Part shown: piece after piece, positions 1 through 64,000 of the stretch
Layout: each line of letters begins with the position of its first letter
How positions within the stretch are numbered: position 1 is the stretch's first letter
From: an uncultured Actinomycetota bacterium
GTDB lineage: Bacteria; Actinomycetota; Acidimicrobiia; Acidimicrobiales; RAAP-2
Reading direction: 5' to 3'
Length of the DNA: 64,000 bases
Assembly (NCBI GenBank): GCA_963715855.1
Contig: OY970279.1
Location: forward strand, 1,856,363 to 1,920,362
The notes under the pieces: generated by a model
Databases searched by the model: none
The model's input: only the letters and a program-made list of their open reading frames with translations
Told to the model about the DNA's origin: nothing
Position numbers and translations under genes: made by a program

Positions 1-586
1 ATCCCATCAAACGCACCATCTCGAGCTCGTGCAACAGATCGGAGCGATCGGTGATCGTGTTGGCGCTGTGGCGGGGCAGGCCCGACTCGTCGAGCACCTT
101 CATTGCCTCGGACTCGGAGAGGTGGGCCAAGATCACCTTGCCCGCGGCCGTGGCGTGGGGGAGTTCGCGCTGGCCGAGGGGCGTATGGAAGCGCACCGCG
201 CCGCGCCCGTCCACTCGTTCGACGAACACCGGATACCCGTCGTCGTTAGTGGCCAGACGGGCCGTCAACCCCGTCTTCTCGGTCAGGTGGTGCAGGAGCG
301 GCAGGGCGCTCTTGCCCAGTGAGGTCTGCTGAGCGACCAGGTCGCCGTAACGCAGCAGTGCCAGACCGAGCCGATACCGCGGACCCGGCAGGTCGATCTG
401 GAGAAGACCGAACTTGGCCAGGGTGCGAGCGGCGGCGATTGTCGAGCTCTTCGCCATGCCGACGGCGTTGGAAATCTCGGTCAGGGAGAGCCCGCTCTCG
501 CCGGCCGAGGCCACGAGTTCGAGAATCTCCATCGCGCGAGCGACGCTCTGCACTTGGTAGCGATCGATAACGGTTTCGTTCGGCAT
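1..586 (-). CDS. IclR-family transcriptional regulator (3' end runs off window)
   Basis: Manual translation from ATG at 586: MPNETVIDRYQVQSVARAMEILELVASAGESGLSLTEISNAVGMAKSSTIAAARTL (IclR HTH), later HATAAGKVILAHL (effector-domain motif). Not in ORF track because it has no stop in the window. Confidence 0.9.
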   Translation of the reverse strand, partial: MPNETVIDRYQVQSVARAMEILELVASAGESGLSLTEISNAVGMAKSSTIAAARTLAKFGLLQIDLPGPRYRLGLALLRYGDLVAQQTSLGKSALPLLHHLTEKTGLTARLATNDDGYPVFVERVDGRGAVRFHTPLGQRELPHATAAGKVILAHLSESEAMKVLDESGLPRHSANTITDRSDLLHELEMVRLMG

Positions 587-686
587 CAACGAACATAGTA
601 GCGACGCGTGACCATCCGCCGAGAGATGGTTGACCTGTGGGGCGAATCCTGCTTGACTTCAGTTTTGAGTTGACGAACGAGGTTCT

Positions 687-1817
687 GTGATTCCGAACAC
701 CCCAAAGTTGCGTGCGGCGCGCGTCGAGCACGCGCGCCGTCGCATCGGGGAACTGCGAGATCGCCACGGCGGTCGACCGTTGGTGCTGTCATCAGTCGGC
801 GCGGTCGCCTGGGCCACCGGGGGGTTTTCGTCGCCCATCGATCGAGTGGCCGCGAGCGATCCGGTCTGGGTTGTTATCGACGACGACGCGATGACGCTGG
901 TTATGAGTTCGGTCGAGGTCGCGCGCCTGGAGGCAGAGATCGAGCGCGACGGATGGGACGTGAACGTCATGAGCGCGCCGTGGTACGAGCCGCGCGCCCA
1001 TGTTGCGACCGTCGAGAGGTTATTGGGACCGCTCGCCGCGACCTGTCTCAGCGAGGGCGAACTCGGCGAGGACGTGAGCACCGAGCTAATCGCGGCGCGC
1101 CTGTCGTTAGGTGCGGCCGAGCGAACCGTGATGGAGGCGCTTGCGAAGGCGGCCACGACCGCCGTCGAGGGTGCGGCCCACTCGTGGCGTCCCGGCGTCA
1201 CGACGGACTTCGACGTGGCCGCGGAGGTGTCCGCAGAACTCGAGCGAGTGGGAGCGGACGCGGTCTGTCTCATCGTGGGGGGCGACGAGCGGGTACGACG
1301 CTTCCGGCACCCCTTGGCCACGGGTGTTCCCGTCGACGACCTGCTGATGATCGTGGTCGTCGCGCGCAGTCAGGGCCTCCACGTCGCGCTGACGCGAATG
1401 GCCGCGACACGCGCCGACGCGCGGCTGGACGATGACCTTGACCGGTGTGACGCCGTGCACCGTTCGCTTCTTGACGCGTGCCGCGAGGGCGCGACGTGGG
1501 GTGACGTCTACACCGCAATGGGCAACGCGTTCCAGAGGCTTGACGCGCCGCGGGCGTGGCGGGAGCACTTCCAGGGTGGGCCGATCGGTTACGGCCAGCG
1601 CGAGTTCGAACTTTCGCCGACGTCGAACGCGAGCCCGTGGTGGTCCGTCCCAGTGGAGCTCTCGACGGCCATCGCCTGGAACCCGAGCCTGGCCGGAGGT
1701 GCCAAGATCGAGGACACGTACGTGGTGGACAACGCCGGACCCGTTCTCTTGACCGACAGCGGGGCGTGGCCTCGGCGCGGAGGTCCGGGATCGGGGGCCG
1801 CCTTATGGGTTCAGTGA
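687..1817 (+). CDS. M24-family (Xaa-Pro peptidase/creatinase-like) hydrolase
   Basis: 376-aa ORF with RFRHP, HFQGGPIGY and GAKIEDT motifs of pita-bread-fold M24 proteins. Confidence 0.8.
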   Translation: MIPNTPKLRAARVEHARRRIGELRDRHGGRPLVLSSVGAVAWATGGFSSPIDRVAASDPVWVVIDDDAMTLVMSSVEVARLEAEIERDGWDVNVMSAPWYEPRAHVATVERLLGPLAATCLSEGELGEDVSTELIAARLSLGAAERTVMEALAKAATTAVEGAAHSWRPGVTTDFDVAAEVSAELERVGADAVCLIVGGDERVRRFRHPLATGVPVDDLLMIVVVARSQGLHVALTRMAATRADARLDDDLDRCDAVHRSLLDACREGATWGDVYTAMGNAFQRLDAPRAWREHFQGGPIGYGQREFELSPTSNASPWWSVPVELSTAIAWNPSLAGGAKIEDTYVVDNAGPVLLTDSGAWPRRGGPGSGAALWVQ

Positions 1818-1824
1818 AGGAGAC

Positions 1825-2784
1825 GTGATGAAGAACGACAACTCGATCGTGGGCCGGGGAACGCCGCGCGGTAACGCCGGAATCGAGCGAGTCCTGGGCA
1901 GTTATCAGGTCGCCGTGGAGCCCAGTGACGCGCGATTCCCCGACGGCGCCCAGATGCGCGTCGAGATTCCGTCAGTTGAGAACCCGACTGCGATGCGCGA
2001 GGTGCTCGCCGAAGCCGACGCGCTCGGCGTGGTCGTTCACCGGGTGTCCCAGGGCAGCGGCGCGATGCTGCTGAGCGAAGCCGAGCTCACGGAGATGGCG
2101 CGCATGGGGGCCGACCGCGGAGTAGAGGTGAGCCTCTTCATCGGCCCGCGCGAGGAGTTCGGCATCGGAGGTTCAGTGCACGCCAGCGAGGGTCGCGCGC
2201 TGTCCGGTCACCTTCGAGGTCTGCATCAGCTGCGCTACGCCCTCGAGGACCTCACGCGAGCCGTCGAGCAGGGGATCCGCGGATTCCTCATCGCCGACAC
2301 CGGTTTCCTTGGCGTCCTGAGTTCACTGGTGGTCGCGAACGAACTGCCCGACGACCTCGTCTTCAAGGCCTCGGCCGTGCTCGCGCCCTCGAATCCGGCC
2401 ACCTTTCGCCAACTCACCGACCTCGGTGCGTCGACCATCAACGTTCCCTCGGACCTCTCTCTGGTCGAGCTGTGCGAGATGCGCTCAGTTGCGCCCACTC
2501 CCATCGACCTCTACTTGGAGGCACCCGACTCACTCGGTGGGATGGTGCGCGGACAGGAGATTGCCGAGATCGCCCTGGCGACGGCGCCGCTCTACGCGAA
2601 GTACGGACTGCGCAACGCCCGCGCGGTCTACCCCGCCGGATACCACCTGATGGGTGACGTGGTGGACAACGCGCGCGAGAAGGTCCGTCGCGCGTCGCTC
2701 TCGCTGGAGTGGTTGCGTCGCTCGGGTGAGGAGATCACCTTCAGCCTGCCGGGGGCGGCGGGCATCGGGGTCCCTGTCCTGTGA
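1825..2784 (+). CDS. U32-family 'peptidase'-like protein, function unknown
   Basis: 319-aa ORF (RVEIPSVE, HRVSQGSG, PIDLYLEAP) resembling short actinobacterial U32-annotated proteins; stop overlaps the next start (GTGA). Confidence 0.55.
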   Translation: MMKNDNSIVGRGTPRGNAGIERVLGSYQVAVEPSDARFPDGAQMRVEIPSVENPTAMREVLAEADALGVVVHRVSQGSGAMLLSEAELTEMARMGADRGVEVSLFIGPREEFGIGGSVHASEGRALSGHLRGLHQLRYALEDLTRAVEQGIRGFLIADTGFLGVLSSLVVANELPDDLVFKASAVLAPSNPATFRQLTDLGASTINVPSDLSLVELCEMRSVAPTPIDLYLEAPDSLGGMVRGQEIAEIALATAPLYAKYGLRNARAVYPAGYHLMGDVVDNAREKVRRASLSLEWLRRSGEEITFSLPGAAGIGVPVL

Positions 2785-4490
2785 CGCTGCGCTCCAGTGC
2801 CTGGTTCGACGGGGACGACGAGGTCGCCCTAGACGCGCGCGTGGCCATCGCCATGGGCGGCAACCCGCGCCCCCACTCCGGTACCCCCGTCATCGGGCTG
2901 GCGCTAGCCGCGGGCGATCTCAATCCGTGCAATCAGCCGTTGGTGGATCTGGTGCCGCACCTGCGCGCCGGCGTCGTCGAGGCCGGCGGTGTCGCCGTGG
3001 AGTTCCCGGTGATGTCCCTGGGCGAGGACGTGATGAAGCCCGCCGCCATGCTCTATCGGAACCTGGTGGCGATGGAGATCGAAGAGTCGCTGCGCAGTCA
3101 GCCCCTCGACGGCGTGGTCGTTCTGGCGGCGTGCGACAAGTCCGTGCCCGCGGGCCTCATGGGTGCCGTGAGTGCCGAGCTACCCACGCTGCTGTTGGTG
3201 GCCGGACCTCGTCCGGTCGCACACTTCCAGGGTCGCCGAGTGGGCACCGGGACGGACCTGTGGCGCTTATGGGACGAACGGCGCGCAGGACGCCTGAATG
3301 ACGAAGAGTGGGCTGACTTTGAACGCGCGCTGACGCTCGGCCGCGGAACCTGCAACACCATGGGCACCGCGTCATCGATGGGAGTGGTGGCCGAGACGTT
3401 GGGCTTGGCCTGGCCGGGATCCACCTCGATCCCGGCGGGTGACCCACGACACGTTGACGTGGCCCAGGCCGTCGGACGTCGGATCGTCAACATGGTTCGA
3501 ATTGGTCAGCGACCGTCGGCGATGAACCGAGACGCCTTCATCACTGCGGCCCGCGTGCTGAGCGCGATCGGCGGATCGACCAATGTCGTGATCCACCTGA
3601 CCGCCATCGCCCGACGACTGGGCGTCGACCTCAACCTCGACGACTTTGACGTCGCGGGCCGCGCGGTACCCGTGATCGTCGACGTCGAACCGAGCGGGGC
3701 GGGCCTCATGGAGGACTTCGACGCGGCCGGTGGCACGCCGACTCTCTGGCGCTCGTTGGGCGACCTGATCGACACGACGTTGACCGTGGCGTCAGGCGAC
3801 ACCATCGGCGACGCGGCCAACGCCGCCGAGGATCCCCGCGGAGTAATCCGTCCGGTGTCGGACCCCGTCGACGCCGCGGGTGCCTTTCGCGTGGTTCGCG
3901 GCAACCTGGCGCCCGATGGCGCACTCATCAAACGGTCCGCGGCCAGCGTGTCGCTGCTGCAACACCGTGGGCCGGCCCTGGTGTTGCGCTCGGCCGCCGA
4001 AGCCGAACAGTTCGCCCTCACGTCCCAAGACGTAGATCCCGAAAGCGTGATCGTGCTTGCGGGCGCGGGCCCGGTCGGCGGGCCGGGGATGCCGGAGTGG
4101 GGGATGGTGTCACTACCCCCGGACCTGCTCGCGTCCGGGGTGTCCGACATGGTCCGCGTCACCGACGCGCGCATGAGCGGCACGAGCTTCGGCACCGTTT
4201 TCTTGCACGTGGCGCCCGAGGCGGCCGTGGGCGGACCGCTCGGCCTGGTCGAGAACGGCGACCTCATCAGCGTCGACGCCGACGCGGGACTCCTACATCT
4301 CGATGTCGACGATGAGGAGTTGGCACGTCGCCGGAACCGCGCCGCCGGCCCGCGCGACCACGCGCGTGGATATCTTTCTTTCTATGCGGCCCACGTCCAG
4401 CAGGCGCCCGAGGGCTGCGATTTTGATTTCCTGGCGGGGACGCCAGGCGAGGCACCCCGGCTCGTCGAGCCGGTGGTGGGGAGGTCTTGA
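2781..4490 (+). CDS. IlvD/Edd-family dehydratase, probably sugar-acid (aldonate) dehydratase
   Basis: LNPCN, ACDK, GTCNTMGTA and TDARMSGT motifs; EGCDFDFL C-terminus resembles the arabinonate/xylonate dehydratase clade. Confidence 0.88.
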   Translation: MTLRSSAWFDGDDEVALDARVAIAMGGNPRPHSGTPVIGLALAAGDLNPCNQPLVDLVPHLRAGVVEAGGVAVEFPVMSLGEDVMKPAAMLYRNLVAMEIEESLRSQPLDGVVVLAACDKSVPAGLMGAVSAELPTLLLVAGPRPVAHFQGRRVGTGTDLWRLWDERRAGRLNDEEWADFERALTLGRGTCNTMGTASSMGVVAETLGLAWPGSTSIPAGDPRHVDVAQAVGRRIVNMVRIGQRPSAMNRDAFITAARVLSAIGGSTNVVIHLTAIARRLGVDLNLDDFDVAGRAVPVIVDVEPSGAGLMEDFDAAGGTPTLWRSLGDLIDTTLTVASGDTIGDAANAAEDPRGVIRPVSDPVDAAGAFRVVRGNLAPDGALIKRSAASVSLLQHRGPALVLRSAAEAEQFALTSQDVDPESVIVLAGAGPVGGPGMPEWGMVSLPPDLLASGVSDMVRVTDARMSGTSFGTVFLHVAPEAAVGGPLGLVENGDLISVDADAGLLHLDVDDEELARRRNRAAGPRDHARGYLSFYAAHVQQAPEGCDFDFLAGTPGEAPRLVEPVVGRS

Positions 4491-4559
4491 TTGACGTGAC
4501 GTCAATGAAGGAGGCGGCCGCCAGAGCGGTGGTCGTGACGCGTAACGAGGGGAATCGAC

Positions 4560-5855
4560 ATGAAATTCATTAGGAGGAGGGGCGTCGCGGGACTGGCCGC
4601 CGGGGTGGTTCTGGCCGCCACGGTGCTCACCGCGAGCCCGTCGTGGGGTAGTGCCAAGACCACGCTGACCATCTGGGAGAACTACGGGACGGAGCAGAAC
4701 GCCGTCGCGTTGAAGAACCTGGCAACGGCCTTCACCGCCCAGAACCCGTCGATCAAGATCAACGTCGTCTCCCAGCCGGCGAGTAACTACTTCTCGCTAC
4801 TGCAGGCGGCCGCGATCTCCAAGCACGGACCGGACCTCGCGGTGATGTGGACGGGGCTCTACGCGCTGCAGTACTCGAGCTATCTGGTGGGCCTCAAGGG
4901 CCACGTCCCGGCAGCTGACCTGGCCAAGATGCAGGGTCTCAGTTGGATGTCTCCGGGGCTAACCGGGTCCACTGACCCGCTGGTCATGCCCTTGGAGACC
5001 CAGTTCTATATCGGGTTCTACAACAAGAACCTGTTCGCGCGGGCCGGCATCAAGTCGGTGCCGACCGACTGGTCCCAGCTGTTCGCCGCGTGCACCAAGC
5101 TCAAGGCGATTCACGTCACCCCCTTCACCTACGGCAACGGTGGCCAGGCGCTGGGCGCGGAGTTCTACCCCTGGTACGACATGAGCTACATGATGATCGG
5201 GAACTACTCGGTCGGTCAGTGGAAGGACCTGTACAACGGTTCGATCCCGTGGACCTCGGCGGCCAACCAGTCGTCGCTGTCCAACTGGCACAAGCTGTTC
5301 ACGACCGGCTGCACCAACCCTGACGTCCTGACCAAAACCAACAACATCCAGGACTTCGAGAAGGGCAAGGCCGCGATGATCATGGACGGCACGTGGGACA
5401 CTGCCCAGTACACCCAGTCCATGGGCACCAAGGTGGCCGCATTCGTGCCGCCGTTCTCCGCCAAGCCCATCAAGGGCGTGGTGCAGTTCCCCGGTGACGG
5501 CCTGAGCGTGATGTCGTACTCGCCCAACAAGTCCGCGGCGTTCAAGTTCCTGACGTTCATGACCACCGCGAAGGCGGCGACGATCATCAACGCGGCCGGA
5601 CTGATCCCGGACATCACCGGCGCCTCGACCTCTAACCCGGTCAACCAGCAGATGCTCAACTTCGTCACCAGGGACCACATGACGGCGTACCCGATGCTCG
5701 ACAACGTCACCCAGGTGAACGTCGTCAACGCCGGGTCGACCGAACTGCCCACGGTGCTCAACGGACAGGCGACCGCCAAGGCGGCGCTCCAGAAGTTGCA
5801 GCAAACGCTGATGCAGTACCCGGCGTCCCAGCGCGGCAGCAAGTACACCGGTTAA
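4560..5855 (+). CDS. Carbohydrate ABC transporter substrate-binding protein
   Basis: Signal peptide, GPDL and GKAAMIMDGTW motifs, upstream of two permeases. Confidence 0.9.
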   Translation: MKFIRRRGVAGLAAGVVLAATVLTASPSWGSAKTTLTIWENYGTEQNAVALKNLATAFTAQNPSIKINVVSQPASNYFSLLQAAAISKHGPDLAVMWTGLYALQYSSYLVGLKGHVPAADLAKMQGLSWMSPGLTGSTDPLVMPLETQFYIGFYNKNLFARAGIKSVPTDWSQLFAACTKLKAIHVTPFTYGNGGQALGAEFYPWYDMSYMMIGNYSVGQWKDLYNGSIPWTSAANQSSLSNWHKLFTTGCTNPDVLTKTNNIQDFEKGKAAMIMDGTWDTAQYTQSMGTKVAAFVPPFSAKPIKGVVQFPGDGLSVMSYSPNKSAAFKFLTFMTTAKAATIINAAGLIPDITGASTSNPVNQQMLNFVTRDHMTAYPMLDNVTQVNVVNAGSTELPTVLNGQATAKAALQKLQQTLMQYPASQRGSKYTG

Positions 5856-5869
5856 CCCTCGGTAGCGTG

Positions 5870-5900
5870 ACCGGCCGGCGCATGACGTGCGCCGGCCGGT
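5870..5900 (+). terminator. Perfect 13-bp hairpin after the SBP gene (partial terminator or mRNA stabiliser)
   Basis: ACCGGCCGGCGCA-TGACG-TGCGCCGGCCGGT between the SBP and permease genes. Confidence 0.65.
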
Positions 5901-5925
5901 ACGCCGCCTCGACGAGAGTGATTAG

Positions 5926-6858
5926 TTGAGCCTCAGTTCCACCATCGCGGTCCCGCGTCCCGAGGCACCGGTGCGACGCCGCGCGGTGCCGTCACTGCTC
6001 ACGCGTCGTCGCCGTCGCGTGGGGGTCGTGCTGACCCTGCCAGCGTTCATTCTGGTGGGCCTGTTGATCGTGTGGCCGATCCTGCAGGCCGTTTACTACT
6101 CGATGACCAACTGGGATGGACTGACCACGAAGTGGGTCGGCCCGAGTACCTGGTGGCAGGCCTTCCACAATCCGACGATGTGGCGCGCCCTGGAGAACAA
6201 TGCGCTCCTGCTGCTAGCGGTGCCCTTCGCGCTGGCGCTGCCGCTCGCGGTGGCGGTCATGCTGCACCAGCGCGTCGCGGGCTGGAAGGTGTTCCGGTCC
6301 ATCTACTTCCTGCCCACGGCCATCTCCTGGGTCGTGATCGGGTTGGTGGCCGAGCACTTCTTCGCCTATTCGGGCACGTTGAACTCGCTGCTGCACCACG
6401 TCGGCGTGTCCGGGGCCCACACCGACCTGCTCGGGTCGGAGTCGACGGCGTTGATCGCGTTAGGCATCACGTTCGTCTTCTCGATGATCGGGACCAACAC
6501 GATGATCTTCCTGACCGGACTGGCGACGCTCGACACCAGCCTGGAGGAGGCCGCGCGCATCGACGGCGCCGGCACCTGGCGGATCTTTCGCCACATCACC
6601 TTGCCGCACCTCAGCCGGTTCATCCAGCTGGCCTTCGTGATGACCGTCATCTCCGCGTTCTCGGCGCTCTTCAGCCTGATCTTTGTCATGACCGGTGGTG
6701 GTCCGGGCTACGCGACAACGACCATGGAGTTCCTCGTCTACCAGACCGGCTTCAACCAGTCCCAGTTCGGGACCGCCGCGCTCTACGGGCTCATCCTCTT
6801 CGTAATCACCGCCGTCGTGGGGGTCATCCAGCTGCGCCTGATCGGGGCGAACGACTAG
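5926..6858 (+). CDS. Carbohydrate ABC transporter permease
   Basis: Multiple TM segments, EAARIDGA (EAA loop). Confidence 0.92.
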   Translation: MSLSSTIAVPRPEAPVRRRAVPSLLTRRRRRVGVVLTLPAFILVGLLIVWPILQAVYYSMTNWDGLTTKWVGPSTWWQAFHNPTMWRALENNALLLLAVPFALALPLAVAVMLHQRVAGWKVFRSIYFLPTAISWVVIGLVAEHFFAYSGTLNSLLHHVGVSGAHTDLLGSESTALIALGITFVFSMIGTNTMIFLTGLATLDTSLEEAARIDGAGTWRIFRHITLPHLSRFIQLAFVMTVISAFSALFSLIFVMTGGGPGYATTTMEFLVYQTGFNQSQFGTAALYGLILFVITAVVGVIQLRLIGAND

Positions 6859-7706
6859 TGAGCACCGTCACCGTTCCTACCCCCGGCGTGCGTTCGCCGC
6901 GGCGCCGACGCGTTACGCGCATGCTCATTTTCGGTGCGATGGTCGTGATGGCCGTCGTGATGCTCTATCCGTTCGCGGTGATGATCCTCACCAGCTTCAA
7001 GACCCAGGCCCAGTACTACGCGGGCTCTGGCAGTTCGACCCAGAGCTGGCGTCAACTGGCCTCGGCGCTACCCATCTACCAACAGTTGCTCAACTCGACC
7101 ATCGTGTGCAGCGCGTCCATCGCGGTGATCCTGGTCGTGGGCGTGATGGCCGGGTTCGCGTTCGCCAAGCTCCAGTACCGCTTCGCCAACCTGATCTTCC
7201 TCGGCATCGTGAGCGCGATGATGGTGCCGCTGCAGGCGATCATCATCCCCGAGTACGTCAACGTCGCGCGCTTCGGTCTCACCAACGGCTATCTCGGCGC
7301 GGTCCTGGTGTACGCCGCGTTGGGAACGCCCTTTTCGATCTTCCTCTTCACCACGTACTTCCGCCGGGTCCCCGACGAGCTGGTCGAGGCCGGCATCTGT
7401 GACGGCCTCGGATACTGGGGCGTGCTGTGGCGCCTGGCGCTGCCGATGGCGCTGCCGGCCATCGCCACGGTGACCGTGTTGCAGTTCATCCAGATCTGGG
7501 ACGACCTATTGGTGGGACTGCTCTTCTTGCAGAACCCCGCCGAGAGGCCCATCACCGTGGGCCTGGCCGCATTGGCCGCCGGGCGCACGACGTCGATACC
7601 GCTGCTGATGGCGGGCTCTTTGGTGTCGGCGTTGCCAGCCATGCTCGTCTATCTGGGCTTCCAGCGTTTCTTAGTTCGCGGGCTGACGCTCGGGATCGAC
7701 CGGTAG
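6858..7706 (+). CDS. Carbohydrate ABC transporter permease
   Basis: GTG at 6858 overlaps the previous TAG; VPDELVEAGICDG EAA loop. Confidence 0.92.
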   Translation: MSTVTVPTPGVRSPRRRRVTRMLIFGAMVVMAVVMLYPFAVMILTSFKTQAQYYAGSGSSTQSWRQLASALPIYQQLLNSTIVCSASIAVILVVGVMAGFAFAKLQYRFANLIFLGIVSAMMVPLQAIIIPEYVNVARFGLTNGYLGAVLVYAALGTPFSIFLFTTYFRRVPDELVEAGICDGLGYWGVLWRLALPMALPAIATVTVLQFIQIWDDLLVGLLFLQNPAERPITVGLAALAAGRTTSIPLLMAGSLVSALPAMLVYLGFQRFLVRGLTLGIDR

Positions 7707-7714
7707 GAGAGTTC

Positions 7715-8887
<1,173 letters not shown>

Positions 8888-8905
8888 ACAAGCAGAGGAG
8901 CCAAC

Positions 8906-10426
8906 GTGACCCAGGTGCTGTCCACCAATCCCGTGACGGGCGAGGCGACGCCGATCGGCATCGACGAGTCCGATGCCGCCGGCGTCGCCACCGCCACGAT
9001 GGCCGCCGCCGACGCGGCACCGTTGTTCGCGGCAACTGACCTGGCGGGGCGGGCAGCTCAGTTGGACGCGATCGCGGCCGCCCTCGAAGCCGACGCGACC
9101 TCCATCGTCGAGACCGCCGATCGCGAGACGGCGCTCGGGGAGGCGCGCCTGGGCGGCGAACTTCGGCGCACCTGTTTTCAGTTCCGCTTCTTCGCCGACG
9201 TGGTGCGCGATGGCGCATTCTTGGAAGCGAGCGTCGATCACGCGCGCGACACCCCGATGGGTCCTCTGCCGGACCTACGACGCCAGCTCGAACCCTTGGG
9301 TCCGGTGGGTGTCTTCGGCGCATCCAACTTCCCGTTGGCCTTCTCCGTGCCGGGCGGGGACACCGCGTCGGCGTTGGCCGCGGGCTGCCCAGTGGTGGTC
9401 AAGGCCCACCCGGCCCACCCGGCGACGTCGTTGAGGACCTTCACCGCGATGCGTCACGCACTCGACGCGAATGGCGCCCCCACGGGGACGCTGTCACTGA
9501 TCTTCGGGATGGACGCGGGCGTCGCGCTGGTGACGGACCCGCGCGTCACCGCGGTGGGTTTCACCGGCTCGTACGGCGCCGGTCGTTCGCTGTTCGAGTT
9601 AGCGAACGCGCGCGCGACGCCGATTCCGTTCTACGGCGAGCTCGGTAGCGTCAACCCCCTGGTCGTCACGCCGCGCGCCGCCGCGGCCCGCGGCGCGGCG
9701 ATCGGTGAAGGACTGGTCGGGTCGGTGACGCTGGGCGCGGGACAGTTCTGCACGAGGCCCAGCCTGCTGTTCGTACCCGCCGGCAAGGACGGCGACGCCC
9801 TGGTGGACGCCGCGCGCGCCGCGCTGGAGGCTCAGTCGGGCGCCACGATGTTGTCGCGCGCCATTCGTGACCGCTTCGTCGGGGGAGTGGACCGACTGCT
9901 GGGCGTGCCCGGGGTCTCTCTGGTCGCCCGATCGGACACGCCTTCGAGCGACGCCGGGTCGGGTGCCGTCCTGATCGCGACCGATCTCGCGACTCTCACG
10001 GGGCCGAACCGCTCAGACCTGGAGACCGAGTGTTTTGGGGCGATCGGGATCTTCGTTCGCTACGACGACGTCGAGGAGTTACTGGCGACGCTGGCGACGC
10101 TGGAGCCGGCGCTCACCTTCAGCGTGCACGCCGAGTCAGACGAGCCGCTGGGCTCGTCGCTCGTCACCCTGGGCGCGCGCCAGGCCGGACGGGTCCTCGT
10201 CAACGGTTACCCCACGGGTGTCGGAGTGTCGTGGTCGATGCATCACGGAGGGCCGCTCCCCGCCGCCACGTCGAGCCTGCACACGTCGGTCGGGGCGTCG
10301 GCCATGCGACGTTGGCTGCGACCCATCTGTTACCAGGCCCTGCCGGACGAGTGGCTGCCACCGGCGTTGCGTGATGCGAATCCCTGGGGTGTGCCGCGTC
10401 GCGTTGACGGCGTGCGCGAAGGCTAA
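8906..10426 (+). CDS. NADP-dependent aldehyde dehydrogenase, alpha-ketoglutaric semialdehyde dehydrogenase-like
   Basis: FGASNFPLAFSV, VKAHPAHP, GQFCTRP, PTGVGVSWSMHHGGP. Confidence 0.85.
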   Translation: MTQVLSTNPVTGEATPIGIDESDAAGVATATMAAADAAPLFAATDLAGRAAQLDAIAAALEADATSIVETADRETALGEARLGGELRRTCFQFRFFADVVRDGAFLEASVDHARDTPMGPLPDLRRQLEPLGPVGVFGASNFPLAFSVPGGDTASALAAGCPVVVKAHPAHPATSLRTFTAMRHALDANGAPTGTLSLIFGMDAGVALVTDPRVTAVGFTGSYGAGRSLFELANARATPIPFYGELGSVNPLVVTPRAAAARGAAIGEGLVGSVTLGAGQFCTRPSLLFVPAGKDGDALVDAARAALEAQSGATMLSRAIRDRFVGGVDRLLGVPGVSLVARSDTPSSDAGSGAVLIATDLATLTGPNRSDLETECFGAIGIFVRYDDVEELLATLATLEPALTFSVHAESDEPLGSSLVTLGARQAGRVLVNGYPTGVGVSWSMHHGGPLPAATSSLHTSVGASAMRRWLRPICYQALPDEWLPPALRDANPWGVPRRVDGVREG

Positions 10427-10431
10427 GTCAC

Positions 10432-10848
10432 GTGGTGCGCCTCAACGAGAACTCGCGGCGCGCACTTTCTGCCGGGCGCCTCGGGCACCTGGTCACGGTG
10501 AATGAGGACGGTAGTCCTCAGGCGAGTGTCGTGTGGATTGGAGTCGACGGCGACGACGTCGTGGTGGGTCACCTCATGGGTGGCCAAAAGGTGCAGAACA
10601 TCCGGCGTGATGCGCGTGTGGTGCTCACCGTGGAGGCCGACGGCGCAAACGAGATCGGCCTCGGTCACTACCTGATCATCTACGCCAACGCTTCGCTGGA
10701 CGAAGGCGGCGCCCCCGAACTTCTGCAGCGCCTCGCCGAGGTCTACCTCGGACCGGGCGTCACGTTCCCCGACTTTGAGGCGCCGCCCGGGCACGTGATT
10801 CGCCTGCGCGTCGAGCGCGTGGGCGGCGTCGGTCCCTGGACCTCGTAG
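10432..10848 (+). CDS. PPOX-class F420-dependent oxidoreductase
   Basis: LVTVNEDGSPQASVVW, KVQNIRRDARV. Confidence 0.85.
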   Translation: MVRLNENSRRALSAGRLGHLVTVNEDGSPQASVVWIGVDGDDVVVGHLMGGQKVQNIRRDARVVLTVEADGANEIGLGHYLIIYANASLDEGGAPELLQRLAEVYLGPGVTFPDFEAPPGHVIRLRVERVGGVGPWTS

Positions 10849-10851
10849 TAG

Positions 10852-12048
10852 CTACTGCGACGCGCCGCGGGCCGTAACCTCGGCCACGCCGATCACGTCG
10901 TCACCGCGCACCAACCACACGTGGTCGTAGCGGTCGACGGTCGGGTCACAGTGCGGCGGCACCAGCGACAGTCGCTGGCCCCGGCGCAGTGGATCACGCG
11001 GGTCACAGGTCACGAGCCCGTGCTCGTCGCCGAAGAACTGGTACGCCCCACCCTGGGGTCCCAGCACCCGGGGCGGTCCGGCGTCGGTCGCCATTGACTT
11101 GATGCCCGCATCCACGGTGGCGAATCCGTCGTGGTTCGCCGAGACGACCGTGGTGTCGATGGTGAGGCTCTGGTGGAACCGCCCCTCGGGGTCCTCGCCC
11201 AGCGCGTCGGCGTACTCGCGGTCCATGAAGACGTAGCTGCCGGGTTGGAGTTCGTTGAGACGGCCCGCCTCGAGGTCGAGTCCGGTGGTGCCGGTGCCGC
11301 CGCCGGTCACGACGGAGACCGCCATTCCGGCCTCGTCCAGCGCGTCGACGACCTCACCGAGGCGCGCCATGGCGAGCAGATTCGCCTCGCGACGCTCGGT
11401 CCGCCCGTGGATGTGCTGGAGGTGGCCCGCGTACCCCTGGACCCCGCCGAAGTCGAGTCCGTCGACGTCGATGATGCGCTCAACGACGCGCAGCGCGTGG
11501 GACGCGTCGACCACACCCGTGCGCTCGAGCCCCACGTCCACGTCGCACAGCGCACCGGCTCGTGTGCCCTCGCGGGCGAGGGCGCGCACGAGTTCGTCGA
11601 CCCCGTCGGGGTGATCCACCGCGATCGTCAGGTCACACGAGCGCGCCAGCTCGGCGGCGCGCGCGGTGGGCACCGGACCGACGAGCGGCGACGTGATCAA
11701 GATCGACACGCGTAGGTCGTAGCCGTCCTCGATCAGGCCCGCAACTACCGCCTCGGCCTCCGCCAGCTTCGCGCAGGCTAGGCCGACTGCCCCCGCCTCC
11801 AACTGGCGGCGCGCGACGAACGTCGACTTGTGAGACTTGACGTGCGGGCGCAGAGCAACCGAGCCCGCCCGCGTGAGCTCCATCATCCGCTGAATGTTCT
11901 CGTCCAATAGGTCAACGTCGAGGACCAGGGCCGGGGTCGGAATGTCCGATCGAGTCGGCGCGTTGGCCCGACTCGACAGAACGGACTCGATGAGGCGACG
12001 ACGCACTCGGTCGTTGACCGTGGGGCCCTCGGGGTTGCCCGACGTCAC
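10852..12048 (-). CDS. PLP-dependent enzyme, D-threonine aldolase/DSD1 family
   Basis: TPALVLD, RPHVKSHK (PLP lysine), ELQPGSYVFMD, HCDPT. Confidence 0.85.
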   Translation of the reverse strand: MTSGNPEGPTVNDRVRRRLIESVLSSRANAPTRSDIPTPALVLDVDLLDENIQRMMELTRAGSVALRPHVKSHKSTFVARRQLEAGAVGLACAKLAEAEAVVAGLIEDGYDLRVSILITSPLVGPVPTARAAELARSCDLTIAVDHPDGVDELVRALAREGTRAGALCDVDVGLERTGVVDASHALRVVERIIDVDGLDFGGVQGYAGHLQHIHGRTERREANLLAMARLGEVVDALDEAGMAVSVVTGGGTGTTGLDLEAGRLNELQPGSYVFMDREYADALGEDPEGRFHQSLTIDTTVVSANHDGFATVDAGIKSMATDAGPPRVLGPQGGAYQFFGDEHGLVTCDPRDPLRRGQRLSLVPPHCDPTVDRYDHVWLVRGDDVIGVAEVTARGASQ

Positions 12049-13454
12049 TGGGTGAGGGGCGCGGTGAGGGGCCAGGGAAACTCGCGCTCGGCGACTCGGG
12101 CCAGATCGAGCAGGAGTTGCTCTTCGTGGTGACGACCGATGACCTGTAGTCCGATGGGTAGTTCGTCCATCTCTCCCGAAGGGATGCTCACGGCGGGATT
12201 GCCCGCCAGGTTGGCGGGGAACGTCAGTGCCCCGTTGTTGGACAATGCGCGGTCCAATCCGTAGGTGGCGATCAGGTCGACGCCGCCGACGGTCGTGGCC
12301 ATGGGACCGGCCGCGTTGAAGGCGATGTCCGGATTCGTCGCGCAGATGATGTAGTCGGTTTGCTCAAAGATCTCAGCCATCTTTTCATTGAAGAGGATGC
12401 GAAACATTTCGGATGCACCGACGGCGTCGATCGAGAAGCGCTCCATCGCGAAGCTCATCGCTAGCTGAACCTCTGGGGTGAGGTCGTCGTGACAGTCGGG
12501 GTAGAGGTCCCCGAGCAGACCCGCCAGACCGCTCAGGTTGGAGAGGGCCCACTCGGTCCCACCGACCGGGAAGTCGACGACCACGTCGACGCGCGCGAGC
12601 CCCGCGGCCGCGATCAATTCCTCTGCGCGCTGGGTAAGGATCTGCGCCTGACGCTCGTCGATGATGGCGCCACCGAGATCCATCGCGATGACCGCACGCC
12701 GGCCGCGCAGGTCGAAGCTGTCCAGACCGGCCTCCCAACCCTCCACGCGCGGCAGGCTCAGCGTGTCGCGTGGGTCGAACCCGTTGCACACGTCAAACCA
12801 CCTTGCCGTGTCGCGCACCGAGCGCGAGAGGCAACCCACGACGACCGTGAGTGGGGGCTGATGGGCGAACGGGCCCTTAGGGATGCGCCCGAACGTTGAC
12901 TTGAGGGCGAACAGTCCCGTGAACCCGGCAGGGATGCGCAGGGATCCGCCGCCGTCACCGCCGGAACCGATCGGCACCAGACCGCCCGCGACTGCCGCGG
13001 CGGTGCCGCCGGAGGACCCGCCGGGAGTGCGCTCGAGACTCCAAGGATTACGCGTCGTTCCGTGGAGCCGGGTGTTGGTGCAGTTGATGAACCCGAACTC
13101 CGAGGCGGTGGTCTGGCCAACCAACACGGCCCCCGCGTCACGCAAACGCGACACCTGGGTCGAGTCGGCGTGCGCGACGCGGTCCTTGAAGACGAGCGAG
13201 GCGAATGTCGCAGGCCATCCTGCGACGGCGTCAAGCTCCTTGATCGCTATGGGCACGCCGCCGAACGGCAAGGTGATGTCGGCGTCGTCGGCTGTGGCGC
13301 GCGCCCGGTCCGCGTCAACCAGGCTGAAGGCATTGAGGTCGGACGTGGCGATCGCGTCGAGCGACGCGTCCAGCGCCTCGCGGGGGCTCAACTCTCGCGC
13401 GCGAAAGGCATCGACGAGTGCGCACGCGTCGCCTCGCCACGCGTCGTTGCTCAC
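12045..13454 (-). CDS. Amidase signature family protein
   Basis: PIAIKE, TPGGSSGG, GDGGGSLRIPA. Confidence 0.92.
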   Translation of the reverse strand: MSNDAWRGDACALVDAFRARELSPREALDASLDAIATSDLNAFSLVDADRARATADDADITLPFGGVPIAIKELDAVAGWPATFASLVFKDRVAHADSTQVSRLRDAGAVLVGQTTASEFGFINCTNTRLHGTTRNPWSLERTPGGSSGGTAAAVAGGLVPIGSGGDGGGSLRIPAGFTGLFALKSTFGRIPKGPFAHQPPLTVVVGCLSRSVRDTARWFDVCNGFDPRDTLSLPRVEGWEAGLDSFDLRGRRAVIAMDLGGAIIDERQAQILTQRAEELIAAAGLARVDVVVDFPVGGTEWALSNLSGLAGLLGDLYPDCHDDLTPEVQLAMSFAMERFSIDAVGASEMFRILFNEKMAEIFEQTDYIICATNPDIAFNAAGPMATTVGGVDLIATYGLDRALSNNGALTFPANLAGNPAVSIPSGEMDELPIGLQVIGRHHEEQLLLDLARVAEREFPWPLTAPLTQ

Positions 13455-13469
13455 AGAGGGAGAGACTAC

Positions 13470-14555
13470 CTAGTGAACCGGCGGTGCAGGACTATCGGTG
13501 TCGATCGGCGTGGCGTCACGAATCAGCCACCGTCCATGGTGATGACACCACCCGAAGTGCTCAGGTGCGTCTCCGGGTCGCGTGACCATGACCTGCGTGG
13601 CCCCGCCCTGGGGCGGCGCGGTGGAACCTCGAGGAGCTGGCCACTCCACGGCGGCGGGGAGCTCCAGCGAGATCCACGCGACGTTGCCGTGCGCGCACAG
13701 CTCGGTCATGCGATCGAAGTAGGTAGCTTGCGCATCGCGCGAGAGGTAGGCGGCGAACCACGTGTTCGTGATCACCGTTGGGACTCCGGTCTCTCCCGCG
13801 GCGAGGGCATCATCCAGTCGTTCCAAGGCGTCGCCGCGCAGGATCGTGAGGTCCGGCCACGACGCCCGGGCGTGGATGATGGCGTCTACGCGTTCAAAGC
13901 GTCGACGCTCCTCGGGCCACACACACGCCTCAAGCCACCGCTGGTCGTGGGGGCTCGTCAGATCGAGCGGATTGCGGTCGATACCCGTGCGTGTCGCGAT
14001 CTCGGGCAGCGGTATTGATCGATCGATGGGTCCCTCGTCGCGGCACACGAGGGTCATCGGGTCGGCGTCGTCGACTGACGAGACGCGATACTTGTCGAGG
14101 TACAGGTTCAGTCCGGCGGACGTCCCCACATCGAGGAGATTGACGCGTTCGGCCCCCGCGGCGGCGTAGGGAAGGACCGCGCGGAGCACGGCGGACCGGC
14201 CCGGTTCGTTGGTTTGGGTGGACCGGTGCAGTTGCGTCCGCACCAGTTCCGGATCGGTGTTCAGGACGGAGATCACCGTGGTCACCATCTCGTCCACCGA
14301 GTCGGTTCGTCCGTGGCGCACGGCGTCATAGAGGGGACCGAGAACCGGGTGACCCTCGAGGGCCAGGTAGTGCAGCGCCGCCAGGATCAACATGGGGTTG
14401 CGCTGTTCGCTGCGTACCTCGGCGAGTAGGCGCAGCGCCGTGTCGTCGTCGCCAAGTGCGCGAATCAAGCTCGCATAGAACGGGAGTCGTTCTTGGTCCT
14501 CGGGCGTGAGCGCCCAGCCGTAGCGTTTTCGGGCGTCGTCCAGATCGAGTTCCAC
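13470..14555 (-). CDS. DUF2332-family protein
   Basis: TQTNEPGRS, LLDVGTSAGLNL, WLEACVWPE; start moved to GTG 14555 because TAGGAT lies 7 nt upstream. Confidence 0.75.
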   Translation of the reverse strand: MELDLDDARKRYGWALTPEDQERLPFYASLIRALGDDDTALRLLAEVRSEQRNPMLILAALHYLALEGHPVLGPLYDAVRHGRTDSVDEMVTTVISVLNTDPELVRTQLHRSTQTNEPGRSAVLRAVLPYAAAGAERVNLLDVGTSAGLNLYLDKYRVSSVDDADPMTLVCRDEGPIDRSIPLPEIATRTGIDRNPLDLTSPHDQRWLEACVWPEERRRFERVDAIIHARASWPDLTILRGDALERLDDALAAGETGVPTVITNTWFAAYLSRDAQATYFDRMTELCAHGNVAWISLELPAAVEWPAPRGSTAPPQGGATQVMVTRPGDAPEHFGWCHHHGRWLIRDATPIDTDSPAPPVH

Positions 14556-14624
14556 CGCGCGAATCCTAAGTGTGTGGGCAACCAAGAGTGCGCGAAGCAA
14601 AGGCGACGAGACCTCGCATTGGCT

Positions 14625-15113
14625 CTAGTCAGCGGTCAGATCCAGTTCGTACCACTGTCCGGGGCGACCACCGACCTCGGTCGGTCCATCGGGAACGAAC
14701 CCCACTTTTTCCAGCACCTTTTGAGAGGCGATGTTCTCGTTGCTGGTGGCCGCCCGCAGGGTGTGGAGTTCGAAGTCCCGTCGGGCAATTTGGGTGAGTT
14801 CTCGCAATGCGGTTGTCGCGACGCCCCGGCCAGCCGCGTTTTGGGCAACGCGGTAACCGACGACCGCCGTCGAGTCGTTGATGTCATATAGGTTGAAGCG
14901 GCCGACGACGGTCCCATCGTCATCGACGAGAACGTGGAATGCGAACTTTCCGGACTCTTGGTCGTCCAACAGTGTGCGGTGCTGCTCGGCATACGTCTCA
15001 AAAAACGCGTCGCCGCGATCGTTGATCGATTCGGCGAAGTACGCCCGGTTGGCCACCTCAAAATCGAAGACCGGAGCTTCATGGTCGTCGCGAAGTCTCT
15101 GTAGGTGAAACAC
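14625..15113 (-). CDS. GNAT (RimJ/RimL-type) N-acetyltransferase
   Basis: VGYRVAQNAAGRGVAT, NIASQKVLEKVGF. Confidence 0.88.
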   Translation of the reverse strand: MFHLQRLRDDHEAPVFDFEVANRAYFAESINDRGDAFFETYAEQHRTLLDDQESGKFAFHVLVDDDGTVVGRFNLYDINDSTAVVGYRVAQNAAGRGVATTALRELTQIARRDFELHTLRAATSNENIASQKVLEKVGFVPDGPTEVGGRPGQWYELDLTAD

Positions 15114-15184
15114 GGATGAAGCCTAATTTCGTCATCTTCAACCGCTGGTGCCCACTTCGTGTCATCGGGTTGAGAACTCGAATA

Positions 15185-15214
15185 GCGGACTGCACGCACA
15201 TTCGCACAGTCCGC
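15185..15214 (-). terminator. Hairpin downstream of tmRNA
   Basis: GCGGACTG...CAGTCCGC 8-bp stem about 25 nt past the tmRNA 3' end. Confidence 0.5.
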
Positions 15215-15237
15215 CATTCGGGGTAAATCTCAAGGAG

Positions 15238-15582
15238 TGGAGGTGCGGGCGTCGAAGCCCGGTCCGATGATTCCTTGGTGAACATTCTCCGAGCGCAGCT
15301 GTCAGAAGATTGTCGGGGTGGCCACTGCTGTCAGCTCCTTTGGACACCCGTAGTTAACTAAGTTTTCCCGCCGAGACCGTTAACGGATCAGGTCGGTAAG
15401 TCCCGCATTATGACGCCCTAGATCTGAACCGCAGGACCGGGTCCAGGAGGACGTTGCTACCTAAGCAGCAAGCGCAAGCGAAGGCTTGGCGTTTATTTAG
15501 TTTTCCGGCTCTTTAACGTGGTTCCGGAGACCACGGCTCGCTTCTTTCACCTCAACAATCAACGTCGAAACCATTCACCCCC
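15238..15582 (-). ncRNA. ssrA: tmRNA; tag peptide (A)AKPSLALAA encoded at 15490-15461
   Basis: 5' GGGGGTGAATGGTTTCGAC; 3' GGACCGGGCTTCGACGCCCGCACCTCCA; acceptor stem with G3-U pair; resume signal AATAAAC-GCC; smpB nearby. Confidence 0.95.
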
Positions 15583-15988
15583 TCGTCTCGGCTCAGACTT
15601 TCAAAGCCGAACACCCATTCTACTGAAGGCCAAAGAGTCGAGGTCGGCGGGAGATTCGGCACCGAACGTCGAGGGCTTCGATGGTCTCGTCGCAGAACCC
15701 TCGAACTTGCGCCATTCAAGCTCGACGTCACAGTCGCGAGAGGTGACAGCAAGCCTTATCTCCGGGGGCACCTACGGCATCGTTTGGAAAAGCGCGCACA
15801 AGTGAGAGAAAACTGTCGTGGATCAGGGTGGCGACCGTCATTCGTGGCGGACGAGCACGACCGAATCGTCTCGATCGCGTCACTTTGTTCGATGAGTCCC
15901 GATAATCGCTAAACCTCGAAAGTTGCTGGGACATTCAATTGACTGGCTGTTACCATCACAGGGAGTTTTTGTGCAAAAAGGGGTCGAG

Positions 15989-16975
15989 ATGAAGGTTCGT
16001 CGTCAACTGTTGGTCATCGGAGCGTCATTGGCGATGGGGGCGCTGCCGCTGGCCTCACTGGCCTCCTCTCCCGCAGGTGCGACGTCACCGAACGGAACGA
16101 TCCACTACATGGCGCCAGTCGACAAATCCGGCAGGGGCAGCAAAGGCCATGCGCCAAAGTCGAACAATCTCATTTACCACGGGGGCATCTCCGACGGCGC
16201 GTCTGTCCCGATTGGAGTCGAGACCGCACCCAAGGTCTATTTAGTCTTTTGGGGGTCGCAGTGGACAAACAACGACAAGTCTGGAGAGGCGGCAATTCTT
16301 CAGAGCTTCTACTCCAACGTCGGGGGATCGTCGTGGAACAACACGGTCACCCAGTACTGCCAGGCCCCGGGCGCCGTTATTGGCTCCGCCACCTGTGGCA
16401 GCGGACCTTTCGCCGGTAATCCGTCGTCTGGTGTTCTCGCCGGTTCGTGGAGCGACAATGCGGGCGCCGCACCGGGCAGTCCGACACAGAGTCAACTCGC
16501 GGCCGAGGCCGTGAGGGCGGCTCAGAAGTTCGGTAATACGACCGCGGCGTCGAACGCGTCCGTCCAGTACGTGGTGGCCACGTCGTCGGGCAATAGCTCG
16601 GCCGGGTTTGGCGTCCGTATTGCGCGTGGCACAGCTCGACTACGTCGACCGTCGGTGACGTTGCGTACACGAACCTGCCCTACATCACCGACGCGGCTGG
16701 AAATTGCGGAGCCGACTTCATTGGTCAAGGGTGGCGTCGACTTGGGTCCCAACGCCGGCATCACCATCGTGGCGGGTCACGAGTTCGCCGAGACCGAGAC
16801 CGATCAGTTCCCGAACGGTGGATGGCTAGACGGGTCGGGGGCGGAGATCGGTGACAAGTGCGCGTGGAACTCTGCCACGACGAGCGTGAAGTTTGGATCG
16901 TCAAACTTCCCAGTACAGCCGTTGTGGAGCAACGCCTTCAACCTTGGCGTCGGAGGCTGCGTCCAGTCGTACTAG
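15989..16975 (+). CDS. Secreted PHI-1/EXORDIUM-like protein with two compensating frameshifts (about 16616 and 16720)
   Basis: Signal peptide; LIYHGG, KVYLVFWG, GHEFAETETD, EIGDKCAW, VQPLWSN in the main frame; YCAWHS...AYTNLPY...CGADF in a shifted frame at 16618-16719. Confidence 0.7.
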   Translation: MKVRRQLLVIGASLAMGALPLASLASSPAGATSPNGTIHYMAPVDKSGRGSKGHAPKSNNLIYHGGISDGASVPIGVETAPKVYLVFWGSQWTNNDKSGEAAILQSFYSNVGGSSWNNTVTQYCQAPGAVIGSATCGSGPFAGNPSSGVLAGSWSDNAGAAPGSPTQSQLAAEAVRAAQKFGNTTAASNASVQYVVATSSGNSSAGFGVRIARGTARLRRPSVTLRTRTCPTSPTRLEIAEPTSLVKGGVDLGPNAGITIVAGHEFAETETDQFPNGGWLDGSGAEIGDKCAWNSATTSVKFGSSNFPVQPLWSNAFNLGVGGCVQSY

Positions 16976-17078
16976 TGCGAACGTGAAGGATCGGTTGGAG
17001 ACCGCGGAGGTGAGGCGCGCCCCCGCGGGACTAGGGGTTGGTCATAGGCGCGTCGCAATCAGCCGGTTCAGTTCCTGG

Positions 17079-17597
17079 CTAGGCGTACTTCTCTCGCTCT
17101 CTCGACGCGCGAGCCATCTCACGGTCAGCGTCTCGTTTGGCCATCTCCTGACGCCGATCGTGTTGCTTACGACCTCTGGCGAGTCCGATTTCGATCTTGG
17201 CCCGACCCTCTTTGAAGTAGAGCTTCAAGGGGATGAGAGTCAGGGGCTGGGTCGTTGTCTGGCCGCGAAAGCGTTCGACCTGGTGACGGTGGGCGAGCAG
17301 CTTTCGTTTTCGGTCCGGATCGTGGCTGCCGAAGCCCACGGCGTGCGACCAGGGAGGAATGTGGGATCCGAAGAGCCACAACTCGTCGTCCTCGACGCGC
17401 ACGTACCCGTCGCCGATCTGTGCGGTTCCGCCCCGCAGGGACTTCACTTCTGACCCGGTGAGTACCAGGCCGCATTCGAGGGTCTCGAGGATTTCGTAGT
17501 CGTGACGGGCGCGCCGATTGGAGGCGACCACCCGGTCACCGATCACGCCTTCGCGCTGCGCCGCTCGCCGGGCTTGCATCTTCTTGGCTCGAGCCAC
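17079..17597 (-). CDS. smpB: SsrA-binding protein
   Basis: NRRARHDY, GLVLTGSEVKSLR, RKRKLLAH, LARGRKQHDRR; GTG 17597 with TACGCT 7 nt upstream. Confidence 0.96.
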   Translation of the reverse strand: MARAKKMQARRAAQREGVIGDRVVASNRRARHDYEILETLECGLVLTGSEVKSLRGGTAQIGDGYVRVEDDELWLFGSHIPPWSHAVGFGSHDPDRKRKLLAHRHQVERFRGQTTTQPLTLIPLKLYFKEGRAKIEIGLARGRKQHDRRQEMAKRDADREMARASREREKYA

Positions 17598-17654
17598 GCC
17601 GTCCAGCGTAGTGAGGGGTTCTAAAACCCTCGATGGGCTCAGTAGGGTGGCGGG

Positions 17655-18053
17655 GTGTTGACACTCAGCGCTGCGCAACGTGACGCTGTCGTTGCGACCT
17701 GCGTGAGGGCATTGCCGAACGAAGGCTGCGGACTGCTTCTCGGCGACGGCGACGGTGTCGTGAGCGACGTCGTGGCGAGCCCGAACGTCGCCGACTCCGC
17801 CAAGATTTACGAGATTGATCCGAAAGTACTGTTACAGACCTTTCGTCGAGCTGACGACGAAGGGCTCAGCGTGATTGGCGTGTTTCATTCGCACACTCGG
17901 TCCGAGGCCTACCCCAGCCCCACCGACGTCAACCAAGCGCCCGACCCGATCTGGCACTACGTATTGGTCTCACTGCGCGACGTACCGACCGTCGTGCGCA
18001 GCTTCACCATCGTCGATGGCCGGATCGACGAGGAGCCCGTCGTCCTTCGTTAG
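17655..18053 (+). CDS. mec: JAMM/M67 metallopeptidase ([CysO]-cysteine peptidase Mec-like)
   Basis: NEGCGLL, HSHTRSEAYPSPTD (JAMM motif), adjacent to cysO and cysM. Confidence 0.88.
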   Translation: MLTLSAAQRDAVVATCVRALPNEGCGLLLGDGDGVVSDVVASPNVADSAKIYEIDPKVLLQTFRRADDEGLSVIGVFHSHTRSEAYPSPTDVNQAPDPIWHYVLVSLRDVPTVVRSFTIVDGRIDEEPVVLR

Positions 18054-18162
18054 ATCGCATTATTTTGGCATTGAGCGCCGACTCTAGGGACAGATCGGAC
18101 CGGACCTACGCTATTCTTGACTAAGTTGGTCATGAATTGGCCACGGAGTCAGGAGAGGCGTC

Positions 18163-18444
18163 ATGTCCGTAGTGGTGCGAATCCCGACCGTGCTGCGGCC
18201 GGCCATGGGCGGTCAGACGACGGTCTCGGCCACCGGAGAGACCGTCGGCGACGTCTTGGGATCGCTGACGGCGACGTTCCCCGCCGTGTCGAACCAACTG
18301 CTCGACGACGACGGCGTCCTGCACAGGTTTCTCAATGTCTATTTGAACGACGACGACGTGCGCTACATCGGTGGACTGGGCGCACCCGTGGCTGACGGCG
18401 ACGAGGTGACCCTGCTGCCCGCCGTCGCCGGGGGAGCGCGGTGA
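18163..18444 (+). CDS. cysO: MoaD/ThiS-family sulfur carrier (CysO-like)
   Basis: IPTVLR, FLNVYLNDDDVRY, LLPAVAGG followed by AR-stop. Confidence 0.85.
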   Translation: MSVVVRIPTVLRPAMGGQTTVSATGETVGDVLGSLTATFPAVSNQLLDDDGVLHRFLNVYLNDDDVRYIGGLGAPVADGDEVTLLPAVAGGAR

Positions 18445-19406
18445 CGCGATACGCGTCCGTGCTCGACCTCGTCGGGCACACCCCAGTCGTAGACGTCAGC
18501 GCACTGTCGCCCCGTCCCGACGTCGCCATCCTCGCCAAACTCGAAGGTCGCAACCCCGCGGGTTCGGTGAAGGACCGCGTGGCGCTGGCACTGGTCCAGA
18601 CCGCTGAGCGCGACGGGCGCCTGGTGCCCGGCCGGCCCGGACAGACCCTTCTTGAACCGACCTCCGGCAACACCGGTATCGCGCTCGCCATGGTGTGCCG
18701 ACTGCGCGGGTACCACCTCAAAGTGGTGTTGCCGGTCAACGTGTCACCCGAGCGGCGCCAGCTGCTCCTGGCCTGGGGGGCCGAGATCATCGACTCGCCG
18801 GGTGGTGAGGGATCCAACGGCGCGGTGCGCTTGGCGCGCCGATTGGCCGAGGAGAACCCCGAGTGGGTCTTTCTCTACCAGTACGCGAACCCGGCCAACC
18901 CGATGGCCCACTACACGACCACCGCGCCCGAGATCGTCAGCGACGTGCCTGAGATCACCCACTTCGTCGCGGGCCTGGGAACCTCGGGCACCCTCATGGG
19001 CGTTGGTCGCTACCTGCGAGAGCACCGACCGGAGGTGCAGATCTGGGCGATCGAGCCGCCGGCGGGTGAGTCGGTCGACGGTCTGCGCAACCTCGACGAT
19101 GGCTACGTGCCACCGATCTTCACCGACAACAACGGTGCCGAACTTCTCGACCGCAAGGTCGTCGTGCGACCGCGCGAGTCCATCGAGTGGACGCGTCGCC
19201 TGATGGAAGTCGGCCTCTTCACCGGCATCTCTTCGGGGGCCGTGATGGCGGGTGCCGCCAAGTGCGCTCTCAGCCTGCCGGAGGGCAGCACCGCGACGAT
19301 CGTGACCGTGTTAGCCGACGAGGGGTGGAAGTACCTGTCGACCGGGGCGTGGACTGACGACGTCGACGAGGTCGTCGAGCGCGCCAAGCGGACCATCTAC
19401 TTCTAG
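18441..19406 (+). CDS. cysM: Cysteine synthase (CysM type)
   Basis: NPAGSVKDR, EPTSGNTG, GLGTSGT; operon with mec and cysO. Confidence 0.9.
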   Translation: MTRYASVLDLVGHTPVVDVSALSPRPDVAILAKLEGRNPAGSVKDRVALALVQTAERDGRLVPGRPGQTLLEPTSGNTGIALAMVCRLRGYHLKVVLPVNVSPERRQLLLAWGAEIIDSPGGEGSNGAVRLARRLAEENPEWVFLYQYANPANPMAHYTTTAPEIVSDVPEITHFVAGLGTSGTLMGVGRYLREHRPEVQIWAIEPPAGESVDGLRNLDDGYVPPIFTDNNGAELLDRKVVVRPRESIEWTRRLMEVGLFTGISSGAVMAGAAKCALSLPEGSTATIVTVLADEGWKYLSTGAWTDDVDEVVERAKRTIYF

Positions 19407-19455
19407 GCAGTTGTACCGTCGAGCCACTACCGTGGTCGGACCGAGGAGATAACTC

Positions 19456-20202
19456 ATGACTGCAGCGCGCGGCGACGGACGTCGACCGGACGAGGGACGA
19501 ACACTCACCTTCGAGCGTGACTTCACCGAGATGGCCGACGGGTCGGTGCTCGTCAGTGTCGGTCGTACCAGAGTTCTCTGCACCGCGTCGGTCGAGCGCG
19601 ACGTTCCGCGTTGGCTGCGTGGATCGGGTCGCGGATGGGTGACGGCCGAGTACTCGATGCTGCCGGGTTCGTCTCCCGAGCGAGTTGGTCGCGAGGCGGC
19701 GCGCGGTCGCCAATCCGGGCGCACCCATGAGATTCAGCGCCTCATCGGGCGGTCCCTGCGCGCGGTGACACAGCTCGAGATGATCGCCGACCTGCAAATC
19801 ACGGTGGACTGTGACGTCCTGCAGGCCGATGGGGGAACGCGCACCGCGTCCATCTGCGGCGGATTCATTGCATTGCACGACGCCATTACTCGTCTCGTCG
19901 CCGACGGCACACTCACCGAACACGCTCTCAGCGACGTGGTCGCCGGGGTCTCGGTCGGCGTCGTGGACGGCCAAGCGCTGTTGGACCTTCCATACGAAGA
20001 GGACGTGCGAGCCGACACCGATATGAACGTGGTCATGACTGGCGACGGGCGCTTCGTCGAAGTGCAGGGCACGGCCGAGCGCGAAGCGTTCTCGCGCACC
20101 GAACTCGATGTCCTCCTCGACCTCGCCCAGGCGGGCCTGCGGAGGATTCACGACGCCCAGCGCGAACTCATCGCGACGCCGCCCCGCGCACATTCGCGGT
20201 GA
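19456..20202 (+). CDS. rph: Ribonuclease PH
   Basis: [36 protein letters not shown]. Confidence 0.96.
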
Positions 20203-20783
20203 GCGACGTCGTCCTGGCGACGGCCAACCCGCACAAGGCTGCGGAGATGTCCGCGGTTCTCGCCGTGGCGGGCTTCACAGTTCTCCCACGTCCCGTCGAG
20301 GTGCCCGACGTTCCGGAGACAGCGGACACATTGGAAGGAAACGCCCTGCTCAAAGCTCGCGCCGTCAGCGAGGCCACTGGAATGGCGTCGGTCGCTGACG
20401 ACACTGGCCTCTTCGTTGACGCCCTCGACGGGCGCCCCGGCGTGCACAGCGCTCGGTACGCCGGCGAGACGGCGTCGGACGCCGACAACGTGGCCCGACT
20501 GCTCGGTGAACTGGCCGACGTGAAGTCGCCTCGACGAGCGCACTTTCGCACCGTCATTGTCGTGGCGTACCCCGACGGTACGCACGTCACTGTCGACGGC
20601 GAATTGGTCGGACAGATCATCGACGCACCGCGCGGCAGTGAAGGATTCGGCTACGACCCAGTATTCGAACCTGATGAGACGCCCGGTCGCACGTTGGCCG
20701 AACTCTCCGCCGAGGAAAAGAATCGCCGCTCGCACCGGGGTCGAGCCCTCGCCGCGCTCGCACGAATCGTTGCCGAGAAGTAG
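20199..20783 (+). CDS. rdgB: Non-canonical purine NTP pyrophosphatase (RdgB/HAM1)
   Basis: [32 protein letters not shown]. Confidence 0.94.
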
Positions 20784-20818
20784 TCGTTCACGCGCCGTTC
20801 ACCTTTAGGGTGGGGGGC

Positions 20819-21439
20819 GTGGGAGTCCGAGAGTTGCCGATGTTCCCCTTGGGCATGGTTGTTTTTCCCCACCAAGTCGTGGGACTGTGCGTCTTCGAGT
20901 CGCGCTACCAGCAGATGCTGTCGGACATCGAATCGGACCCCGTCTTCGGCACCTGTCTCATCGCGCGCGGCTCCGAGGTCGGCGGCGGAGACCAGCGCAC
21001 CGGCGTCGCCACCGTCGTGCACGTGATCGCCTCGCAGCCCCTGGACGACGACAAGACCTTGATGATGGTCGAAGGGACCCAGCGCGTCGAGATCTCCGAG
21101 TGGCTCGACGACGCTCCCTACCCGCGGGCGCGGGTCGACGATGCACCGCCGGAGGGAGACGCGGTCGACGCGCAGCTCCTGCGCTCGACCGAATCCGCCG
21201 TGCGCGCGTTACGCGCCATTCAGAGCGAGGTGGTGGCCGACCAGTGCCTCAAGAGCAACTGCGAGATGGACGAAGACCCATTGGTGCGTACGTGGCAGCT
21301 CTGCTCGATGGCCCCCATGCCGGTGTTCGATCAGTTCGCCGTGTTGAGTCTTCCGCGCACCAATGAACGGCTTCGACTGATCGCCGAGATCTGCTGCGAG
21401 CGATACGGCGACTACCAGCGCATCTTGGCGCTGGGCTGA
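20819..21439 (+). CDS. LON peptidase substrate-binding domain protein
   Basis: LPMFPL, FESRYQQM, GTCLIARGSEVGGG; GTG 20819 with TAGGGT 7 nt upstream. Confidence 0.82.
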   Translation: MGVRELPMFPLGMVVFPHQVVGLCVFESRYQQMLSDIESDPVFGTCLIARGSEVGGGDQRTGVATVVHVIASQPLDDDKTLMMVEGTQRVEISEWLDDAPYPRARVDDAPPEGDAVDAQLLRSTESAVRALRAIQSEVVADQCLKSNCEMDEDPLVRTWQLCSMAPMPVFDQFAVLSLPRTNERLRLIAEICCERYGDYQRILALG

Positions 21440-21811
21440 TCAGACCAACGCGACGAGATCCACGACGAAGATCAGAGTCTCGCCGGGCGCGATGACGCCA
21501 CCGGCGCCAGCGTTGCCGTAACCGAGGTGTGCCGGAATCACGAGGCGCCGACGACCGCCGACGCGCATTCCGACCACGCCCTGGTCCCAACCGGCGATGA
21601 CGTAGCCAGCGCCGAGGGGAAAGCTGAAGGTGTCGCCGCGATTCCACGACGCGTCGAACTCCTCTCCGCTCGACGCCGCGACGCCGACGTAGTGCACGAC
21701 CGCGGTCTGACCCTTGGTCGCTTCGTCGCCGGTGCCGACGATGATCTCCTCGATGACGAGGTCGTCCGGCGCCGGGCCGACGTGCGGCTCGACGAGGGGC
21801 TTGTCAGTCAC
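21440..21811 (-). CDS. FKBP-type peptidyl-prolyl cis-trans isomerase
   Basis: VHYVG, FDASWNRG, VIAGWDQG, GGRRRLVIPAHLGYG. Confidence 0.95.
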   Translation of the reverse strand: MTDKPLVEPHVGPAPDDLVIEEIIVGTGDEATKGQTAVVHYVGVAASSGEEFDASWNRGDTFSFPLGAGYVIAGWDQGVVGMRVGGRRRLVIPAHLGYGNAGAGGVIAPGETLIFVVDLVALV

Positions 21812-21820
21812 GAGTCGACT

Positions 21821-23365
21821 CTATCGACGACGCGTGCCACTGCCCACGACGCGCACGTTGCGAGCCTCGCGTCCCTTGGGACCGCTGGCCTCTTCGAACG
21901 CGATGGTCTGGCCTTGGGCGAGCGACTTGAACCCGTCGCCCTGGATGCTCGAGAAGTGGATGAACAGGTCGTCACCCTTGGCGTCCACGGCGAAGCCGTA
22001 ACCCTTGGAGTCGTTGAAGAAGCTCACGACCGCTTCGCCCGGACGACTCGACGGTCGTGTCTGGTCGACGGTGTTGACCCGACTGTGCGGCGCGCGGCGC
22101 TGCTCGCGCGCGACGGGCGGACGACGCTCACGCGTGAATCGGCTGCGCTCGGTGGGCGCGGTGCGTCGTGCCGGGGGAGCGGTGCGCCGCGCGGGGGCAT
22201 CGACCAATGGCGTCGACGCCTCGGCGTCGTCGACGGCGCCCAGGCGCTGCGCGGTCGCTGACTCGCGCGGCTCGATCGAAGCGGGCAGACCCAGGGTGCG
22301 CTGGAGGCGCTTGACCGCACCCAGGGTGTCCTCGGTCACCAGGGAGATGACCACACCGGAGGCTCCGGCGCGACCGGTACGCCCAGAACGGTGCAGGTAG
22401 TCAATGGCCTGGGCCGGCGGGTCGAAGTGAACGACGACGGGTAGTCCTTCCATGTGGATCCCGCGGGCGGCAACGTCCGTTGCCACGAGCACGCTGGTGC
22501 GACCGTCCTTGACGGCGCCGAGCGCACGCTCGCGCTGAGCCTGGGAACGGTCACCGTGCAGGGCCACCGCGCTCACGCCGCGATCGTGCAGCTGGCGAAC
22601 CAGACGATCCGCGCCGTGCTTGGTTCGCGAAAAAACGAGGGCTCGTCCGTGTTCGCCGACGATGTCGGCGACCATCTGGGGACGCTCCTCACGCGCCACG
22701 CGCCAAAAGAAGTGGTCGACGTCGCTCGGGGACTCTTCGTCGACGACGTCATGGACCGCGGCGTTCGTGGTAAAGGAACGCACCAACGAGGCAACGTCCG
22801 GTCCCATGGTCGCCGAGAAGAGCATCACGTGGCGGTCGCGGTTCGTGGCGCCGATCAGTCGACGCACGGCGGGCAGGAAGCCCATGTCGGCCATGCGGTC
22901 GGCCTCGTCGACGACGACGGTGGTCACCGCGCCGAGGTCCAGTGCACCCTGTTCGAGCATGTCTTCGAGCCGACCGGGGCAGGCCACGACGACGTCAACG
23001 CCGTGGTTGAGGGCCTTGCGCGCGACGCTGTAGGAGGTACCTCCGTAGATGCAGATGACCCGGCGACCGTGGTCGCTGGTCAGCTGGGCGAGTTCCTTCT
23101 GGACCTGGGCGGCGAGCTCGCGCGTGGGCACGAGAACCAGGGCGTGGGGCTTGCGGGGCCGCGCCGGCTGGAGGCGAGCGATGAGGGGTAGACCGAAGGC
23201 TAGGGTCTTGCCCGAACCCGTCGCGGCCTTGCCAACGACGTCGCGGCCGGCCAGGGCGTCGGGTAGAGCGGCCTCTTGAATGGGGAACGCTTCGTGAATA
23301 CCGCGCGCGGCGAGGCGGTCCACCAGGCGTGCGGGCACGCCGAGGTCGGCAAAGGATACAGACAT
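21821..23365 (-). CDS. DEAD-box RNA helicase with C-terminal cold-shock domain
   Basis: ATGSGKT, PTRELAAQ, DEADRM, FSAT, HRSGRTGR; then FFNDSKGYGF (RNP1) and LFIHFSSI (RNP2) in the same frame; AGGAG RBS before ATG 23365. Confidence 0.92.
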   Translation of the reverse strand: MSVSFADLGVPARLVDRLAARGIHEAFPIQEAALPDALAGRDVVGKAATGSGKTLAFGLPLIARLQPARPRKPHALVLVPTRELAAQVQKELAQLTSDHGRRVICIYGGTSYSVARKALNHGVDVVVACPGRLEDMLEQGALDLGAVTTVVVDEADRMADMGFLPAVRRLIGATNRDRHVMLFSATMGPDVASLVRSFTTNAAVHDVVDEESPSDVDHFFWRVAREERPQMVADIVGEHGRALVFSRTKHGADRLVRQLHDRGVSAVALHGDRSQAQRERALGAVKDGRTSVLVATDVAARGIHMEGLPVVVHFDPPAQAIDYLHRSGRTGRAGASGVVISLVTEDTLGAVKRLQRTLGLPASIEPRESATAQRLGAVDDAEASTPLVDAPARRTAPPARRTAPTERSRFTRERRPPVAREQRRAPHSRVNTVDQTRPSSRPGEAVVSFFNDSKGYGFAVDAKGDDLFIHFSSIQGDGFKSLAQGQTIAFEEASGPKGREARNVRVVGSGTRRR

Positions 23366-23495
23366 TGAGACTCCTACGAGTTGAGCTGAGCCCAACCCGG
23401 AGCACAGTGCTCGAATCGGTCTCCGTCACGAATCGCGACGAAACAGCGTTTCCCACGCTAGCAGATGGCACGAAGCGGCCAAGCGACCCCCTTCG

Positions 23496-23574
23496 TGCGG
23501 GCGGCGGGATTCGAACCCACACTCCGAAGAACTGGTACCTAAAACCAGCGCGTCTACCATTCCGCCACGCCCGC
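23496..23574 (-). tRNA. tRNA-Leu(TAG)
   Basis: GCGGGCG acceptor stem, CTGGT-TTTAGGT-ACCAG anticodon arm, long variable arm, TTCGAAT T-loop; CCA not encoded. Confidence 0.96.
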
Positions 23575-23636
23575 CGGACATCGCAGTCTACGCGTCGAAG
23601 GCCGAAGAGCAAGGTAGCGCGCTGTAGATTGGGCGC

Positions 23637-24224
23637 ATGATTACCTCCTCCGTAGCCGACGGGATCGGCAACCCAGACCTCAACCAGCGACTGCTGCGCG
23701 AGCGCATCATCTTCCTTGGTTCCGTCGTGGACCAGGAGTCCGCCAACCGCATCTGCGCCGAGCTCCTGCTGCTCGAGGCCGAGGACCGCGAGCGCGACAT
23801 CAGCCTCTACATCAACTCGCCCGGCGGGTCCGTCATCGACGGCCTGGCCATCTACGACACCATGCAGTACGTCAACTGCGACATCCGCACGATCTGCGTG
23901 GGGATGGCGGCCTCGATGGGCCAGGTCCTGCTGTGTGCGGGCGCGCACGGCAAGCGCTTCTCGCTGCCCCACAGCCGGATCCTCATGCACCAGCCCTCCA
24001 TGGGCGGGATGCAGGGACAGGCGTCGGACATCGCCATCCAGGCCGAGCAGATCATCTACCTGAAGAAGATCGTGGCCGAGCGCATTGCCTTCCACACCGG
24101 ACAGGACGTCGACCGCATCGACGTCGACTCTGACCGTGATCGTTGGTTCACCGCGCAAGAGGCCGTGGAGTACGGCTTCATCGACGCCGTCATCGACCGC
24201 TCGGCAGTCCGCCAAGAGGCCTAG
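23637..24224 (+). CDS. clpP: ATP-dependent Clp protease proteolytic subunit
   Basis: [17 protein letters not shown] (Ser), MHQP (His), DRDRWF (Asp). Confidence 0.96.
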
Positions 24225-25162
24225 TGACCGACCCGTCCCCGGCGCGGGTGGAGCGACGCTCGCTCGAGAACGCGCCGGTCCGGGTGGTCAGTGCGCGCGC
24301 CAGTCTGCCGGCGCGACTACGCAACCTCGCGTCACGCCGTGAGTTGCTGACCGGACTCATCTTCTCGGACATACGTATCAAGTACAAGGGGTCAGCCCTC
24401 GGCGTCTTCTGGTCGATGCTCTCACCGGCCTTCACGCTGGCCATCTACTTTTTGGTGTTCTCCGTCGTGTTGAAGAACGGCATTCCGAACTTCGTCGTCT
24501 ATCTGTTCTCGGGCCTGGTCGTGTGGAACCTCTTCATGACCGCGGTCGGTTCGGCGACCGGCGTCATCGTCGACCGCGCCGGACTCGTCAAGAAGGTCTC
24601 CTTCCCGCGCGAGATCCTGCCGCTCTCCAACGTCGGATCCTCCGTCATTTACTTCTTCATCCAGCTCGGCGTTTTCGCCGTGTTGCTCCTGGTGATCGGC
24701 CACGCGCCGGACTGGGGATTCATCTGGATCCTGCCCATCTCCTTCGTCGCGCTTTACCTGCTGACCGCGTCGGTGGCCGTGGTGATGTCGGCGGTGACGG
24801 TCTACATGCGCGACGTGCGGCACCTGATGGACGTGGTCCTGCAGCTGTGGTTCTGGCTGACGCCGGTGGTCTACTCCTACGAGCACTCCATTGCCGCGCC
24901 GCTGCACCGCCACGGGATCTCGGTGCTCTACTTCCTCAATCCGGTGACCCTGATCGTCCTGACATTCCAGCGATTCTTCTACGTGAGCACCACGGTGCGC
25001 TCGACCATCGCGCCGCACCCGATCTTGCAGATCCTGCCCACGTGGCCGATGTCGACCTACTTCTATCTGAACGTGGGTTTGGTCGGCATCATGCTGGTCC
25101 TCTTCCTGGTGGCTGAGTCGATCTTCGGCCGCCTCGAGGGCAACTTCGAATCGGAGCTGTAA
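24224..25162 (+). CDS. ABC-2 polysaccharide exporter permease (Wzm-like)
   Basis: IKYKGSALGVFWSML, KKVSFPREI, FWLTPVVY; GTG overlaps the clpP stop. Confidence 0.88.
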   Translation: MTDPSPARVERRSLENAPVRVVSARASLPARLRNLASRRELLTGLIFSDIRIKYKGSALGVFWSMLSPAFTLAIYFLVFSVVLKNGIPNFVVYLFSGLVVWNLFMTAVGSATGVIVDRAGLVKKVSFPREILPLSNVGSSVIYFFIQLGVFAVLLLVIGHAPDWGFIWILPISFVALYLLTASVAVVMSAVTVYMRDVRHLMDVVLQLWFWLTPVVYSYEHSIAAPLHRHGISVLYFLNPVTLIVLTFQRFFYVSTTVRSTIAPHPILQILPTWPMSTYFYLNVGLVGIMLVLFLVAESIFGRLEGNFESEL

Positions 25163-26313
25163 TGACCACCGTCATCGACGTGCGCGGTGTCTCCAAGCAG
25201 TTCAAGATCCACCACGAGCGTCACCAGACGTTGAAGGAGCGCTTGCTGCACCCGCGCGCCGGGTCGACCGAGGTGTTCAGCGCCCTCAGTGACGTGAACT
25301 TCACCGTCGGCGACGGTGAGACCATCGGCATCCTGGGCCAGAACGGTTCGGGTAAGTCGACGCTGCTCAAGTGCATCTGCGGCGTCTTGCAGCCCACCAC
25401 AGGTGAGATCCGGCTCCGCGGAAGCCTGGCCGCGCTGCTCGAGCTCGGCGCGGGCTTCCAGCCCGAACTCTCCGGTCGCGACAACGTCTACCTCTACGGC
25501 TCCATCCTCGGGTTCTCTCGGCGCATGGTCGACGGCATCTTCGACGACATCGTCGCGTTCAGTGAGCTCGACCAGTTCATCGACACCCAGGTCAAGTTCT
25601 ATTCGAGCGGCATGTACGTCCGGCTGGCCTTCGCCGTGGCAGTCAACGTCGACCCCGATGTCCTCGTCGTCGACGAGGTCTTGGCGGTGGGTGACGAGCG
25701 CTTCCAGGCCAAGTGTCTCGACCGGATCAGCCGTTTCCAGCAGGAGGGCCGCACGATCCTGCTGGTCACCCATAGCGCGGACACGGTCAAGGCGATCTGC
25801 GACTCGGCGATCGTGCTCGAGGGCGGTCGGCTCATCGCCAACGGTTCGGTGCAGGACTCGCTGCGGGTGTTTCGCGAGCACCTGCTGGGCGACGTCAGCG
25901 ACCGCGAGCACGCTGATGCCCCGCCGGGCATCAGCATCGACGCCCTCACCACGCCCTCGGGGTCCTTCGACGTGCGTAGCGGCGCGAGCCTCCACTTCGA
26001 CGTGGACATCACCGCCGAGGGCGCCGTCAGTGGGAACTTCGTGGTCGAAGTCTTCACGCGTGGCGGCATGCTGGTCTCGCGCAGCGACGCGAAAGGCGCC
26101 CCGGTCAACCTGAAGCCCGGTCACAATCGCGTGGGCGTCGACCTGGCGGAGATGCCGCTGCTCGACGGGGTCTACGACGTCAACGTGGGCGTGGTCGACC
26201 CGATGGGCAACACGGTCTACGCCTGGCGCGAACAGGCCGCGTCGATTCAGGTCCTCTACGACGGCCGCGAGGGTGGCATCGTCGAGCTGGGCGCCGCGAT
26301 CCGTCAGGCCTGA
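25162..26313 (+). CDS. ABC polysaccharide exporter ATPase with C-terminal Wzt_C-like domain
   Basis: GQNGSGKST, YSSGMYVRLAF, DEVLAVGD, extra C-terminal domain of about 140 aa. Confidence 0.9.
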   Translation: MTTVIDVRGVSKQFKIHHERHQTLKERLLHPRAGSTEVFSALSDVNFTVGDGETIGILGQNGSGKSTLLKCICGVLQPTTGEIRLRGSLAALLELGAGFQPELSGRDNVYLYGSILGFSRRMVDGIFDDIVAFSELDQFIDTQVKFYSSGMYVRLAFAVAVNVDPDVLVVDEVLAVGDERFQAKCLDRISRFQQEGRTILLVTHSADTVKAICDSAIVLEGGRLIANGSVQDSLRVFREHLLGDVSDREHADAPPGISIDALTTPSGSFDVRSGASLHFDVDITAEGAVSGNFVVEVFTRGGMLVSRSDAKGAPVNLKPGHNRVGVDLAEMPLLDGVYDVNVGVVDPMGNTVYAWREQAASIQVLYDGREGGIVELGAAIRQA

Positions 26314-26981
26314 ACTGCCCAGTCGGTGCCCAGGCGCGGGTAGCGCCGGAGTGCTCCCAAGGGACCCAGACGCCCGACGTCGAAGGGGTGGTCAGCGCTC
26401 GCCAGCAACCGTCGGTCGCCGCGAGAGTTGCCGTACGCGTAGACCTCGGGCGTGTCGTCGTAGTCGCGCTGACTGATCCACTCGCGTGTGCGGCGCAACT
26501 TCTCCTCACCGCGACAGTTGAGGCCGTCGTATCCGCCCGTCAGACGCCCCCCGGTGTCGACCGCCAAGCGCGTTCCGATCGCCCCGTCTGCCCCCAACTG
26601 CTCGGCGACGACGTCCACGTAGAGCTGCGGCGAGGCCGAGACGATGACCACGTCGTCGCCGCGTGCGCGGTGCCACTCGAGACGCGCGCTCACCTCGTTT
26701 CGACGGTGCGCGGCCAAATGAGCGAGGATGAAGAATCGCGACACCGCGGTGACCTGCTCGAGGTCACGACCCGCGAGGAGGGCTCGAAAGAGGCGCTCTT
26801 TTACCTGATCGGCGGTGGTTCCGCTGCGCACCGCACCGTTGACGAGGGGAACACACAGGCGCAGGGCAGCCTGGTACGCCACGCGGTCGCCGGCCACGAC
26901 GCGCAGCCAACGAAAGACGCTGCCGCCCGTGGTCAGGGTGCCGTCCAAATCGAAGGCGGCGACGACAGGGATGCGCTCCAT
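26304..26981 (-). CDS. HAD-IB family hydrolase
   Basis: AFDLDGTLT, IVSASP, NCRGEEK, AYGNSRGD. Confidence 0.88.
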   Translation of the reverse strand: MERIPVVAAFDLDGTLTTGGSVFRWLRVVAGDRVAYQAALRLCVPLVNGAVRSGTTADQVKERLFRALLAGRDLEQVTAVSRFFILAHLAAHRRNEVSARLEWHRARGDDVVIVSASPQLYVDVVAEQLGADGAIGTRLAVDTGGRLTGGYDGLNCRGEEKLRRTREWISQRDYDDTPEVYAYGNSRGDRRLLASADHPFDVGRLGPLGALRRYPRLGTDWAVQA

Positions 26982-27116
26982 CGGACCAGCATTCCAGCAA
27001 TCGTGTCGAGCGCGTGAGAAAACCTAGAACTCTGATGGGAATTAGCAGGATTGAAAATCGTCCCGTTAAGGTGTGGTCGTTCAGTCACGGGACTGACGAG
27101 CCAAAGGAGCAAGGAC

Positions 27117-27752
27117 ATGGCAGTTCGCCTCGGAGACGTAGCCCCCGACTTCACCGCCGAGACCACCGAAGGACCGATTTCGTTCCACGAGTGGCTAGGT
27201 GACGGCTGGGGAATCCTCTTCTCTCATCCCAAGGACTTCACGCCGGTGTGCACTACCGAACTGGGTGGCTTCGCCGCTCGCAAGGCCGAGTTCGACAAGC
27301 GCAACACCAAGATCATCGGACTGTCGGTCGATGACGTCGCCTCACACGAGAGGTGGAAGGGCGACATAGCCGAGACCCAGGGCTCGACGCTCAACTTTCC
27401 CCTGATCGGCGACGAGGAGCGCAAGGTCGCCGACCTCTACGACATGATCCACCCCAACGCCAACGACACCATGACGGTGCGCAGCGTCTTCATCATCGGG
27501 CCCGACAAGAAGGTCAAGCTCACGCTCACCTACCCGGCCTCGACCGGACGCAACATCGACGAGATCATCCGGGTGCTGGACTCACTGCAGTTGACCGCTG
27601 GCTACCAGGTGGCCACGCCGGTGAACTGGAAAGACGGAGAGGACGTCATCATCGTCACCGCGGTCAGCGACGAAGAGGCCAAGACCAAGTTCCCCAAGGG
27701 GTTCAAGAGCCTCAAGCCGTACCTGCGGATCACTCCCCAGCCCAACCGATAA
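27117..27752 (+). CDS. 1-Cys peroxiredoxin (Prx6 type)
   Basis: FSHPKDFTPVCTTE, YPASTGRN. Confidence 0.94.
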   Translation: MAVRLGDVAPDFTAETTEGPISFHEWLGDGWGILFSHPKDFTPVCTTELGGFAARKAEFDKRNTKIIGLSVDDVASHERWKGDIAETQGSTLNFPLIGDEERKVADLYDMIHPNANDTMTVRSVFIIGPDKKVKLTLTYPASTGRNIDEIIRVLDSLQLTAGYQVATPVNWKDGEDVIIVTAVSDEEAKTKFPKGFKSLKPYLRITPQPNR

Positions 27753-27763
27753 TTTCACGCCGA

Positions 27764-27787
27764 CGCGGTCGCCCTCGGGTGGCCGCG
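27764..27787. terminator. GC-rich hairpin between convergent prx and acyl-CoA ligase genes
   Basis: CGCGGTCGCCC-TC-GGGTGGCCGCG with G-T pairs. Confidence 0.5.
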
Positions 27788-27794
27788 CGGCGCG

Positions 27795-29555
27795 TCAGGG
27801 CGTTGCGCTTTCGAGAATCGACGCGCGCAGTTCGCGCTTGAGCACCTTGCCCTGCGGGTTGCGCGGCAGGGGCTCGGACCGGAAGTACAGCCGGGTCGGT
27901 ACTTCGTAGCGTGCGAGGCGCTCGGCCACGTGGCGCGCGATCTCCTCGGCCTCGATCGTCCGTCCCGGTCGCAGCACCACGACCGCAGCGACCTCCTCAC
28001 CGAGGATCGGATGCGGCAGACCCACCACCGCGCAGTCCGCAACGTCGGGGTGTTCGAAGATAGCGGCCTCAACCATGACCGAATACACGTTCTCACCACC
28101 TCGGATGATGACGTCCTTGGCGCGATCCACGATGTAGATGAATCCCTCATCGTCCACGCGCGCGATGTCGCCGGTGTGCAGCCAGCCCCGCGTGAAGGCC
28201 TGGGCGGTGGCCTCGGGCTTGTGCCAGTAGCCCTTGACGACGCTCGGGCCTTTGATCCACAGTTCGCCAACCACGTCGGGTCCGCACGGGTGATCGGGCG
28301 AGGGCTCGGCTCCCTCGAAACCCTCGGGCACGACCGCGACCTCGCACACCGGCACGGGTGGGCCGCAACTCGTTGGACGCTCCACGTAGTCCGGTCCGGT
28401 GTTGAGGGCGATGCCTGCCGAGGTCTCGGTCAGCCCGTAGCCGTTGCCGGGTTGGGCGCCCGGGAAGGCGGCGCGTATGCGTCGAACCAGCTCCGGCGGG
28501 GCGGGGGCCCCGCCGTAGGAGACGCTGCGTACCGAGGAGGTGTCGAACGCGGCGAAGTCGGGGTGATCGAGAATCTGCATCGCGATGGTCGGCACTCCGC
28601 CGAAGGACGTGACCCGCTCGTTCGCGATGAGCTCGAGCGCTTGGCGCGCGTCGAAGTGGTGGGTCATGACCAACTTGCCGCCGGCCGCCAGATTGACCAC
28701 CATGACGGCCAGACAACCGGTGGCGTGGAAGAGGGGCACGTTGAGTAAGAAGGAGTTCGGAAAACTCACGCCCTCGTCGTCGACGTTGCCGGTGGCGAAT
28801 CGCAGGGTGGCGCGTTGGCCGATGAAGAACATGTTCATCATGTTGGTGACGGCGTTGCGGTGAGTGCCCACGGCGCCCTTGGGGTGTCCGGTCGTACCCG
28901 AGGTGTAAAAGATCGTCGCCTCGCCGTCGGGATCGAGCGCGACGTCGGGCGGCGTCGCATCGGGAGCGACGTAGCCCACAAAGTCGTGGAAGTCCGCGAG
29001 CGCCACCCGATCCTCCGCTGCTCCGAGACGGGCCGTTCGGCCGGGCTCATCGGAGATGACAATGACGTGAGCCAGGTCGGGCAGTTCGTGGAGAAACGGT
29101 CGTAGGCGTTCCCAGCGCTCCTCATCGACGACGGCCACTCGGGTGCCCGAATCGACCAGTCCGTAGGTGAGTTCGTCGCCGGTCCACCACGCGTTGAGCG
29201 GCACCGCGATCGCCCCCACGGCGACCGTGCCCCAGAAGGCGATCACCCATTCAGGCAGGTTGCGCGCGATAATCGCGACGCGGTCACCCTTGGCGACACC
29301 GCGCTCAACGAGGCGCGTCGCGAACGTGGCGACGGCGCGGTAGTGCTCGTCGAACGTCCATCGCCGTCCCTCGTACACCAAGAAGTCGCGATTTCCGTGG
29401 GTGAGCGACAGATCCAGCAGCTGGCGAAGATTCGCCGGGGCGTGCTTCCACACGGACATCTCCACCCCGTTGACGTCGGCGCGGTCCGTCTCAAAGATCT
29501 GCCCGGGCGCCGTCATTTGCTCGGTGGCCTCGGTGATTGAGAGGGTTCCGCTCAC
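27795..29555 (-). CDS. Long-chain fatty acid-CoA ligase (AMP-binding family)
   Basis: YTSGTTGHPKG, GYGLTET, WLHTGD, NPQGKVLK. Confidence 0.93.
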   Translation of the reverse strand: MSGTLSITEATEQMTAPGQIFETDRADVNGVEMSVWKHAPANLRQLLDLSLTHGNRDFLVYEGRRWTFDEHYRAVATFATRLVERGVAKGDRVAIIARNLPEWVIAFWGTVAVGAIAVPLNAWWTGDELTYGLVDSGTRVAVVDEERWERLRPFLHELPDLAHVIVISDEPGRTARLGAAEDRVALADFHDFVGYVAPDATPPDVALDPDGEATIFYTSGTTGHPKGAVGTHRNAVTNMMNMFFIGQRATLRFATGNVDDEGVSFPNSFLLNVPLFHATGCLAVMVVNLAAGGKLVMTHHFDARQALELIANERVTSFGGVPTIAMQILDHPDFAAFDTSSVRSVSYGGAPAPPELVRRIRAAFPGAQPGNGYGLTETSAGIALNTGPDYVERPTSCGPPVPVCEVAVVPEGFEGAEPSPDHPCGPDVVGELWIKGPSVVKGYWHKPEATAQAFTRGWLHTGDIARVDDEGFIYIVDRAKDVIIRGGENVYSVMVEAAIFEHPDVADCAVVGLPHPILGEEVAAVVVLRPGRTIEAEEIARHVAERLARYEVPTRLYFRSEPLPRNPQGKVLKRELRASILESATP

Positions 29556-30112
29556 GTGGTGGGGTCAGCGCGGGACGGGGTAGGGGGGAAGAGTGTCTCG
29601 CGGTAATGGACCAACTCGGCGATCGACTCCTTGATGTCGTCCAGAGCCCGGTGCGCCGAGGCTTTTTCTGGCAGGCCCTCGAGGACCTGGGGATGCCAGC
29701 GGCGCGCCAGTTCCTTCACCGTCGAGACGTCCACGTTGCGATAGTGGAAGAACTCTTCGAGTTCGGGCATGTACTCCTGGAGGAATCGCCGGTCCGTCCC
29801 GATTGAGTTGCCGCACAGGGGCACCGAGCGCGCTTCGCCGATGTACTCCTTGAGGAAGTCGAGCGTCGCCTTTTGGGCCTCGGCCACGGAGATCTTCGAG
29901 GCCTTGACCGCTTTGACGAGGCCCGACTTCGTATGCATCGTCGTCACGACGTCGCCCATCTCCGCGAGCTGCTCGGGCGTGGCGTGCAGAACGAGATCGG
30001 GTCCTTCGGCGACGATATTGAGGTGGTCATCGGTGATGACCGTCGCGATTTCGACGATGACGTGACGCGACGGCTCGAGACCGGTCATTTCCAGGTCCAT
30101 CCACGCGAGCAC
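29552..30112 (-). CDS. orn: Oligoribonuclease
   Basis: WMDLEMTGL, PLCGNSIGTDRRFL, HYRNVDVSTVKEL, HRALDDI. Confidence 0.96.
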   Translation of the reverse strand: MLAWMDLEMTGLEPSRHVIVEIATVITDDHLNIVAEGPDLVLHATPEQLAEMGDVVTTMHTKSGLVKAVKASKISVAEAQKATLDFLKEYIGEARSVPLCGNSIGTDRRFLQEYMPELEEFFHYRNVDVSTVKELARRWHPQVLEGLPEKASAHRALDDIKESIAELVHYRETLFPPTPSRADPTT

Positions 30113-30160
30113 ATTGCGAGACTACTGAACGACTCTGAGGGCTGGAACTAGCCTTCCCCC

Positions 30161-30595
30161 ATGGAAATCCAGGTCAAGGTCCTGCACCCTGACGCCGTCG
30201 TCCCGTCGTACGCCAACGACGGTGACGCTGGCTGCGACCTCGTCGCAGTGGAGCAGTGCGCGTTGGCCCCGGGCGGCGGACGCGCGTTGGTCGCCACGGG
30301 ACTCAGTGTGGCCATACCTGAGGGTCACGGCGGCTTCGTCCTGCCGCGAAGCGGACTGGCCGCGCGTCACGGCGTGACCTGCGTGAACGCGCCCGGGCTC
30401 ATCGACCCGGGCTACCGCGGCGAGGTGAAGGTCGCGTTGGTCAACCTCGATCCGTACGACGAGTACGTCGTCCACGCCGGCGACCGCATCGCGCAACTAG
30501 TTGTGATACCCCTGGACACCATTGGCTTCACGGTCGTGGCCGAGTTGCCGGCGGCGAGTCGTGGCGAGGGTGGTTTCGGCAGCACGGGCCGTTAA
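30161..30595 (+). CDS. dut: dUTP diphosphatase
   Basis: AGCDL, PRSGLA, GLIDPGYRGE, RIAQLV, RGEGGFGSTG. Confidence 0.96.
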   Translation: MEIQVKVLHPDAVVPSYANDGDAGCDLVAVEQCALAPGGGRALVATGLSVAIPEGHGGFVLPRSGLAARHGVTCVNAPGLIDPGYRGEVKVALVNLDPYDEYVVHAGDRIAQLVVIPLDTIGFTVVAELPAASRGEGGFGSTGR

Positions 30596-30647
30596 CACAT
30601 CGTGGGCGGGTGACCGCGCCTGAGGGGTCGGCTAAAGTAGTCGTCAC

Positions 30648-30723
30648 GCGGACGTAGCTCAGTTGGTAGAGCGCGACCTTGCCAAGGTCGAGGTCGCCGG
30701 TTCGAGCCCGGTCGTCCGCTCCA
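30648..30723 (+). tRNA. tRNA-Gly(GCC)
   Basis: GCGGACG acceptor stem, CGACC-TTGCCAA-GGTCG anticodon arm, TTCGAGC T-loop, encoded CCA. Confidence 0.97.
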
Positions 30724-30724
30724 G

Positions 30725-30766
30725 CATCGAGGTCCCGGTTCCCACCACGGAGTCGGGATCTCGATG
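30725..30766 (+). terminator. 13-bp hairpin immediately after tRNA-Gly
   Basis: CATCGAGGTCCCG...CGGGATCTCGATG (one G-T pair). Confidence 0.65.
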
Positions 30767-30909
30767 TGTCGTTTAGGACCCCTCGCCCGTCATCGAAGGT
30801 TGCTCGGGCGCTGCCGGACTCGATCAGTTCTTCACTGCGCGCCGCGGGCCCACGTCACCCACGCAGCACTAGACGGTCACGCGCGAACGCGCGTCGTTGA
30901 CTCGACTGG

Positions 30910-31173
30910 TTACGACGCGTCGCCGCTCAGCGAGCCGTGCTCGGTCTCGTAGGTCTTGAGGGTCTCGACGTAGCCGGAGATGTCGCTGTCGGCCGACCCA
31001 GTGGCGCGATCGGTCTTCTGCAGGAATACAGCGAGTCCCAGCTGGCGCAAGACGCCGTCGGCGGCCTTCTTCGCCTGCATCTCGTCAACCTTGGCCTGAC
31101 CCTTCTGCGCAGCTTCCTTCGCCGCCTGTGCGGCGGCTGACGCCTGTCCCTTGACCTTGTCCATTAGTCCCAT
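30910..31173 (-). CDS. Small hypothetical protein (87 aa, helical, A/K/Q-rich)
   Basis: GGAGGTGG RBS before ATG; MGLMDKVKGQASAAAQAAKEAAQKGQAKVDEMQAKK. Confidence 0.7.
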   Translation of the reverse strand: MGLMDKVKGQASAAAQAAKEAAQKGQAKVDEMQAKKAADGVLRQLGLAVFLQKTDRATGSADSDISGYVETLKTYETEHGSLSGDAS

Positions 31174-31317
31174 GGACCACCTCCATAACTTTCGTGTCCT
31201 TGTGACGAGGGTACTTGCTCGTTCGCACACGTGCATCTGGCCGCCGAGTACCTCACGATTCGATTCACACGGTGTGGACGTCAGCGTGCTTGCGTAGGCT
31301 GCCGGTCGGAGGTCGCC

Positions 31318-32253
31318 ATGATTCATCCAGCGCTCGCGCCGTACGTCCGCGAGGCCCAGGAGCACCCGCGGGCTCACCCGGCGACGATCTCGGTCGAGGA
31401 GCGCCGGGCGGTCTATCGCGCTCGGGCCGACGCGCTGCGCGGCACTCCTGAGGCTGTCGAGTCCGTCAGGGATATGGAGCTGCCACTCGAGGGTCGCCAG
31501 CTCGCGGCGCGACTCTACGTTCCCTCCGGCGACGAAGGGCGAGCGTTGGTGATCTTCTTTCATGGAGGATCCTTCGTCGAGGGGGACCTGGACACGCACG
31601 ACGCGCTGTGCCGCCAGCTCGCCGCGCACATCGGCGTTCGTTTCCTCGCGGTCGCGTACCGCCTGGCCCCCGAGAACCCGTTCCCGGCGGCGGTCGACGA
31701 CGCCACCGACGTGGTGCGCTACGTCGCGAGTCACGGCGGCGACTTCGACGAACCGTCCGTGCGCCTGATCGTGATGGGTGACTCGGCGGGCGCGACGCTC
31801 GCCACCGTGGCCGCGACGGCCACTCGCGCCGAACCCATTGACGTCGCGGCGCAGGTTCTGATCTACCCGACGCTGGGTCCCGACGTCTTGACCGACTCGT
31901 CGCACACCTACGCCCAGGGGTACTTCCTCGACGTCGAGCACCTGCGCTACGACTACGGGCAGTACCTCGCGGGGTACGCCAACCACGCCGATCCGCGGGT
32001 GTCGCCCTTGATGTCCGACGATCTCGTCGGGTCGCCGCCAGCGGTGCTGGTCCTCGCCGAGTGCGACCCGCTGCGCGACGAGGGTCTCGCCTACGCGGGG
32101 TTGCTCGAGCACTTCGGCGTGCGCGTGACTTTGCTCGAGGCCGCGGGGATGCCGCACGGATTTCTTCGGATGGGCGGTGCCGTGCCTGAGGCCCGCGAAG
32201 TCGTCGACGACCTGGCCACGCACCTTCACCGACTTGTGGCCACGTCGCTGTGA
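31318..32253 (+). CDS. Alpha/beta hydrolase (HSL-family esterase)
   Basis: FHGGSF, GDSAGA, ECDPLRDEG, MPHGF. Confidence 0.92.
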   Translation: MIHPALAPYVREAQEHPRAHPATISVEERRAVYRARADALRGTPEAVESVRDMELPLEGRQLAARLYVPSGDEGRALVIFFHGGSFVEGDLDTHDALCRQLAAHIGVRFLAVAYRLAPENPFPAAVDDATDVVRYVASHGGDFDEPSVRLIVMGDSAGATLATVAATATRAEPIDVAAQVLIYPTLGPDVLTDSSHTYAQGYFLDVEHLRYDYGQYLAGYANHADPRVSPLMSDDLVGSPPAVLVLAECDPLRDEGLAYAGLLEHFGVRVTLLEAAGMPHGFLRMGGAVPEAREVVDDLATHLHRLVATSL

Positions 32254-33716
32254 ACGTCCTCTTCATCACCCTCGACCAGTTCCGGGGTGACGCATACGGT
32301 GCCGCCGGACACCCGCTGACGATCACGCCGACGCTCGACCGGATCGCGCGCGAGGGCGTTCGCCTGGCGCGTCACTACTCCCAGGCCGCGCCCTGCGCGC
32401 CGGGACGCGCCGCGATCTACACCGGGATGTACCAGATGAACAACCGGGTCGTGGCGAATGGGACACCGCTGGCCGCGGGCGTGGACAACATGGCTCTGGT
32501 GGCTCGGCGGGCGGGCTTCGATCCGACGCTCTTCGGCTACACCGACCAAGGCATCGACCCCAGTCGCGCCGAGGGGCTCGACGACCCGCGCCTCGACACC
32601 TACGACAGCGTGCTTCCCGGATTCTCGGTGGGTCTCTTCCTGCCCGAGAGCCAGGCCGGATGGATCCAGTACCTGCGGGCCAAGGGCTACGACGTCGACT
32701 ACGGCTGGAAGGCCGCGCTGATGGGTGAGCCGGACCGTCCGGTCGAGGACTCCCTGGGCGGGTTCCTCACCACGCGCTTCCTCGAGTGGTTGGGTCACCA
32801 GGGGAGCGGATGGTTCGCCCACCTCAGCTACCTGCGGCCCCACCCGCCCTACGCCGCGGCGGGCGAGTACTCGCACCTCTACGACCCGGCCGACGTGGAA
32901 GAACCCATCGCGCCGGTCGAGGCCGAGCGGCGCCACCCGCTGCACGAGTTCGCTCTGGGCTATCCGGCCAGCGCCGCGCCAACGGACCCCGATGAGATGC
33001 GTCGCCTCAAGGCCCAGTACTACGGGATGGTCAGCGAGGTCGACTCGCAGTTAGGTCGCGTCGTCGGGGCAATCGAGGCCCGCGGTGAGTGGGACGAGAC
33101 GCTGGTCGTCGTGACGTCGGACCACGGCGAGCAGCTCGGTGACCACGGCCTCTTGGAGAAGTTGGGTTTCTTTCCCCAGAGCTATCACATCGTTGGGCTC
33201 TGGCGCGATCCTCGCCGCGCTGACGCGGGCGTGACGGTCAACTCCTACACCGAGAACGTCGATCTCCTGCCCACCCTGGCCGTCGCGTTGGGTCTGGACG
33301 TGCCGGCTCAGTGCGACGGCCGCCCGCTTGACTCTCTGATCAACGGCGATAGCTCGTCGTGGCGGTCAACGGCGCACTACGAGTGGGACTACCGCAACGG
33401 TGAGCTGCGTCGACAGCCGACGCGCCGCTCCGTCGACTGGGCACTCAGCGGACTCAATCTCGCCGTCTCGGTGGGCGACGATATTGCCTACGTGCAGTTC
33501 GGTGACGGGTCGTATCGCTGCTTCGATCTGCTGGCCGATCCCACCTGGCGCACCGAGTGCACCGACGCCGACCGGGTGCTCGCTGCCGCCCAGGAGCAAC
33601 TGGTGTGGCGCCAGACCCATCAGCGCCGCGAGCTGACCGACCTGTTGCTGCGACCGTCTCGACCGGGCCGTTGGCCGGAGCCATCGTCGCGCGCGGGACT
33701 ACTTCAGACCACGTAA
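32250..33716 (+). CDS. Sulfatase/alkaline-phosphatase superfamily, phosphonate monoester hydrolase-like
   Basis: ITLDQFRGD, CAPGR (formylglycine CxPxR), SYLRPHPPY, TSDHGEQLGDH. Confidence 0.85.
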   Translation: MNVLFITLDQFRGDAYGAAGHPLTITPTLDRIAREGVRLARHYSQAAPCAPGRAAIYTGMYQMNNRVVANGTPLAAGVDNMALVARRAGFDPTLFGYTDQGIDPSRAEGLDDPRLDTYDSVLPGFSVGLFLPESQAGWIQYLRAKGYDVDYGWKAALMGEPDRPVEDSLGGFLTTRFLEWLGHQGSGWFAHLSYLRPHPPYAAAGEYSHLYDPADVEEPIAPVEAERRHPLHEFALGYPASAAPTDPDEMRRLKAQYYGMVSEVDSQLGRVVGAIEARGEWDETLVVVTSDHGEQLGDHGLLEKLGFFPQSYHIVGLWRDPRRADAGVTVNSYTENVDLLPTLAVALGLDVPAQCDGRPLDSLINGDSSSWRSTAHYEWDYRNGELRRQPTRRSVDWALSGLNLAVSVGDDIAYVQFGDGSYRCFDLLADPTWRTECTDADRVLAAAQEQLVWRQTHQRRELTDLLLRPSRPGRWPEPSSRAGLLQTT

Positions 33717-34283
33717 GAGGCCGTCGAGCAGCGCCTCGTAGGTGTCATTGACGTGGTGGGCGAAGTTGATGTTGAGGATCTCCAGCGACACGTAACCGTG
33801 GCAAGAGGCCCACAGCATCTGGGCCACGTCGCCGGCGCGTAGCCCGTGGAAGTATCCGGCTTCTTGGGAGCGCTCCACTTGATTCACCAACGCCTCAAAA
33901 GCCCGAGCCGCGGCGTGACTGGCCTCAAGCGACGGCTCGAAGCCGACGAAGTGGTGCATGAACATCACGGTGTAGTGCGCCCGGTGCTCCAGCGCGAAGC
34001 GCCGGTAGGCGACACCGGCGTCGCGAAGATCTTCCAGGGGCGAGTGTCGGCGCAGACTGATGCATTCGCGCAGCAGTTCGAAGCCATCGACCCAGATCGC
34101 CTCCAACACCCCGTTCTTGCCGTCGAAGTGGTTGTAGAGAGCCATGGGCGCGACGCCGGCCCGCGAAGCGATTGCCCGGACGGTGAAGCCGTCGGGACCC
34201 TCCTCGCCGAGTAGCGAAAGCGCGGCGTCCAGGACGTCAGCGCTGATGCGAAGAGACGGAGTTCGGGTCTGGCGTTCGATCAC
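33699..34283 (-). CDS. TetR-family regulator with WHG C-terminal domain
   Basis: FTVRAIASRAGVAPMALYNHF, LWASCHG. Confidence 0.92.
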   Translation of the reverse strand: MIERQTRTPSLRISADVLDAALSLLGEEGPDGFTVRAIASRAGVAPMALYNHFDGKNGVLEAIWVDGFELLRECISLRRHSPLEDLRDAGVAYRRFALEHRAHYTVMFMHHFVGFEPSLEASHAAARAFEALVNQVERSQEAGYFHGLRAGDVAQMLWASCHGYVSLEILNINFAHHVNDTYEALLDGLLRGLK

Positions 34284-34304
34284 GCTACATAGTGTAGTAC
34301 GTTG

Positions 34305-34331
34305 TGCTATAATAATAGAACATCGTTCTAT
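34305..34331 (+). promoter_or_regulatory. Extended -10 promoter of the MFS gene with candidate TetR operator
   Basis: TG-C-TATAAT at 34305-34313 followed by the inverted repeat ATAGAAC-ATC-GTTCTAT at 34315-34331. Confidence 0.65.
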
Positions 34332-34346
34332 AGGGGAGTGATTTCC

Positions 34347-35906
34347 ATGGGTGAGGCACACGATCGGCGTTGGGGGGTATTGGCGGTCCTGTCGATTGCC
34401 GTGTTCTTGGTGGTCGTCGACAACACGGTGGTCAACGTCGCACTGCCGACGTTGGCGCGCGACATGGGAGCGTCGAACTCGGCCTTGCAGTGGATCGTCG
34501 ACGGCTACTCGCTGCCCTTCGCGGGCCTCCTCTTGGCCGGCGGTGGACTGTCGGACCGCCTGGGTCGGCGCCGGGTCATGCAGAGCGCGCTCGTCGCTTT
34601 CGGCGTGTTCTCCTTCGTCGCTGCGCACTCGACCAACGTCACGACCTTGCTCGCGGCGAGGGCCTTCATGGGCGCGGCCGCGGCGTTCATCTTCCCGGCG
34701 ACGCTGTCACTCCTCACCGTGACCTTCGACGACCCCAACGAACGCGCCACCGCCTTCGGCATCTGGGGCGCCGTCGGTGGCGTGGCGATCGCCGTGGGGC
34801 CGGTCCTCGGTGGGGTATTGATTGTCCACTACTGGGTCGGCTCGATCTTCCTCATCAACTTGCCCGTCGTCGTACTGGCCGTCATCTTGACCAACTGGAT
34901 CGTGCCCGAGTCGCGCAGCCCGCAGCGACGCCGATTTGACCTCAGCGGCCTCGCGTTGGGCACGCTCGGCGTGTCGACGTTGGTGCTGGCCATCATTGAA
35001 GGACCATCGTGGGGGTGGACCGACACGACGACCTTCGCACTCTTCGCCGCGGCCGCGGTCCTTCTCTTCTCCTTCATCCACTACGAGTCGCGCCGCGAGG
35101 GTCCGTTGCTCGACGTTCGGGTGTTCCGCCGGGGAGCCTTCTCCGCGGGCGCCGCCGCGGTGTCCGCGGCGCATTTCTGCCTCTTCGGGTTCATCTTCCT
35201 CATCACCCAGTACTTCCAGCTGGTGCGTGGCTACACGGCCCTCTCGGCGGGCGTGCACACCCTGCCCTTCGCCGCGGTCGCCATGGTGGCCACTCCCATG
35301 GGTGCCCGCCTCGCCGTGCGAATAGGGACGCGCACCGTGGTGTCGAGCGGGCTCTTCGTCATGGGTGCCTCCATGATCTGGGTCAGCCGAATCGGTGCGA
35401 CGGCCCCGTTCTTCGGCCCCGTGATCGGATCCATGATGGTGATGGCACTGGGCTTCTCACTAATCAACGCCCCGGCGACCGCGGCCATCATGTCGACGCT
35501 GTCGCCCGAACAGATTGGCGCTGGCGCCGCCACCAACGAGACGACCCGCGAGCTCGGCGGAACGATGGGCGTCGCGGTCATCGGGTCGGTCTTCTCCTCG
35601 TTCTTCGGACCGGCGGTGCGACGGGCCTTCTCCGGCGTGGGTGTCAGGGGATCCACCCTGGCCCACGCGCAGAGCTCGATGCAGATGGCCCGGGCCACCG
35701 CGGCTCGATTGCCGTCAGGCGTGCGGCTTCGGGTGAGCCACGCTGTGACCGAGGCCTTCATCAATGGACTGCACCGCGGGTGTCTGGTGGCGGCTCTTCT
35801 GGTCGCCGTGGTGGGCGTTGTGGTGATCGCGGCCATGCCGGCGCGTCGCGCGACCGTGGACGTCCCTGTGGACGACGTACCGGTGCTGAATGCAGCGAGT
35901 AGTTGA
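34347..35906 (+). CDS. DHA2 (EmrB/QacA) MFS efflux transporter
   Basis: DNTVVNVALP, GLSDRLGRRR, GPVLGG. Confidence 0.92.
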   Translation: MGEAHDRRWGVLAVLSIAVFLVVVDNTVVNVALPTLARDMGASNSALQWIVDGYSLPFAGLLLAGGGLSDRLGRRRVMQSALVAFGVFSFVAAHSTNVTTLLAARAFMGAAAAFIFPATLSLLTVTFDDPNERATAFGIWGAVGGVAIAVGPVLGGVLIVHYWVGSIFLINLPVVVLAVILTNWIVPESRSPQRRRFDLSGLALGTLGVSTLVLAIIEGPSWGWTDTTTFALFAAAAVLLFSFIHYESRREGPLLDVRVFRRGAFSAGAAAVSAAHFCLFGFIFLITQYFQLVRGYTALSAGVHTLPFAAVAMVATPMGARLAVRIGTRTVVSSGLFVMGASMIWVSRIGATAPFFGPVIGSMMVMALGFSLINAPATAAIMSTLSPEQIGAGAATNETTRELGGTMGVAVIGSVFSSFFGPAVRRAFSGVGVRGSTLAHAQSSMQMARATAARLPSGVRLRVSHAVTEAFINGLHRGCLVAALLVAVVGVVVIAAMPARRATVDVPVDDVPVLNAASS

Positions 35907-35963
35907 ACTCTGGTATCAATGGAGGCCGACGCGGACCGCGTCGCGAGAAGATGGGGATAATTC

Positions 35964-36851
35964 ATGAAGCACGCATCTGGGGCGCGACTTGCGCTCGTTT
36001 CCGGGGCCGTAGCAGCGCTGGTGGTGACGTCGTTCGCCATCGCGGGAGCCTCCACCTCGATCAAGGGAAAGTACAACGCCGCCGCCGCCGGTCTGGTTCC
36101 CGCCGCCTACAAGGGCAAAACGCTCCAGGTGGCCACGGACGCGACCTACCCGCCGGACGAGTCGATGAGTGGCTCCACGATGGTTGGCTTTGACGTCGAC
36201 TTCATGAAGGCGATCGGCACGACGTTGGGTCTCAAGGTCAATGAGGTCAACGTCACCTTTGACGCCATCATTCCGGGCTTGCTGTCGAACCACTATCAGG
36301 TCGGCAACTCGTCCTTCACGGACAACAAGCTGCGCGAGAAGCAGGTCAACTTCGTGGACTACTTCCAGGCCGGCGAAGGCGTGTACGCCAAAGCGTCATC
36401 GACACTGACCTTCACCGGTTTCAAGAGCTTCTGCGGTTGGAAGGTCGCGGTCGAGACGGGAACGGTCGAACAGTCCGACGCCAAAGCGGCGCAGAAGGAT
36501 TGCCCCAGCGGCAAGAAGATCACGATCTTGCCGTTCCCGACCCAGACGTCCGCCAACCTGGCCGTGTCCTCCGGACAGGCCAACGTCGGCTTCGTTGACA
36601 GCCAGATCGCGGGCTACATCGCCACGACCTCCCACGGTGTCTTCAAGGTCATCGGCAGTGCCGTCAACGTGGCTCCCTACGGGATCGCCACTCAGAAGAA
36701 CTCCAACGGCCTCGCCTTGGCCAAGGCGATCCGGGCGGCGCTCAAGGTCCTCATCGCCAACGGGACGTACCACGCGATTCTCAAGAAATGGGGCGAGACC
36801 GGCGGTGGTTTCACCGCGAACAAGATCATCTTGAACGGGGCCATCTCGTAG
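35964..36851 (+). CDS. Polar amino-acid ABC transporter substrate-binding protein
   Basis: TDATYPPDE, GFDVD, VTFDAIIPGL, VETGTV. Confidence 0.9.
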   Translation: MKHASGARLALVSGAVAALVVTSFAIAGASTSIKGKYNAAAAGLVPAAYKGKTLQVATDATYPPDESMSGSTMVGFDVDFMKAIGTTLGLKVNEVNVTFDAIIPGLLSNHYQVGNSSFTDNKLREKQVNFVDYFQAGEGVYAKASSTLTFTGFKSFCGWKVAVETGTVEQSDAKAAQKDCPSGKKITILPFPTQTSANLAVSSGQANVGFVDSQIAGYIATTSHGVFKVIGSAVNVAPYGIATQKNSNGLALAKAIRAALKVLIANGTYHAILKKWGETGGGFTANKIILNGAIS

Positions 36852-36873
36852 TTCCTTGTAGTAAACAACTGCC

Positions 36874-37887
36874 ATGATGACGAACGGGGACGACGTAGTA
36901 AAGGTCGTCCCCGTTCGTCACGTAGGTCGCTGGATTGGCAGTTTCTGCACCCTCGTCGTAGTGGCGATGGTGATTCACTCCATCTTCTCCAAGGTCCCCT
37001 CGGGTCAGAGGGTCTGCCGGACGGTCGCGGGAGTGCGTTCGTGCCATGCCACCTACCTGTGGCGTTTCCGCTGGGACGTGGTCGGGCAGTACTTCACCAG
37101 CAGCGAGATCTTGCGCGGACTGGTGATCACGCTGGAACTGACCGGCCTGGCGATGTTGATCGGGATCGTTCTGGGAGTGCTGCTGGCCATCATGCGCATT
37201 TCCAAGAGCCGCCTGCTGTCGTCGACGGCGTGGACCTACACGTGGTTCTTTCGCGGGACCCCCGTGCTCGTCCAGCTGCTGTTTTGGTTCGCGATCTCGG
37301 CCGTCTTCCCCAAGCTGACCATCGGACTTCCCTTTCTTCCCGTCACCTTCTTCCAGTTCCACGCCACGACGTTCTTCACGCCCTTTCACGCGGCCGTCGT
37401 TGCCTTTGGCTTGAACGAGGCCGCGTACTTCTCCGAGATCGCTCGCGCGGGATTGCTGTCAATCGACGAGGGTCAGATCGAGGCGGCGAGTTCGCTCGGC
37501 ATGACGCATCGCCAGACTCTCCAACTGGTGATTCTTCCCCAGGCGATGCGCGTGATCCTGCCACCAACGGGCAACGAGGTGATCTCGATGCTCAAGACCA
37601 CCTCGCTGGCCAGTTTCGTCTCGGTCACGGAACTTCTGGGGGCGGCCGCGAACATCTACGCCGCAAACTTCCTGACCATCCCGCTGTTGATCACGGCGAG
37701 CCTCTGGTACATGATCGTGACCACGATCCTGTCGACAGGACAGTTCTACGTGGAGCGTCACTTCTCTCGGGGTGTCTTGCGCACACCTCCACCGACTCCG
37801 ATTCAGCGCCTTCGCAATGACGCGCGTGGAGTCGTGGCTAAGTTTCGAACGCGACGCGCACCTCTGGCGACGCCGGTAGCGCCGTGA
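36874..37887 (+). CDS. Polar amino-acid ABC transporter permease
   Basis: [25 protein letters not shown]. Confidence 0.92.
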
Positions 37888-38645
37888 CGGCCATGATCGA
37901 GGCCCGAGGAGTCCGCAAGTCCTACGCGGGGATCGAGGTTCTGCGCGGCGTGGACCTCACCGTGGAGCGCGGCGAGGTGACCTGTCTCATCGGACCGTCG
38001 GGCTCCGGAAAGTCCACCCTGCTGCGGTGCGTCAATCACCTCGAGAAGCACGACGCGGGGGAACTGCGAGTCGACGGCCACCTCGTGGGATACCGCCTAC
38101 GCGAAAACAGACTCCACGAACTCAACGACAAGCAGATCTGTGCGGAGCGTGCCCAGATCGGGATGGTCTTCCAGCGGTTCAATCTCTTTCAGCACTTCAC
38201 CGTGCTCGAGAACATCACGATCGGCCAGGAGAAGGTGAAGGGACTCTCCGCCGAGGCGGCGCGGGTGAAAGCGCGCGAGCTGCTCGAGCGCGTGGGGCTC
38301 GTCGACAAGGAGACCAACTACCCGAGCCAACTCTCGGGAGGCCAGCAGCAGCGGGTCGCCATCGCCCGAGCGTTGGCGATGGAGCCCAAGCTGATGCTCT
38401 TCGACGAGCCGACCTCCGCGTTGGACCCGGAGCTCGTGGGCGAGGTGCTCGACGTGATGAAGGACCTCGCGAGAAGTGGCATGACCATGGTCGTGGTTAC
38501 GCACGAGATGGGATTCGCTCGCGAGGTCGCCGACTCGCTGTACTTCCTGGACCAGGGAATCATCGAGGAGTCGGGCGACCCCCGCCAGGTTTTGTCCGCG
38601 CCGTCGTCAGAACGCTTGAAGGGCTTTCTCTCCAAGGTCCTCTAA
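37884..38645 (+). CDS. Polar amino-acid ABC transporter ATPase (GlnQ-like)
   Basis: [35 protein letters not shown]. Confidence 0.94.
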
Positions 38646-38683
38646 GCACTGCGACTACGTTCATGGACAACGTCGCGACGACG

Positions 38684-39472
38684 TTATGCGTCTCGTCGCT
38701 GGAAGAGAAGCATGCCGACCCCCACGATGACCACGACGTAGAGGGCCAGCAGCCCGGTCGCGCTCCACGGCCCGAATGTCTGGTCCGGTGGGGTGGTCGC
38801 CGTCATCGCCCGTCCGAGGGCTGACGGTTCGTACTTGGTAAGCGTGGCCTGAAGGCTCTGGGGCAAGAAGAAGATGATGAGTGGCACGAGGAGCACCAGC
38901 CCGGTGAACGTGGAGATCGTCGCCGGACTCTGGCGCAAGATCAAGCCGAGTCCGAGGCCCACCGCGGCGAGCATCGTCAGATAGACGCCACCGAGAACGA
39001 CCGCGCGAAGGTCCGAACCGTTGGCCAAGGTGTCGGTGGACGCGGGGATCATGCCCGAGTAGACCGTCTGTCCGATGAGGAACGCGGCGAAACATACGAC
39101 CTCGCCGAGCACGATCATCGTGCCGGTCAGGACGATCAACTTGGCTGCGATCAGTCGTCGCCTCACCGGCACCGCGGTGAGGGTGGAGCGGATGCTCCCA
39201 GAGCTGTACTCGCTCGTGATGAAGAGCGAACCGATCACGCCGACCGCGAACTGGGCCAGCGAGATGCCGCCGAGACTGGTTGACACCGGGTCGAACGTCA
39301 ACTTGTCCAACGCGGCCATCTGATCCCAATGGGAGTGAATCAATGTCGTGATTAAGACGGCCAGTCCCACCGTCAAGACCACGAAGATCACCGCGCCCAG
39401 GACGGTGGAGCGGACCGAGCGGAACTTGATCCACTCCGAACGGGTGACGGCCAGCAGCGTGATGTCGCTCAC
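38684..39472 (-). CDS. ABC exporter permease
   Basis: SEWIKFRSVRST, SEYSSGSIRSTLTAVP. Confidence 0.87.
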   Translation of the reverse strand: MSDITLLAVTRSEWIKFRSVRSTVLGAVIFVVLTVGLAVLITTLIHSHWDQMAALDKLTFDPVSTSLGGISLAQFAVGVIGSLFITSEYSSGSIRSTLTAVPVRRRLIAAKLIVLTGTMIVLGEVVCFAAFLIGQTVYSGMIPASTDTLANGSDLRAVVLGGVYLTMLAAVGLGLGLILRQSPATISTFTGLVLLVPLIIFFLPQSLQATLTKYEPSALGRAMTATTPPDQTFGPWSATGLLALYVVVIVGVGMLLFQRRDA

Positions 39473-40386
39473 GGATGGCTGTCCAGTTTGGCGCCGCCAA
39501 ATTCGACGGAGTCGGCGGTGAGCTCCATGAAGACCTCTTCGAGCGACGCGCGTTGGGGCGTGAGCTCCCAGATCGTGACGCCCGCGGCGTGCGCGGTCTC
39601 ACCAACCTCGTCGCTGGTCAGCCCGCTCACACTGAGCGCGCGGTCATTGACGGGCGTGACAACGGCGTGACGGGCGCGCAGTGCCACCGTCAAAGCGTCC
39701 GGGTCCGAGGCCCGGACGAACACGGTGCCCTGGACCGTGGCCGTGAGGTCGTCGACCGTCCCTCGGGTAATGAAACTGCCCTTGCCGATCACGACAATCT
39801 CGTCAGCGGTGAGGGCCATCTCGCTCATGAGGTGCGAGCTGACAAACACGGTGCGTCCCTGATCGGCCAGAGAGCGAAAGCTCTCCCGAATCCATCGGAT
39901 GCCCTCGGGGTCCAACCCGTTCACCGGCTCGTCGAACATGAGTACCGCCGGATCGCCCAGCATCGCCGCCGCGATCCCGAGACGTTGGCACATGCCGAGT
40001 GAGAACTGGCCGACCTTCTTGTCCGCCACCGTGGCGATGCCGGCGAAGGCGAGTACCTCGTCGACGCGCGATCGCGCAATCTGGTTGGAGGCCGCCAGGG
40101 CCTTCAGGTGATTGCGCGCGGTGCGACCCGGGTGGGCCGCCTTCGCGTCGAGAAGCGCCCCGACTTCGCGCAGCGGCGCCTTCAGCCTGTCGAACTGCTT
40201 CCCGTCGATGGTGGCCGAACCCTTGTCGGGGTGGTCCAGGCCGAGGATCACCCGCATGGTGGTCGACTTGCCAGATCCGTTGGGACCTAAGAAGCCGGTC
40301 ACTACCCCCGGACGCACGGTAAAGGAGAGGTCGTTGACCGCGACCGTCGAGCCAAACCGCTTCGTGAGGTGGTCGATCGCGATCAT
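39469..40386 (-). CDS. ABC exporter ATP-binding protein
   Basis: GPNGSGKST, FSLGMCQR, DEPVNGLDPEG. Confidence 0.92.
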   Translation of the reverse strand: MIAIDHLTKRFGSTVAVNDLSFTVRPGVVTGFLGPNGSGKSTTMRVILGLDHPDKGSATIDGKQFDRLKAPLREVGALLDAKAAHPGRTARNHLKALAASNQIARSRVDEVLAFAGIATVADKKVGQFSLGMCQRLGIAAAMLGDPAVLMFDEPVNGLDPEGIRWIRESFRSLADQGRTVFVSSHLMSEMALTADEIVVIGKGSFITRGTVDDLTATVQGTVFVRASDPDALTVALRARHAVVTPVNDRALSVSGLTSDEVGETAHAAGVTIWELTPQRASLEEVFMELTADSVEFGGAKLDSHP

Positions 40387-40439
40387 GGGACCCGTCCACC
40401 CTAACGAGGTTCAGGAACTTCGCTCGTCGAGCGCGAACC

Positions 40440-40895
40440 TCAGATTGCCGAGTTCGGTGAGGAAGCCGCCCGACACTCGACGCAGATGCCCGACAGCGCC
40501 ACGTGGTGTCGGTCCAGAACGAACCCGTACGAGGAGGCCAGGCTCCGGCTGAGCTTGTCGAAGTCGCGCGCGGGGATCTCGACGGTCGCGCCGCACCGCT
40601 CGCACACCAGATGACCGTGCACGGTGCCGGCCAGGTGGTAGACGGCCGCCGCGCGTCCGAGGTGCGCGTGCACGATGATCCCCAGGGCCTCGAACTCTTC
40701 GAGGATCCGGTAGATGGTCGAGGGACTGACGTCGGGGGAGCGGCTCTGCACCCGCTGAGTGATCTCGTCGGCGGTGAGGTCGGTGCCGGACTCAATGAGG
40801 ACCTCGGCGACGCGGCGTTTGGCCACTGTCACGCGCTTGCCAGCACCGCGAACCCGTGACAGGATCTCGTCGAAGTTGCTCTGTGCACTCGCCAC
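40440..40895 (-). CDS. Fur-family metalloregulator
   Basis: STIYRIL, HGHLVCERCG, GICVEC. Confidence 0.9.
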   Translation of the reverse strand: MASAQSNFDEILSRVRGAGKRVTVAKRRVAEVLIESGTDLTADEITQRVQSRSPDVSPSTIYRILEEFEALGIIVHAHLGRAAAVYHLAGTVHGHLVCERCGATVEIPARDFDKLSRSLASSYGFVLDRHHVALSGICVECRAASSPNSAI

Positions 40896-40958
40896 GAAGT
40901 GACATTAGGTCCGCGAGATAGCGACGCTCACGCCCGTCGCGGGCGGAGCCGAGGGGGA

Positions 40959-41931
40959 CTAGCCGTCGCCCAGTGCCCCGAGGCGCTCGATGAATGCGTT
41001 CCGCGTCGTGGACCATGGCGTGGACGATCTCGCCGGCGGGGATCAACGACGTGATGGCGCCCACCGCCTGACCGGCGGGGTAGCCCTCGCGTCGCACGTC
41101 CACGCCCAGCGTGGCCTCGTCACCGCCCAGGTGGAACGTCCCTTCGGCCAGCGCGACGGTCAACTGATCGGGGAAGGCTCGCAACTGCGAAGGGTCATTC
41201 TCGTATCGTTCGGTGGTCTCGTTGCGCAGCACCCGCATTGACTTACCGGTGTAAGCGCGTGAGATCACCGTGGCGTCTTCGGCGCTGGCGATGATGCCGT
41301 CTTTGAATCCCGAGACCGCGCGCGCCTCTGGGGTGGCGATAAATCGGGTGCCGATCCAGACTCCGTCGGCGCCTAGTGCGAGTGCCGCGGCGAGACCACG
41401 GCCGTCGAAGATCCCGCCCGCGGCCACCACCGGAATCTCGCCGTCCATCGCGTCGACAATGAGCGGGACCAGAGGCATCGTGGCCACCGCGCCGGTGTGT
41501 CCGCCGGCCTCGGTGCCCTGGGCGATGACCACGTCACACCCTGCGGCCCGTGCGCGTCGCGCGTGCTCGACCTTGCCGCACATGGACAGGACCAGCACGC
41601 CGTGGCGGTGACACAGCTCGATCACCGGGCTCGGCACTCCTAAACCCGCCACGAACGCGCTGGCACCGCCCTCGATCAGCAGTTCGACGTTGCGCTCCAG
41701 GTCAGCCGGGAAGGCTGTCAGCAGGTCAACGCCGAAGGGCTTCTGCGTCAGGTCCCTGACGGCCGCGATCTCGTCGACCATTTGGCTACTGGACATGGTG
41801 GACGCCCCGAGGCACCCGTAGCCGCCGGCCTCGGAGACGGCTGCGGTGAGCCGCGCGTAGGAGACCCCGCCCATCCCAGCCAACATCACGGGGTGCTCGA
41901 TAGCCAGCAGGTCGGTCAGGCGTGTCTTCAT
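40959..41931 (-). CDS. Nitronate monooxygenase/FabK-like flavoprotein, apparent +1 frameshift near the 3' end (as sequenced the ORF extends to 40792)
   Basis: PVMLAGMGG, QGTEAGGH, AAGGIFDG, GTRF; alternative frame ends FIERLGALGDG-TAG at 40959. Confidence 0.85.
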
Positions 41932-42060
41932 CGTGTCCTCCACGCACAACTTACCGAGCGTGCGCCGTCACCCCGAAGGACCGTCGCGTCGCGTCACCTT
42001 CGATTAACGTGACCCGCGGAGAGCCGGGAAGCCTGGTCGGCAACGTGTGCGAAGTGGAAG

Positions 42061-43065
42061 GTGGCCGCCGTGGCTCTCGCGTATCTGGCGTTCGTTGGTG
42101 GCGCCATCGTCACGCTCACCACGAGTTGGCTGCTAGTGACTCGCCTAGAACGAGTTGGCGAGCGCCTGGGGCTCTCCGAGGCCCTGCTGGGCGTTGTCGC
42201 CGCACTGGCGGCCGACGCGCCGGAGATCACGTCGGCCGTGTCGGCGCTGTCGTCACACCAGCGAACGATCGGTGCCGGGGTGGTCATCGGGTCCAACGCG
42301 TTCAACCTGGCCGCACTGCTAGGTCTGGGTGCGGTGGTCGCGGGGTTCATCTCGCTGCATCGACGCGTGGTGATCCTCGGTGGCGTCGTCGCGACGTGGA
42401 CTGCCCTGTGTTGCGTGATCGTCGTGACGCGCGTCGCGTCCGACGGCCTCGGCCTGGCACTCGCCGCCGTCGTGTTCCTCCCCTACGTGGTCGTGCTCGG
42501 CCTGCGGGGCGCCAGGTTGACCCAGCTTCCTTTGCCACGCCGATTTCGGACCTGGTTGGTGACGGCCGTGCACGAAGAGGGGTTGGAATGCAGTGAAGCG
42601 ATTCGACCGCCTCGCGGTGACGCCACTGACGTCTCGGTGGCGTGTGGGGCCCTAGTCGTTGTGGTGCTCTCCAGCGTGGCGATGGAACGAGGCGCCACGC
42701 ACTTGGGTCATCACTTCCACGTTGCCAACGCGATCATCGGTGGCATTGTTCTGGCCGCGGTCACGAGCCTGCCGAACGCCGTGGCGGCGGTGTACTTGGC
42801 CTCTCGCGGTCGTGGTGCCGCTGCGCTCAGCACGGCGTTGACGAGCAACAACCTGAATGTGGTCGCGGGCTTGCTCATTCCGGGTGCGTTCGTAGGTCTC
42901 GCGGCAACCTCGACCGTGGGGACGTTGACCGCTGTGTGCTACCTCGCGCTGACTCTCGTGGTGCTCGCCCTGGCGTACGGGGGACGCGGTTTGCGTCGAC
43001 TCGCCGGTACGACGATCATCGCGGGCTACGCGCTGTTCGTGGTCGCACTGATCGTTGTCTCGTAA
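42061..43065 (+). CDS. CaCA-family (sodium:calcium antiporter-like) membrane protein
   Basis: ADAPE and TSLPN alpha-repeats, GSNAFN, about 10 TM segments. Confidence 0.78.
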   Translation: MAAVALAYLAFVGGAIVTLTTSWLLVTRLERVGERLGLSEALLGVVAALAADAPEITSAVSALSSHQRTIGAGVVIGSNAFNLAALLGLGAVVAGFISLHRRVVILGGVVATWTALCCVIVVTRVASDGLGLALAAVVFLPYVVVLGLRGARLTQLPLPRRFRTWLVTAVHEEGLECSEAIRPPRGDATDVSVACGALVVVVLSSVAMERGATHLGHHFHVANAIIGGIVLAAVTSLPNAVAAVYLASRGRGAAALSTALTSNNLNVVAGLLIPGAFVGLAATSTVGTLTAVCYLALTLVVLALAYGGRGLRRLAGTTIIAGYALFVVALIVVS

Positions 43066-43240
43066 TTGGGCGCGGCGAACGGATGACCCTCGTCGCTCCG
43101 GACCTCGGTGTTGACCAGGTGTGACGGCGGGCTCTCGGTGACGCGCGCCGCGTGATCATCTCACGCCGAGTAACGGTGCAAGAGGTGACAACGGTGCCGG
43201 ATTAAAGTGGATTTTTCGCCGTCTACTCCGAGGACCTCCC

Positions 43241-44800
43241 GTGAGCAGTTCTGAACTCTCTCCCACGCCCCTGCCCAAGCGTGAGTTGTATTTCGTCTTC
43301 GGCGCGCTCATGCTGGGCATGTTGCTCGCGGCGTTGGACCAGACCATTGTCTCGACGGCGCTACCCACCATCGTCGGCGACCTGCACGGCGCCAATCACC
43401 TCAGTTGGGTCGTGGTCGCCTACCTTCTGGCCTCCACGGTCAGCACGCCGCTCTGGGGAAAGCTGGGCGACCTCTTCGGACGCAAGATCTTCTTTCAAAC
43501 GGCGATCGTGATCTTCCTCGCGGGCAGCATGTTGTGCGGCTTGGCGCACAGCATGATCATGCTGATCCTCTTCCGGGCCATCCAGGGTCTCGGTGGTGGC
43601 GGTCTCATCGTGGGCGCCCAATCCGTCATCGCCGACATCGTGCCGCCACGCGAGCGAGGTCGCTACGCCGGCTGGTTCGGAGGCGTGTTCGGCGCCGCAA
43701 CCGTGTTGGGTCCGTTGCTCGGCGGGGTGATCGTCGAGTACTGGTCATGGCGTTGGATCTTCTTCGTCAACGTGCCTTTCGGCATCTTGGCCCTCATCGT
43801 GACTGCTGCGGCCCTTCCGGCGGCCGGTCGACGCGTCTCGCACGTGATCGACTACGCGGGCATCCTCACACTCACCGCCGGCGCGTCCGGGCTCATCTTG
43901 TATCTGTCCCTGGGTGGCACCTCGATCGCGTGGAGCTCGCCGCTTCTCATTTCGTTCTTGGTGGCCGGAGTCGTGTTCACCGCCGTCTTCGTGTTCGTCG
44001 AACGCGCGTCCCCCGAACCCATCCTGGCGCCGCGGCTCTTTCGCAATCGCGCCTTCGTGTCGGGATCGGCGATTGGCTTCATTGTGGGATTCGCCATGTT
44101 CGGCGCGATGACCTTCCTGCCCCTCTTCTTCCAGGAGGTTCGCGGCGTGTCACCGACGAGCTCGGGTCTGCGATTACTGCCCCTCATGGTCGGGCTCTTC
44201 GGCGCGTCGATCGTGGCGGGTCAACTCGTGGCCAAGGGCTGGCGCTACCGTCCCTTCCCGATCGCCGGCACCGCCATCATGACGATCGGCTTGGCGCTGA
44301 TGGGACTGGTCGGCGTAACGACCTCGAGTTACGTGATCAGTCTCTATATGTTCGTCCTCGGCGTCGGACTGGGTCTCGTGATGCAGATCCTGGTGACGGC
44401 GGTGCAGAACGCGGTCGACCAAGCCGACCTCGGCGCGGCGACCGCGGGGGCGAACTTCTTCCGGTCCATCGGTGGGTCATTCGGGACAGCGGTCTTTGGG
44501 GCCCTCTACGCCAACGAGTATCCGCGTCAGCTACTCACCGGATTCGGTGGCCACCTGCCGCCCGGGTTCAATCCGGCGCACCTCACGCCCAAGGCGTTGC
44601 ACGCGTTACCACCCGCACAGCTGTCGATCGTGCTGCACTCGATCACCAACACCCTGCAACACATCTACAAGGTGGCGACGCCCATCGGCGTCCTGGCGGT
44701 GTTGGCGTCGCTGACTCTGCCCGAGATCAAGCTTCGGACGAGCCTGCATCCCGTTGCCGAAGAAGTTCCGATGTCCAACGCTGACCCGCTCTCCGGATAA
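43241..44800 (+). CDS. DHA2 (EmrB/QacA) MFS efflux transporter
   Basis: LDQTIVSTALPTI, GKLGDLFGRK, FFRSIGG. Confidence 0.93.
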   Translation: MSSSELSPTPLPKRELYFVFGALMLGMLLAALDQTIVSTALPTIVGDLHGANHLSWVVVAYLLASTVSTPLWGKLGDLFGRKIFFQTAIVIFLAGSMLCGLAHSMIMLILFRAIQGLGGGGLIVGAQSVIADIVPPRERGRYAGWFGGVFGAATVLGPLLGGVIVEYWSWRWIFFVNVPFGILALIVTAAALPAAGRRVSHVIDYAGILTLTAGASGLILYLSLGGTSIAWSSPLLISFLVAGVVFTAVFVFVERASPEPILAPRLFRNRAFVSGSAIGFIVGFAMFGAMTFLPLFFQEVRGVSPTSSGLRLLPLMVGLFGASIVAGQLVAKGWRYRPFPIAGTAIMTIGLALMGLVGVTTSSYVISLYMFVLGVGLGLVMQILVTAVQNAVDQADLGAATAGANFFRSIGGSFGTAVFGALYANEYPRQLLTGFGGHLPPGFNPAHLTPKALHALPPAQLSIVLHSITNTLQHIYKVATPIGVLAVLASLTLPEIKLRTSLHPVAEEVPMSNADPLSG

Positions 44801-45239
44801 CGGCCAGGCACTCATCAAAGTCCTCGTCGGTGCCGTAGTAGGGATCGGCGAGGTCGAGGTCGGTCTCATCAATCAAGTCGCGCAGCAGGATGACCTGGAG
44901 TTCGTCGCGTCTTCGGCGGGCCAGGACATCGTCGCGGTGCTCGCGAGTCATCACCACCACGACGTCGTGAGCGTCGAGATACGCCGCGTCCGCGTAGGCG
45001 GCGGGCGAGCCCGCGTCGCGCAGTCCCGCCCGGTCGAGGGCCCGACGTGCCCGCGGGTCCATGGGGGCTCCCACGTGCCACCGGGCGGTGCCGGCGCTCG
45101 AGACGATCACCGTGCCGCGAAGCCGTTCGTCGCGTTCGACCAGGTCGCGCAGGACGACCTCGGCCATGGGCGACCGGCAGATGTTGCCGGTGCAGACCGT
45201 CGCGACCCGAATCACGACGGGGAGTTCGTTGGTGACCAT
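44727..45239 (-). CDS. Low-molecular-weight protein tyrosine phosphatase
   Basis: VCTGNICRSPMAE, DPYYG. Confidence 0.93.
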   Translation of the reverse strand: MVTNELPVVIRVATVCTGNICRSPMAEVVLRDLVERDERLRGTVIVSSAGTARWHVGAPMDPRARRALDRAGLRDAGSPAAYADAAYLDAHDVVVVMTREHRDDVLARRRRDELQVILLRDLIDETDLDLADPYYGTDEDFDECLAVIRRAGQRWTSELLRQRDAGSSEA

Positions 45240-45332
45240 TCCGTGAATCCTTACTGTTGTCGGGCGCCGCTGACGTGCGTCCGCCAAGGCCGAGACGGTA
45301 CGATAACGCCATAAGGGAAGGGAGGAGACGCG

Positions 45333-45719
45333 ATGCCGCTTTCGGAACACGAACAGCGGATTCTGGCCGAGCTGGAAGATTCGCTCTCTAAGCAGGACCC
45401 GCGCTTCGCCAAGAGTGTTCGCGAGACCAACGTCTACTCGCACGGCGGTCGCCGGGTGCGGTGGGGAATCTTTGGCTTCCTCGTCGGTCTGGCGATCCTC
45501 GTCCTGACCTTCTCACACAACGTGGCCCTAGGCCTCGTGGGTGTGGCCCTTATGTTCGTGTCCGCCGTCGTCATCGAGCGCAACGCCCGTCTCTTGGGTC
45601 GTGCCTCGTGGCAGGATCTCACCCGGTCCGCACACGGTGACGACACACCGGCGAACGTCGGTCCTCGGACCCGTTCGCTTCGCGACTGGTTGTCGCGTCA
45701 GCGCCGCAAAAGCGGATGA
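45333..45719 (+). CDS. DUF3040-domain membrane protein
   Basis: MPLSEHEQRILAELEDSLSKQDPRFA plus two TM segments; typical upstream of actinobacterial mraZ. Confidence 0.85.
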   Translation: MPLSEHEQRILAELEDSLSKQDPRFAKSVRETNVYSHGGRRVRWGIFGFLVGLAILVLTFSHNVALGLVGVALMFVSAVVIERNARLLGRASWQDLTRSAHGDDTPANVGPRTRSLRDWLSRQRRKSG

Positions 45720-46591
45720 CGCCCGCCGGGACGGCGCCTAGCGCCGCCCCGTGCCTGGCCCTAGATATCGGCGCGTCCAAGGTCGCGGCGGGTCTCGTTG
45801 ATGGCGACGGGGTCATACTCGCGCGCGATCGCCTGGCGATCGGTGACGCGACCGATCTTCTGGAGCGCATCGGTGATCTGATCGACGCCGTCGCGGGCGA
45901 CGCCAAGCCCTCGGTGTTGGGCGTGGCGTGCGCCGGACCGATGAAGGATCACGGTGCATTGGTGTCGCCCCTCAACATTCCGTCGTGGCGCGACATGGCG
46001 TTGCGCGACGAACTGAGTCAGCGCCTGTCGGTCGAGGTTCACGTCGACGGCGACGCGCGAGCTCTGGCGCTCGCCGAGGGACGATTCGGTGCCGCTCGTG
46101 GTGACGCGTCGTATCTGTCGATGGTCGTTTCGAGCGGCGTGGGCGGCGGCGTCGTCGTCGACGGACGCCTCATTGACGGCGCGAGCGGCAATGCGGGACA
46201 CGTCGGTCACCTGACGGTGGTCCCGGATGGTCGCGACTGCGCGTGCGGGAGTCGCGGATGTCTTGAAGCCGAGGCCTCGGGGTTCGCGATACGCGCGATG
46301 ACGGGACGACCTGCCGAAGAGGCGGACGCGGAGACGCGCACGCGGACCGCTCGACTCGTAGGTCGCGCGGTGGGCACGCTGTCGGCGGTGCTGGACTTCA
46401 CCCGGTGTTACATCGGCGGATCGGTGGCCCTGGGCTTCGGCCGCGGATTCTTCGACCAGGCCAACGAGGCCGCCCACGAGGTCGCGCGAATCTCCTACGT
46501 GCGCGACTTGACGATTCGTCCCACGAGCCTCGGTCCCGACGGTGGCCTGTTAGGTGCGGCCATGGTGGGTTGGCGAGGGGCGGTGGCGTGA
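45716..46591 (+). CDS. ROK-family sugar kinase
   Basis: LDIGASK, DGDARALALAE, SGVGGG, GHVGH, CACGSRGCLE. Confidence 0.9.
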   Translation: MTPAGTAPSAAPCLALDIGASKVAAGLVDGDGVILARDRLAIGDATDLLERIGDLIDAVAGDAKPSVLGVACAGPMKDHGALVSPLNIPSWRDMALRDELSQRLSVEVHVDGDARALALAEGRFGAARGDASYLSMVVSSGVGGGVVVDGRLIDGASGNAGHVGHLTVVPDGRDCACGSRGCLEAEASGFAIRAMTGRPAEEADAETRTRTARLVGRAVGTLSAVLDFTRCYIGGSVALGFGRGFFDQANEAAHEVARISYVRDLTIRPTSLGPDGGLLGAAMVGWRGAVA

Positions 46592-46839
46592 GCGTCGTGC
46601 GCACTCGCGGCCTCGCGCGCTACGTCGCGGTGCGCCCGTCGCGCGTCGTCGTGCTGGCGCGCGCCGGATGGCGACTGCGCGCCAAAAACTGGTGGCTCCG
46701 TGCACCGTTTCTGCCCCTGCCCGACCCGCGCTACTGGGAGTTTCGCCGGGCGACCGCCTTCGGAGCGACGGGCTCGCCGACGCCGCGCGACCTCGTCGAC
46801 GCCGCCGACTGGTCGCTTCGTCAACCGGGGGGACGGTAG
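46588..46839 (+). CDS. Small hypothetical protein
   Basis: GTG overlaps the ROK stop; PFLPLPDPRYWEFR. Confidence 0.65.
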   Translation: MSVVRTRGLARYVAVRPSRVVVLARAGWRLRAKNWWLRAPFLPLPDPRYWEFRRATAFGATGSPTPRDLVDAADWSLRQPGGR

Positions 46840-46845
46840 GTCCCG

Positions 46846-47352
46846 ATGAGTCGCGTGCTCCTGCTCAACGCCACCTTCGAGCCATTGCAGCTGGTGAGCG
46901 AACGACGCGCCGTGGTGCTGATGTTGGCCGGCCGGGCCGAGCCCATCGCGACGCCGGAAGAACCCGCGGTGTGTCGCAGCGCCACCTTGGTCATCGAGAT
47001 ACCAGCAATCGTCCGGCTCCACGAAATGGTGAAGCTGCCCGCGCGGGTCCGCACGCCGCCGTTGACGCGCCGGTCCCTGCTACTGCGCGACAGCTATCGC
47101 TGCGCCTACTGCCTGGAGCACGCCGACACGATTGATCACGTGGTTCCGCGCAGCCGGGGCGGACTGCACGACTGGACCAACGTCGTGGCCGCGTGCAAGC
47201 ACCACAACATGCAAAAGGGCGACCGTTTGATCGAGGAGCTCGGCTGGCGCCTGCACTTCGAGCCGCGGGTGCCCGACGGGCCCTGGTGGCGGTGGCGTCA
47301 CGTCCCGGACCCCCACCCGCTGTGGGCGCCGTTCCTGCCGCGCGCCTCGTGA
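46846..47352 (+). CDS. HNH endonuclease (actinobacterial McrA-like type)
   Basis: VLLLNATFEPL, RDSYRCAYC, TIDHVVPRSRGG, WTNVVAACKHHN. Confidence 0.9.
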   Translation: MSRVLLLNATFEPLQLVSERRAVVLMLAGRAEPIATPEEPAVCRSATLVIEIPAIVRLHEMVKLPARVRTPPLTRRSLLLRDSYRCAYCLEHADTIDHVVPRSRGGLHDWTNVVAACKHHNMQKGDRLIEELGWRLHFEPRVPDGPWWRWRHVPDPHPLWAPFLPRAS

Positions 47353-48008
47353 CGGGCGACGTCGCCGATCTCTTCGACTATCGCCGCCTTCGCGAGAGCG
47401 TGATGGCGACAATGACCGTGGTCGACGTGGCGGAACCCATCGTGGTCCTGGGTAGTGCTCAATCTCTGGAGACCCTGCGCCACGACTCGAGTGTCGGGCC
47501 CGTTCGTCGACGCCGCGGCGGGGGAGGGGTGGTGCTGGCCCAACCGGACGACCTGTGGGTGGACTGGTGGATTCCTGCGCGAGACCCCCGCTGGAGCGAC
47601 GACGTGCGCGCCAGCGCCGTGGCGGCGGGCCGCTGGTGGCGCGACGCGCTGAAAGGTCTCGTCACGGGCGACGTTGAGGTGCACGAGGGTCCAATGAGTG
47701 GCGCGGCCCAGCACCGCGTGGTCTGTTTCGCGGGCCGCGGACCGGGCGAGGTCTTCGTGGACGGGCGCAAAGCAGTTGGACTCACTCAGTGGCGGGTTCG
47801 CGAGGGTGTCTTGCTCTCGAGCGTGTTGCCGGCCCGGTCCTCTGACGCGTTGTTGGGAATGCTCATGAACGTCCCGGAGGGACTGGGCGACGCGCTCGAC
47901 CATCACACTCGGTCGTCCCTCGGCCTCGATGACGCGACGTCGGTCGTCGATCTGCTGGCGCGAGCTTCCGGTTCGCCCGCTGTGTCGCGCCAGCACCTTC
48001 TTTCCTAG
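47349..48008 (+). CDS. Lipoate-protein ligase/BPL-LplA family protein
   Basis: VVLGSAQ, RRRGGGGVV, VCFAGRGPGEV, GRKAVG. Confidence 0.72.
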   Translation: MTGDVADLFDYRRLRESVMATMTVVDVAEPIVVLGSAQSLETLRHDSSVGPVRRRRGGGGVVLAQPDDLWVDWWIPARDPRWSDDVRASAVAAGRWWRDALKGLVTGDVEVHEGPMSGAAQHRVVCFAGRGPGEVFVDGRKAVGLTQWRVREGVLLSSVLPARSSDALLGMLMNVPEGLGDALDHHTRSSLGLDDATSVVDLLARASGSPAVSRQHLLS

Positions 48009-48094
48009 CCCCGACACCCGCTCGGACGCGCCGTTTCATCGCCGCACAACACCACCCCATAAATGAGGTCAGCGGGGTCGAAAATTGGCCCTGG

Positions 48095-48139
48095 GTGGGA
48101 GGTAGTGGTGTATGGTGGTGCGAAGTGGGGGAGAGTGGT
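48095..48139 (+). promoter_or_regulatory. MraZ-binding direct-repeat array (five GTGG boxes, 10-bp period)
   Basis: GTGG at 48095, 48105, 48115, 48125 and 48135 upstream of mraZ. Confidence 0.85.
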
Positions 48140-48170
48140 GACCTCGCGGATGGGTGCGGAGGGTTAGGCG

Positions 48171-48593
48171 ATGCTCGGGTTCGTCGGTCAGTTCCAACAC
48201 ACGTTGGACGCCAAGGGTCGACTCATCCTGCCCGCACGCTTCCGGCCCGAGTTCGAGCGCGGGGGTCACCTGAGCCCGAACACCGAGGGCTGTGTGGCGC
48301 TGTGGACGCCCGGCGAGTTCGCCCGGCAGACTGAAGAGCGTCTGAGCCAAAGCCGTAGCGGCGGTCAGCTCGATCGCCAGCAGGCCCGGTACTGGGCGGC
48401 CAACTCCTCAGACGTGGAGTTCGACAAGCAGGGGCGGTTCGCCCTGCCCGCGGCGATCCGCGAGTACGGCCGCTTGAGTGGAGACGTGCTCGTGGTGGGC
48501 GCGCTGGACCACCTGGAGCTGTGGGACCCGGGCGTGTACGCCCAGCAGGTCAACCCCGCCGAAGAGATCTTCAAAAAGGGCAGCACCGAGTGA
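48171..48593 (+). CDS. mraZ: Division/cell-wall cluster transcriptional repressor MraZ
   Basis: LDAKGRLILPA, FDKQGRF, LELW. Confidence 0.95.
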   Translation: MLGFVGQFQHTLDAKGRLILPARFRPEFERGGHLSPNTEGCVALWTPGEFARQTEERLSQSRSGGQLDRQQARYWAANSSDVEFDKQGRFALPAAIREYGRLSGDVLVVGALDHLELWDPGVYAQQVNPAEEIFKKGSTE

Positions 48594-48620
48594 AAGGAAC
48601 GCTTCAGCAGTATCGGCCGC

Positions 48621-48713
48621 GGACCATGCGCAGCCTGCCAATCGTCAAGACGGGACGGGAAACCTCCTCCGCCCTCTCGCCCGTCTTGACGATTGGGGGG
48701 CTGCAGATGGCCC
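48621..48713 (+). repeat. Long inverted repeat (17-bp perfect core, 34 bp overall) covering the rsmH start
   Basis: CCAATCGTCAAGACGGG (48638-48654) pairs with CCCGTCTTGACGATTGG (48680-48696); outer pairing extends over ATG 48707. Confidence 0.9.
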
Positions 48714-49648
48714 AGGACACCTACCACGTACCGGTCTTCGAGACGGAGATCGTCGACCTGCTGGCCGGCCAACCGGTCGGCGTGCTCGTCGACGCCACGG
48801 TGGGCGGCGGCGGTCACGCGGACCTCATCTTGCGGGCTGCGCCGCAACTGCGGGTCCTCGGGATCGACCGCGACCCCGACGCGCGCGCCGCAGCGACGGC
48901 GCGGCTGGCGCCGCACGGCGACCGGTTCCGCGTCGTCGACGCCGCGTTCGCCGACTTGGCGAGCGTGCTCGAGCGGTTCGCTGACTTCGTGGGCGACTCG
49001 CCCCTGGTCGGGGTGCTCATGGACTTGGGTGTCTCGTCGCACCAGCTCGACGACGCGACGCGGGGATTCTCCTTTCGCGCCGACGCGCCCCTCGACATGC
49101 GCATGGACCCGACGCGCGGTGAGACGGCCGCCCAGTACCTGGCGCGCGTCGACCAGCACGAGTTCGTGCGGGTTCTACGCCTCAACGGTGAGCAACGCTT
49201 CGCCGGGGCGATTGCGCGCGCGGTTCTCGACGCGCAGCCTCAGACGACCGGTGAGCTGGCCGCCGCGGTCGAGCGCGCGGTGCCCGCCGCCGCACGGCGC
49301 CGAGGCCACGTGGCCACGCGCGTCTTCCAGGCCCTGCGCGTCGAGGTGAACGCCGAGGACGAACAGTTGGCCCGCGGACTCGAGGCCGCCTTGGACGCGT
49401 TGTCTGTCGGCGGGTTATTGGTTGTTGTCAGCTACCACTCGGGGGAGGACCGCGCGGTCAAGGCGTTCTTTCACGAAGCGGCCACCGGAGGCTGTCGGTG
49501 CCCGGTGGAACTGGGTTGCGTCTGCGGAGCGGTGCCGCGCGCCAGCGTGGCGCGCGCGAGTGCGACCCTGGCGACCGCCCTGGAGATCGCGCGTAACCCG
49601 AGGTCTCGATCGGCCCGACTGCGCGTGGCGAAGAAGGTTTCGCCGTGA
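48707..49648 (+). CDS. rsmH: 16S rRNA m4C1402 methyltransferase
   Basis: YHVPV, DATVGGGGH, MDLGVSS, PLDMRMD, VSYHSGEDR, NPRSRSA. Confidence 0.95.
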   Translation: MAQDTYHVPVFETEIVDLLAGQPVGVLVDATVGGGGHADLILRAAPQLRVLGIDRDPDARAAATARLAPHGDRFRVVDAAFADLASVLERFADFVGDSPLVGVLMDLGVSSHQLDDATRGFSFRADAPLDMRMDPTRGETAAQYLARVDQHEFVRVLRLNGEQRFAGAIARAVLDAQPQTTGELAAAVERAVPAAARRRGHVATRVFQALRVEVNAEDEQLARGLEAALDALSVGGLLVVVSYHSGEDRAVKAFFHEAATGGCRCPVELGCVCGAVPRASVARASATLATALEIARNPRSRSARLRVAKKVSP

Positions 49649-50079
49649 GCGTGGTCACGCTCCCGCGGCGCATCGAGGCGCAACCGCGGCGAGTCGCCGC
49701 GCCCAAGCACGCGACGCGCGTCGCGAGTCGAGAGGCCGCGCACACTCGAGTGGCACGCGTCTCGATGACGCGTCGATCGATCGTGATCGTCGTGGTGGCC
49801 CTCGCGCTGTCTCTGAGTGGCAGCATGCTCGCGGCCAACCGACAGGTACAGATCCACCAACTCCAGAGCCAGCTCCTGCAGCTGCAGTCCAACTACGCCC
49901 AACAGGTGGGCTCCCTCACCAATCTGGCCGCTCCGGGCCAGATCGCCGAACAGGCGGGGGTCCTGCACCTGGTCGACCCCGTCTCGGTGACGCAAGTCCC
50001 GTCCACGTCACTTGATGCGCCCTTGCCGCTTCCGAAGTTCCTAGGTTCCGCGCCGGTCACATCAAGGACGCGGCGGTGA
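49645..50079 (+). CDS. ftsL: Cell division protein FtsL-like
   Basis: Position between rsmH and ftsI; one TM segment followed by a coiled coil. Confidence 0.65.
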   Translation: MSVVTLPRRIEAQPRRVAAPKHATRVASREAAHTRVARVSMTRRSIVIVVVALALSLSGSMLAANRQVQIHQLQSQLLQLQSNYAQQVGSLTNLAAPGQIAEQAGVLHLVDPVSVTQVPSTSLDAPLPLPKFLGSAPVTSRTRR

Positions 50080-51917
50080 GTGCACATTTCACCCCGACCC
50101 ACCATCGCGTCCGCCCGCTTCCAGTGGCCGGGCGCCGCACCGGCGCGTCGCCGTCGCGGCGCCTCAAGCTCGTGCGGGCCGGCTTCGTCCTGGTCTTCGC
50201 GGCGCTGGCCGTTCGCCTCTTCTTTCTCCAAGTGGTGGATCACCCCTACTTCAGCGCACTGTCGGTTGGTCAGGTCCGCGTTGACCTGACCACCACCGCA
50301 CTGCGCGCGGGGATCTACGACCGCAACGCGCAGATCCTCGCGGTGTCACGTCCCACCTCCCTGGTGATCGCCGACGACATGCAGATCTCGCACCCCGCAA
50401 CGGAGGCGGCGGCCATGGCGCCGCTGGTACACGTGCCGGTGGCCAAGCTCACCCGGATGCTCTCGAAGAAACACGACGGCTACGTCGTGATCACCAATGA
50501 CCTCAACCTGGCGTCGGGTCACAAGGTGTCGTCACTGGTCTTTCCGGGCATCGTCGTGCAGAGCTCGTCGGTGCGGACCTACCCCAGCGGGCCGATCGCA
50601 ACCTCGGTGCTCGGTGGAACCAACGCCCAGGGCGCGGGCTCGGCCGGCCTGGAGTACAAGTACCAGTCACTGCTCGCGGGTCGCACCGGTGTCACGCGCG
50701 CCTTCGTCTCCAGCTCGGGCGTCAATCTGCCGAGCGCGGCATCGACCGTCGTCACCAAGGCGAAGCCGGGCGTGGGACTTGAACTGACCCTGGACACGTC
50801 GTTGCAGTTCGTCGCCGAGCGCGCCCTGGCTCGTGAACTCGCCTCGACCGGCGCGGTCGACGGATCGGCCGTGGTCATGGATGTGAAAACCGGTCAGATC
50901 TTGGCCGACGCCTCGCTGGTGAACACGCACACCCAGGCCGGCGTCCTCGGGCCGGTGCCGGCGTGGGGTCACTCGGTGGGAGTGCCCGGGATCCAACAGA
51001 CCATCAACAACCTTCCCTTCACCCAGGCCTACGAGCCGGGGTCGGTGTTCAAGGTCGTGACTTTTTCAGCGGCGCTGCAGCAGGGCGTGATCACGCCGAA
51101 CAGCGTCTTCGCCGTGCCCAACGCCGTCAACGTCGGCGGGCGCTACTTCCACGACGCCGAGGCCCACGGTCTCGAGCACCTGACGGCCACCCAGATCCTG
51201 GCGCTGTCGTCGAACATCGGCACCTACGAGATCGGAAGCAAGGTGGGCGAGGCCGGGCTGTTGGCCCAGGTCGAACGGCTGGGATTCGGTCAGCAGACCC
51301 CGGTCGACTTTCCTGGCGAGACCTCCGGACTGCTCGTGAGCGCCGCCAACTGGCACACCAGCGACCAGGTCGCGCTGCCCATCGGCCAGGTGGACGCGGT
51401 GCCGCCGATCCAGATCCTCGACGCGTACAACACCATCGCCAACGGGGGCGTGTACGTCGCGCCCAAGTTGGTGCGCGGGTACGTGCACGCCAACGGAACA
51501 GTGAGCGCGACGCCACCCAGCGTGCACTACCGAGCATTGTCGCCCGCGGTGGACGCGACGATGGTGTCGATGCTCGAGCAGGTCGTCCTCGCCGGCACCG
51601 GCACCAGCGCCATCATCCCGGGCTACTCGGTGGCCGGCAAGACCGGGACGGCCTCCATGTTCATCCCGGGAAAGGCGCAGTTGTTGAGCGGCGCGTACAA
51701 CGCCACCTTCGTCGGATTCGCCCCCGCCAACGCTCCAGTACTGTCGATGATTGTTGTCATTGAGAGGCCCCAGACCATGATCTTCGGCGGCGAGGTCGCC
51801 GCGCCGGTCTTCCAGCAGGTCATGTCGTACGCCCTGCACCACTACGGGATCCCGTCCAACGGCACCGTCGTCAAGCCCCTGACCGGCAAGGCGTCGATCA
51901 GCTCGGACGTGACGTGA
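50076..51917 (+). CDS. ftsI: Class B penicillin-binding protein FtsI
   Basis: YEPGSVFK, SSN, AGKTGT, N-terminal TM segment. Confidence 0.93.
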   Translation: MSAHFTPTHHRVRPLPVAGRRTGASPSRRLKLVRAGFVLVFAALAVRLFFLQVVDHPYFSALSVGQVRVDLTTTALRAGIYDRNAQILAVSRPTSLVIADDMQISHPATEAAAMAPLVHVPVAKLTRMLSKKHDGYVVITNDLNLASGHKVSSLVFPGIVVQSSSVRTYPSGPIATSVLGGTNAQGAGSAGLEYKYQSLLAGRTGVTRAFVSSSGVNLPSAASTVVTKAKPGVGLELTLDTSLQFVAERALARELASTGAVDGSAVVMDVKTGQILADASLVNTHTQAGVLGPVPAWGHSVGVPGIQQTINNLPFTQAYEPGSVFKVVTFSAALQQGVITPNSVFAVPNAVNVGGRYFHDAEAHGLEHLTATQILALSSNIGTYEIGSKVGEAGLLAQVERLGFGQQTPVDFPGETSGLLVSAANWHTSDQVALPIGQVDAVPPIQILDAYNTIANGGVYVAPKLVRGYVHANGTVSATPPSVHYRALSPAVDATMVSMLEQVVLAGTGTSAIIPGYSVAGKTGTASMFIPGKAQLLSGAYNATFVGFAPANAPVLSMIVVIERPQTMIFGGEVAAPVFQQVMSYALHHYGIPSNGTVVKPLTGKASISSDVT

Positions 51918-53323
51918 TGCAACTCGGTGACCTCTTGGACGATCTCACGTTCGACGCCGAGACCGGCCGCGTGGAGGTGAGCGACGTCCAGGTCGACTCG
52001 CGCGCGTGCGCGCCCGGGTCGCTCTTCTTCGCCCTGCCGGGGCGACAGACCAACGGGGTTACGCACTCGGCCGACGCCGTCGCGCACGGGGCGGTCGCCG
52101 TCGTGGCCGGCGAGCCCGTGCAGGTCGCGGCGCCCGTGGTCGTGGTCCCGACCTCGCGACTGCGCGCCCTGCTGGCCGAGGCCAGCGCGGCGATCGTGGG
52201 TCACCCCGAGCTCGACGTGGACCTCGTCGGGGTGACTGGCACCAACGGCAAGACCACGGTCACGTCGCTCGTGGCGTCACTGGCGCGCGCGCTGGGTTGG
52301 AACGGGGCGAGCGTCGGGACGCTGACCAACGAGCGCACGACGCCCGCGCCACCGGAACTGTTTCGCACGCTGGCGCGCCTGGCCGACGAGTTCTCGCGCG
52401 ACCGACCACGATCGGTGATCGCCCTCGAGGTCTCCAGCCACGCGCTCGACCAAGGGCGCGTCGACGGCCTGCGCTTCGGCGTCGCCGCGTTCACCAATCT
52501 GGGTCACGACCACCTCGACTACCACGGATCGATGGAGGAGTACTTCGCGGCCAAGGCCGCCCTGTTCGACCCCGACCACGCGCGACGCGCGGTGCTGTGG
52601 GTCGACGACCCCTACGGCCAGCGCCTGGCCTCGACGACCTCGCTGCCCGTCGCGAGCGTGAGCCGCGAGGACGCGAGCGACGTGGCCACCTCGTGGCGCG
52701 GCACCGCCTTCACCTGGCGTGGGCGCACCGTGGTGACCCCCCTAGTGGGCGGGTTCAACGTGGACGACGCGCTGGTCAGCATGGCGGTGGCCGGAGCCTT
52801 GGGTGCGAGTGACGATGACGTGGCCGCGGCGATGGCCCGAGTGGACCCGGTGCCGGGTCGTTTCGAGGTCGTCGCGCACGGCGACGTGGTCGTGGTCGTG
52901 GACTACGCGCACACCCCCGAGGGCCTGGCGCGACTGCTCGCTGACGTACGCGAACTGATGAGCGAAGGACGACTCGTGGCGGTCTTCGGATGCGGGGGCG
53001 ACCGCGACCGTGAGAAGCGTCCGGAGATGGGCGCGGTCGCGTCGCGCCTGGCCGACGTGACGTTCGTCACCTCGGACAATCCGCGGGGCGAACCGCCCGA
53101 GGCCATCGTCAGCGCCATCGTCGCGGGCGCGTCGGCCGGCTCTGACGTGCGCCGGGTGCTCGACCGGCGCGAGGCGATCGGGGCGGCGTTGACCGAGGCG
53201 CGCCGCGGCGACGTGGTGGTGATCGCCGGCAAGGGCCACGAGACGACCCAAACCATCGGCGACGAAGTCCTCGTCTTCGACGACCGCGCAGTGGCGCGTG
53301 ACCTGCTGGGGGCATCGTGCTGA
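51917..53323 (+). CDS. murE: UDP-MurNAc-dipeptide--DAP ligase
   Basis: TGTNGKTT, EVSSH, HLDYH, DYAHTP, SDNPR (DAP specificity), GKGHE. Confidence 0.95.
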   Translation: MQLGDLLDDLTFDAETGRVEVSDVQVDSRACAPGSLFFALPGRQTNGVTHSADAVAHGAVAVVAGEPVQVAAPVVVVPTSRLRALLAEASAAIVGHPELDVDLVGVTGTNGKTTVTSLVASLARALGWNGASVGTLTNERTTPAPPELFRTLARLADEFSRDRPRSVIALEVSSHALDQGRVDGLRFGVAAFTNLGHDHLDYHGSMEEYFAAKAALFDPDHARRAVLWVDDPYGQRLASTTSLPVASVSREDASDVATSWRGTAFTWRGRTVVTPLVGGFNVDDALVSMAVAGALGASDDDVAAAMARVDPVPGRFEVVAHGDVVVVVDYAHTPEGLARLLADVRELMSEGRLVAVFGCGGDRDREKRPEMGAVASRLADVTFVTSDNPRGEPPEAIVSAIVAGASAGSDVRRVLDRREAIGAALTEARRGDVVVIAGKGHETTQTIGDEVLVFDDRAVARDLLGASC

Positions 53324-54351
53324 GCCTGATGGAGTCGGGCTCGGTGGGCTTCGTGGTGGCGCTGCTGCTCACGCCGCTGTGGATTCGCTTCCTGTCGGAG
53401 CGTTCACTGGGCCAGCTCATTCGTGATGACGGGCCGTCCACCCACCACGCCAAGGCCGGCACGCCGACCATGGGCGGGGCCGTCATTGTCGTCGCGGCGG
53501 TGCTGGGGTACGCCACGGGCCACGTAGGCACCGCGATCACCTTCACCCGCGCGGGCGTGCTCGTCGTGTGCGTGATGGTCGCCGCGGGCGTTCTGGGTTT
53601 CGTAGACGACTACCTGGCCATCCGCAACTTTCGCAACCTCGGCCTCAGCACCCGCGGCAAACTGATCGGCCTGTTGCTTATCGCCGCGGCCTTCGCGGGC
53701 CTGTCGGTCGCCTGGGTCCACACCTCGACCAACCTCTCCTTCACCCGGTTCTCCCTGCCCGGCTGGAACCTGACCGCAGTGGGATGGATGGTCCTGGCGG
53801 TCCTCGTGATCATCGCGACGGCCAACGCGGTGAACCTCACCGACGGCCTCGACGGCTTGGCCGCGGGCGCCTCGACGTTCTGCTTCGGCGTGCTGTCGAT
53901 CATCGGCTACTGGCAGTTCCGCCACTTCTCCATCTACCACCTGCACTCGTCACTGGACATGGGCCTGGTCGCCGTCGGACTGGTCGGCGCGTGCCTGGGC
54001 TTTCTGTGGTGGAACGCGGCCCCCGCGCGGATCATCATGGGCGACACCGGCTCGCTGGCGATCGGTACCGGTCTCGGGGCGCTGGCCCTGCTGATGAATC
54101 TCGACCTGCTGCTCGTCGTCCTCGGGGGGCTCTTCGTCGCCGAGACCGCCTCGGTGATCTTGCAGGTGGTGAGCTTCAAGCTCTTCGGTCGTCGGATCTT
54201 TCGCATGGCGCCGTTCCATCACCACTTCGAGCTGCGCGGGTGGCCCGAGACGACGGTCATCGTGCGCCTGTGGATCCTGGCGGGGCTGTTGGCCGCGCTG
54301 GGACTGGGCATCTTCTACGGCGACTTCCTCAAGATCGCGAAGGTGGTCTAG
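53317..54351 (+). CDS. mraY: Phospho-N-acetylmuramoyl-pentapeptide transferase
   Basis: GTPTMGG, NAVNLTDGLDG, MGDTGS, MAPFHHHFE. Confidence 0.96.
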   Translation: MLSLMESGSVGFVVALLLTPLWIRFLSERSLGQLIRDDGPSTHHAKAGTPTMGGAVIVVAAVLGYATGHVGTAITFTRAGVLVVCVMVAAGVLGFVDDYLAIRNFRNLGLSTRGKLIGLLLIAAAFAGLSVAWVHTSTNLSFTRFSLPGWNLTAVGWMVLAVLVIIATANAVNLTDGLDGLAAGASTFCFGVLSIIGYWQFRHFSIYHLHSSLDMGLVAVGLVGACLGFLWWNAAPARIIMGDTGSLAIGTGLGALALLMNLDLLLVVLGGLFVAETASVILQVVSFKLFGRRIFRMAPFHHHFELRGWPETTVIVRLWILAGLLAALGLGIFYGDFLKIAKVV

Positions 54352-54353
54352 CC

Positions 54354-55589
54354 GTGGCCCGATCGACACCGCGGAGCACGCGACTGGGACCGTTCCCGCG
54401 CGGTGACGCCACGGGGCGAATGCTCCTCATCGTGACCGCGTTGTTGGTCACGTTCGGCACCGTCGCGGTGGCGTCGGCCAGCGAAGGTCAGTCGGCCGCC
54501 AACGGCGCGGCGTCGTGGAGTATCGCGATACGTGACCTCGTCTACCTGGGACTCGGGCTGGCGGCCCTCTTCGTCGCGGCGCGAGTGCGCGCCGCGAACT
54601 TGGTGCGCCGCGCACCGGTGTGGGTCGTCGGGGGCCTCGGGCTCCTGTTCGCGGTCAAGGCCGTCGGCGTCAGCGCCAACGGGGGCAAGCGCTGGATCAA
54701 CCTGCACGCCATCTACCTTCAGCCCTCCGAACTGTTCAAGTTCGCCGCCGTGCTGTTCATCGCGTGGCTGGTCGAGCACCACCACGATCAGTTGGGCGAC
54801 TGGCGACGCCTGGCCCTGTGGACCGCGCCGGTCACCCTCGGCGCCGTGCTGATCGTGATCGAGCCGGACATCGGCACGTCTTCGGTGGTCGTAGCCATTG
54901 CGCTCGTGATGCTGGCGGTGGCCGGTCTGTCGCGCACGCTGCTGGTGCGCATTGTCGCGGTCGGGGCGCTGGCCTTCGGCGGCTACATGATGTACCGGCC
55001 CTACGCGGCGAGTCGCTTCTTCTCCTTCGTGCACCCCAACCAGAACTTGATGGGCACCGGCTATCAACTCCTGCAGTCGAAGATCGGCCTGGGCGCGGGT
55101 GGGCTCACCGGTCTGGGCCTCGGGCACAGCCGCGAGAAGTGGGGCCTGCTGCCGAACCCGCACACCGACTTCATCTTCACCATCGTGGGCGAGGAGATGG
55201 GTTTTATCGGCACGATGGTCGTGCTGGTGCTCTTCGTGGCGTTCCTGCTGTGCGCAACCCGGATCGCCCAGCGCTGCGCGCACCAGTCGCTGCGACTGGT
55301 GGCGGTGGGCATCACCACGTGGATCTGTCTGGAAGCCGCGATCAACATCGCGTCGGTGGTCGGCGGCTGGGCGGTGACCGGCATCCCCCTGCCGTTCTTC
55401 TCCTACGGCGGCACGGCCCTCATCACCGAACTCGCCGCGGTGGGGCTGCTCTACAACATCGCTCACGTCAGTTCGCGCACCCCGGACCTTGAGGTCGCGG
55501 CGGCGCGTCGTTCGCCCGTCGCTCGCCGTCCCCAGCGGTCCGCTCGTCACCCCCAGCCTCGCGTCGAGTCAGCGCCGCGGAGGCGCTAG
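54354..55589 (+). CDS. ftsW: SEDS peptidoglycan polymerase FtsW
   Basis: QPSELFK, EPDIG, HTDFIFTIVGEE, PFFSYGG. Confidence 0.94.
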   Translation: MARSTPRSTRLGPFPRGDATGRMLLIVTALLVTFGTVAVASASEGQSAANGAASWSIAIRDLVYLGLGLAALFVAARVRAANLVRRAPVWVVGGLGLLFAVKAVGVSANGGKRWINLHAIYLQPSELFKFAAVLFIAWLVEHHHDQLGDWRRLALWTAPVTLGAVLIVIEPDIGTSSVVVAIALVMLAVAGLSRTLLVRIVAVGALAFGGYMMYRPYAASRFFSFVHPNQNLMGTGYQLLQSKIGLGAGGLTGLGLGHSREKWGLLPNPHTDFIFTIVGEEMGFIGTMVVLVLFVAFLLCATRIAQRCAHQSLRLVAVGITTWICLEAAINIASVVGGWAVTGIPLPFFSYGGTALITELAAVGLLYNIAHVSSRTPDLEVAAARRSPVARRPQRSARHPQPRVESAPRRR

Positions 55590-56704
55590 TGCCTCGGCCG
55601 GTCGTGATCACCGGTGGCGGCACGGGTGGGCACGTCTTTGCCATGCAGGCCGTCGCCGAAGCGCTCACGCGCGCGGGCGTGGCGCCGGAGCGCCTGCGCT
55701 ACGTCGGTAGTCGCCGGGGCCAAGAGGCCGACCTGCTGGGCGCGGGACCCATCGCGCTCACGCTGCTGGCGGGTCGGGGCCTTCGTCGTTCGGTCACGCC
55801 GCGCGACGTGGCGTCCAACGCCCTCGCCGTCTCGGCACTGCTCTGGGCGGTACTGCGCAGCGTTCTGCTGGTCGCGCGGTGGCGCCCGGCGGTCGTGGTC
55901 TCGGTCGGGGGGTACGCGTCCTTTCCGGTATCGGTGGTCACGGCCGCACTCGGTCGCCGGTTGGTCCTGGTGGAACTCGACGCCGCGCCCGGAGCGGCGC
56001 ACCGACTGCTGGCGCGGCGCGCCAGCGTGCGCTGCCTGGCTTTCGACGACGGATCTAACGGCGTGGTCACCGGGGCCCCGGTGCGCGAGGAGATCGCGCG
56101 CATCGTGCGCGACGCCCCCGCGCGCAGCGTTCGTCGCCGAGAGATGGTGCCGCCGATCGACGAGGCGCGGCGCGTCGTGGTCGTGATGACCGGTTCGTTG
56201 GGCTCGGCCCGGGTGAACGCCGCCGTTGTCGAGTTGGTGACGCTGTGGGCGAATCGTGCGGATCGGACGGTCCTGCACGTCACGGGCCGGCGCGACTACC
56301 CGTGGGTGCGCGACGCGCGGGTCGCTACGGGCGAGCTCGACTACCGGGTCGAGGCGTTCGCCGACATGGAGGTGTTGTGGTCGGTGGCCGACGTCGCGGT
56401 GTGTCGGGCTGGCGCGACCACGATCGCCGAGTTGACCGCCCTGGGGATCGCCGCGGTCCTGGTCCCTCTGCCACGGGCGCCCGGTGACCACCAGGCGAAG
56501 AACGCGCAGTCCCTGGCCCACGCGAACGCGGCGTTGATCGTGCGCGACGACGACTGCACCGGCGCGTCGCTCGCCCACGCGCTCGACGAGTTGTTGACCA
56601 ATGGTCGCGCCGAGCAGATGGGCGAGGCGGCGCGACGTCTGGGACACCTGGACGCCGCGGCGGCCATCGCGACCGTGGTCCTGGACGTGGGAGGCGTGAG
56701 GTGA
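55589..56704 (+). CDS. murG: Lipid II GlcNAc transferase
   Basis: GGGTGGH, GGYAS, GSLGS, RAGATT, HQAKNA. Confidence 0.95.
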   Translation: MPRPVVITGGGTGGHVFAMQAVAEALTRAGVAPERLRYVGSRRGQEADLLGAGPIALTLLAGRGLRRSVTPRDVASNALAVSALLWAVLRSVLLVARWRPAVVVSVGGYASFPVSVVTAALGRRLVLVELDAAPGAAHRLLARRASVRCLAFDDGSNGVVTGAPVREEIARIVRDAPARSVRRREMVPPIDEARRVVVVMTGSLGSARVNAAVVELVTLWANRADRTVLHVTGRRDYPWVRDARVATGELDYRVEAFADMEVLWSVADVAVCRAGATTIAELTALGIAAVLVPLPRAPGDHQAKNAQSLAHANAALIVRDDDCTGASLAHALDELLTNGRAEQMGEAARRLGHLDAAAAIATVVLDVGGVR

Positions 56705-58062
56705 GCTGGATTGCCCCGGCGACGCGCGTGCACGTGGTCGGAATCGGAGGTGCCGGAATGAGCGCGCTGGCACGACTCCTCGTCGAGGCGGGCTGCGTGG
56801 TATCCGGCTCGGACGCCGCCGCGTCGGCCGAGCTGGACGACCTGCGGGCGATGGGGGTCACGGTGTACGTGGGTCACGACGCGGCGCACGTCGCCGGCGC
56901 CGCGGTCGTGACGTGGTCACCGGCGGTGGCGTCCGACAACGTCGAACTGACGGCGGCGCGCCAACGCGGGGCCGTGATGGTGGCGCGCGCGGACCTCTTC
57001 GAAGAGCTCGGCCAGCGCTACCGCGTCGTCGGACTCGCCGGCACACACGGCAAGACCACCGCGACCTCGATGATGGTCCACGTGCTGGCCGCGGCCGGCC
57101 GCGACGCCGCGCGCCTCGTCGGGGCGCGCGTGCTCGGGGTCGGCGCGAGTGGTCACGACGGACCCGACGGTCTGGTTCTCGAAGTCGACGAGAGCTACGG
57201 CACGTTCGCGCGGCTGACGCCGCACGCGCTGGGCTTGCTCAACGTTGAGGCCGACCACCTCGACCACTACGGTGCTCTGGCCGCGTTGGAGGCGGAGTTC
57301 ACCGCCCTCGTCGAACGCACGACCGGCCCGGTGGTGGCCTGGGTCGACGACGAGGGCGCGCGCCGCGTGGTCGCGGCGGCGCGACGGCCCTGCGACGCGG
57401 TAGCCCTCGACGTCCCGGCGCGCTGGCGCGTCGCCGATGTGTACGTGACACGCGACGGCTCGACGTTCTCGGTGCGTGGTCCGCACACCGACGTCGACAT
57501 TCGACTGGCGGTGGCGGGACGCCACGCCGTGGCCGACGCGGCCGTGGTCGCCGTACTCGCGCTCGTCGACGGCGTCGACCCCGCGGCCGTCGTGGCCGGT
57601 CTGGGCGCCTTTCAAGGTGCCCCGAGGCGCTTCGAACATCGCGGGCAGTGGCGTGGCGTCGCGGTCTACGAGGACTACGCCCACCTGCCCGGTGAGATCG
57701 CCGCGACTCTCGAGGCGCTGCACGCGATTGGCTACGACCGCGTGACCGCGGTCTTTCAGCCCCATCGGGTGACGCGCACGCTGGCCCTCGCCGACGCGTT
57801 CGCACCGTCGTTCGACGCCGCGCGCCACGTGGTGGTCACCGACATTTACAGCGCCGGCGAGGCCAACCCCACCGCCGTCACCGGCGAGGCGGTAGCGGGT
57901 CCGCTGCGCGCGCGACGTGGGAGCGACGTGACGTACGCGCCGAGCCCGGCTGACGTGGTCGCCGCACTCGTTGCGTTGCGTGACGACAGCGACGTGATCG
58001 TGCTGCTCGGCGCCGGAGACGTGGCCGGCGTGATAGCCGACCTGCCGGACGGTCTGACGTGA
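56701..58062 (+). CDS. murC: UDP-MurNAc--L-alanine ligase
   Basis: GIGGAGMS, GTHGKTT, EVDES, DHLDHY, DYAH, FQPHR. Confidence 0.95.
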   Translation: MSWIAPATRVHVVGIGGAGMSALARLLVEAGCVVSGSDAAASAELDDLRAMGVTVYVGHDAAHVAGAAVVTWSPAVASDNVELTAARQRGAVMVARADLFEELGQRYRVVGLAGTHGKTTATSMMVHVLAAAGRDAARLVGARVLGVGASGHDGPDGLVLEVDESYGTFARLTPHALGLLNVEADHLDHYGALAALEAEFTALVERTTGPVVAWVDDEGARRVVAAARRPCDAVALDVPARWRVADVYVTRDGSTFSVRGPHTDVDIRLAVAGRHAVADAAVVAVLALVDGVDPAAVVAGLGAFQGAPRRFEHRGQWRGVAVYEDYAHLPGEIAATLEALHAIGYDRVTAVFQPHRVTRTLALADAFAPSFDAARHVVVTDIYSAGEANPTAVTGEAVAGPLRARRGSDVTYAPSPADVVAALVALRDDSDVIVLLGAGDVAGVIADLPDGLT

Positions 58063-58970
58063 GTGCGCTCGACGACCTGATCGCTCGCGGCGGCGCGCGC
58101 GTGGAAGCCCACGCCAACCTGGGCGAACGCACGACTTATCGGGTGGGCGGATCCGCCGCCGCCCTGGTCACCCTGGCGAATGCGGCCGATTTGGACGAGC
58201 TCGGTCCGCTGATCGAAGCCACGGGTCTGGCCGTGGTGGTCCTGGGCCACGGCTCCAACCTGCTCGTGGCCGACGGCGAGCATGACGTCGTCGGCGTGCA
58301 ACTGGGCGATGGCTTCGGTGAGTTGAGCTGGCGCGACGTTGACGGTGTCGTCGAAGTCGAGGCTGGCGCGGCCCTCGACCTGCCCGTGGCTGCACGGCGT
58401 CTGGCGAGCGACTCGGTGGTCGGCTTCGAGTGGGCGGTGGGCGTGCCCGGAACCTTCGGCGGCGCGGTCTCGATGAACGCCGGGGGACACGGATCGAACA
58501 TGGCGGCCAGTGTGGTGCGTGCACGCACGTGGCTGGGTCACGTGCGCGAGCGCACACTGGCGGAACTCAACTTCGGGTATCGCACCTCAGAACTGGAGCC
58601 GGGCGAACTGGTGATCAGCGTCACGTTGCACCTCGCGCGCGGCGACGCGGCGGCGGCCCTGGAACAGATACGCGAGATCGTGCGGTGGCGCCGCGCCCAC
58701 CAGCCCGGCGGCGCCAACGCCGGGAGCGTCTTTCGCAATCCACCGGACGACACGGCCGGTCGTTTGATCGACGCGGCCGGGCTGAAGGGAGTACGCGTTC
58801 GGAGCGCCGTCGTCTCGTCCAAGCACGCCAACTTCATCCTGGTCGATCGCGGCGGTCAGGCCAACGACGTCGCCGAGCTGATGCAGCTCGTGGCTGGGCG
58901 CGTCGCCGAACAGTTCGGGGTCGAGCTGGTGAGCGAGCACCGGCTCGTCGGATTCGAGGGCGGCGCGTGA
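58059..58970 (+). CDS. murB: UDP-N-acetylenolpyruvylglucosamine reductase
   Basis: TYRVGG, GSNLLV, MNAG, GSVFRNP, HANF. Confidence 0.95.
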   Translation: MSALDDLIARGGARVEAHANLGERTTYRVGGSAAALVTLANAADLDELGPLIEATGLAVVVLGHGSNLLVADGEHDVVGVQLGDGFGELSWRDVDGVVEVEAGAALDLPVAARRLASDSVVGFEWAVGVPGTFGGAVSMNAGGHGSNMAASVVRARTWLGHVRERTLAELNFGYRTSELEPGELVISVTLHLARGDAAAALEQIREIVRWRRAHQPGGANAGSVFRNPPDDTAGRLIDAAGLKGVRVRSAVVSSKHANFILVDRGGQANDVAELMQLVAGRVAEQFGVELVSEHRLVGFEGGA

Positions 58971-59740
58971 GTCGGCGCCGCCCGGTGGCTGCGTCGGGCG
59001 CTCGCGCGCGAGTCGAGAAGCGTCCGCGGCGTGGACATCGAGTCGCGCGAGTGCTGGTCGTGGTTCTGCTCGCGGCGGCCACGCTCGTCGCGGGCGGTGA
59101 GTGGCTGGTGCGCCAGTCGTACTTTCGCGTGCATCACGTCACCGTGACGGGGCTCACGCACGAGTCGACCGCGGCCGTGCTCGCGGCCAGCGGCCTGGCG
59201 GCCCACCCGCCGATGATCGACGTCAGCGCGGTGCAGATCGCGCAGCGACTGAGCGCCTTCACCTGGATCGACCACGTCGCCATTGTCAAGCACTGGCCCG
59301 ACACGCTGGACGTGACCGTGCGTGAGCGCGTCGCGGTGGCCGTCGCGTTCGACCCGCACCACCACCTGCGCTACGTCGACCGCGCCGGCCACGACCTCGG
59401 GCCCGCGCCGCTGGACGCCAACCTGCCCACCCTGGCGTACCTACACCCGCGCACCGGCACGTGGCCCTACGAAGGTGCCGCACGCGCCGCGGCGATGGTC
59501 GCCGCGCTGCTGCCGCCGGCTTTCGCGGCGCAGGTCTCGGTGATCACCGTGGACCACCACGACATCGTCAGCTTGAGAATGACGACGCCAGTGACGTTCA
59601 TCCTGGGGATACCCACGCAGTTGCACGCCAAGTTCGTGGCGGTCGCCTCGGTCATTGCCCACGAAACGTTGCGTCCCGGTGACGTGGTGGACGTGAGCGT
59701 TCCCGGGGCGTTGGCTGTCACCGGGCCACCTCCCTCGTGA
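58967..59740 (+). CDS. ftsQ: Cell division protein FtsQ/DivIB
   Basis: TM segment plus POTRA-like region (KHWPDTLDVTVRER); position before ftsZ. Confidence 0.82.
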   Translation: MSRRRPVAASGARARVEKRPRRGHRVARVLVVVLLAAATLVAGGEWLVRQSYFRVHHVTVTGLTHESTAAVLAASGLAAHPPMIDVSAVQIAQRLSAFTWIDHVAIVKHWPDTLDVTVRERVAVAVAFDPHHHLRYVDRAGHDLGPAPLDANLPTLAYLHPRTGTWPYEGAARAAAMVAALLPPAFAAQVSVITVDHHDIVSLRMTTPVTFILGIPTQLHAKFVAVASVIAHETLRPGDVVDVSVPGALAVTGPPPS

Positions 59741-59748
59741 CCCGCCAT

Positions 59749-59777
59749 TTGACCCCCTACCGGGCCCTGACTAGCCT
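59749..59777 (+). promoter_or_regulatory. Housekeeping sigma promoter for ftsZ
   Basis: TTGACC-17 nt-TAGCCT. Confidence 0.65.
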
Positions 59778-59855
59778 TCAAAGACATTTCGTGCGACAAG
59801 ATCGTGGCCTCCATTGCGGTGGGACACAATGGAAGGGTCGATCCAAGGGGAGTCC

Positions 59856-60941
59856 ATGAGTCTGAGCCAGAGCAACTACCACGCCGTCATCAAGGTGATC
59901 GGCGTGGGTGGTGGAGGTGTCAACGCGGTTAACCGCATGATCACCTCGGGTCTGCGCAACATCGAGTTCATCGCCGCCAACACCGACGCGCAGGCGCTCC
60001 TGCTCAGCGAAGCCGACCTCAAGCTCGACATCGGGCGTGAACTCACCCGCGGCTTGGGCGCGGGCAGCGACCCGGAGATCGGCCGCCAGGCGGCCGAGGA
60101 CCACCGCGCCGAGATCGAAGAGTCCTTGAAGGACGCCGACATGGTGTTCATCACGGCCGGAGAGGGTGGCGGCACCGGCAGCGGCGGGGCCCCGGTGGTC
60201 GCCGACGTGGCTCGGTCCATGGGGATCTTGACGATCGGCGTGGTCACGCGTCCGTTCTCCTTCGAGGGCAAGCGTCGCGCCACCCAGGCCGACAAGGGGA
60301 TCGAGCAACTGCGAGGCAAGGTCGACACGCTCATCGTGATCCCCAACGACCGCCTGCTCTCGGTGACCGCCGCGGACACGAGCATGCTCGAGGCGTTCAA
60401 GATCGCCGACGACGTGCTGCTGTCGGCGGTGCGCGGGGTGACGGACCTCATCACCGTGCCCGGACTGATCAACACCGACTTCGCCGACGTCAACACCATC
60501 ATGCGTAACGCCGGCACCGCGATCATGGGCGTGGGCCAGTCGACCGGCGAGGGTCGGGCCGTCAACGCGGCGCGCGCGGCGATCACCTCACCGCTGCTCG
60601 AGACCTCCATCGACGGAGCGCGCGGCATCCTGATGAACATCGTCGGCGGACCCGGCGTCACGCTCACCGAGGTCACGGACGCGGCGAGCATCATCCATTC
60701 GGTGGCCCACCCGGACGCCAACATCATCTTCGGCAGCGTGATCGACGACAGCATCGGCGACGCGGTGCGCGTGACGGTGATCGCCGCGGGCTTCAGCGCC
60801 GACCACAAGCCCAAGTCAGCCGTGACCGTCTCGGAGCCGGTCATGACCGAGGGCCCGCGCGCGGACATCTTCGCCACGCCCACCGGTGACGACCTGTTCG
60901 ACGTCGGGGGCGACGACGACCTCCCGAGCTTCCTGCGCTGA
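59856..60941 (+). CDS. ftsZ: Cell division protein FtsZ
   Basis: GVGGGG, GGGTGSG, NTDFAD. Confidence 0.98.
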
Positions 60942-61605
60942 GGCGAGCAACGTCGAGACCCTCGCGGCGCGCCTGAGCGACCTGCGCGATCGCATCGCGC
61001 GCAGTGGTCGGGACCCCGAGAGCGTGCGCGTCGTGGCCGTCACCAAGACCTTCTCCGCGCTCGACGTGCGCGCGGCCCACGACGCGGGCCTGCGCGTGGT
61101 GGGTGAGAACTACCTCAACGAGTTGGTGGCCAAGCACGACGCGACGAGCGATCTGGATCTCACCTGGCACTTCCTCGGGGCGCTGCAGACGAACAAGATC
61201 GCTCGGGTCTGCGCGGCGGCCGACGTGCTCTGTTCAGTGGCGCGGGCGCGCGAACTCGACCGGATCGCCACGTCGCGTCCGGGCACGCGCGTCTACGTCG
61301 AAGTCGACTTCACTAGCTCGCCCACGCGACCGGGCGCGGCACCCGGCGAGGTCGCACCACTGGTGGCTCGAGGACGAGAGTTGGGCCTCGACGTCGCCGG
61401 GTTGATGACCGTGGGTCCGCCCGACCCGACGGGCGCGCGCGACGCGTTTCGCGCCACGTCGGACCTGGCGGACGAGTTGGGCCTCGTTGAACGCTCGATG
61501 GGCATGAGCGACGACCTAGAGATCGCGCTGGCCTGCGGCTCGACCGAGATCCGCGTGGGCCGCGCGCTCTTCGGTCCTCGGGGCGCCGCGACGGCGCTGG
61601 CCTAA
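60886..61605 (+). CDS. yggS: PLP homeostasis protein YggS (start uncertain)
   Basis: [39 protein letters not shown]. Confidence 0.9.
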
Positions 61606-61639
61606 ACTGGCGCGACGGCGGGACCTTGAGGAGAACGAG

Positions 61640-62218
61640 ATGAAGGAACGGATGCGCAAGGCCCTCGGCTTCCTGGGTCTGATCGAGGACGAGTACGGCG
61701 AGTACGGGGCGAGCACGCCGAGCCGACCGTTCACCGATCCCGGCTACGACGAGGACCCCGAGTGGTCCGCCCCGGCCGTCACCTCGCCGCGGCCCTTCCC
61801 GGTGAGCTCGGCGAACTCGGGTCCGGCGCGGCCGGTGCCCGCCGCACGCCCCGGGCCGGTGAGCGGTCCGGACGCCGCCCCGCGCCTGCGCCCGGTGCCC
61901 AGTAACCGGATCCGTACGCTGGCCGCGCCCTCCGAAGACGACCTCGCGGTGGTCGTGCCGCTCAATTACAACGAGTCCCAGCGCGTGACCGACCTGCTGC
62001 GGGTGCACCGTCCCGTGCTGCTCAATGTCTCGGGCCTGGACGCCGAGGTCGCGCGTCGCGTCGTGGACTTCACCGCCGGCACGATCTACGCGCTGCGCGC
62101 CAAGATCGAACCCCTGGCCCCGGGCGTCTACCTCATCTTCTTCACCGACACCCCGGTGTCGCACGACACCCGGATGCGCCTGCGCGCGGCCAACTATCGC
62201 AGCTTCAGCCCCGCATGA
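61640..62218 (+). CDS. sepF: Cell division protein SepF
   Basis: MRKALGFLGL N-terminus, RRVVDFTAG. Confidence 0.88.
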   Translation: MKERMRKALGFLGLIEDEYGEYGASTPSRPFTDPGYDEDPEWSAPAVTSPRPFPVSSANSGPARPVPAARPGPVSGPDAAPRLRPVPSNRIRTLAAPSEDDLAVVVPLNYNESQRVTDLLRVHRPVLLNVSGLDAEVARRVVDFTAGTIYALRAKIEPLAPGVYLIFFTDTPVSHDTRMRLRAANYRSFSPA

Positions 62219-62463
62219 GCCTGGTCCACACGCTGATCTGGCTGTACATCTGGGTCCTGATCGTCGCCGCGATACTCAGTTGGTTCCCGGCGCGCTCCGA
62301 CGGCGCGCTGGTGGGTGTCCAGCGCGTGCTCAACCGGCTCTGTGACCCGGTGCTGCGTCCGTTGCGCGCGATCCTGCCGCGACCGAGCGTGGGCGGGGTG
62401 GGCATCGACCTGTCGGTGTTCGTGGCCATCATCGTGCTCGAGATCATCAACACAGTTATCTAA
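62215..62463 (+). CDS. YggT-family membrane protein
   Basis: ILSWF, CDPVLRPLR, IDLS. Confidence 0.88.
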   Translation: MSLVHTLIWLYIWVLIVAAILSWFPARSDGALVGVQRVLNRLCDPVLRPLRAILPRPSVGGVGIDLSVFVAIIVLEIINTVI

Positions 62464-62495
62464 CCGCGCTACGGCGCCGGCGGTAGGGTGACTGC

Positions 62496-63251
62496 ATGGA
62501 CAGCACCGACAACGTTTTCTCGGCGATCGACGCCATCGATACGGTGGCCTTCAAGGTCGGACTCAAGGGGTACAACGTCGACGAGGTCGACGAGTTCCTC
62601 GAACGGCTCTCGGCCGAGGCCCGTCAGTTAAAGGACCAGCTAGCCCAACAGCGCCAGCAGCTGCGCCAGGCGGCTGGTCGCATCGACCAGCTCGAGGGCG
62701 GTCGACCCCTGGCCGCGGTGGCGGCCCCCGCGCCGGCCCCCGAGGCCGCGCCGGAACCGCGTCCACTCTCACCGGTGGTCGGCGCCGAGCGTGTCACCTC
62801 GATGATCGCCATGGCCCAGCAGTTCATCGAACACGCCCAGCAAGAGGCCGAGGCCAAGGCCCGCGAGCTCACCGTGGCCGCCCAAGAGCGCGCGCGAGAG
62901 ATCGTCACCGAGGCGCGCAGTCGCGCCGAGGACGAGGTCAACCGACTCAACGGTCTCAAGCAGCGCCTCGGTGAGGACGTCGAAAAGCTCGCTCGCCAAC
63001 TCGAGCTCGAGCGCACGCGCCTCGGCGCGGCGCTGTCGGAGTTCTCGCGCTGGGTGGAGTCGACGCTGCGCGTCGGGGGCGGTCGACCGTCGTCCGCGCC
63101 GAGCGCCCCGTCGGTCTCGCCGTCGACTGCGGCCACCGCGACGGCGTCCACGCGACCCGCCGCGCCGCCGCCGGCGCCGCCGCCGGACGCCGAAGCGACG
63201 ACGATCGGCCAGGTCCTGCGACTCGACGGGTCGAGCGACGAGCGTTCGTAG
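62496..63251 (+). CDS. divIVA: DivIVA/Wag31 family protein
   Basis: KGYNVDEVDEFL plus coiled coils. Confidence 0.92.
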   Translation: MDSTDNVFSAIDAIDTVAFKVGLKGYNVDEVDEFLERLSAEARQLKDQLAQQRQQLRQAAGRIDQLEGGRPLAAVAAPAPAPEAAPEPRPLSPVVGAERVTSMIAMAQQFIEHAQQEAEAKARELTVAAQERAREIVTEARSRAEDEVNRLNGLKQRLGEDVEKLARQLELERTRLGAALSEFSRWVESTLRVGGGRPSSAPSAPSVSPSTAATATASTRPAAPPPAPPPDAEATTIGQVLRLDGSSDERS

Positions 63252-63305
63252 GAGGACCCTCGACTGCTAGGGTCGGCGCGCACCCGTCACCCCAAGGAGT
63301 TCTGA

Positions 63306-64000
63306 ATGTCCCCCAGTGCCTCGAAGAAGGCCCCGGCGAAGAAGGCTACGGCCAAGAAATCTCCGCCAAAGAAGGCCCCGGCGAGGAAGAGCGCGCCCGC
63401 GCGACCCTCTCGCGCGACGCCCAAGAGCTCGAAAAAGACCACCCGTCGACCCGCGCCCTCGCGCGCTTCGGGGGCCAAAAAGGTCGCCGCCAAGGCCGTG
63501 AAGTCGGTCAAGCGTCCGGGTCCCACCCCGGCCCAGCGTGCCGCCGCGGCCAAGAAGGTGGCCACGGCCAAGGCCCGCGTCGCCGCCCAGCGGGCCCGCG
63601 CCGCCGCCGCCGCCAAGGCCCTGCGCGAGCGTGAGGCCAAGGCCCGCGCCGCCGCCAAGGCCCGCGCCGCCGTCCAGCGCGCCCGGGCTATCGCCGCCGC
63701 CAAGGCCAAAAAGGAGCGCGAGGCCAAGGCCCGCGTCGCGGCTAAGGAGCGTGAGCTCCAGCGCAAGGCGCGCGACAAGGCCGCCGCCGAAGCGAAGAAG
63801 CAGCGCGACATCGACGCCAAGCGCAAGGCCATCGACGCGGAGAAGCAGCGCAAGCTGCGCGAGATCGAGCGCCGTCACCAAGACGAGTTGAAGCGCCTGC
63901 AGCGCCGCGAGGCCGAAGAGCTCAAGCGCCGCGAAGCCCTCGAGCGCAAGATGCACTCCAAGCCCTACGGCGACGACACGGCGTTGCTCGAGGAGCTGCG
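63306..64000 (+). CDS. Lys/Ala-rich histone-H1-like protein, truncated by window end (possibly DdbA/DksA-like)
   Basis: AAGGAG RBS; MSPSASKKAPAKKATAKKSPPKKAPARK..., repeated AAAKA/EAKAR units; no stop before window end. Confidence 0.7.
   Translation, partial: MSPSASKKAPAKKATAKKSPPKKAPARKSAPARPSRATPKSSKKTTRRPAPSRASGAKKVAAKAVKSVKRPGPTPAQRAAAAKKVATAKARVAAQRARAAAAAKALREREAKARAAAKARAAVQRARAIAAAKAKKEREAKARVAAKERELQRKARDKAAAEAKKQRDIDAKRKAIDAEKQRKLREIERRHQDELKRLQRREAEELKRREALERKMHSKPYGDDTALLEEL

Follow-up and report, generated by a model that had tools for sequence, protein, structure and literature searches.

A conserved actinobacterial operon for oxidation of an imported sugar, with a U32-like TIM barrel as candidate 2-keto-3-deoxy-acid dehydratase

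Gene content of the locus

The locus lies at the left end of the window, by which we mean the whole 64,000-nucleotide stretch analysed here, from an uncultured Acidimicrobiales bacterium. An IclR-family regulator is divergent from a tightly packed series of genes, all on one strand, encoding an M24-like protein, a U32-like TIM barrel, an IlvD/Edd dehydratase, a CUT1 ABC transporter and a cd07129 aldehyde dehydrogenase (ALDH). The gene set given in the initial annotation was borne out, with each named gene found in its place:

1..586, minus strand: IclR-family regulator, 195 aa from the N-terminus, the gene being cut by the window start
587..686, no strand: divergent intergenic region of 100 bp, presumed promoter/operator
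687..1817, plus strand: M24-like pita-bread protein, 376 aa (Pfam Peptidase_M24, E = 1.3e-11)
1825..2784, plus strand: (beta/alpha)8 barrel free of conserved Cys, distant branch of the U32 superfamily, 319 aa (Pfam U32, E = 0.0064)
2781..4490, plus strand: IlvD/Edd-family [Fe-S] sugar-acid dehydratase, 569 aa (Pfam ILVD_EDD_N and ILV_EDD_C)
4560..5855, plus strand: CUT1-type sugar ABC substrate-binding protein, 431 aa (Pfam SBP_bac_1 and SBP_bac_8)
5926..6858, plus strand: ABC permease 1 (Pfam BPD_transp_1)
~6864..7706, plus strand, start approximate: ABC permease 2 (Pfam BPD_transp_1)
~7718..8887, plus strand, start approximate (7718-7745): MalK-type ABC ATPase (Pfam ABC_tran, OB_MalK, TOBE_2)
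8906..10426, plus strand: NADP-type ALDH of the cd07129 family, 506 aa (PDB matches 1eyy and 3v4c)

The successive gaps from the M24 to the ALDH gene are +7, -4, +69, +70, ~+5, ~+11 and +18 bases, the negative value being a 4-base overlap of the IlvD start with the stop of the barrel gene. No inverted repeat of at least 8 bp was found in the intergenic sequence 587..686. The regulator, which in full length comprises 263 aa on a contig bearing an identical M24 protein, has its best NCBIfam matches among IclR-type models (BhcR at 110 bits, PcaR/KdgR), all of them below cutoff.

The IlvD/Edd protein matches NCBIfam PRK06131 with 670 bits, above cutoff, and the L-arabinonate dehydratase model with 648 bits, below the cutoff of 882; its closest solved relatives are 8ej0 and the L-arabinonate dehydratase 5j83/9evv, and its translation shows both cluster motifs, CDK and GTC. 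The substrate-binding protein has a signal peptide-like N-terminus, and its ligand is not assignable given that solved sugar and oligosaccharide binding proteins are matched only remotely (E >= 1e-15). The ALDH matches 1eyy (2.6e-112) and 3v4c (2.1e-97), with the next-best PDB entries at 1e-17 or weaker, and keeps the Asn (ASNFP), Glu (GELG), Cys (GQFCT) and His (HHGGP) of its family. The cd07129 family comprises 2-oxoglutarate semialdehyde dehydrogenase (KGSADH) and the V. harveyi ALDH (PMC12041015).

Conservation of the operon and origin of the sugar acid

The operon order is kept in more than 40 related genomes. With its recurrence across dozens of Acidimicrobiales and Streptosporangiales genomes, at protein identities of 40-90%, the arrangement is not due to chance. 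Permease 1 is 75-92% identical in close relatives, while the homologues of permease 2 and of the MalK-type ATPase measure 277-280 aa and 382 aa, respectively. Neighbourhood counts refer to 51 related loci with enough flanking sequence, out of about 82 loci overall. In these 51, IlvD lies directly downstream of the barrel gene in 40 and within 9 kb of it in 45, the M24 gene directly upstream in 35, and an IclR gene is found at 45. The Streptosporangiales operons carry a different ALDH, which is generic in pairwise comparison with solved structures; its two highest-scoring NCBIfam models, with 456 and 408 bits, describe KGSA dehydrogenases, and the model after them scores 337 bits.

The initial annotation held that a sugar dehydrogenase, a lactonase and the enzyme acting between dehydratase and ALDH were absent from the window. 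A Pfam scan covering 20 ORFs (230-400 aa, located from 13.4 to 59 kb), together with tblastn searches using DHDPS-like, FAH and SGL lactonase queries from related loci, indeed revealed no FAH, DHDPS, SGL or sugar-dehydrogenase gene in the window, and FAH and DHDPS genes were not found in most related loci either. For the dehydrogenase, however, the absence is an edge artefact, as the window starts inside the IclR gene. On the contig with the identical M24 protein, which represents the same organism, a glucose-dehydrogenase-like Zn-ADH of 333 aa (Pfam ADH_N/Glu_dehyd_C/ADH_zinc_N) is encoded just beyond IclR, and such an upstream Zn-ADH is present in 43 of the 51 loci and in 60 of the ~82. An SMP-30 lactonase lies within the operon in 16/51 loci, belonging to sister clades, and an aldose 1-epimerase (mutarotase) is found in the operons of a low-GC clade without M24. 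Taken together, dehydrogenase, lactonase and, in that one clade, mutarotase indicate a free aldose as the input, and the first two imply that the sugar acid arises by oxidation inside the pathway. The locus is a conserved actinobacterial operon oxidising an imported sugar.

The U32-like barrel and its gene neighbourhood

The barrel protein scores below the gathering cutoff of Pfam U32, a model that is matched by 18 of 33 diverse relatives (best E-value 2.4e-8), and has no NCBIfam match and no PDB match by sequence. Its AlphaFold2 model (pLDDT 84.5) comprises eight beta-alpha units and has only weak Foldseek matches (the 50 best span TM 0.35-0.47), which include the U32 protein Mk0906 (5d88) as the best, class II aldolases, DmpG and PrpB. 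Literature searches brought up no characterised member of the family and no comparable sugar-acid route.

The possibility that this protein is a conventional U32 peptidase or prephenate-dependent Fe-S hydroxylase, placed in the operon by chance, has to be considered in view of its barrel, of a Pfam U32 similarity that is weak yet seen repeatedly, and of its top structural match, the U32 peptidase domain of Mk0906. Most U32 proteins contain a four-Cys 4Fe-4S motif, which is required for UbiU (PMC10990095). Unlike members of the U32 superfamily (PrtC-type "collagenases", RlhA, TrhP, UbiU/UbiV), the barrel family has no conserved Cys column, with a single Cys in the window protein, and therefore no 4Fe-4S motif; consequently neither a hydroxylase nor a peptidase role is supported, as had been surmised for the latter in the initial annotation. 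The protein also differs in being a single domain of ~310-320 aa with a sub-threshold Pfam score, and its context is sugar-acid catabolism instead of the RNA and quinone modification associated with prephenate-dependent hydroxylation factors. As the adjacency to an acid-sugar dehydratase is moreover kept in two clades, we regard the conventional U32 reading as very improbable.

In the second of these clades, whose barrels are ~45% identical, the neighbour is an enolase-superfamily acid-sugar dehydratase instead of IlvD, and an SDR, an MBL-fold hydrolase, a sugar transporter and a cd07129-like ALDH are also carried. Where an MR_MLE gene adjoins the barrel gene in this clade, an ALDH is nearby in 3 of 8 metagenome loci and in neither of two loci from cultured organisms. 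One enolase-linked locus (L090) contains no DapA or FAH gene. The barrel is often accompanied by an ALDH, in five cases with no dehydratase nearby (L057, L061, L086, L088, L110). Given that it stands beside unrelated dehydratases and together with two ALDH families, the pattern expected of an enzyme consuming 2-keto-3-deoxy acids, the barrel most likely converts such an acid to the ALDH substrate, judging from gene context.

The suggestion that the U32-like protein replaces the missing dehydratase, co-occurring with IlvD and KGSADH genes to the exclusion of FAH and DapA genes, holds in part. The co-occurrence is evident from the counts given above, and FAH- and DapA-type genes are absent from most loci. 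The exclusion is, however, incomplete: in L044, L047 and L062 the barrel coexists with a DHDPS-family gene, located within the operon in L044, that among solved structures matches L-KDP dehydratase 3fkk best (3e-19), and L089 has a FAH gene between dehydratase and ALDH. In view of these four loci the barrel is not always a replacement. Aldol cleavage of the Dahms type is no easier to dismiss than dehydration of the Weimberg type.

Proposed pathway and alternative assignments

We tentatively propose, at a probability of about 0.4, that the operon, under IclR control, serves to break down an imported aldose by a non-phosphorylative oxidative route, with the barrel as 2-keto-3-deoxy-acid dehydratase. 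The sugar, which we infer to be most likely a pentose, would be imported by the CUT1 ABC system and oxidised to the lactone by the Zn-ADH encoded just past the left edge of the window. The lactone may open spontaneously, a step probably performed by the SMP-30 lactonase in sister clades, and the aldonate would be dehydrated by IlvD/Edd to 2-keto-3-deoxy-aldonate. The barrel, presumably translationally coupled to IlvD, would then turn this intermediate into an aldehyde. In the favoured chemistry it would eliminate the 4-hydroxyl, and the resulting 2,5-dioxopentanoate (2-oxoglutarate semialdehyde) would be oxidised to 2-oxoglutarate by the cd07129 ALDH. This logic (aldose 1-dehydrogenase, in some cases lactonase, aldonate dehydratase, keto-deoxy-acid step, ALDH) is shared with the Weimberg operons, such as Caulobacter xylXABCD, Azospirillum araABCDE and Sulfolobus AraDH/AraD/KdaD/DopDH; the dehydratase belongs to the IlvD/Edd group, like those of bacterial pentonate pathways, and the ALDH comes from a KGSADH family. 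In contrast to them, most loci including the window have neither a FAH-type (D-KdpD) nor a DapA-type (L-KdpD) dehydratase; the U32-like barrel and the apparently metal-free M24-like protein occupy the KdpD slot, and a CUT1 ABC system takes up the sugar.

Elimination is favoured over aldol cleavage, a somewhat less probable but serious alternative in which the barrel would be a 2-keto-3-deoxy-aldonate aldolase of a Dahms-type or non-phosphorylative ED-type route, splitting the IlvD product into pyruvate and a small aldehyde (glycolaldehyde, lactaldehyde or glyceraldehyde) that the ALDH oxidises. Such routes likewise place a TIM-barrel enzyme, a class II HpcH-type or DapA-type aldolase, after the dehydratase on the 2-keto-3-deoxy acid, and their aldehyde co-product is also taken by an ALDH or a reductase. 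Three relatives (L116, L133, L141) combine an anion-type MFS transporter, an enolase-type dehydratase with L-rhamnonate dehydratase as its best model, the barrel and a beta-hydroxyacid dehydrogenase, which we take to be the gene set of the E. coli rhmRDTA and gar clusters. In both E. coli clusters the third enzyme is an HpcH-type aldolase. Dehydratase-barrel clusters lacking a nearby ALDH (T. roseum, S. nigrescens, L135) and the varied downstream partner (an ALDH of either family, a reductase, or no partner at all) would fit a variable co-product; an aldolase would not be redundant alongside KdpD-like genes, and distant barrel relatives adjoin aminotransferases in biosynthetic-looking clusters. 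The structural matches, among them class II aldolases, DmpG/HsaF aldolases and PrpB-type C-C lyases, point the same way, but they are weak (TM < 0.5), families such as DapA hold aldolases and dehydratases alike, and by sequence the barrel is a member of neither HpcH/HpaI nor DapA. Furthermore, the aldolase-like contexts stem from the other, ~45% identical clade, whereas both types of ALDH in the window clade have KGSA dehydrogenases, not lactaldehyde or glycolaldehyde dehydrogenases, as their nearest characterised relatives, and genes for using glycolate, lactate or glycerate are not conserved in the operons.

The M24-like protein offers further alternatives. It shares the two-domain prolidase/creatinase fold with creatinase, ectoine hydrolase DoeA/EutD and DMSP lyase DddP (AlphaFold2 pLDDT 90; Foldseek TM 0.72-0.75 to prolidase, creatinase, DoeA and DddP), and has no NCBIfam match and no sequence-level membership of the creatinase, DoeA/EutD or DddP families. 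Profile alignment to prolidase 1pv9 reveals the loss of four of the five metal ligands (D209 to a gap, D220 to A234, H284 to G298, E313 to N332), with E327 retained as E342 and the "HP" His as H208; creatinase similarly has its dinuclear metal ligands largely replaced and this His kept. The protein is thereby predicted to be a metal-free pita-bread protein and not a metallopeptidase. It could be speculated that M24 itself is the missing 2-keto-3-deoxy-aldonate dehydratase, a pita-bread lyase like DddP, with the barrel epimerising or isomerising the aldonate, lactone or keto-deoxy acid. The Arg-rich invariant residues and creatinase-type His retained despite the lost peptidase site, the structural matches to DddP and creatinase, and the concentration of DHDPS-like genes in the M24-less clade (L047, L062) against one of 39 M24-bearing loci would be consistent with this. 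We nevertheless consider it improbable: L090 and L058 combine barrel, dehydratase and ALDH without M24, DapA or FAH, barrel-ALDH pairs without M24 exist, all three of M24, barrel and DHDPS-like gene occur together in L044, and M24 is limited to one clade, that of the IlvD-linked actinobacterial operons, while the barrel is the universal partner of the dehydratase.

Less probable still, and not supported, is the earlier proposal that M24 hydrolyses an amide or amino-acid conjugate in a conjugate-degradation pathway, freeing a sugar acid or, by extension, a sugar. The fold is that of C-N hydrolases (prolidase, creatinase, ectoine hydrolase), creatinase illustrates that hydrolysis without metal is possible in it, and CUT1 transporters often take glycosides or oligosaccharides rather than monosaccharides. 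One locus (L071) also has an M20 hydrolase and a GNAT gene between transporter and M24. The mutual exclusivity of M24 and aldose 1-epimerase in the loci seen would fit release of a defined anomer, but this pattern is confounded with lineage. Against the proposal stand the lost ligands and the free-aldose input; a sugar-acid conjugate is unneeded because dehydrogenase and lactonase generate the acid in the pathway. Finally, equivalent operons with a substrate-binding protein 53-56% identical work without M24, which is probably an accessory component, dispensable in such operons.

Layout and conservation of the operon

The genes initially annotated as a sugar-acid catabolic operon were all found at 687-10426 on the plus strand, in the order proposed and with the IclR-type regulator divergent from them.

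Genes of the operon and its regulator (window positions)
From 586, past the window start, minus strand: IclR-type regulator, divergent from the operon
687-1817, plus strand: M24-like gene, operon start
1825-2784, plus strand: 319-aa protein, Pfam U32 match below threshold (the barrel protein)
2781-4490, plus strand: IlvD/Edd dehydratase (Pfam and NCBIfam)
4560-5855, plus strand: family-1 sugar-binding protein
5926-6858 and about 6864-7706, plus strand: two permeases
About 7718-8887, plus strand: MalK-type ATPase
8906-10426, plus strand: aldehyde dehydrogenase (ALDH), its stop being the operon end

The intergenic gaps from the M24-like gene to the ALDH are, in order, +7, -4, +69, +70, about +5, about +11 and +18 bases, and given the first two of these the M24, barrel and IlvD genes are regarded as translationally coupled. 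The same nine-gene order is found on contigs with close relatives of the barrel protein. Its relatives number in the thousands (897 clusters at 50% identity in a full-library search), are annotated as "hypothetical protein", and are closest in Acidimicrobiales. A scan of one genome per species detected a relative in 588 genomes, and the best 80 of these loci were fetched. Neighbourhoods were counted in the 51 loci that extend 4 kb or more upstream and 8 kb or more downstream of the barrel gene.

Neighbours of the barrel gene in 51 loci
IlvD within 9 kb: 45/51
IlvD immediately downstream: 40/51
IclR: 45/51
ABC binding protein and permeases: 43/51
M24: 39/51
M24 immediately upstream: 35/51

The pathway begins with a free aldose and oxidises it to the aldonate, since a dehydrogenase, a lactonase and an aldose 1-epimerase all belong to this operon family. 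A sugar dehydrogenase had been listed as missing, and none was found among the window ORFs scanned; this absence is an effect of the window edge. On a public contig encoding an identical M24 protein, a 333-aa ADH_N/Glu_dehyd_C/ADH_zinc_N gene lies directly past the IclR gene (263 aa), so the organism has a sugar dehydrogenase a few hundred bases outside the window, which supplies the aldose 1-dehydrogenase of a Weimberg-type route. Just past IclR, 43 of the 51 loci encode a Zn-dependent alcohol dehydrogenase of the glucose-dehydrogenase-like type (Pfam ADH_N, Glu_dehyd_C). The lactonase is indeed absent, both from the window, where only 18 bases separate the ATPase and ALDH genes, and from the closest relatives. 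An SMP-30/SGL lactonase belongs to the operon in 16 of the 51 related loci and in many sister loci is placed after the transporter genes and ahead of the ALDH; lactones can also open spontaneously. The aldose 1-epimerase follows the permeases in low-GC freshwater actinobacterial loci. The product of 2781-4490 is a putative aldonate dehydratase, the best solved relatives of this IlvD/Edd protein including L-arabinonate dehydratase.

The FAH- or DapA-family enzyme expected to act next was likewise correctly reported as absent from the window: no FAH, DHDPS, SGL or sugar dehydrogenase was detected in a Pfam scan of 20 window ORFs (230-400 aa, 13.4-59 kb), and tblastn of the window, using DHDPS-like and FAH sequences of related loci as queries, gave no match. 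A canonical-type FAH or DHDPS gene occurs in 4 of about 160 related loci, a fifth (L052) having a weak DHDPS match. Three loci (L044, L047 and L062) share an orthologous DHDPS-family gene whose best solved match is L-2-keto-3-deoxyarabonate dehydratase (3fkk, E = 3e-19) and which in L044 lies inside the operon behind the lactonase; in L089 an FAH gene sits between the dehydratase and the ALDH. The usual keto-deoxy-acid enzyme is therefore normally absent from these operons. The proposed co-occurrence of the U32-like gene with IlvD stands, and the proposed exclusion of FAH/DapA genes is not strict.

The matches of the sugar-binding protein to solved structures allow no inference about its ligand, and a search of the 100-bp IclR-M24 intergenic region for operator-like inverted repeats gave none. 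A 138-aa PNPOx_N (FMN-binding split-barrel) ORF (10432-10848, plus strand) begins 6 bases past the ALDH stop; it is absent from all roughly 160 related loci and probably lies outside the conserved operon. It is followed by a convergent three-gene block (10852-14600, minus strand) encoding a BhcC-like protein, an amidase and a DUF2332 protein. The BhcC-like protein resembles D-Ser dehydratase and 3-hydroxy-D-aspartate aldolase (265 bits, below cutoff), and the best model of the operon IclR is likewise of the Bhc type (BhcR), sub-threshold. These three genes and the PNPOx-like ORF were rejected as pathway members, being neither conserved nor syntenic in related loci.

The barrel protein and its neighbourhoods

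The barrel protein is the best candidate for the enzyme consuming the 2-keto-3-deoxy acid, as a C-O or C-C lyase. It scores 16.2 bits against Pfam U32 (PF01136; cutoff 22.4), and as 18 of 33 diverse relatives weakly match this model (best E = 2.4e-8), the family is considered a distant U32 branch. Most U32 proteins contain a four-Cys 4Fe-4S motif, which UbiU needs in order to function (PMC10990095). In the window protein there is just one Cys (C217), and alignments A1-A3 of the family contain no conserved Cys column and hence no such motif. Given the sub-cutoff U32 score and the lack of conserved Cys, roles as a peptidase or as a prephenate or Fe-S hydroxylase are not supported, in line with the initial suggestion that the protein may not be a peptidase. 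A lactonase role was rejected, SGL or MBL-fold hydrolases co-occurring with the barrel gene in most loci.

AF2 confidently predicts a (beta/alpha)8 barrel with eight strands (pLDDT 84.5). Its top Foldseek match in the PDB is the U32 domain of Mk0906 (5d88), a weak one (TM 0.38/0.48), followed by class II aldolases, DmpG/HsaF aldolases, PrpB-type lyases, DapA-like proteins and others; the top 50 are weak throughout (TM 0.35-0.47). Since these are generic barrels, the fold assigns no function. The sequence itself has no match in the PDB or NCBIfam, and membership of the HpcH/HpaI or DapA families is indicated by no Pfam, NCBIfam or PDB sequence match, the likeness being one of generic fold. Residues conserved family-wide (E47, R73, D158, K181, N206, R242 and K259) lie on or just past the barrel strands. 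In the literature we found no characterised member of the family and no comparable sugar-acid route.

Scanning metagenomes with less closely related members (41-50% identity to the window protein) added 80 loci, and a neighbour-joining tree labelled by context resolved three clades. Clade 1, which includes the window, is actinobacterial and IlvD-linked. In clade 2 the barrel gene adjoins a GHMP kinase, often with a Gfo/Idh/MocA oxidoreductase, and in clade 3 an enolase-superfamily acid-sugar dehydratase, often with an MBL-fold hydrolase. A cd07129-like ALDH is present in clade-3 loci L089, L090 and L148. L090 has the order AraC regulator, sugar MFS transporter, MBL hydrolase, SDR, barrel gene, enolase-type dehydratase (above the galactonate dehydratase cutoff) and ALDH; as predicted from these genes, it is a complete oxidative set save for an assigned enzyme for the keto-deoxy-acid step. 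Streptomyces nigrescens plasmid SNP1 carries a lactonase, MR_MLE (the enolase-type dehydratase), Zn-ADH, barrel gene and ABC transporter, and the Thermomicrobium roseum megaplasmid carries IclR, binding protein, ATPase, MR_MLE, MBL, a split permease and a "U32 family peptidase". An acid-sugar dehydratase, from two unrelated families, is thus the single constant partner of the barrel gene in clades 1 and 3, as expected if the barrel protein acts on the dehydratase product. The proposal that the U32-like protein is a non-orthologous replacement draws support from this neighbourhood and from the usual absence of the canonical enzyme, and is weakened by the loci in which canonical genes coexist with it.

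Distant relatives (about 30% identity; P0195-type 29%) occur in clusters that look biosynthetic and contain ATP-grasp, AsnB, aminotransferase or kinase genes. The link to sugar acids is therefore clade-specific, and the context of P0195-type members is not transferable to the window protein. Distant members annotated as "peptidase" or "U32 family peptidase" (L083 from Kutzneria albida, L084, L085 and L168) are found with ATP-grasp ligases, asparagine synthase, FAD oxidase, aminotransferases and radical SAM genes. In 17 metagenome loci (L093, L097, L098, L103, L104, L108, L114, L123, L126, L127, L130, L131, L139, L146, L149, L151 and others) a GHMP-family kinase gene (about 303 aa) is immediately upstream of the barrel-family gene, often behind a Gfo/Idh/MocA oxidoreductase, and the Enterobacter plasmid homologue (L168) is also behind a "phosphotransferase". 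In those clades the pairing may mean that a phosphorylated substrate undergoes elimination or is cleaved.

Further variants were observed in individual loci. In T. roseum (NC_011961; L166, 7732-8910) the permease between MBL and the "U32 family peptidase" consists of two ORFs that are not in the gene table, which may represent a frameshift or a pseudogene in the type strain. An actinomycete MAG (L069) has two barrel copies (4222-5073 and about 8966-9900; 58% identical to the window protein), one behind M24 and one ahead of IlvD, with transporter genes in between. In cultured Sphaerisporangium album (L070, 3447-9681) three large genes, not M24, precede barrel-IlvD-ALDH; one (592 aa) encodes a hydantoinase B/oxoprolinase subunit according to Pfam, and the other two encode 774 and 712 aa.

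Possible chemistry of the keto-deoxy-acid step

For the window clade we tentatively favor a dehydratase yielding 2-oxoglutarate semialdehyde (KGSA), which would make the operon self-contained down to a TCA-cycle intermediate. The window ALDH belongs to the cd07129 family (1eyy, 2.6e-112; 3v4c, about 2e-97; next matches 1e-17) and retains the Asn/Glu/Cys/His residues listed for it. Characterised metabolic members of cd07129 are KGSA dehydrogenases (PMC12041015); as the family also includes a fatty-aldehyde dehydrogenase, the ALDH substrate is not readable from sequence. In Streptosporangiales operons a different ALDH takes its place, whose two best NCBIfam models are KGSA dehydrogenases (456 and 408 bits vs 337 for the next, below cutoffs) and which matches only generic ALDHs among solved structures. 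Barrel-ALDH pairs kept without other pathway genes also count for a dehydratase. A barrel that instead cleaves the 2-keto-3-deoxy acid as an aldolase is considered somewhat less likely, with several observations in its favor. Three clade-3 loci (L116, L133 and L141) combine an anion-type MFS transporter, a rhamnonate-dehydratase-like enzyme, the barrel gene and a beta-hydroxyacid dehydrogenase, a set that appears to copy the E. coli rhm and gar clusters, in which the enzyme at the corresponding slot is an aldolase. Several clade-3 clusters are without an ALDH in the vicinity, the barrel gene's downstream partner differs between loci, and C-C lyases make up most of the weak fold matches. An aldolase would also be non-redundant where KdpD-like (2-keto-3-deoxy-pentonate dehydratase) genes are present. 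Since DapA-type families hold both activities, the barrel clades may differ in chemistry.

In L135 (5657-14463) isocitrate lyase and malate synthase genes are immediately upstream of MBL-barrel-MR_MLE, with a GH31 glycosidase gene downstream; these could fit glyoxylate formation from a xyloside by a Dahms-type route, or be a coincidence.

The M24-like protein and wider implications

The M24-like protein matches Pfam M24 (45 bits, cutoff 23), has the N-terminal creatinase/prolidase domain of pita-bread proteins, and its AF2 model (pLDDT 90) aligns with prolidases and creatinases (Foldseek TM 0.72-0.77); ectoine hydrolase and the DMSP lyase DddP match the model equally well, with TM 0.72-0.75 across the four groups. 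When its family profile is compared with Pyrococcus prolidase 1pv9, only the last of the five metal ligands (Asp, Asp, His, Glu, Glu) is kept, as E342. The other four positions are a gap, A234, G298 and N332, and these replaced states are invariant in 30 relatives. The "HP"-motif His (H208) and many Arg residues are also invariant. With four of five ligands lost, the protein is a metal-free pita-bread protein and not a metallopeptidase. M24 is found only in clade-1 operons. Low-GC loci are without it, yet have the same transporter, dehydrogenase, lactonase, IlvD, barrel and ALDH genes; they carry a mutarotase instead, and two also a DHDPS-like gene. M24 could be a partner of the barrel or an auxiliary hydrolase and, less likely, the dehydratase itself; a lactonase role is weakened by co-occurring SGL or MBL-fold hydrolases. 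The suggestion that it frees a sugar acid from a conjugate found no support, because the pathway produces the sugar acid by oxidation. In L071 (15918-20786) and L080, M24 has moved about 9 kb downstream, with GNAT acetyltransferase, M20 amidohydrolase and SDR genes between it and the transporter. No other context seen gives a hint of an N-acyl or amide substrate.

Overall, the operon is a variant of a known oxidative sugar pathway with two uncharacterised protein families. We give a probability of roughly 0.5 to the combined reading that Cys-free U32-like barrels are KGSA-forming dehydratases or aldolases by clade, recruited independently beside IlvD- and enolase-type dehydratases, and that the metal-free M24-like partner acts on a sugar-derived carboxylate and not on a peptide. 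Weimberg and Dahms oxidative pentose routes are used to engineer the conversion of hemicellulose sugars into 2-oxoglutarate-derived chemicals, and to our knowledge only two enzyme families are known for the keto-deoxy-acid-consuming step. If correct, this reading would add a third, unrelated catalyst as an engineering part and fill a gap in the annotation of several hundred genomes at least, mostly of soil and freshwater Actinomycetota (scan matches: 588 genome, 579 metagenome). It would also provide the first non-redox metabolic function of a U32-like barrel, the first biochemical handle on Cys-free "U32 peptidase" annotations and a similar handle on a clade annotated as "Xaa-Pro dipeptidase" that cannot be metallopeptidases. 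As T. roseum, S. nigrescens and S. album are culturable carriers, the idea is directly testable.

Elsewhere in the window, a tmRNA gene (15235-15582, minus strand; Rfam 124 bits) encodes the tag peptide AKPSLALAA, and a 162-aa ORF (14625-15113, minus strand) lies just downstream of it. Beside them, a stretch of about 1.5 kb (15600-17080) that is lower in GC (0.55) and poor in ORFs could be the remnant of an element, given that tmRNA genes are common integration sites. A dcw cell-division/cell-wall cluster (48521-59000, plus strand) encodes MraW methylase, MraY-type glycosyltransferase 4, MurG and MurB, with large ORFs at 50076-53323 and 56701-58062 between the named genes.

Follow-up and report, generated by a model that had tools for sequence, protein, structure and literature searches.

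A gene from a soil actinobacterium of the class Acidimicrobiia appears to join a DEAD-box RNA helicase to a cold-shock domain (CSD), and the locus raises the question of whether the two are really made as one polypeptide and, if so, what the covalent union would accomplish. The idea that RNA helicases and cold-shock proteins (Csps) cooperate derives mainly from co-localisation, interaction and genetic data on separate proteins, and a fusion offers a natural test of such teamwork. We have examined the gene, its homologues and its 5' leader within a 64-kb window, by which we mean the whole stretch of 64,000 nucleotides that was analysed.

One reading frame from helicase core to cold-shock domain

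The first-pass annotation of this DNA had described a DEAD-box helicase continuing in the same frame into a complete CSD, and we observed exactly this arrangement: an open reading frame of 514 codons, ended by a TAG stop at 21821-21823, which contains three Pfam domains with intact motifs and is unbroken, with zero stop codons, from helicase motif VI into the CSD. The features of the gene are as follows.

21821..23365, minus strand: helicase-CSD gene, a single ORF with three Pfam domains in frame
22793..23284, minus strand: RecA-like domain 1 (Pfam DEAD, aa 28-191; 3e-46)
22364..22675, minus strand: RecA-like domain 2 (Pfam Helicase_C, aa 231-334; 4e-27)
22049..22237, minus strand: disordered Arg/Pro/Ala-rich linker (aa 377-439; AF2 pLDDT 30-36, and composition)
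21848..22033, minus strand: cold-shock domain (aa 445-506; Pfam CSD, RNP1/RNP2, AF2)
21824..21847, minus strand: short basic C-terminal tail, VGSGTRRR (composition)

Translation is assigned to an ATG at 23365, which has an AGGAG sequence upstream with a 5-nt spacer. An in-frame TTG at 23395 was considered as the start and is unlikely; it falls within a conserved leader that we describe later. The protein thus reads, in order, as a DEAD-box core, a 63-residue Arg/Pro-rich linker, a CspA-type CSD and a short basic tail. The scores for the core are far above the Pfam cut-offs (157.7 bits vs 26 for DEAD, PF00270; 95.1 bits vs 23.5 for Helicase_C, PF00271), and the helicase signature motifs are complete and all invariant among 63 aligned homologues: Q (FPIQ30), I (AATGSGKT47-54), Ia (PTRELA80), II (DEAD153) and III (SAT184) in domain 1, and V (TDVAARG296) and VI (HRSGRTGRAG325) in domain 2. 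The RecA-like core is predicted by AF2 with pLDDT of about 85-95, and in fold comparisons Hera, CshA and DbpA each match it at a probability of 1.00.

A Pfam scan of the protein gave no match to the DbpA RNA-binding domain (PF03880), and the DbpA equivalog NF008744 scored 321.4 against a cut-off of 524, with a match that stops at residue 374. The other NCBIfam models likewise scored under their cut-offs (CshA 315/646, RhlE 291/743, CsdA 272/890, DeaD 257/989, SrmB 270/507, RhlB 263/564, with RhlE1 and RhlE2 also far below), and by these scores the core is roughly equidistant in sequence from DbpA and from CshA/RhlE.

The linker contains 14 Arg in its 63 residues, carries a net charge of +6, and includes the heptapeptide PARRTAP twice in tandem (PARRTAP-PARRTAP, nt 22154-22195). 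Among homologues it ranges from 26 to 162 aa and is poorly conserved in sequence and R-rich in all. The G/R-rich C-terminal tail is retained in the clade consensus.

The CSD had been placed at about 21840-22040, with RNP1 and RNP2 motifs. Pfam CSD (PF00313) maps to the segment given above with 64.6 bits vs a gathering cut-off of 27 (7.4e-18; profile positions 3-65 of 66), and both motifs are present, as KGYGFA and LFIHF, respectively. AF2 predicts a barrel of five strands (444-451, 456-461, 466-470, 487-495 and 498-506) with pLDDT of about 83-85. The domain matches the Neisseria Csp structure 3cam at 1.4e-17, and it is ~50% identical to the CspA/CspB/CspC structures. All seven aromatic positions with which Bacillus subtilis CspB contacts nucleic acid are kept or conservatively replaced (W8 by F449, F15 by Y456, F17 by F458, F27 by F468, H29 by H470, F30 by F471 and F38 by F479), and these positions are invariant within the clade. 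In the 63 sequences, more than 40 CSD columns are invariant, which is as many as in the helicase motifs, while the linker varies. The CSD is complete and under strong purifying selection.

We considered whether mis-assembly might conceal a linker frameshift or stop, such that the locus would actually comprise two genes, one of them a separate csp gene. Two nanopore-derived MAGs (L010 and L015) do carry the CSD out of frame with the core, and free csp genes adjoin the helicase in some relatives. However, in both MAGs the shifted frame stays open far upstream of the CSD, which is what a single-base error in GC-rich sequence would produce. Also, we found neither a start codon nor an RBS between the helicase and CSD domains of the window sequence, in agreement with the first-pass annotation, nor a free-standing csp gene or second DEAD-box gene within the 64-kb window. 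The single frame recurs in clusters of homologues, Illumina data being one of several origins, and, uninterrupted, in species-level genomes (counts below); one homologue, P0001, which is 98% identical and likewise 514 aa long, comes from three independent contigs of two sources. A check of reads across the linker had been proposed; the material covered consisted of Logan contigs of relatives that are 90-95% identical (best word share of a run with this strain 0.24). An independent, ~92%-identical soil assembly keeps the frame with zero indels over 21700-22189 and 22194-22907; 27 of its 31 listed substitutions lie at third codon positions of the helicase-CSD frame, and this pattern extends across both linker and CSD. 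Apparent 'skips' of 183/184 nt are defined by 25-nt anchors only and probably represent relatives with shorter linkers. With the ORF uninterrupted and the same architecture in independent assemblies, the artefact or two-gene reading is effectively refuted. The protein is a single-polypeptide DEAD-box RNA helicase whose disordered basic tail is capped by a complete CspA-type CSD.

Distribution and probable recurrence of the fusion

Two homologue searches were examined, in each case for the best 120 of at least 8000 candidates. The three-domain architecture was present in 120/120 of the best homologues from the first search (61-98% identity) and in 120/120 from the second; the matches listed were all from Acidimicrobiia, and clustering at 90% identity leaves no fewer than 240 separate groups that carry the fusion. 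The arrangement is far beyond chance. In a scan of a genome collection with the full-length protein, 22 of 80 species-level genomes contained the uninterrupted fusion. A JGI annotation, 'superfamily II DNA/RNA helicase/cold shock CspA family protein', already exists. Given this abundance in Acidimicrobiia and the flagging by annotation pipelines, the architecture is not rare, and the homologue counts indicate a design that is common and conserved across the class. The first-pass annotation had supposed an uncharacterised architecture, while allowing that it might prove to be both common and studied. Common it is; our literature and structure searches found no paper and no solved structure on a DEAD-box-CSD fusion, which apparently has never been studied.

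A search with the CSD only, made against a representative library of 1.84 billion proteins to gauge architectural spread, was uninformative. Eukaryote-type multi-CSD proteins, whose repeat scores sum, crowd the top of its listing, and among those top matches the helicase fusions consist of P0144 and some fragments only.

The C-termini of bacterial DEAD-box proteins were said to be usually basic tails or DbpA-type RRMs. This fits what we observed in the nearest CSD-less relatives, which end in plain, low-complexity basic tails rich in G/R/K/P. The fusions are not monophyletic (0/100 bootstraps), and in three relatives (L067, L064 and L078) a free csp gene directly adjoins a CSD-less helicase gene, which provides both a gene-neighbourhood link between the two functions and a route to fusion. 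On these three grounds (non-monophyly, basic tails in CSD-less proteins, csp neighbours in some), capture of csp onto the helicase has probably been recurrent. The habitats include ordinary temperate soils, so that a role specific to cold would be conjectural.

The 5' leader and the gene neighbourhood

The region between the helicase-CSD gene and the upstream tRNA gene contains conserved elements, which we list here together with the flanking genes.

23495..23574, minus strand: tRNA-Leu (anticodon UAG), adjoining on the 5' side in the same orientation; marks synteny
23455..23463, minus strand: putative extended -10 element TGCTAGCGT (TGnTAnnnT; variation in divergent copies)
23424..23440, minus strand: leader hairpin P1 (CGUCGC-GAUUC-GUGACG; covariation)
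23388..23423, minus strand: leader hairpin P2 (GAGACCGAUUCG ... CGGGUUGGGCUC), with a loop variable in sequence and length (pairing)
23371..23398, minus strand: possible alternative hairpin P3 (GGGUUGG / CUCAACUC; pairing, MFE fold)
21440..21811, minus strand: FKBP-type peptidyl-prolyl isomerase gene (Pfam FKBP_C, 6.7e-30)

The putative -10 element lies 32 nt beyond the 3' end of tRNA-Leu. In 15 + 43 divergent copies, variation within TGnTAnnnT is confined to the 'n' positions, and TGCTAGCGT is accordingly a putative extended -10 promoter element; the start of transcription is predicted near 23447-23449. A scan for sigma-70 promoters gave no match, with a consensus that does not fit actinobacterial promoters. 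RNAalifold proposed a long-range 'helix 1' between CUGCUAG and GUAGGAG, in effect an apparent anti-Shine-Dalgarno pairing. We rejected it; its 5' arm varies like TGnTAnnnT, and is therefore better taken as the extended -10 box, and the pairing is lost in freshwater variants.

Hairpin P1 shows compensatory changes at 4/6 pairs in set A3, with a degree of covariation that was reached by 0/500 shuffles, and in the independent set A5 a P1 pair is CG in 29 sequences and UA in 12, with zero mismatches. P2 is paired in 97.6% of cells in A3 (CM-aligned), with changes that are wobble-compatible only; its stem is invariant in A5 because of the mode by which the A5 sequences were selected. P3, whose end lies immediately 5' of the Shine-Dalgarno sequence (AGGAG, 23371-23375) and which is mutually exclusive with P2, is 93% paired with one compensatory AU to GC event, and the MFE fold of the window's own leader favours it. 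These observations hint at P3 as an alternative leader hairpin.

Matches to the leader covariance model were found only upstream of genes of the helicase-CSD type, and the complete genes downstream of the leader were fusions in 39/40 cases. About 30 of 80 metagenome matches to the leader pattern were discarded as chance occurrences in coding sequences of other kinds, UvrA-like ones among them. A permissive E-value scan of 20000-25000 against Rfam 15 gave no match to the leader, including none to the cspA thermoregulator; it yielded the tRNA plus two sub-threshold chance matches elsewhere, and nothing more. In summary, the helicase-CSD genes of this type are specifically preceded by a conserved, structured leader, which suggests a post-transcriptional mode of control. 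For Actinomycetota, the leader is a new candidate among cis-regulatory RNAs.

Downstream, the FKBP gene begins 9 nt past the helicase-CSD stop codon, and a scan for intrinsic terminators found no terminator-like site between the two. The adjacency is kept in L001-L010 and occurs also behind one clade of CSD-less helicases, and co-transcription of the two genes is probable. The neighbours include ClpP, FKBP, a Lon-N domain protein, RdgB/Ham1, tRNA and tmRNA; a reading of the locus as a defence system or mobile element was dropped, the context being one of housekeeping. A transcription signal was seen in metatranscriptome contigs of ~90%-identical relatives, which may include DNA.

A proposed tethered single-stranded RNA anchor and its alternatives

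The protein is predicted to have RNA-stimulated ATPase, duplex-unwinding and single-stranded RNA (ssRNA)-binding activities. We favour, with a probability of about 0.6, an account in which the CSD tethers the helicase to RNA and holds the released strand, under leader-controlled expression. The CSD and basic linker would act together as a low-specificity ssRNA anchor on a flexible leash, and so concentrate the helicase core locally on structured RNAs, much as do the RRM-type RNA-binding domains of DbpA/YxiN/Hera and the basic tails of other DEAD-box proteins. After local, ATP-dependent unwinding, the CSD would capture the freed strand and prevent re-annealing, a role thought to belong to the free Csp chaperones beside CshA/CshB in B. 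subtilis. If the CSD both anchors the helicase and captures the released strand, the fusion would hard-wire the helicase-Csp partnership as a 1:1 arrangement in cis. Such an unwind-and-hold mechanism is a reasonable inference. The six-fold range of linker lengths favours a leash and speaks against docking of the CSD. Expression would probably be controlled post-transcriptionally via the structured leader, possibly in response to temperature or to the protein itself.

The best-placed alternative is that the CSD steers the helicase to one particular RNA, either an rRNA precursor in the course of subunit assembly or, in autoregulation, the gene's own 5' leader. The window-type CSD has derived, clade-invariant changes (KWFN to SFFN and GFGFI to GYGFA; S448, F449 and A459), and these may point to a specialised target in place of ssRNA in general. 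The leader, which occurs upstream of these genes only, includes a pyrimidine-rich single-stranded stretch (CUCAxCUCAACUCGU), and the core is about as near to DbpA as to CshA/RhlE. Yet the remaining fusion clades have ordinary, Csp-like CSDs and are without this leader, the gene context includes no rRNA-related genes, and binding of ssRNA or ssDNA by CSDs is of limited sequence specificity (PMC7825780). We regard specific targeting as possible but unlikely.

Less probable again, and in our estimate doubtful, is an autoinhibitory or regulatory role, with the CSD folding onto the core or competing for its RNA cleft and being relieved, e.g., at low temperature or by excess ssRNA. Accessory domains modulate closure of the core in several DEAD-box proteins, and conservation over the whole CSD surface is compatible with a protein-protein face. 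However, the linker is predicted to be disordered and varies widely in length, the AF2 pTM of only 0.53 suggests that the inter-domain geometry is not fixed, and it is the RNA-contact aromatics that are the most conserved positions of the CSD. A DNA-directed function, in which the CSD would bind ssDNA in the manner of CspD or Y-box proteins and couple the ATPase to replication or transcription instead of RNA remodelling, is very improbable: CSDs discriminate poorly between ssDNA and ssRNA (PMC7825780) and a weak CspD-family score is present among the NCBIfam Csp scores, all of them below cut-off (CspE 65.9/120, CspC 62.8/137, CspD 59.5/115, CspA 55.7/130), but the core is a canonical member of an RNA-acting family (Q motif, DEAD, SAT, HRSGRTGRAG), the best CSD matches are RNA chaperones of the CspE/CspC/CspA type, and the adjoining genes serve housekeeping protein quality control.

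A bolder extension of the anchor account, which we offer tentatively and would not expect to hold in full, is that repeated csp capture has produced a distinct helicase subfamily with a leash-tethered, strand-holding CSD, a self-contained RNA chaperone, and that in the clade of the window protein this chaperone feeds back on its own mRNA through the leader (P1, with P2/P3 as a possible switch). The outcome would be an autoregulatory module, responsive to temperature or RNA folding, for which no counterpart is described.

Closest in design are DbpA/YxiN and Thermus Hera, in which a core of two RecA-like domains is likewise tethered to RNA through a flexible linker and a small, beta-rich domain that binds RNA. 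In both sequence and fold, the core is best matched by Hera (4kbf) and DbpA (7pli). They differ in the accessory domain, an RRM in place of the OB-fold CSD; that of DbpA/YxiN recognises hairpin 92 of 23S rRNA, whereas CSDs are low-specificity ssRNA binders. The CshA core (5ivl) is also a close match, although the window protein is without the CshA-type dimerisation or RNase Y-binding C-terminus. RhlE has an R-rich disordered tail like the linker described here and like the tails of CSD-less Acidimicrobiia relatives, to which the window protein adds a folded CSD. Free CspA/CspB/CspC/CspE, of ~70 aa, resemble the CSD over their full length (~50% identity, RNP1/RNP2, five-stranded barrel); in the window protein the domain resides within 514 aa and carries the derived, invariant SFFN and GYGFA.

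With regard to function, a cold-related DEAD-box helicase and a CSD chaperone of B. subtilis have been proposed to open RNA structures and maintain the strands unpaired (Hunger et al. 2006, by its title as cited in PMC3093544). CshA/CshB and CspB are made separately, each with its own stoichiometry and regulation, whereas the two activities are joined covalently 1:1 here. CSD RNA chaperones also cooperate physically with RNA helicases in the AtCSP3-AtRH7 (PMC4846089) and Lin28-RHA (PMC3089476) pairs; these are non-covalent, involve other helicase subfamilies and belong to eukaryotic regulation.

A conserved natural fusion is 'Rosetta-stone' evidence that the helicase-Csp partnership is functional, and, with the 1:1 ratio fixed, what the CSD contributes is measurable by simple deletion or point mutation. 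The natural variation is usable as well: linkers span 26-162 residues, fusion has probably occurred several times over, and there are CSD-less positional orthologues. In addition, the fusion identifies a subfamily of helicases that is dominant in a class of bacteria abundant in soil, peat and freshwater yet poorly cultured.

The N-terminal domain of Rho is CSD-like. In Rho and in RNase R an ATP-driven or processive RNA enzyme is likewise covalently bound to a CSD-type OB fold that loads or holds its substrate, which we cite as an analogy only: Rho is a hexameric RecA-type translocase and RNase R an RNB exonuclease, their CSDs are N-terminal, and their families are unrelated to this helicase. 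The CSDs of RNase R have been covered elsewhere (PMC12320835). Cross-matches among the Pfam families CSD, OB_RNB and Rho_RNA_bind were seen in our scans.

The helicase-CSD reading frame

The first-pass annotation had placed a cold-shock domain (CSD) at about 21840-22040, at the end of a DEAD-box RNA helicase frame and with no start codon or ribosome-binding site of its own. We observed a single open reading frame in which Pfam assigns DEAD, Helicase_C and CSD to a common frame; the Pfam CSD agrees with the position proposed, and neither a start codon nor a ribosome-binding site lies between the domains.

21821-23365, minus strand: helicase-CSD open reading frame, 514 codons
aa 28-191, minus strand: DEAD domain (Pfam 3e-46)
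aa 231-334, minus strand: Helicase_C domain (Pfam 4e-27)
aa 445-506 (21848-22033), minus strand: CSD (Pfam 7.4e-18; 64.6 bits vs a gathering score of 27)
21440-21811, minus strand: FKBP-type prolyl isomerase gene, starting 9 nt past the helicase stop

The start ATG at 23365 has AGGAG 5 nt ahead of it, and protein conservation among orthologues begins at this codon (MS[VM]SFADLG); an in-frame TTG at 23395, within the conserved non-coding leader, is not a likely start. None of the DEAD-box signature motifs is disrupted (FPIQ, AATGSGKT, PTRELA, DEAD, SAT, TDVAARG and HRSGRTGRAG), and as judged by sequence the core is catalytically complete. Neither a free csp gene nor a second DEAD-box gene was found in the 64-kb window.

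The helicase-CSD is a real protein and not an artefact. PF00313, PF00270 and PF00271 occurred together in all 120 of the best homologues listed (61-98% identity), and when the most divergent fusions served as a profile, the three domains were again present in 120/120 matches listed. The closest listed homologue, P0001, is 98% identical, is also 514 aa long, and is present on three contigs from two sources. Independent soil metagenome contigs, about 92% identical, covered 21700-22189 (the FKBP start, the stop codon, the CSD and most of the linker) and 22194-22907 with zero indels, and by hand count third codon positions of this frame held 27 of the 31 substitutions listed within the reading frame in these contigs. 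In two nanopore-derived MAGs the CSD was out of the core frame, and the frame changed within the GC-rich linker (locus L010, about 6837-7509; locus L015, about 7193-7516). Such shifts may represent genuine pseudogenisation or a gene split; weighed against the remaining evidence, they are probably single-base assembly indels in GC-rich sequence.

Read depth showed a huge spike, up to about 4900x, at 22859-22919 (DEAD/motif II region, VVDEADRMADMGF) in 4/4 metagenome and metatranscriptome runs, which is most likely cross-mapping from many soil-community DEAD-box genes and not a feature of the gene.

The cold-shock domain, its linker and a proposed mechanism

Over its whole length the CSD aligned with Csps of solved structure, sharing about 50% identity with them; the top structure match was Neisseria Csp 3cam (1.4e-17), followed by Listeria CspA, CspC and B. 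subtilis CspB. Every aromatic contact position is kept, with W to F and F to Y as the sole changes. A 63-sequence alignment contained more than 40 invariant CSD columns, a density equal to that of the helicase motifs, and within this canonical CSD conservation is highest on the RNA-binding face. AlphaFold2, run with the same alignment, predicted the helicase core with confidence (pLDDT about 85-95), then a disordered segment at residues 377-439 (pLDDT 30-36) and, again with confidence, a five-stranded barrel at residues 444-506 (pLDDT about 83-85); the whole-protein pTM of 0.53 is in line with expectation for domains joined by a flexible leash.

The linker contains 14 Arg per 63 residues (net charge +6), including a tandem PARRTAP PARRTAP repeat encoded at 22154-22195 on the minus strand, and a short basic tail, VGSGTRRR, lies C-terminal to the CSD. 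Homologues have linkers of 26 to 162 residues, and in the 63-sequence alignment the linker sequence varies yet stays Arg-rich throughout. Independent contigs end at 22189-22194, in the PARRTAP repeat region, and some apparently skip 183-184 nt (22037/22038 to 22222); these breaks and skips suggest linker-length polymorphism among close relatives.

We propose that the CSD and its leash would act as a low-specificity ssRNA anchor that retains the core on structured RNA and would also hold the strand freed by local unwinding. Such strand holding would be the cis counterpart of the CshA/CshB-CspB partnership, known here through the title of Hunger et al. 2006 in the reference list of PMC3093544; eukaryotic parallels are the AtRH7-AtCSP3 (PMC4846089) and Lin28-RHA (PMC3089476) pairs. 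Alternatively, the CSD may direct the helicase to a specific target, either rRNA or the leader of its own gene. Autoinhibition through fold-back is less likely, given that linker length spans a six-fold range, and a DNA-directed role is unlikely for a core that is a canonical DEAD-box.

The helicase-CSD resembles DbpA, YxiN and Hera in its design of core, linker and small RNA-binding domain (RBD), but it carries an OB-fold CSD where their RBD is an RRM, and it failed membership tests for DbpA, CshA, RhlE, CsdA, SrmB and RhlB. The best PDB matches (Hera 4kbf, CshA 5ivl, DbpA 7pli and Dbp2) stop near residue 360-380, and no PDB chain spanning core and CSD was found. Databases already contain the protein, a member of a familiar enzyme family: its JGI product name joins both COGs, so that the fusion is already visible to annotation pipelines, and the DEAD-Helicase_C-CSD architecture is presumably listed in domain databases. 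As a functional type it appears to be unstudied. DbpA-RBD extensions were the only ones discussed in a 2011 survey of bacterial DEAD-box architectures (PMC3093544), a 2021 cold-shock domain review never mentions helicases (PMC7825780), and our full-text literature search found no description of the fusion. For helicase or RNA-chaperone specialists, it offers a neat and useful natural experiment, not a shock.

Distribution and origin of the fusion

The closest genome loci were all from Acidimicrobiia MAGs (Acidimicrobiaceae, Acidimicrobiales) of soils, peat or permafrost, lakes and other habitats, and the runs holding related sequence were soil and rhizosphere metagenomes. An uninterrupted fusion was present in 22 of 80 species-level loci; two others were frame-shifted, one was truncated at a contig end, and all others encoded CSD-less helicases, whose C-terminal tails are low-complexity, rich in Gly/Arg/Lys/Pro, and gave no Pfam domain. 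The window's exact gene order (ABC-2 permease, ClpP, tRNA-Leu, helicase-CSD, FKBP, Lon-N-domain protein, RdgB) recurred in loci L001-L010, and the other fusions had different contexts. The FKBP gene also directly follows the helicase in a CSD-less clade (L026, L034, L036, L039, L040, L043-L045); the pairing is therefore independent of the CSD, and positional orthologues with and without the domain exist.

In a neighbour-joining tree of the cores (100 bootstraps), a 19-member clade of fusions only, the window included, was recovered in 93/100 replicates, L014, L018 and L020 (also fusions) grouped with the CSD-less clade in 73/100, and monophyly of all fusions in 0/100. In a weak CSD tree, the CSDs of these three nest among free Acidimicrobiia Csps, and the window type forms a derived cluster. 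Three other Acidimicrobiia loci have a free csp directly beside a CSD-less helicase, which links the two families by gene neighbourhood and is plausibly a precursor state of the fusion.

L067, 5974-6297, plus strand: free csp, in tandem with a helicase from about 6667 ('Ca. Poriferisodalis')
L078, 5478-5678, minus strand: free csp, divergent from a helicase from about 6004 (MAG)
L064, 5619-5873, minus strand: free csp, divergent (MAG)

One ancient fusion followed by many losses may explain the distribution. Taking core tree, basic tails, CSD tree and csp neighbours together, we favour repeated capture of an adjoining csp gene onto the basic-tail end.

The structured 5' leader

About 95 nt separate tRNA-Leu from the ATG, and this interval is conserved far above expectation for orthologues at 65-79% protein identity.

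23366-23463, minus strand: leader, also upstream of the helicase start in L001-L013 and L081-L159
23455-23463, minus strand: putative extended -10, TGCTAGCGT (TGnTAnnnT)
23424-23440, minus strand: hairpin P1, compensatory changes at 4/6 pairs
23388-23423, minus strand: hairpin P2, stem conserved, loop variable in sequence and length
adjoining the Shine-Dalgarno, minus strand: possible alternative hairpin P3, the P2 3' arm re-paired with UCAACUC just 5' of the Shine-Dalgarno

We considered TGCTAGCGT as RNA structure and rejected this, as its variation across all copies is confined to the n positions of TGnTAnnnT; it is read as an extended -10 box, and all three hairpins lie downstream of it. 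The P1 covariation was equalled by 0/500 shuffles, and in an independent metagenomic set one P1 pair was CG in 29 and UA in 12 sequences, with zero mismatch. P3, which shows 93% pairing and a single compensatory event, is the preferred fold of the window's own leader.

A covariance model of ten leader copies gave matches solely in front of window-clade helicase genes, including the non-syntenic L011-L013. It also matched 50 additional metagenomic loci, where 39 of 40 complete downstream genes encoded the helicase-CSD fusion; other metagenomic pattern matches were chance occurrences within unrelated genes. No Rfam family matched the leader. The csp and deaD genes typically carry long structured leaders, and the present leader, a modest second novelty, points to post-transcriptional control of the helicase-CSD; it may act as a thermosensor, as an autoregulatory site or in some other way.

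Other RNA genes in the window are a tmRNA gene (15237-15582, minus strand; tag peptide AKPSLALAA) and tRNA-Gly(GCC) (30648-30723, plus strand).

Follow-up and report, generated by a model that had tools for sequence, protein, structure and literature searches.

Few bacterial gene arrays are conserved as well as the dcw cluster, and its control downstream of the MraZ promoter is poorly understood. The locus described here raises the question of how rsmH is translated when its start codon lies inside a long hairpin, and of what this hairpin is for. It belongs to an uncultured Actinomycetota bacterium, from which a stretch of 64,000 nucleotides, referred to below as the window, was analysed; all positions are counted from its first letter. 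The original prediction, made from the sequence alone, placed a 34-bp hairpin between mraZ and rsmH and proposed that rsmH is translated only when ribosomes coming from mraZ unwind it, with an RNase III site, an attenuator or a mobile repeat as alternatives. The hairpin was confirmed as a real and strongly conserved cis-acting structured RNA, whereas the interpretation was supported in part. The features of the locus are the following.

48095..48140, + strand: likely MraZ-binding repeats, five GTGG[G/T][A/G] hexamers with 4-nt spacers and a 10-nt period
48171..48593, + strand: mraZ coding sequence, 140 aa, stop TGA at 48591-48593; Pfam MraZ PF02381, E = 7.9e-21
48590..48592, + strand: GTG over the mraZ stop (GUGA), in the rsmH frame; candidate restart codon
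48617..48717, + strand: hairpin element with 37 predicted pairs, a reduced Acidimicrobiia mraZ-rsmH structured RNA
48626..48628, + strand: upstream in-frame ATG on the 5' strand of the basal helix, without a preceding SD
48661..48674, + strand: apical loop of 14 nt, AACCUCCUCCGCCC, with the family hallmark CUCCGCC(C)
48695..48709, + strand: SD-like GGGGGG (48695-48700) and rsmH AUG (48707-48709), on the 3' strand of the stem
48707..49648, + strand: rsmH (mraW) coding sequence, 313 aa from AUG 48707; Pfam MraW methylase PF01795, E = 8e-87
49645..50079, + strand: 144-aa ORF at the FtsL position, without a Pfam match; its start GTG and the rsmH stop share a 4-nt overlap (GTGA)
50076-51917, + strand: PBP/FtsI gene, a class-B PBP; Pfam Transpeptidase and PBP_dimer

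The spacer between mraZ and rsmH measures 113 nt and its hairpin has a perfect core of 17 bp, in which 48680-48696 are the exact reverse complement of CCAATCGTCAAGACGGG (48638-48654). With the repeat finder the arms extend to 48621-48654 and 48680-48713 (34 nt each, 85% complementary, 25 nt between them), which equals the four mismatches and one G-T pair claimed before. A loop of 25 nt had also been claimed; this is the spacing between the arms, but five further pairs in the fold (48656-60 with 48675-79) covary in relatives and leave a true loop of 14 nt. Folding also extends the base by a few pairs, to 48617/48717, and the predicted duplex amounts to about 37 bp. The region 48585-48730 folds at -73.1 kcal/mol (z = -5.75; none of 200 shuffles was equally stable), and the hairpin alone (48617-48717) has a minimum free energy of -66.8 kcal/mol.

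The burial of the G-rich ribosome binding region and of ATG 48707 in the stem was borne out by the fold, where the predicted probability of being unpaired is about 0 for GGGGGG 48695-48700 as well as for AUG 48707-09. The AUG stands opposite CAU 48625-27, both in the fold and in the alignment (columns 10-12 with 92-94); the wider family reads CAUC, CAUG or CAUU at the 48626 site, the upstream ATG not being conserved there. The loop is unpaired with a probability of about 1 at 12 of its 14 positions (0.65 and 0.60 at the remaining two). Forcing a 30S-sized site (48690-48721) into single strand has a predicted cost of +36.9 kcal/mol, and the occlusion of the rsmH SD and AUG by the stem very probably matters.

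A long inverted repeat at an intergenic site could be a palindromic mobile repeat (MITE- or REP-like), or a transcription terminator or attenuator. The 17-mer occurs as one paired copy in the 64-kb window, where a third match, at 46502-46518 (- strand), has three mismatches and no partner arm. Among 185,579 species-representative genomes the only paired occurrence was in L042, a MAG of the Acidimicrobiales and a close relative; the remaining 48 matches are single-arm chance matches in unrelated taxa. Over at least ~200 loci in genomes of Acidimicrobiia, position and orientation are constant. After the stem comes GGCCCAGGACACC, with no U-tract, and the terminator scan returned nothing at the hairpin. 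Copy number and synteny rule out a mobile repeat, as the missing U-tract does an intrinsic terminator or attenuator; these readings were rejected and can practically be discounted. A single copy with covariation in relatives, the combination that the original prediction had associated with regulation, is what was found.

In L042 the 122 nt that begin at the mraZ stop and end shortly after AUG 48707 are identical to the window (122/122), with mraZ and rsmH identical at 95.3% and 90.0% and the differences mostly at third codon positions. In L050 and L051 (RsmH identity 73% and 65%) the hairpin is kept with different stem sequences. A metagenome scan anchored on the basal helix only gave at least 69 true members, which over 102 nt represent 41 distinct sequences, and rsmH lies directly downstream in all of them among the matches listed. 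Across the 41 distinct relatives among these matches 90% of cells are paired (at most 41% in slid controls) and 15 of the 37 pairs changed on both sides, the basal pairs being uninformative because they were fixed by the search pattern; none of 500 shuffles of the clade alignment matched the observed paired fraction or covariation score. The loop, unconstrained in the search, has U.CUCCGC invariant in the 41 distinct members among the matches listed; CCGCAU or CCGCCA is read in the loop of some clade members. The anti-SD-like CCUCCUCC, which the original prediction had pointed out in the loop, is not its conserved portion; this is CUCCGCC, and one subclade has AUAUUCUCCGCC.

As predicted, GTG 48590 and ATG 48626 are both in the rsmH frame with no stop between, and a protein read from the GTG would have 352 aa. 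An in-frame GTG or ATG on the mraZ stop, or at most 6 nt from it, was identified in 49/49 distinct clade loci, exactly 36 nt before the first ATG (48626) in 45 of the 49 (both among the matches listed). The stop/start junctions present five arrangements (UAGUG, UAAUG, GAGUGA, UAAGGAGUG and UAGGGAUGG), the relation being kept though the codons change; L358 has an in-frame insertion of 3 nt upstream of the hairpin, with the restart ATG at -39. From ATG 48626 the frame is open in 41/41 clade sequences, with stops in 25 and 38 for the other two frames (among the matches listed). All 12 sequence clusters are stop-free, against a shuffle expectation of ~0.6 each, and the product of 0.002 exaggerates the evidence, since the clusters are related to one another and some control frames have hardly any stops either. 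Other frames are often stop-free too in the variable part of the spacer, and common inheritance of the related sequences could account for part of the open frame.

The spacer has one length and is open in the rsmH frame in all clade members among the matches listed, and might be ordinary coding sequence, a functional N-terminal extension of RsmH with the hairpin as a by-product. Its substitution pattern is of another kind: entropy by codon position is flat in the 27 spacer codons (0.51/0.50/0.46) against 0.44/0.35/0.98 in the first 31 codons of rsmH proper, and the middle of the 'peptide' changes radically (VKTGRESSSACSPVLT / AERERAIFSARPPRSA / ASVRGGTSSALFPFEA) while the pairing is kept. In the parent family described below the same nucleotides lie in another frame in L054 and behind an in-frame stop in L098. 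The flat codon-position variation, the replacement of the peptide and these frame changes indicate that selection acts on the RNA and not on the peptide. A protein-coding extension was thus rejected as the cause of the conservation, and as a reading of the spacer it is very improbable. Of the claim that the whole spacer is an in-frame open reading frame, the open frame stands (41/41 relatives among the matches listed), but it is not evolving as a protein.

A larger element was found, through RsmH, at the same place in the distant Acidimicrobiia L052, L053, L054 and L098. Two genome scans with different anchors gave at least 120 loci each, combined at least ~200 loci from Acidimicrobiia genomes; seven false matches were removed from the first scan. 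Wherever the locus is long enough, mraZ is upstream and rsmH downstream on the same strand (among the matches listed). The consensus comprises a 29-bp P1, a P2 hairpin with the loop GCCCCUACUCCGCCCG and a P3 hairpin, CGGGGAGAMAUCCCG. In 89 sequences 91.4% of cells are paired, against at most 47% in slid controls, with compensatory changes in 38 of the 46 pairs and changes on both sides in 27 of the 29 pairs of P1. U-G pairs are common and C-A pairs rare in this alignment, an excess that places the RNA on the + (mRNA) strand. In the sample whose search left the P2 loop unconstrained, the loop core CUCCGCCCGC is kept in ~90% of 102 distinct three-helix sequences; the exact ACTCCGCCCGCTT is present in 76 of the 102, the others differing at one or two positions (among the matches listed).

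A covariance model built from the three-helix RNA (R1) matched the hairpin of the window over its full length, at 48617-48723 on the + strand, with 36.9 bits (E ~8e-6 in 559 kb, the E-values being rough owing to a short calibration) and on the - strand with 30.3 bits. Clade relatives scored 15-41 bits on the rsmH-sense strand, the reverse strand being slightly higher in L050, and in 70-odd loci of other phyla nothing significant was identified. The basal helix of the window was aligned to P1, its P1 sequences CAUGCGCAGCC / GGCUGCAGAUG are common to L053-type members, and its loop ...CCUCCUCCGCCC (48661-74) carries the P2-loop hallmark CUCCGCC(CGC). The window has no P3 hairpin (CGGGGAGAMAUCCCG). 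When the clade member L259 is aligned to R1, the 29 positions that make up P3 in the model fall out, and the match in the window is shorter than the model by a similar amount. For lack of P3 the window element is a reduced variant and not a full family member, and the same P1 and loop core without P3 make it a reduced descendant. Homology of the hairpin to the class-wide Acidimicrobiia motif is almost certain, and the alignments place it as a reduced variant in a class-wide RNA family not described before. As a cis-acting part of the mraZ-rsmH mRNA, the hairpin is the single-hairpin remnant of P1, P2 and P3, in which P3 was lost and P2 stacks on P1, giving one stem of ~37 bp capped by the CUCCGCC loop.

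The reduced form of the window separates the parts of the RNA, as the loop persists without P3. Since the loop survives the loss of a whole helix it is the functional core, and the function must reside in P1 and the CUCCGCC loop, the parts that are always kept. The loss of P3 in the window's clade also argues against a small-molecule aptamer and for a partner that binds the loop. A small-molecule riboswitch was rejected accordingly: the clade has lost the conserved P3 yet is strongly constrained, and there is no Rfam riboswitch match. The ATG in the 3' strand of P1 was examined as rsmH start in 105 loci: 23 have it in an open rsmH frame, 41 have it in another frame and 37 lack it. As a universal rsmH start it was discarded, and occlusion of the ribosome binding site is hence a feature of some lineages only. 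Two further candidates were abandoned. A purine-rich SD-like tract after the mraZ stop seemed conserved initially and is not general. A site in the loop for MraZ at the DNA level (complement GAGTAGGGG, compared with GTGGKG boxes) was dropped because the asymmetry of U-G and C-A pairs shows selection at the RNA level and because the resemblance is missing from the simple form of the RNA.

The same interval holds a described RNA in other Actinomycetota. The mraW motif (Weinberg et al. 2010, PMC2864571), RF01746, is a three-stem hairpin of Actinomycetales, always located before mraW and interrupted by internal loops. Its terminal loop, CUUCCCC, is rich in C and U and highly conserved, and the motif is presumed to be cis-regulatory. 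It was recovered at the mraZ-rsmH position in nine Actinomycetes loci with 50.7-63 bits (gathering score 50 bits). RF01746 gave no match on window positions 47800-49000 at E <= 1, on L052 at E <= 10, or at gathering score on seven Acidimicrobiia loci (L042, L050-L055), and R1 gave no match on the RF01746 loci. Rfam at permissive thresholds returned, for the window and L052, only chance hairpin matches of the microRNA-precursor type. The Acidimicrobiia RNA has no family in Rfam 15, and a literature search found no description of it.

Both RNAs lie on the sense strand of the mraZ-mraW/rsmH interval, at the head of the dcw cluster of Actinomycetota, and they share an overall shape and a C-rich loop, but homology in sequence or structure is not detectable. 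The loop of RF01746 is CUUCCCC and that of the Acidimicrobiia RNA CUCCGCC(C), the window loop AACCUCCUCCGCCC being without CUUCCCC; the RF01746 boxes GGCCUC...GGGACC and CCUG...CAGG are absent from the window RNA; RF01746 is a single hairpin whereas the Acidimicrobiia parent form is a three-helix junction; and the former belongs to Actinomycetales, the latter to Acidimicrobiia. RF01746 is a positional analogue of the Acidimicrobiia RNA. The original prediction had presented the hairpin as a control point not known to be described, which stands for the Acidimicrobiia RNA, not in Rfam 15, and not for the position, where the Actinomycetes mraW RNA was already known (PMC2864571). A whole actinobacterial class thus keeps a strongly covarying mraZ-rsmH RNA without an Rfam entry, which looks unrelated to the Actinomycetes motif and is a second solution for its place.

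For the window's clade the following mechanism is proposed. A free 30S subunit would be unable to start at AUG 48707, because the basal helix contains the rsmH SD and AUG (48695-48709); rsmH must be expressed, as it is under purifying selection. Ribosomes finishing mraZ would restart on the overlapping GUG 48590 (GUGA), melt the stem and read through it in frame into RsmH, whose output would be tied to the translation of mraZ. What would matter in the stretch read through is its open frame and its RNA, and not the peptide that it encodes. The FtsL-position ORF begins at a GTGA (49645-48) and its stop overlaps GTG 50076 of the PBP/FtsI gene by 4 nt in the same manner (GTGA, 50076-79); to judge from the two overlaps, the genes after the hairpin may be translationally coupled in a chain, which could pass the same control to the FtsL-position ORF and to FtsI.

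The sequence arrangement of termination-reinitiation is present as GUGA at 48590-93 and as adjacent stop and start in 49/49 relatives among the matches listed. The GUGA of the window and the UAGUG and UAAUG of its relatives are like the overlaps of known coupled genes (AUGA, UAAUG, GUGA), and in coupling systems with a masked start the downstream gene's own start is likewise locked in a helix. The classical cases use the masked start after unwinding, whereas the restart codon of the window lies 117 nt upstream of AUG 48707 in the same frame, and read-through of the whole hairpin into an extended protein is predicted, unlike in classical coupling.

Restart and read-through are the best supported reading for this clade in view of the in-frame restart codon (49/49 among the matches listed), the unbroken frame and the barrier of ~+37 kcal/mol. 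Also in favor is L358, without a purine SD before AUG 48707 and with an insertion that preserves the frame. Against coupling, most clade members among the matches listed keep a good, well-spaced SD (GAAAGG) 7 nt before AUG 48707, and both the Pfam MraW profile, whose positions 3-308 of 309 align from residue 6 of the 48707-start protein, and typical RsmH N-termini fit that start. With the SD kept in most members and the profile fitting, AUG 48707 may also be used. We infer that restart and read-through do occur, and the chances that they are the main route to RsmH in the clade appear evenly balanced.

The SD-like purines in most clade members (among the matches listed), the fit of the Pfam profile to the 48707 start and an upstream frame without coding constraint would also suit a constitutive damper. 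Here the stem would keep initiation at AUG 48707 very low, RsmH being needed in small amounts; translation would depend on rare breathing of the basal helix or on a helicase or S1, and the restart codon at the mraZ stop would be incidental. Passive 30S binding on structured sites tolerates far less than +36.9 kcal/mol, the predicted opening cost. Nor would a damper be expected to keep an in-frame restart codon in 49/49 loci (among the matches listed) with the frame never broken, or to dispense with the SD altogether as in L358, where the helix is continuous at the place of the lost purines. A damper is therefore considered unlikely.

A long, nearly perfect predicted duplex of ~37 bp, with a 29-bp P1 conserved across the class, may equally recall an RNase III processing or stability element, which would separate mraZ from the rsmH-ftsL-ftsI message or set the half-lives of both. 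RNase III reportedly acts on mraZ mRNA in Corynebacterium glutamicum. The 5' end of the mraW UTR observed in this species lies within the annotated mraW motif (PMC3890552), which would agree with processing. Such an element leaves the invariant loop, the conserved restart codon and the open frame unexplained, and cleavage in the stem would part the rsmH start from its SD or leave the start in duplex. This role seems rather unlikely, and coupled read-through is retained as the preferred account for the clade.

Coupling cannot be the ancestral or general function of the RNA, given the distance of the mraZ stop and the closed frames in the parent family. There the mraZ stop lies at a median of 68 nt from P1 (range -6 to 321 among the matches listed; 64-321 nt in most genomes), the rsmH frame is closed before rsmH in 67/183 loci (among the matches listed), and no more than a minority of loci have the rsmH start inside P1. 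Coupling and the burial of the ribosome binding site would be lineage-specific uses of an older RNA. The claim that rsmH is translated by way of mraZ ribosomes is thus favored for the clade by the restart codon in 49/49 loci (among the matches listed), the open frame and the ~37 kcal/mol, but it does not extend to the family.

The coupling model leaves the invariance of the loop unexplained. The loop would have been inherited from the ancestral motif and would most likely be a docking site for a putative trans-acting partner; we infer that it binds something. RsmH itself has been considered. C1402 is the 16S base methylated by RsmH, and ACACCGCCCGU, the 16S rRNA segment 1397-1406 including C1402 and part of the universal 1392-1406 primer site, resembles the loop. 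As a protein operator, the loop (A/U)CUCCGCCCGCU would mimic this segment, and binding of RsmH would stabilize the closed stem in a feedback. Autoregulatory mRNA operators that mimic rRNA or tRNA sites are known from ribosomal-protein leaders and the thrS operator, and autoregulation from the methyltransferases ErmC and KsgA; mimicking operators and the window are alike in a conserved hairpin loop at the start site of the gene of an RNA-binding enzyme.

The loop shares CCGCCCG with the rRNA target of RsmH, being identical to 16S 1399-1405 and agreeing at 10 of 12 positions with 1397-1408 when the flanks are included, a match that is statistically weak. In both forms of the RNA the loop is the most conserved single-stranded part, its retention after the loss of P3 suggests that it works as a unit, and the element is always directly before or over rsmH among the matches listed. 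The rsmH leaders of 80 loci from other phyla presented no enrichment of 16S matches, and in such GC-rich DNA 8/9 matches to the segment are common by chance; the match restricted to the loop has an estimated p of only 0.03-0.05. Further points against mimicry are the clade members with CCGCAU or CCGCCA, the loop CUUCCCC of RF01746, unlike the 16S site, and the substrate, which for RsmH is reported to be the assembled 30S subunit and not naked RNA, unlike in mRNA-operator systems. A literature search found no report of RsmH autoregulation. Mimicry of the 16S segment is accordingly doubtful; that RsmH binds, and perhaps methylates, its own leader, and thereby sets how much RsmH is made together with the coupled FtsL-position ORF and FtsI, is improbable to the same degree.

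The clade supplies a mechanism that can be tested, with a start predicted to be locked at -67 kcal/mol, a restart codon on the mraZ stop and an open frame without protein constraint. If coupling is true, the ratio of MraZ to RsmH would be fixed. When mraZ is overexpressed in E. coli the cells filament lethally, and co-expressed mraW rescues them, a result cited in bioRxiv 10.1101/2022.02.09.479790. If the partner of the loop is RsmH, substrate mimicry would have a clear new example, with an rRNA methyltransferase, and ribosome maturation would be linked to cell division.

Matches in public reads are soil-metagenome contigs from relatives that cover only the conserved 5' half of the hairpin; these are short contigs without ends or direction, and one run is labelled as RNA. 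Upstream of the operon, the hexamers at 48095..48140 are likely the MraZ-binding repeats of the promoter region, their pattern being in agreement with the GTGG[A/T]G repeats with 4-nt spacers described for MraZ (bioRxiv 10.1101/2022.02.09.479790). A comparable GTGG periodicity was identified in the relatives L050 and L051.

The boundaries along the operon are marked by three consecutive GTGA junctions (GUGA in the RNA), the first lying at the mraZ stop and the other two being the following:

49645-49648, forward strand: GTGA overlap between the rsmH stop and the GTG of the next ORF
50076-50079, forward strand: GTGA overlap between the stop of the ORF after rsmH and the GTG of the PBP/FtsI gene

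Because these junctions come in succession, the arrangement suggests a chain of translational coupling that would run from the mraZ stop through rsmH and the next ORF to PBP/FtsI. The region before mraZ contains an array of repeats, separated from the mraZ ATG by 30 nt:

48095-48140, forward strand: GTGG hexamer array (GTGGGA, GTGGTG, GTGGTG, GTGGGG and GTGGTG with 4-nt spacers)

The hexamer and spacer pattern is the one published for MraZ-binding repeats (GTGG[A/T]G, 4-nt spacer; bioRxiv 10.1101/2022.02.09.479790), with five repeats here whereas three were described there. The same GTGG periodicity is present in the close relatives L050 and L051.

A TTGACA box was identified in one subclade (loci L134, L138, L151, L156, L172, L176, L180, L187, L188, L190 and L192) of the three-helix family, the structured RNA found between mraZ and rsmH in Acidimicrobiia. 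The box is located in the spacer between the mraZ stop and helix P1, about 10-20 nt upstream of the P1 5' end, and it hints that in these genomes the motif is the start of an rsmH-specific transcript with its own promoter.

Short contigs from X17, the sole RNA-labelled soil run, span 48605-48654, so that of the hairpin they include no more than the conserved 5' arm side. They derive from relatives and past 48654 they read TAGAGAAT, matching the L252/L258-type variant. These contigs, covering the 5' half of the hairpin, have a word depth of 26-31, against 2-13 for adjacent pieces of rsmH. A stable RNA fragment might account for the excess, but so might simple assembly breaks at the inverted repeat.

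The hairpin core, usually 82 nt, measures 81 or 83 nt in five members of the single-hairpin clade (L274, L281, L305, L323 and L326, contigs Ga0182031_*), which were left out of the clade counts. All except L274 also present single-base deletions in the flanks or in rsmH itself, and the deviant lengths seem to stem from faulty assembly or sequencing, not from true frame changes.

The Acidimicrobiia-type motif was also identified between mraZ and rsmH in MAGs L155, L411, L414, L370 and L415, whose titles include 'Bifidobacterium breve', 'uncultured Bifidobacterium sp.' and 'Ferrithrix thermotolerans DSM 19514 isolate ...'; the Bifidobacterium titles look mislabelled.

Other genes were identified by an Rfam scan of the whole window and, for the last one, by Pfam (HNH_5 / HNH):

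15235-15582, reverse strand: tmRNA gene (124 bits)
23496-23574, reverse strand: tRNA gene
30648-30720, forward strand: tRNA gene
46846-47352, forward strand: ORF of 168 aa carrying an HNH endonuclease domain; the mraZ promoter region lies about 0.8 kb further downstream
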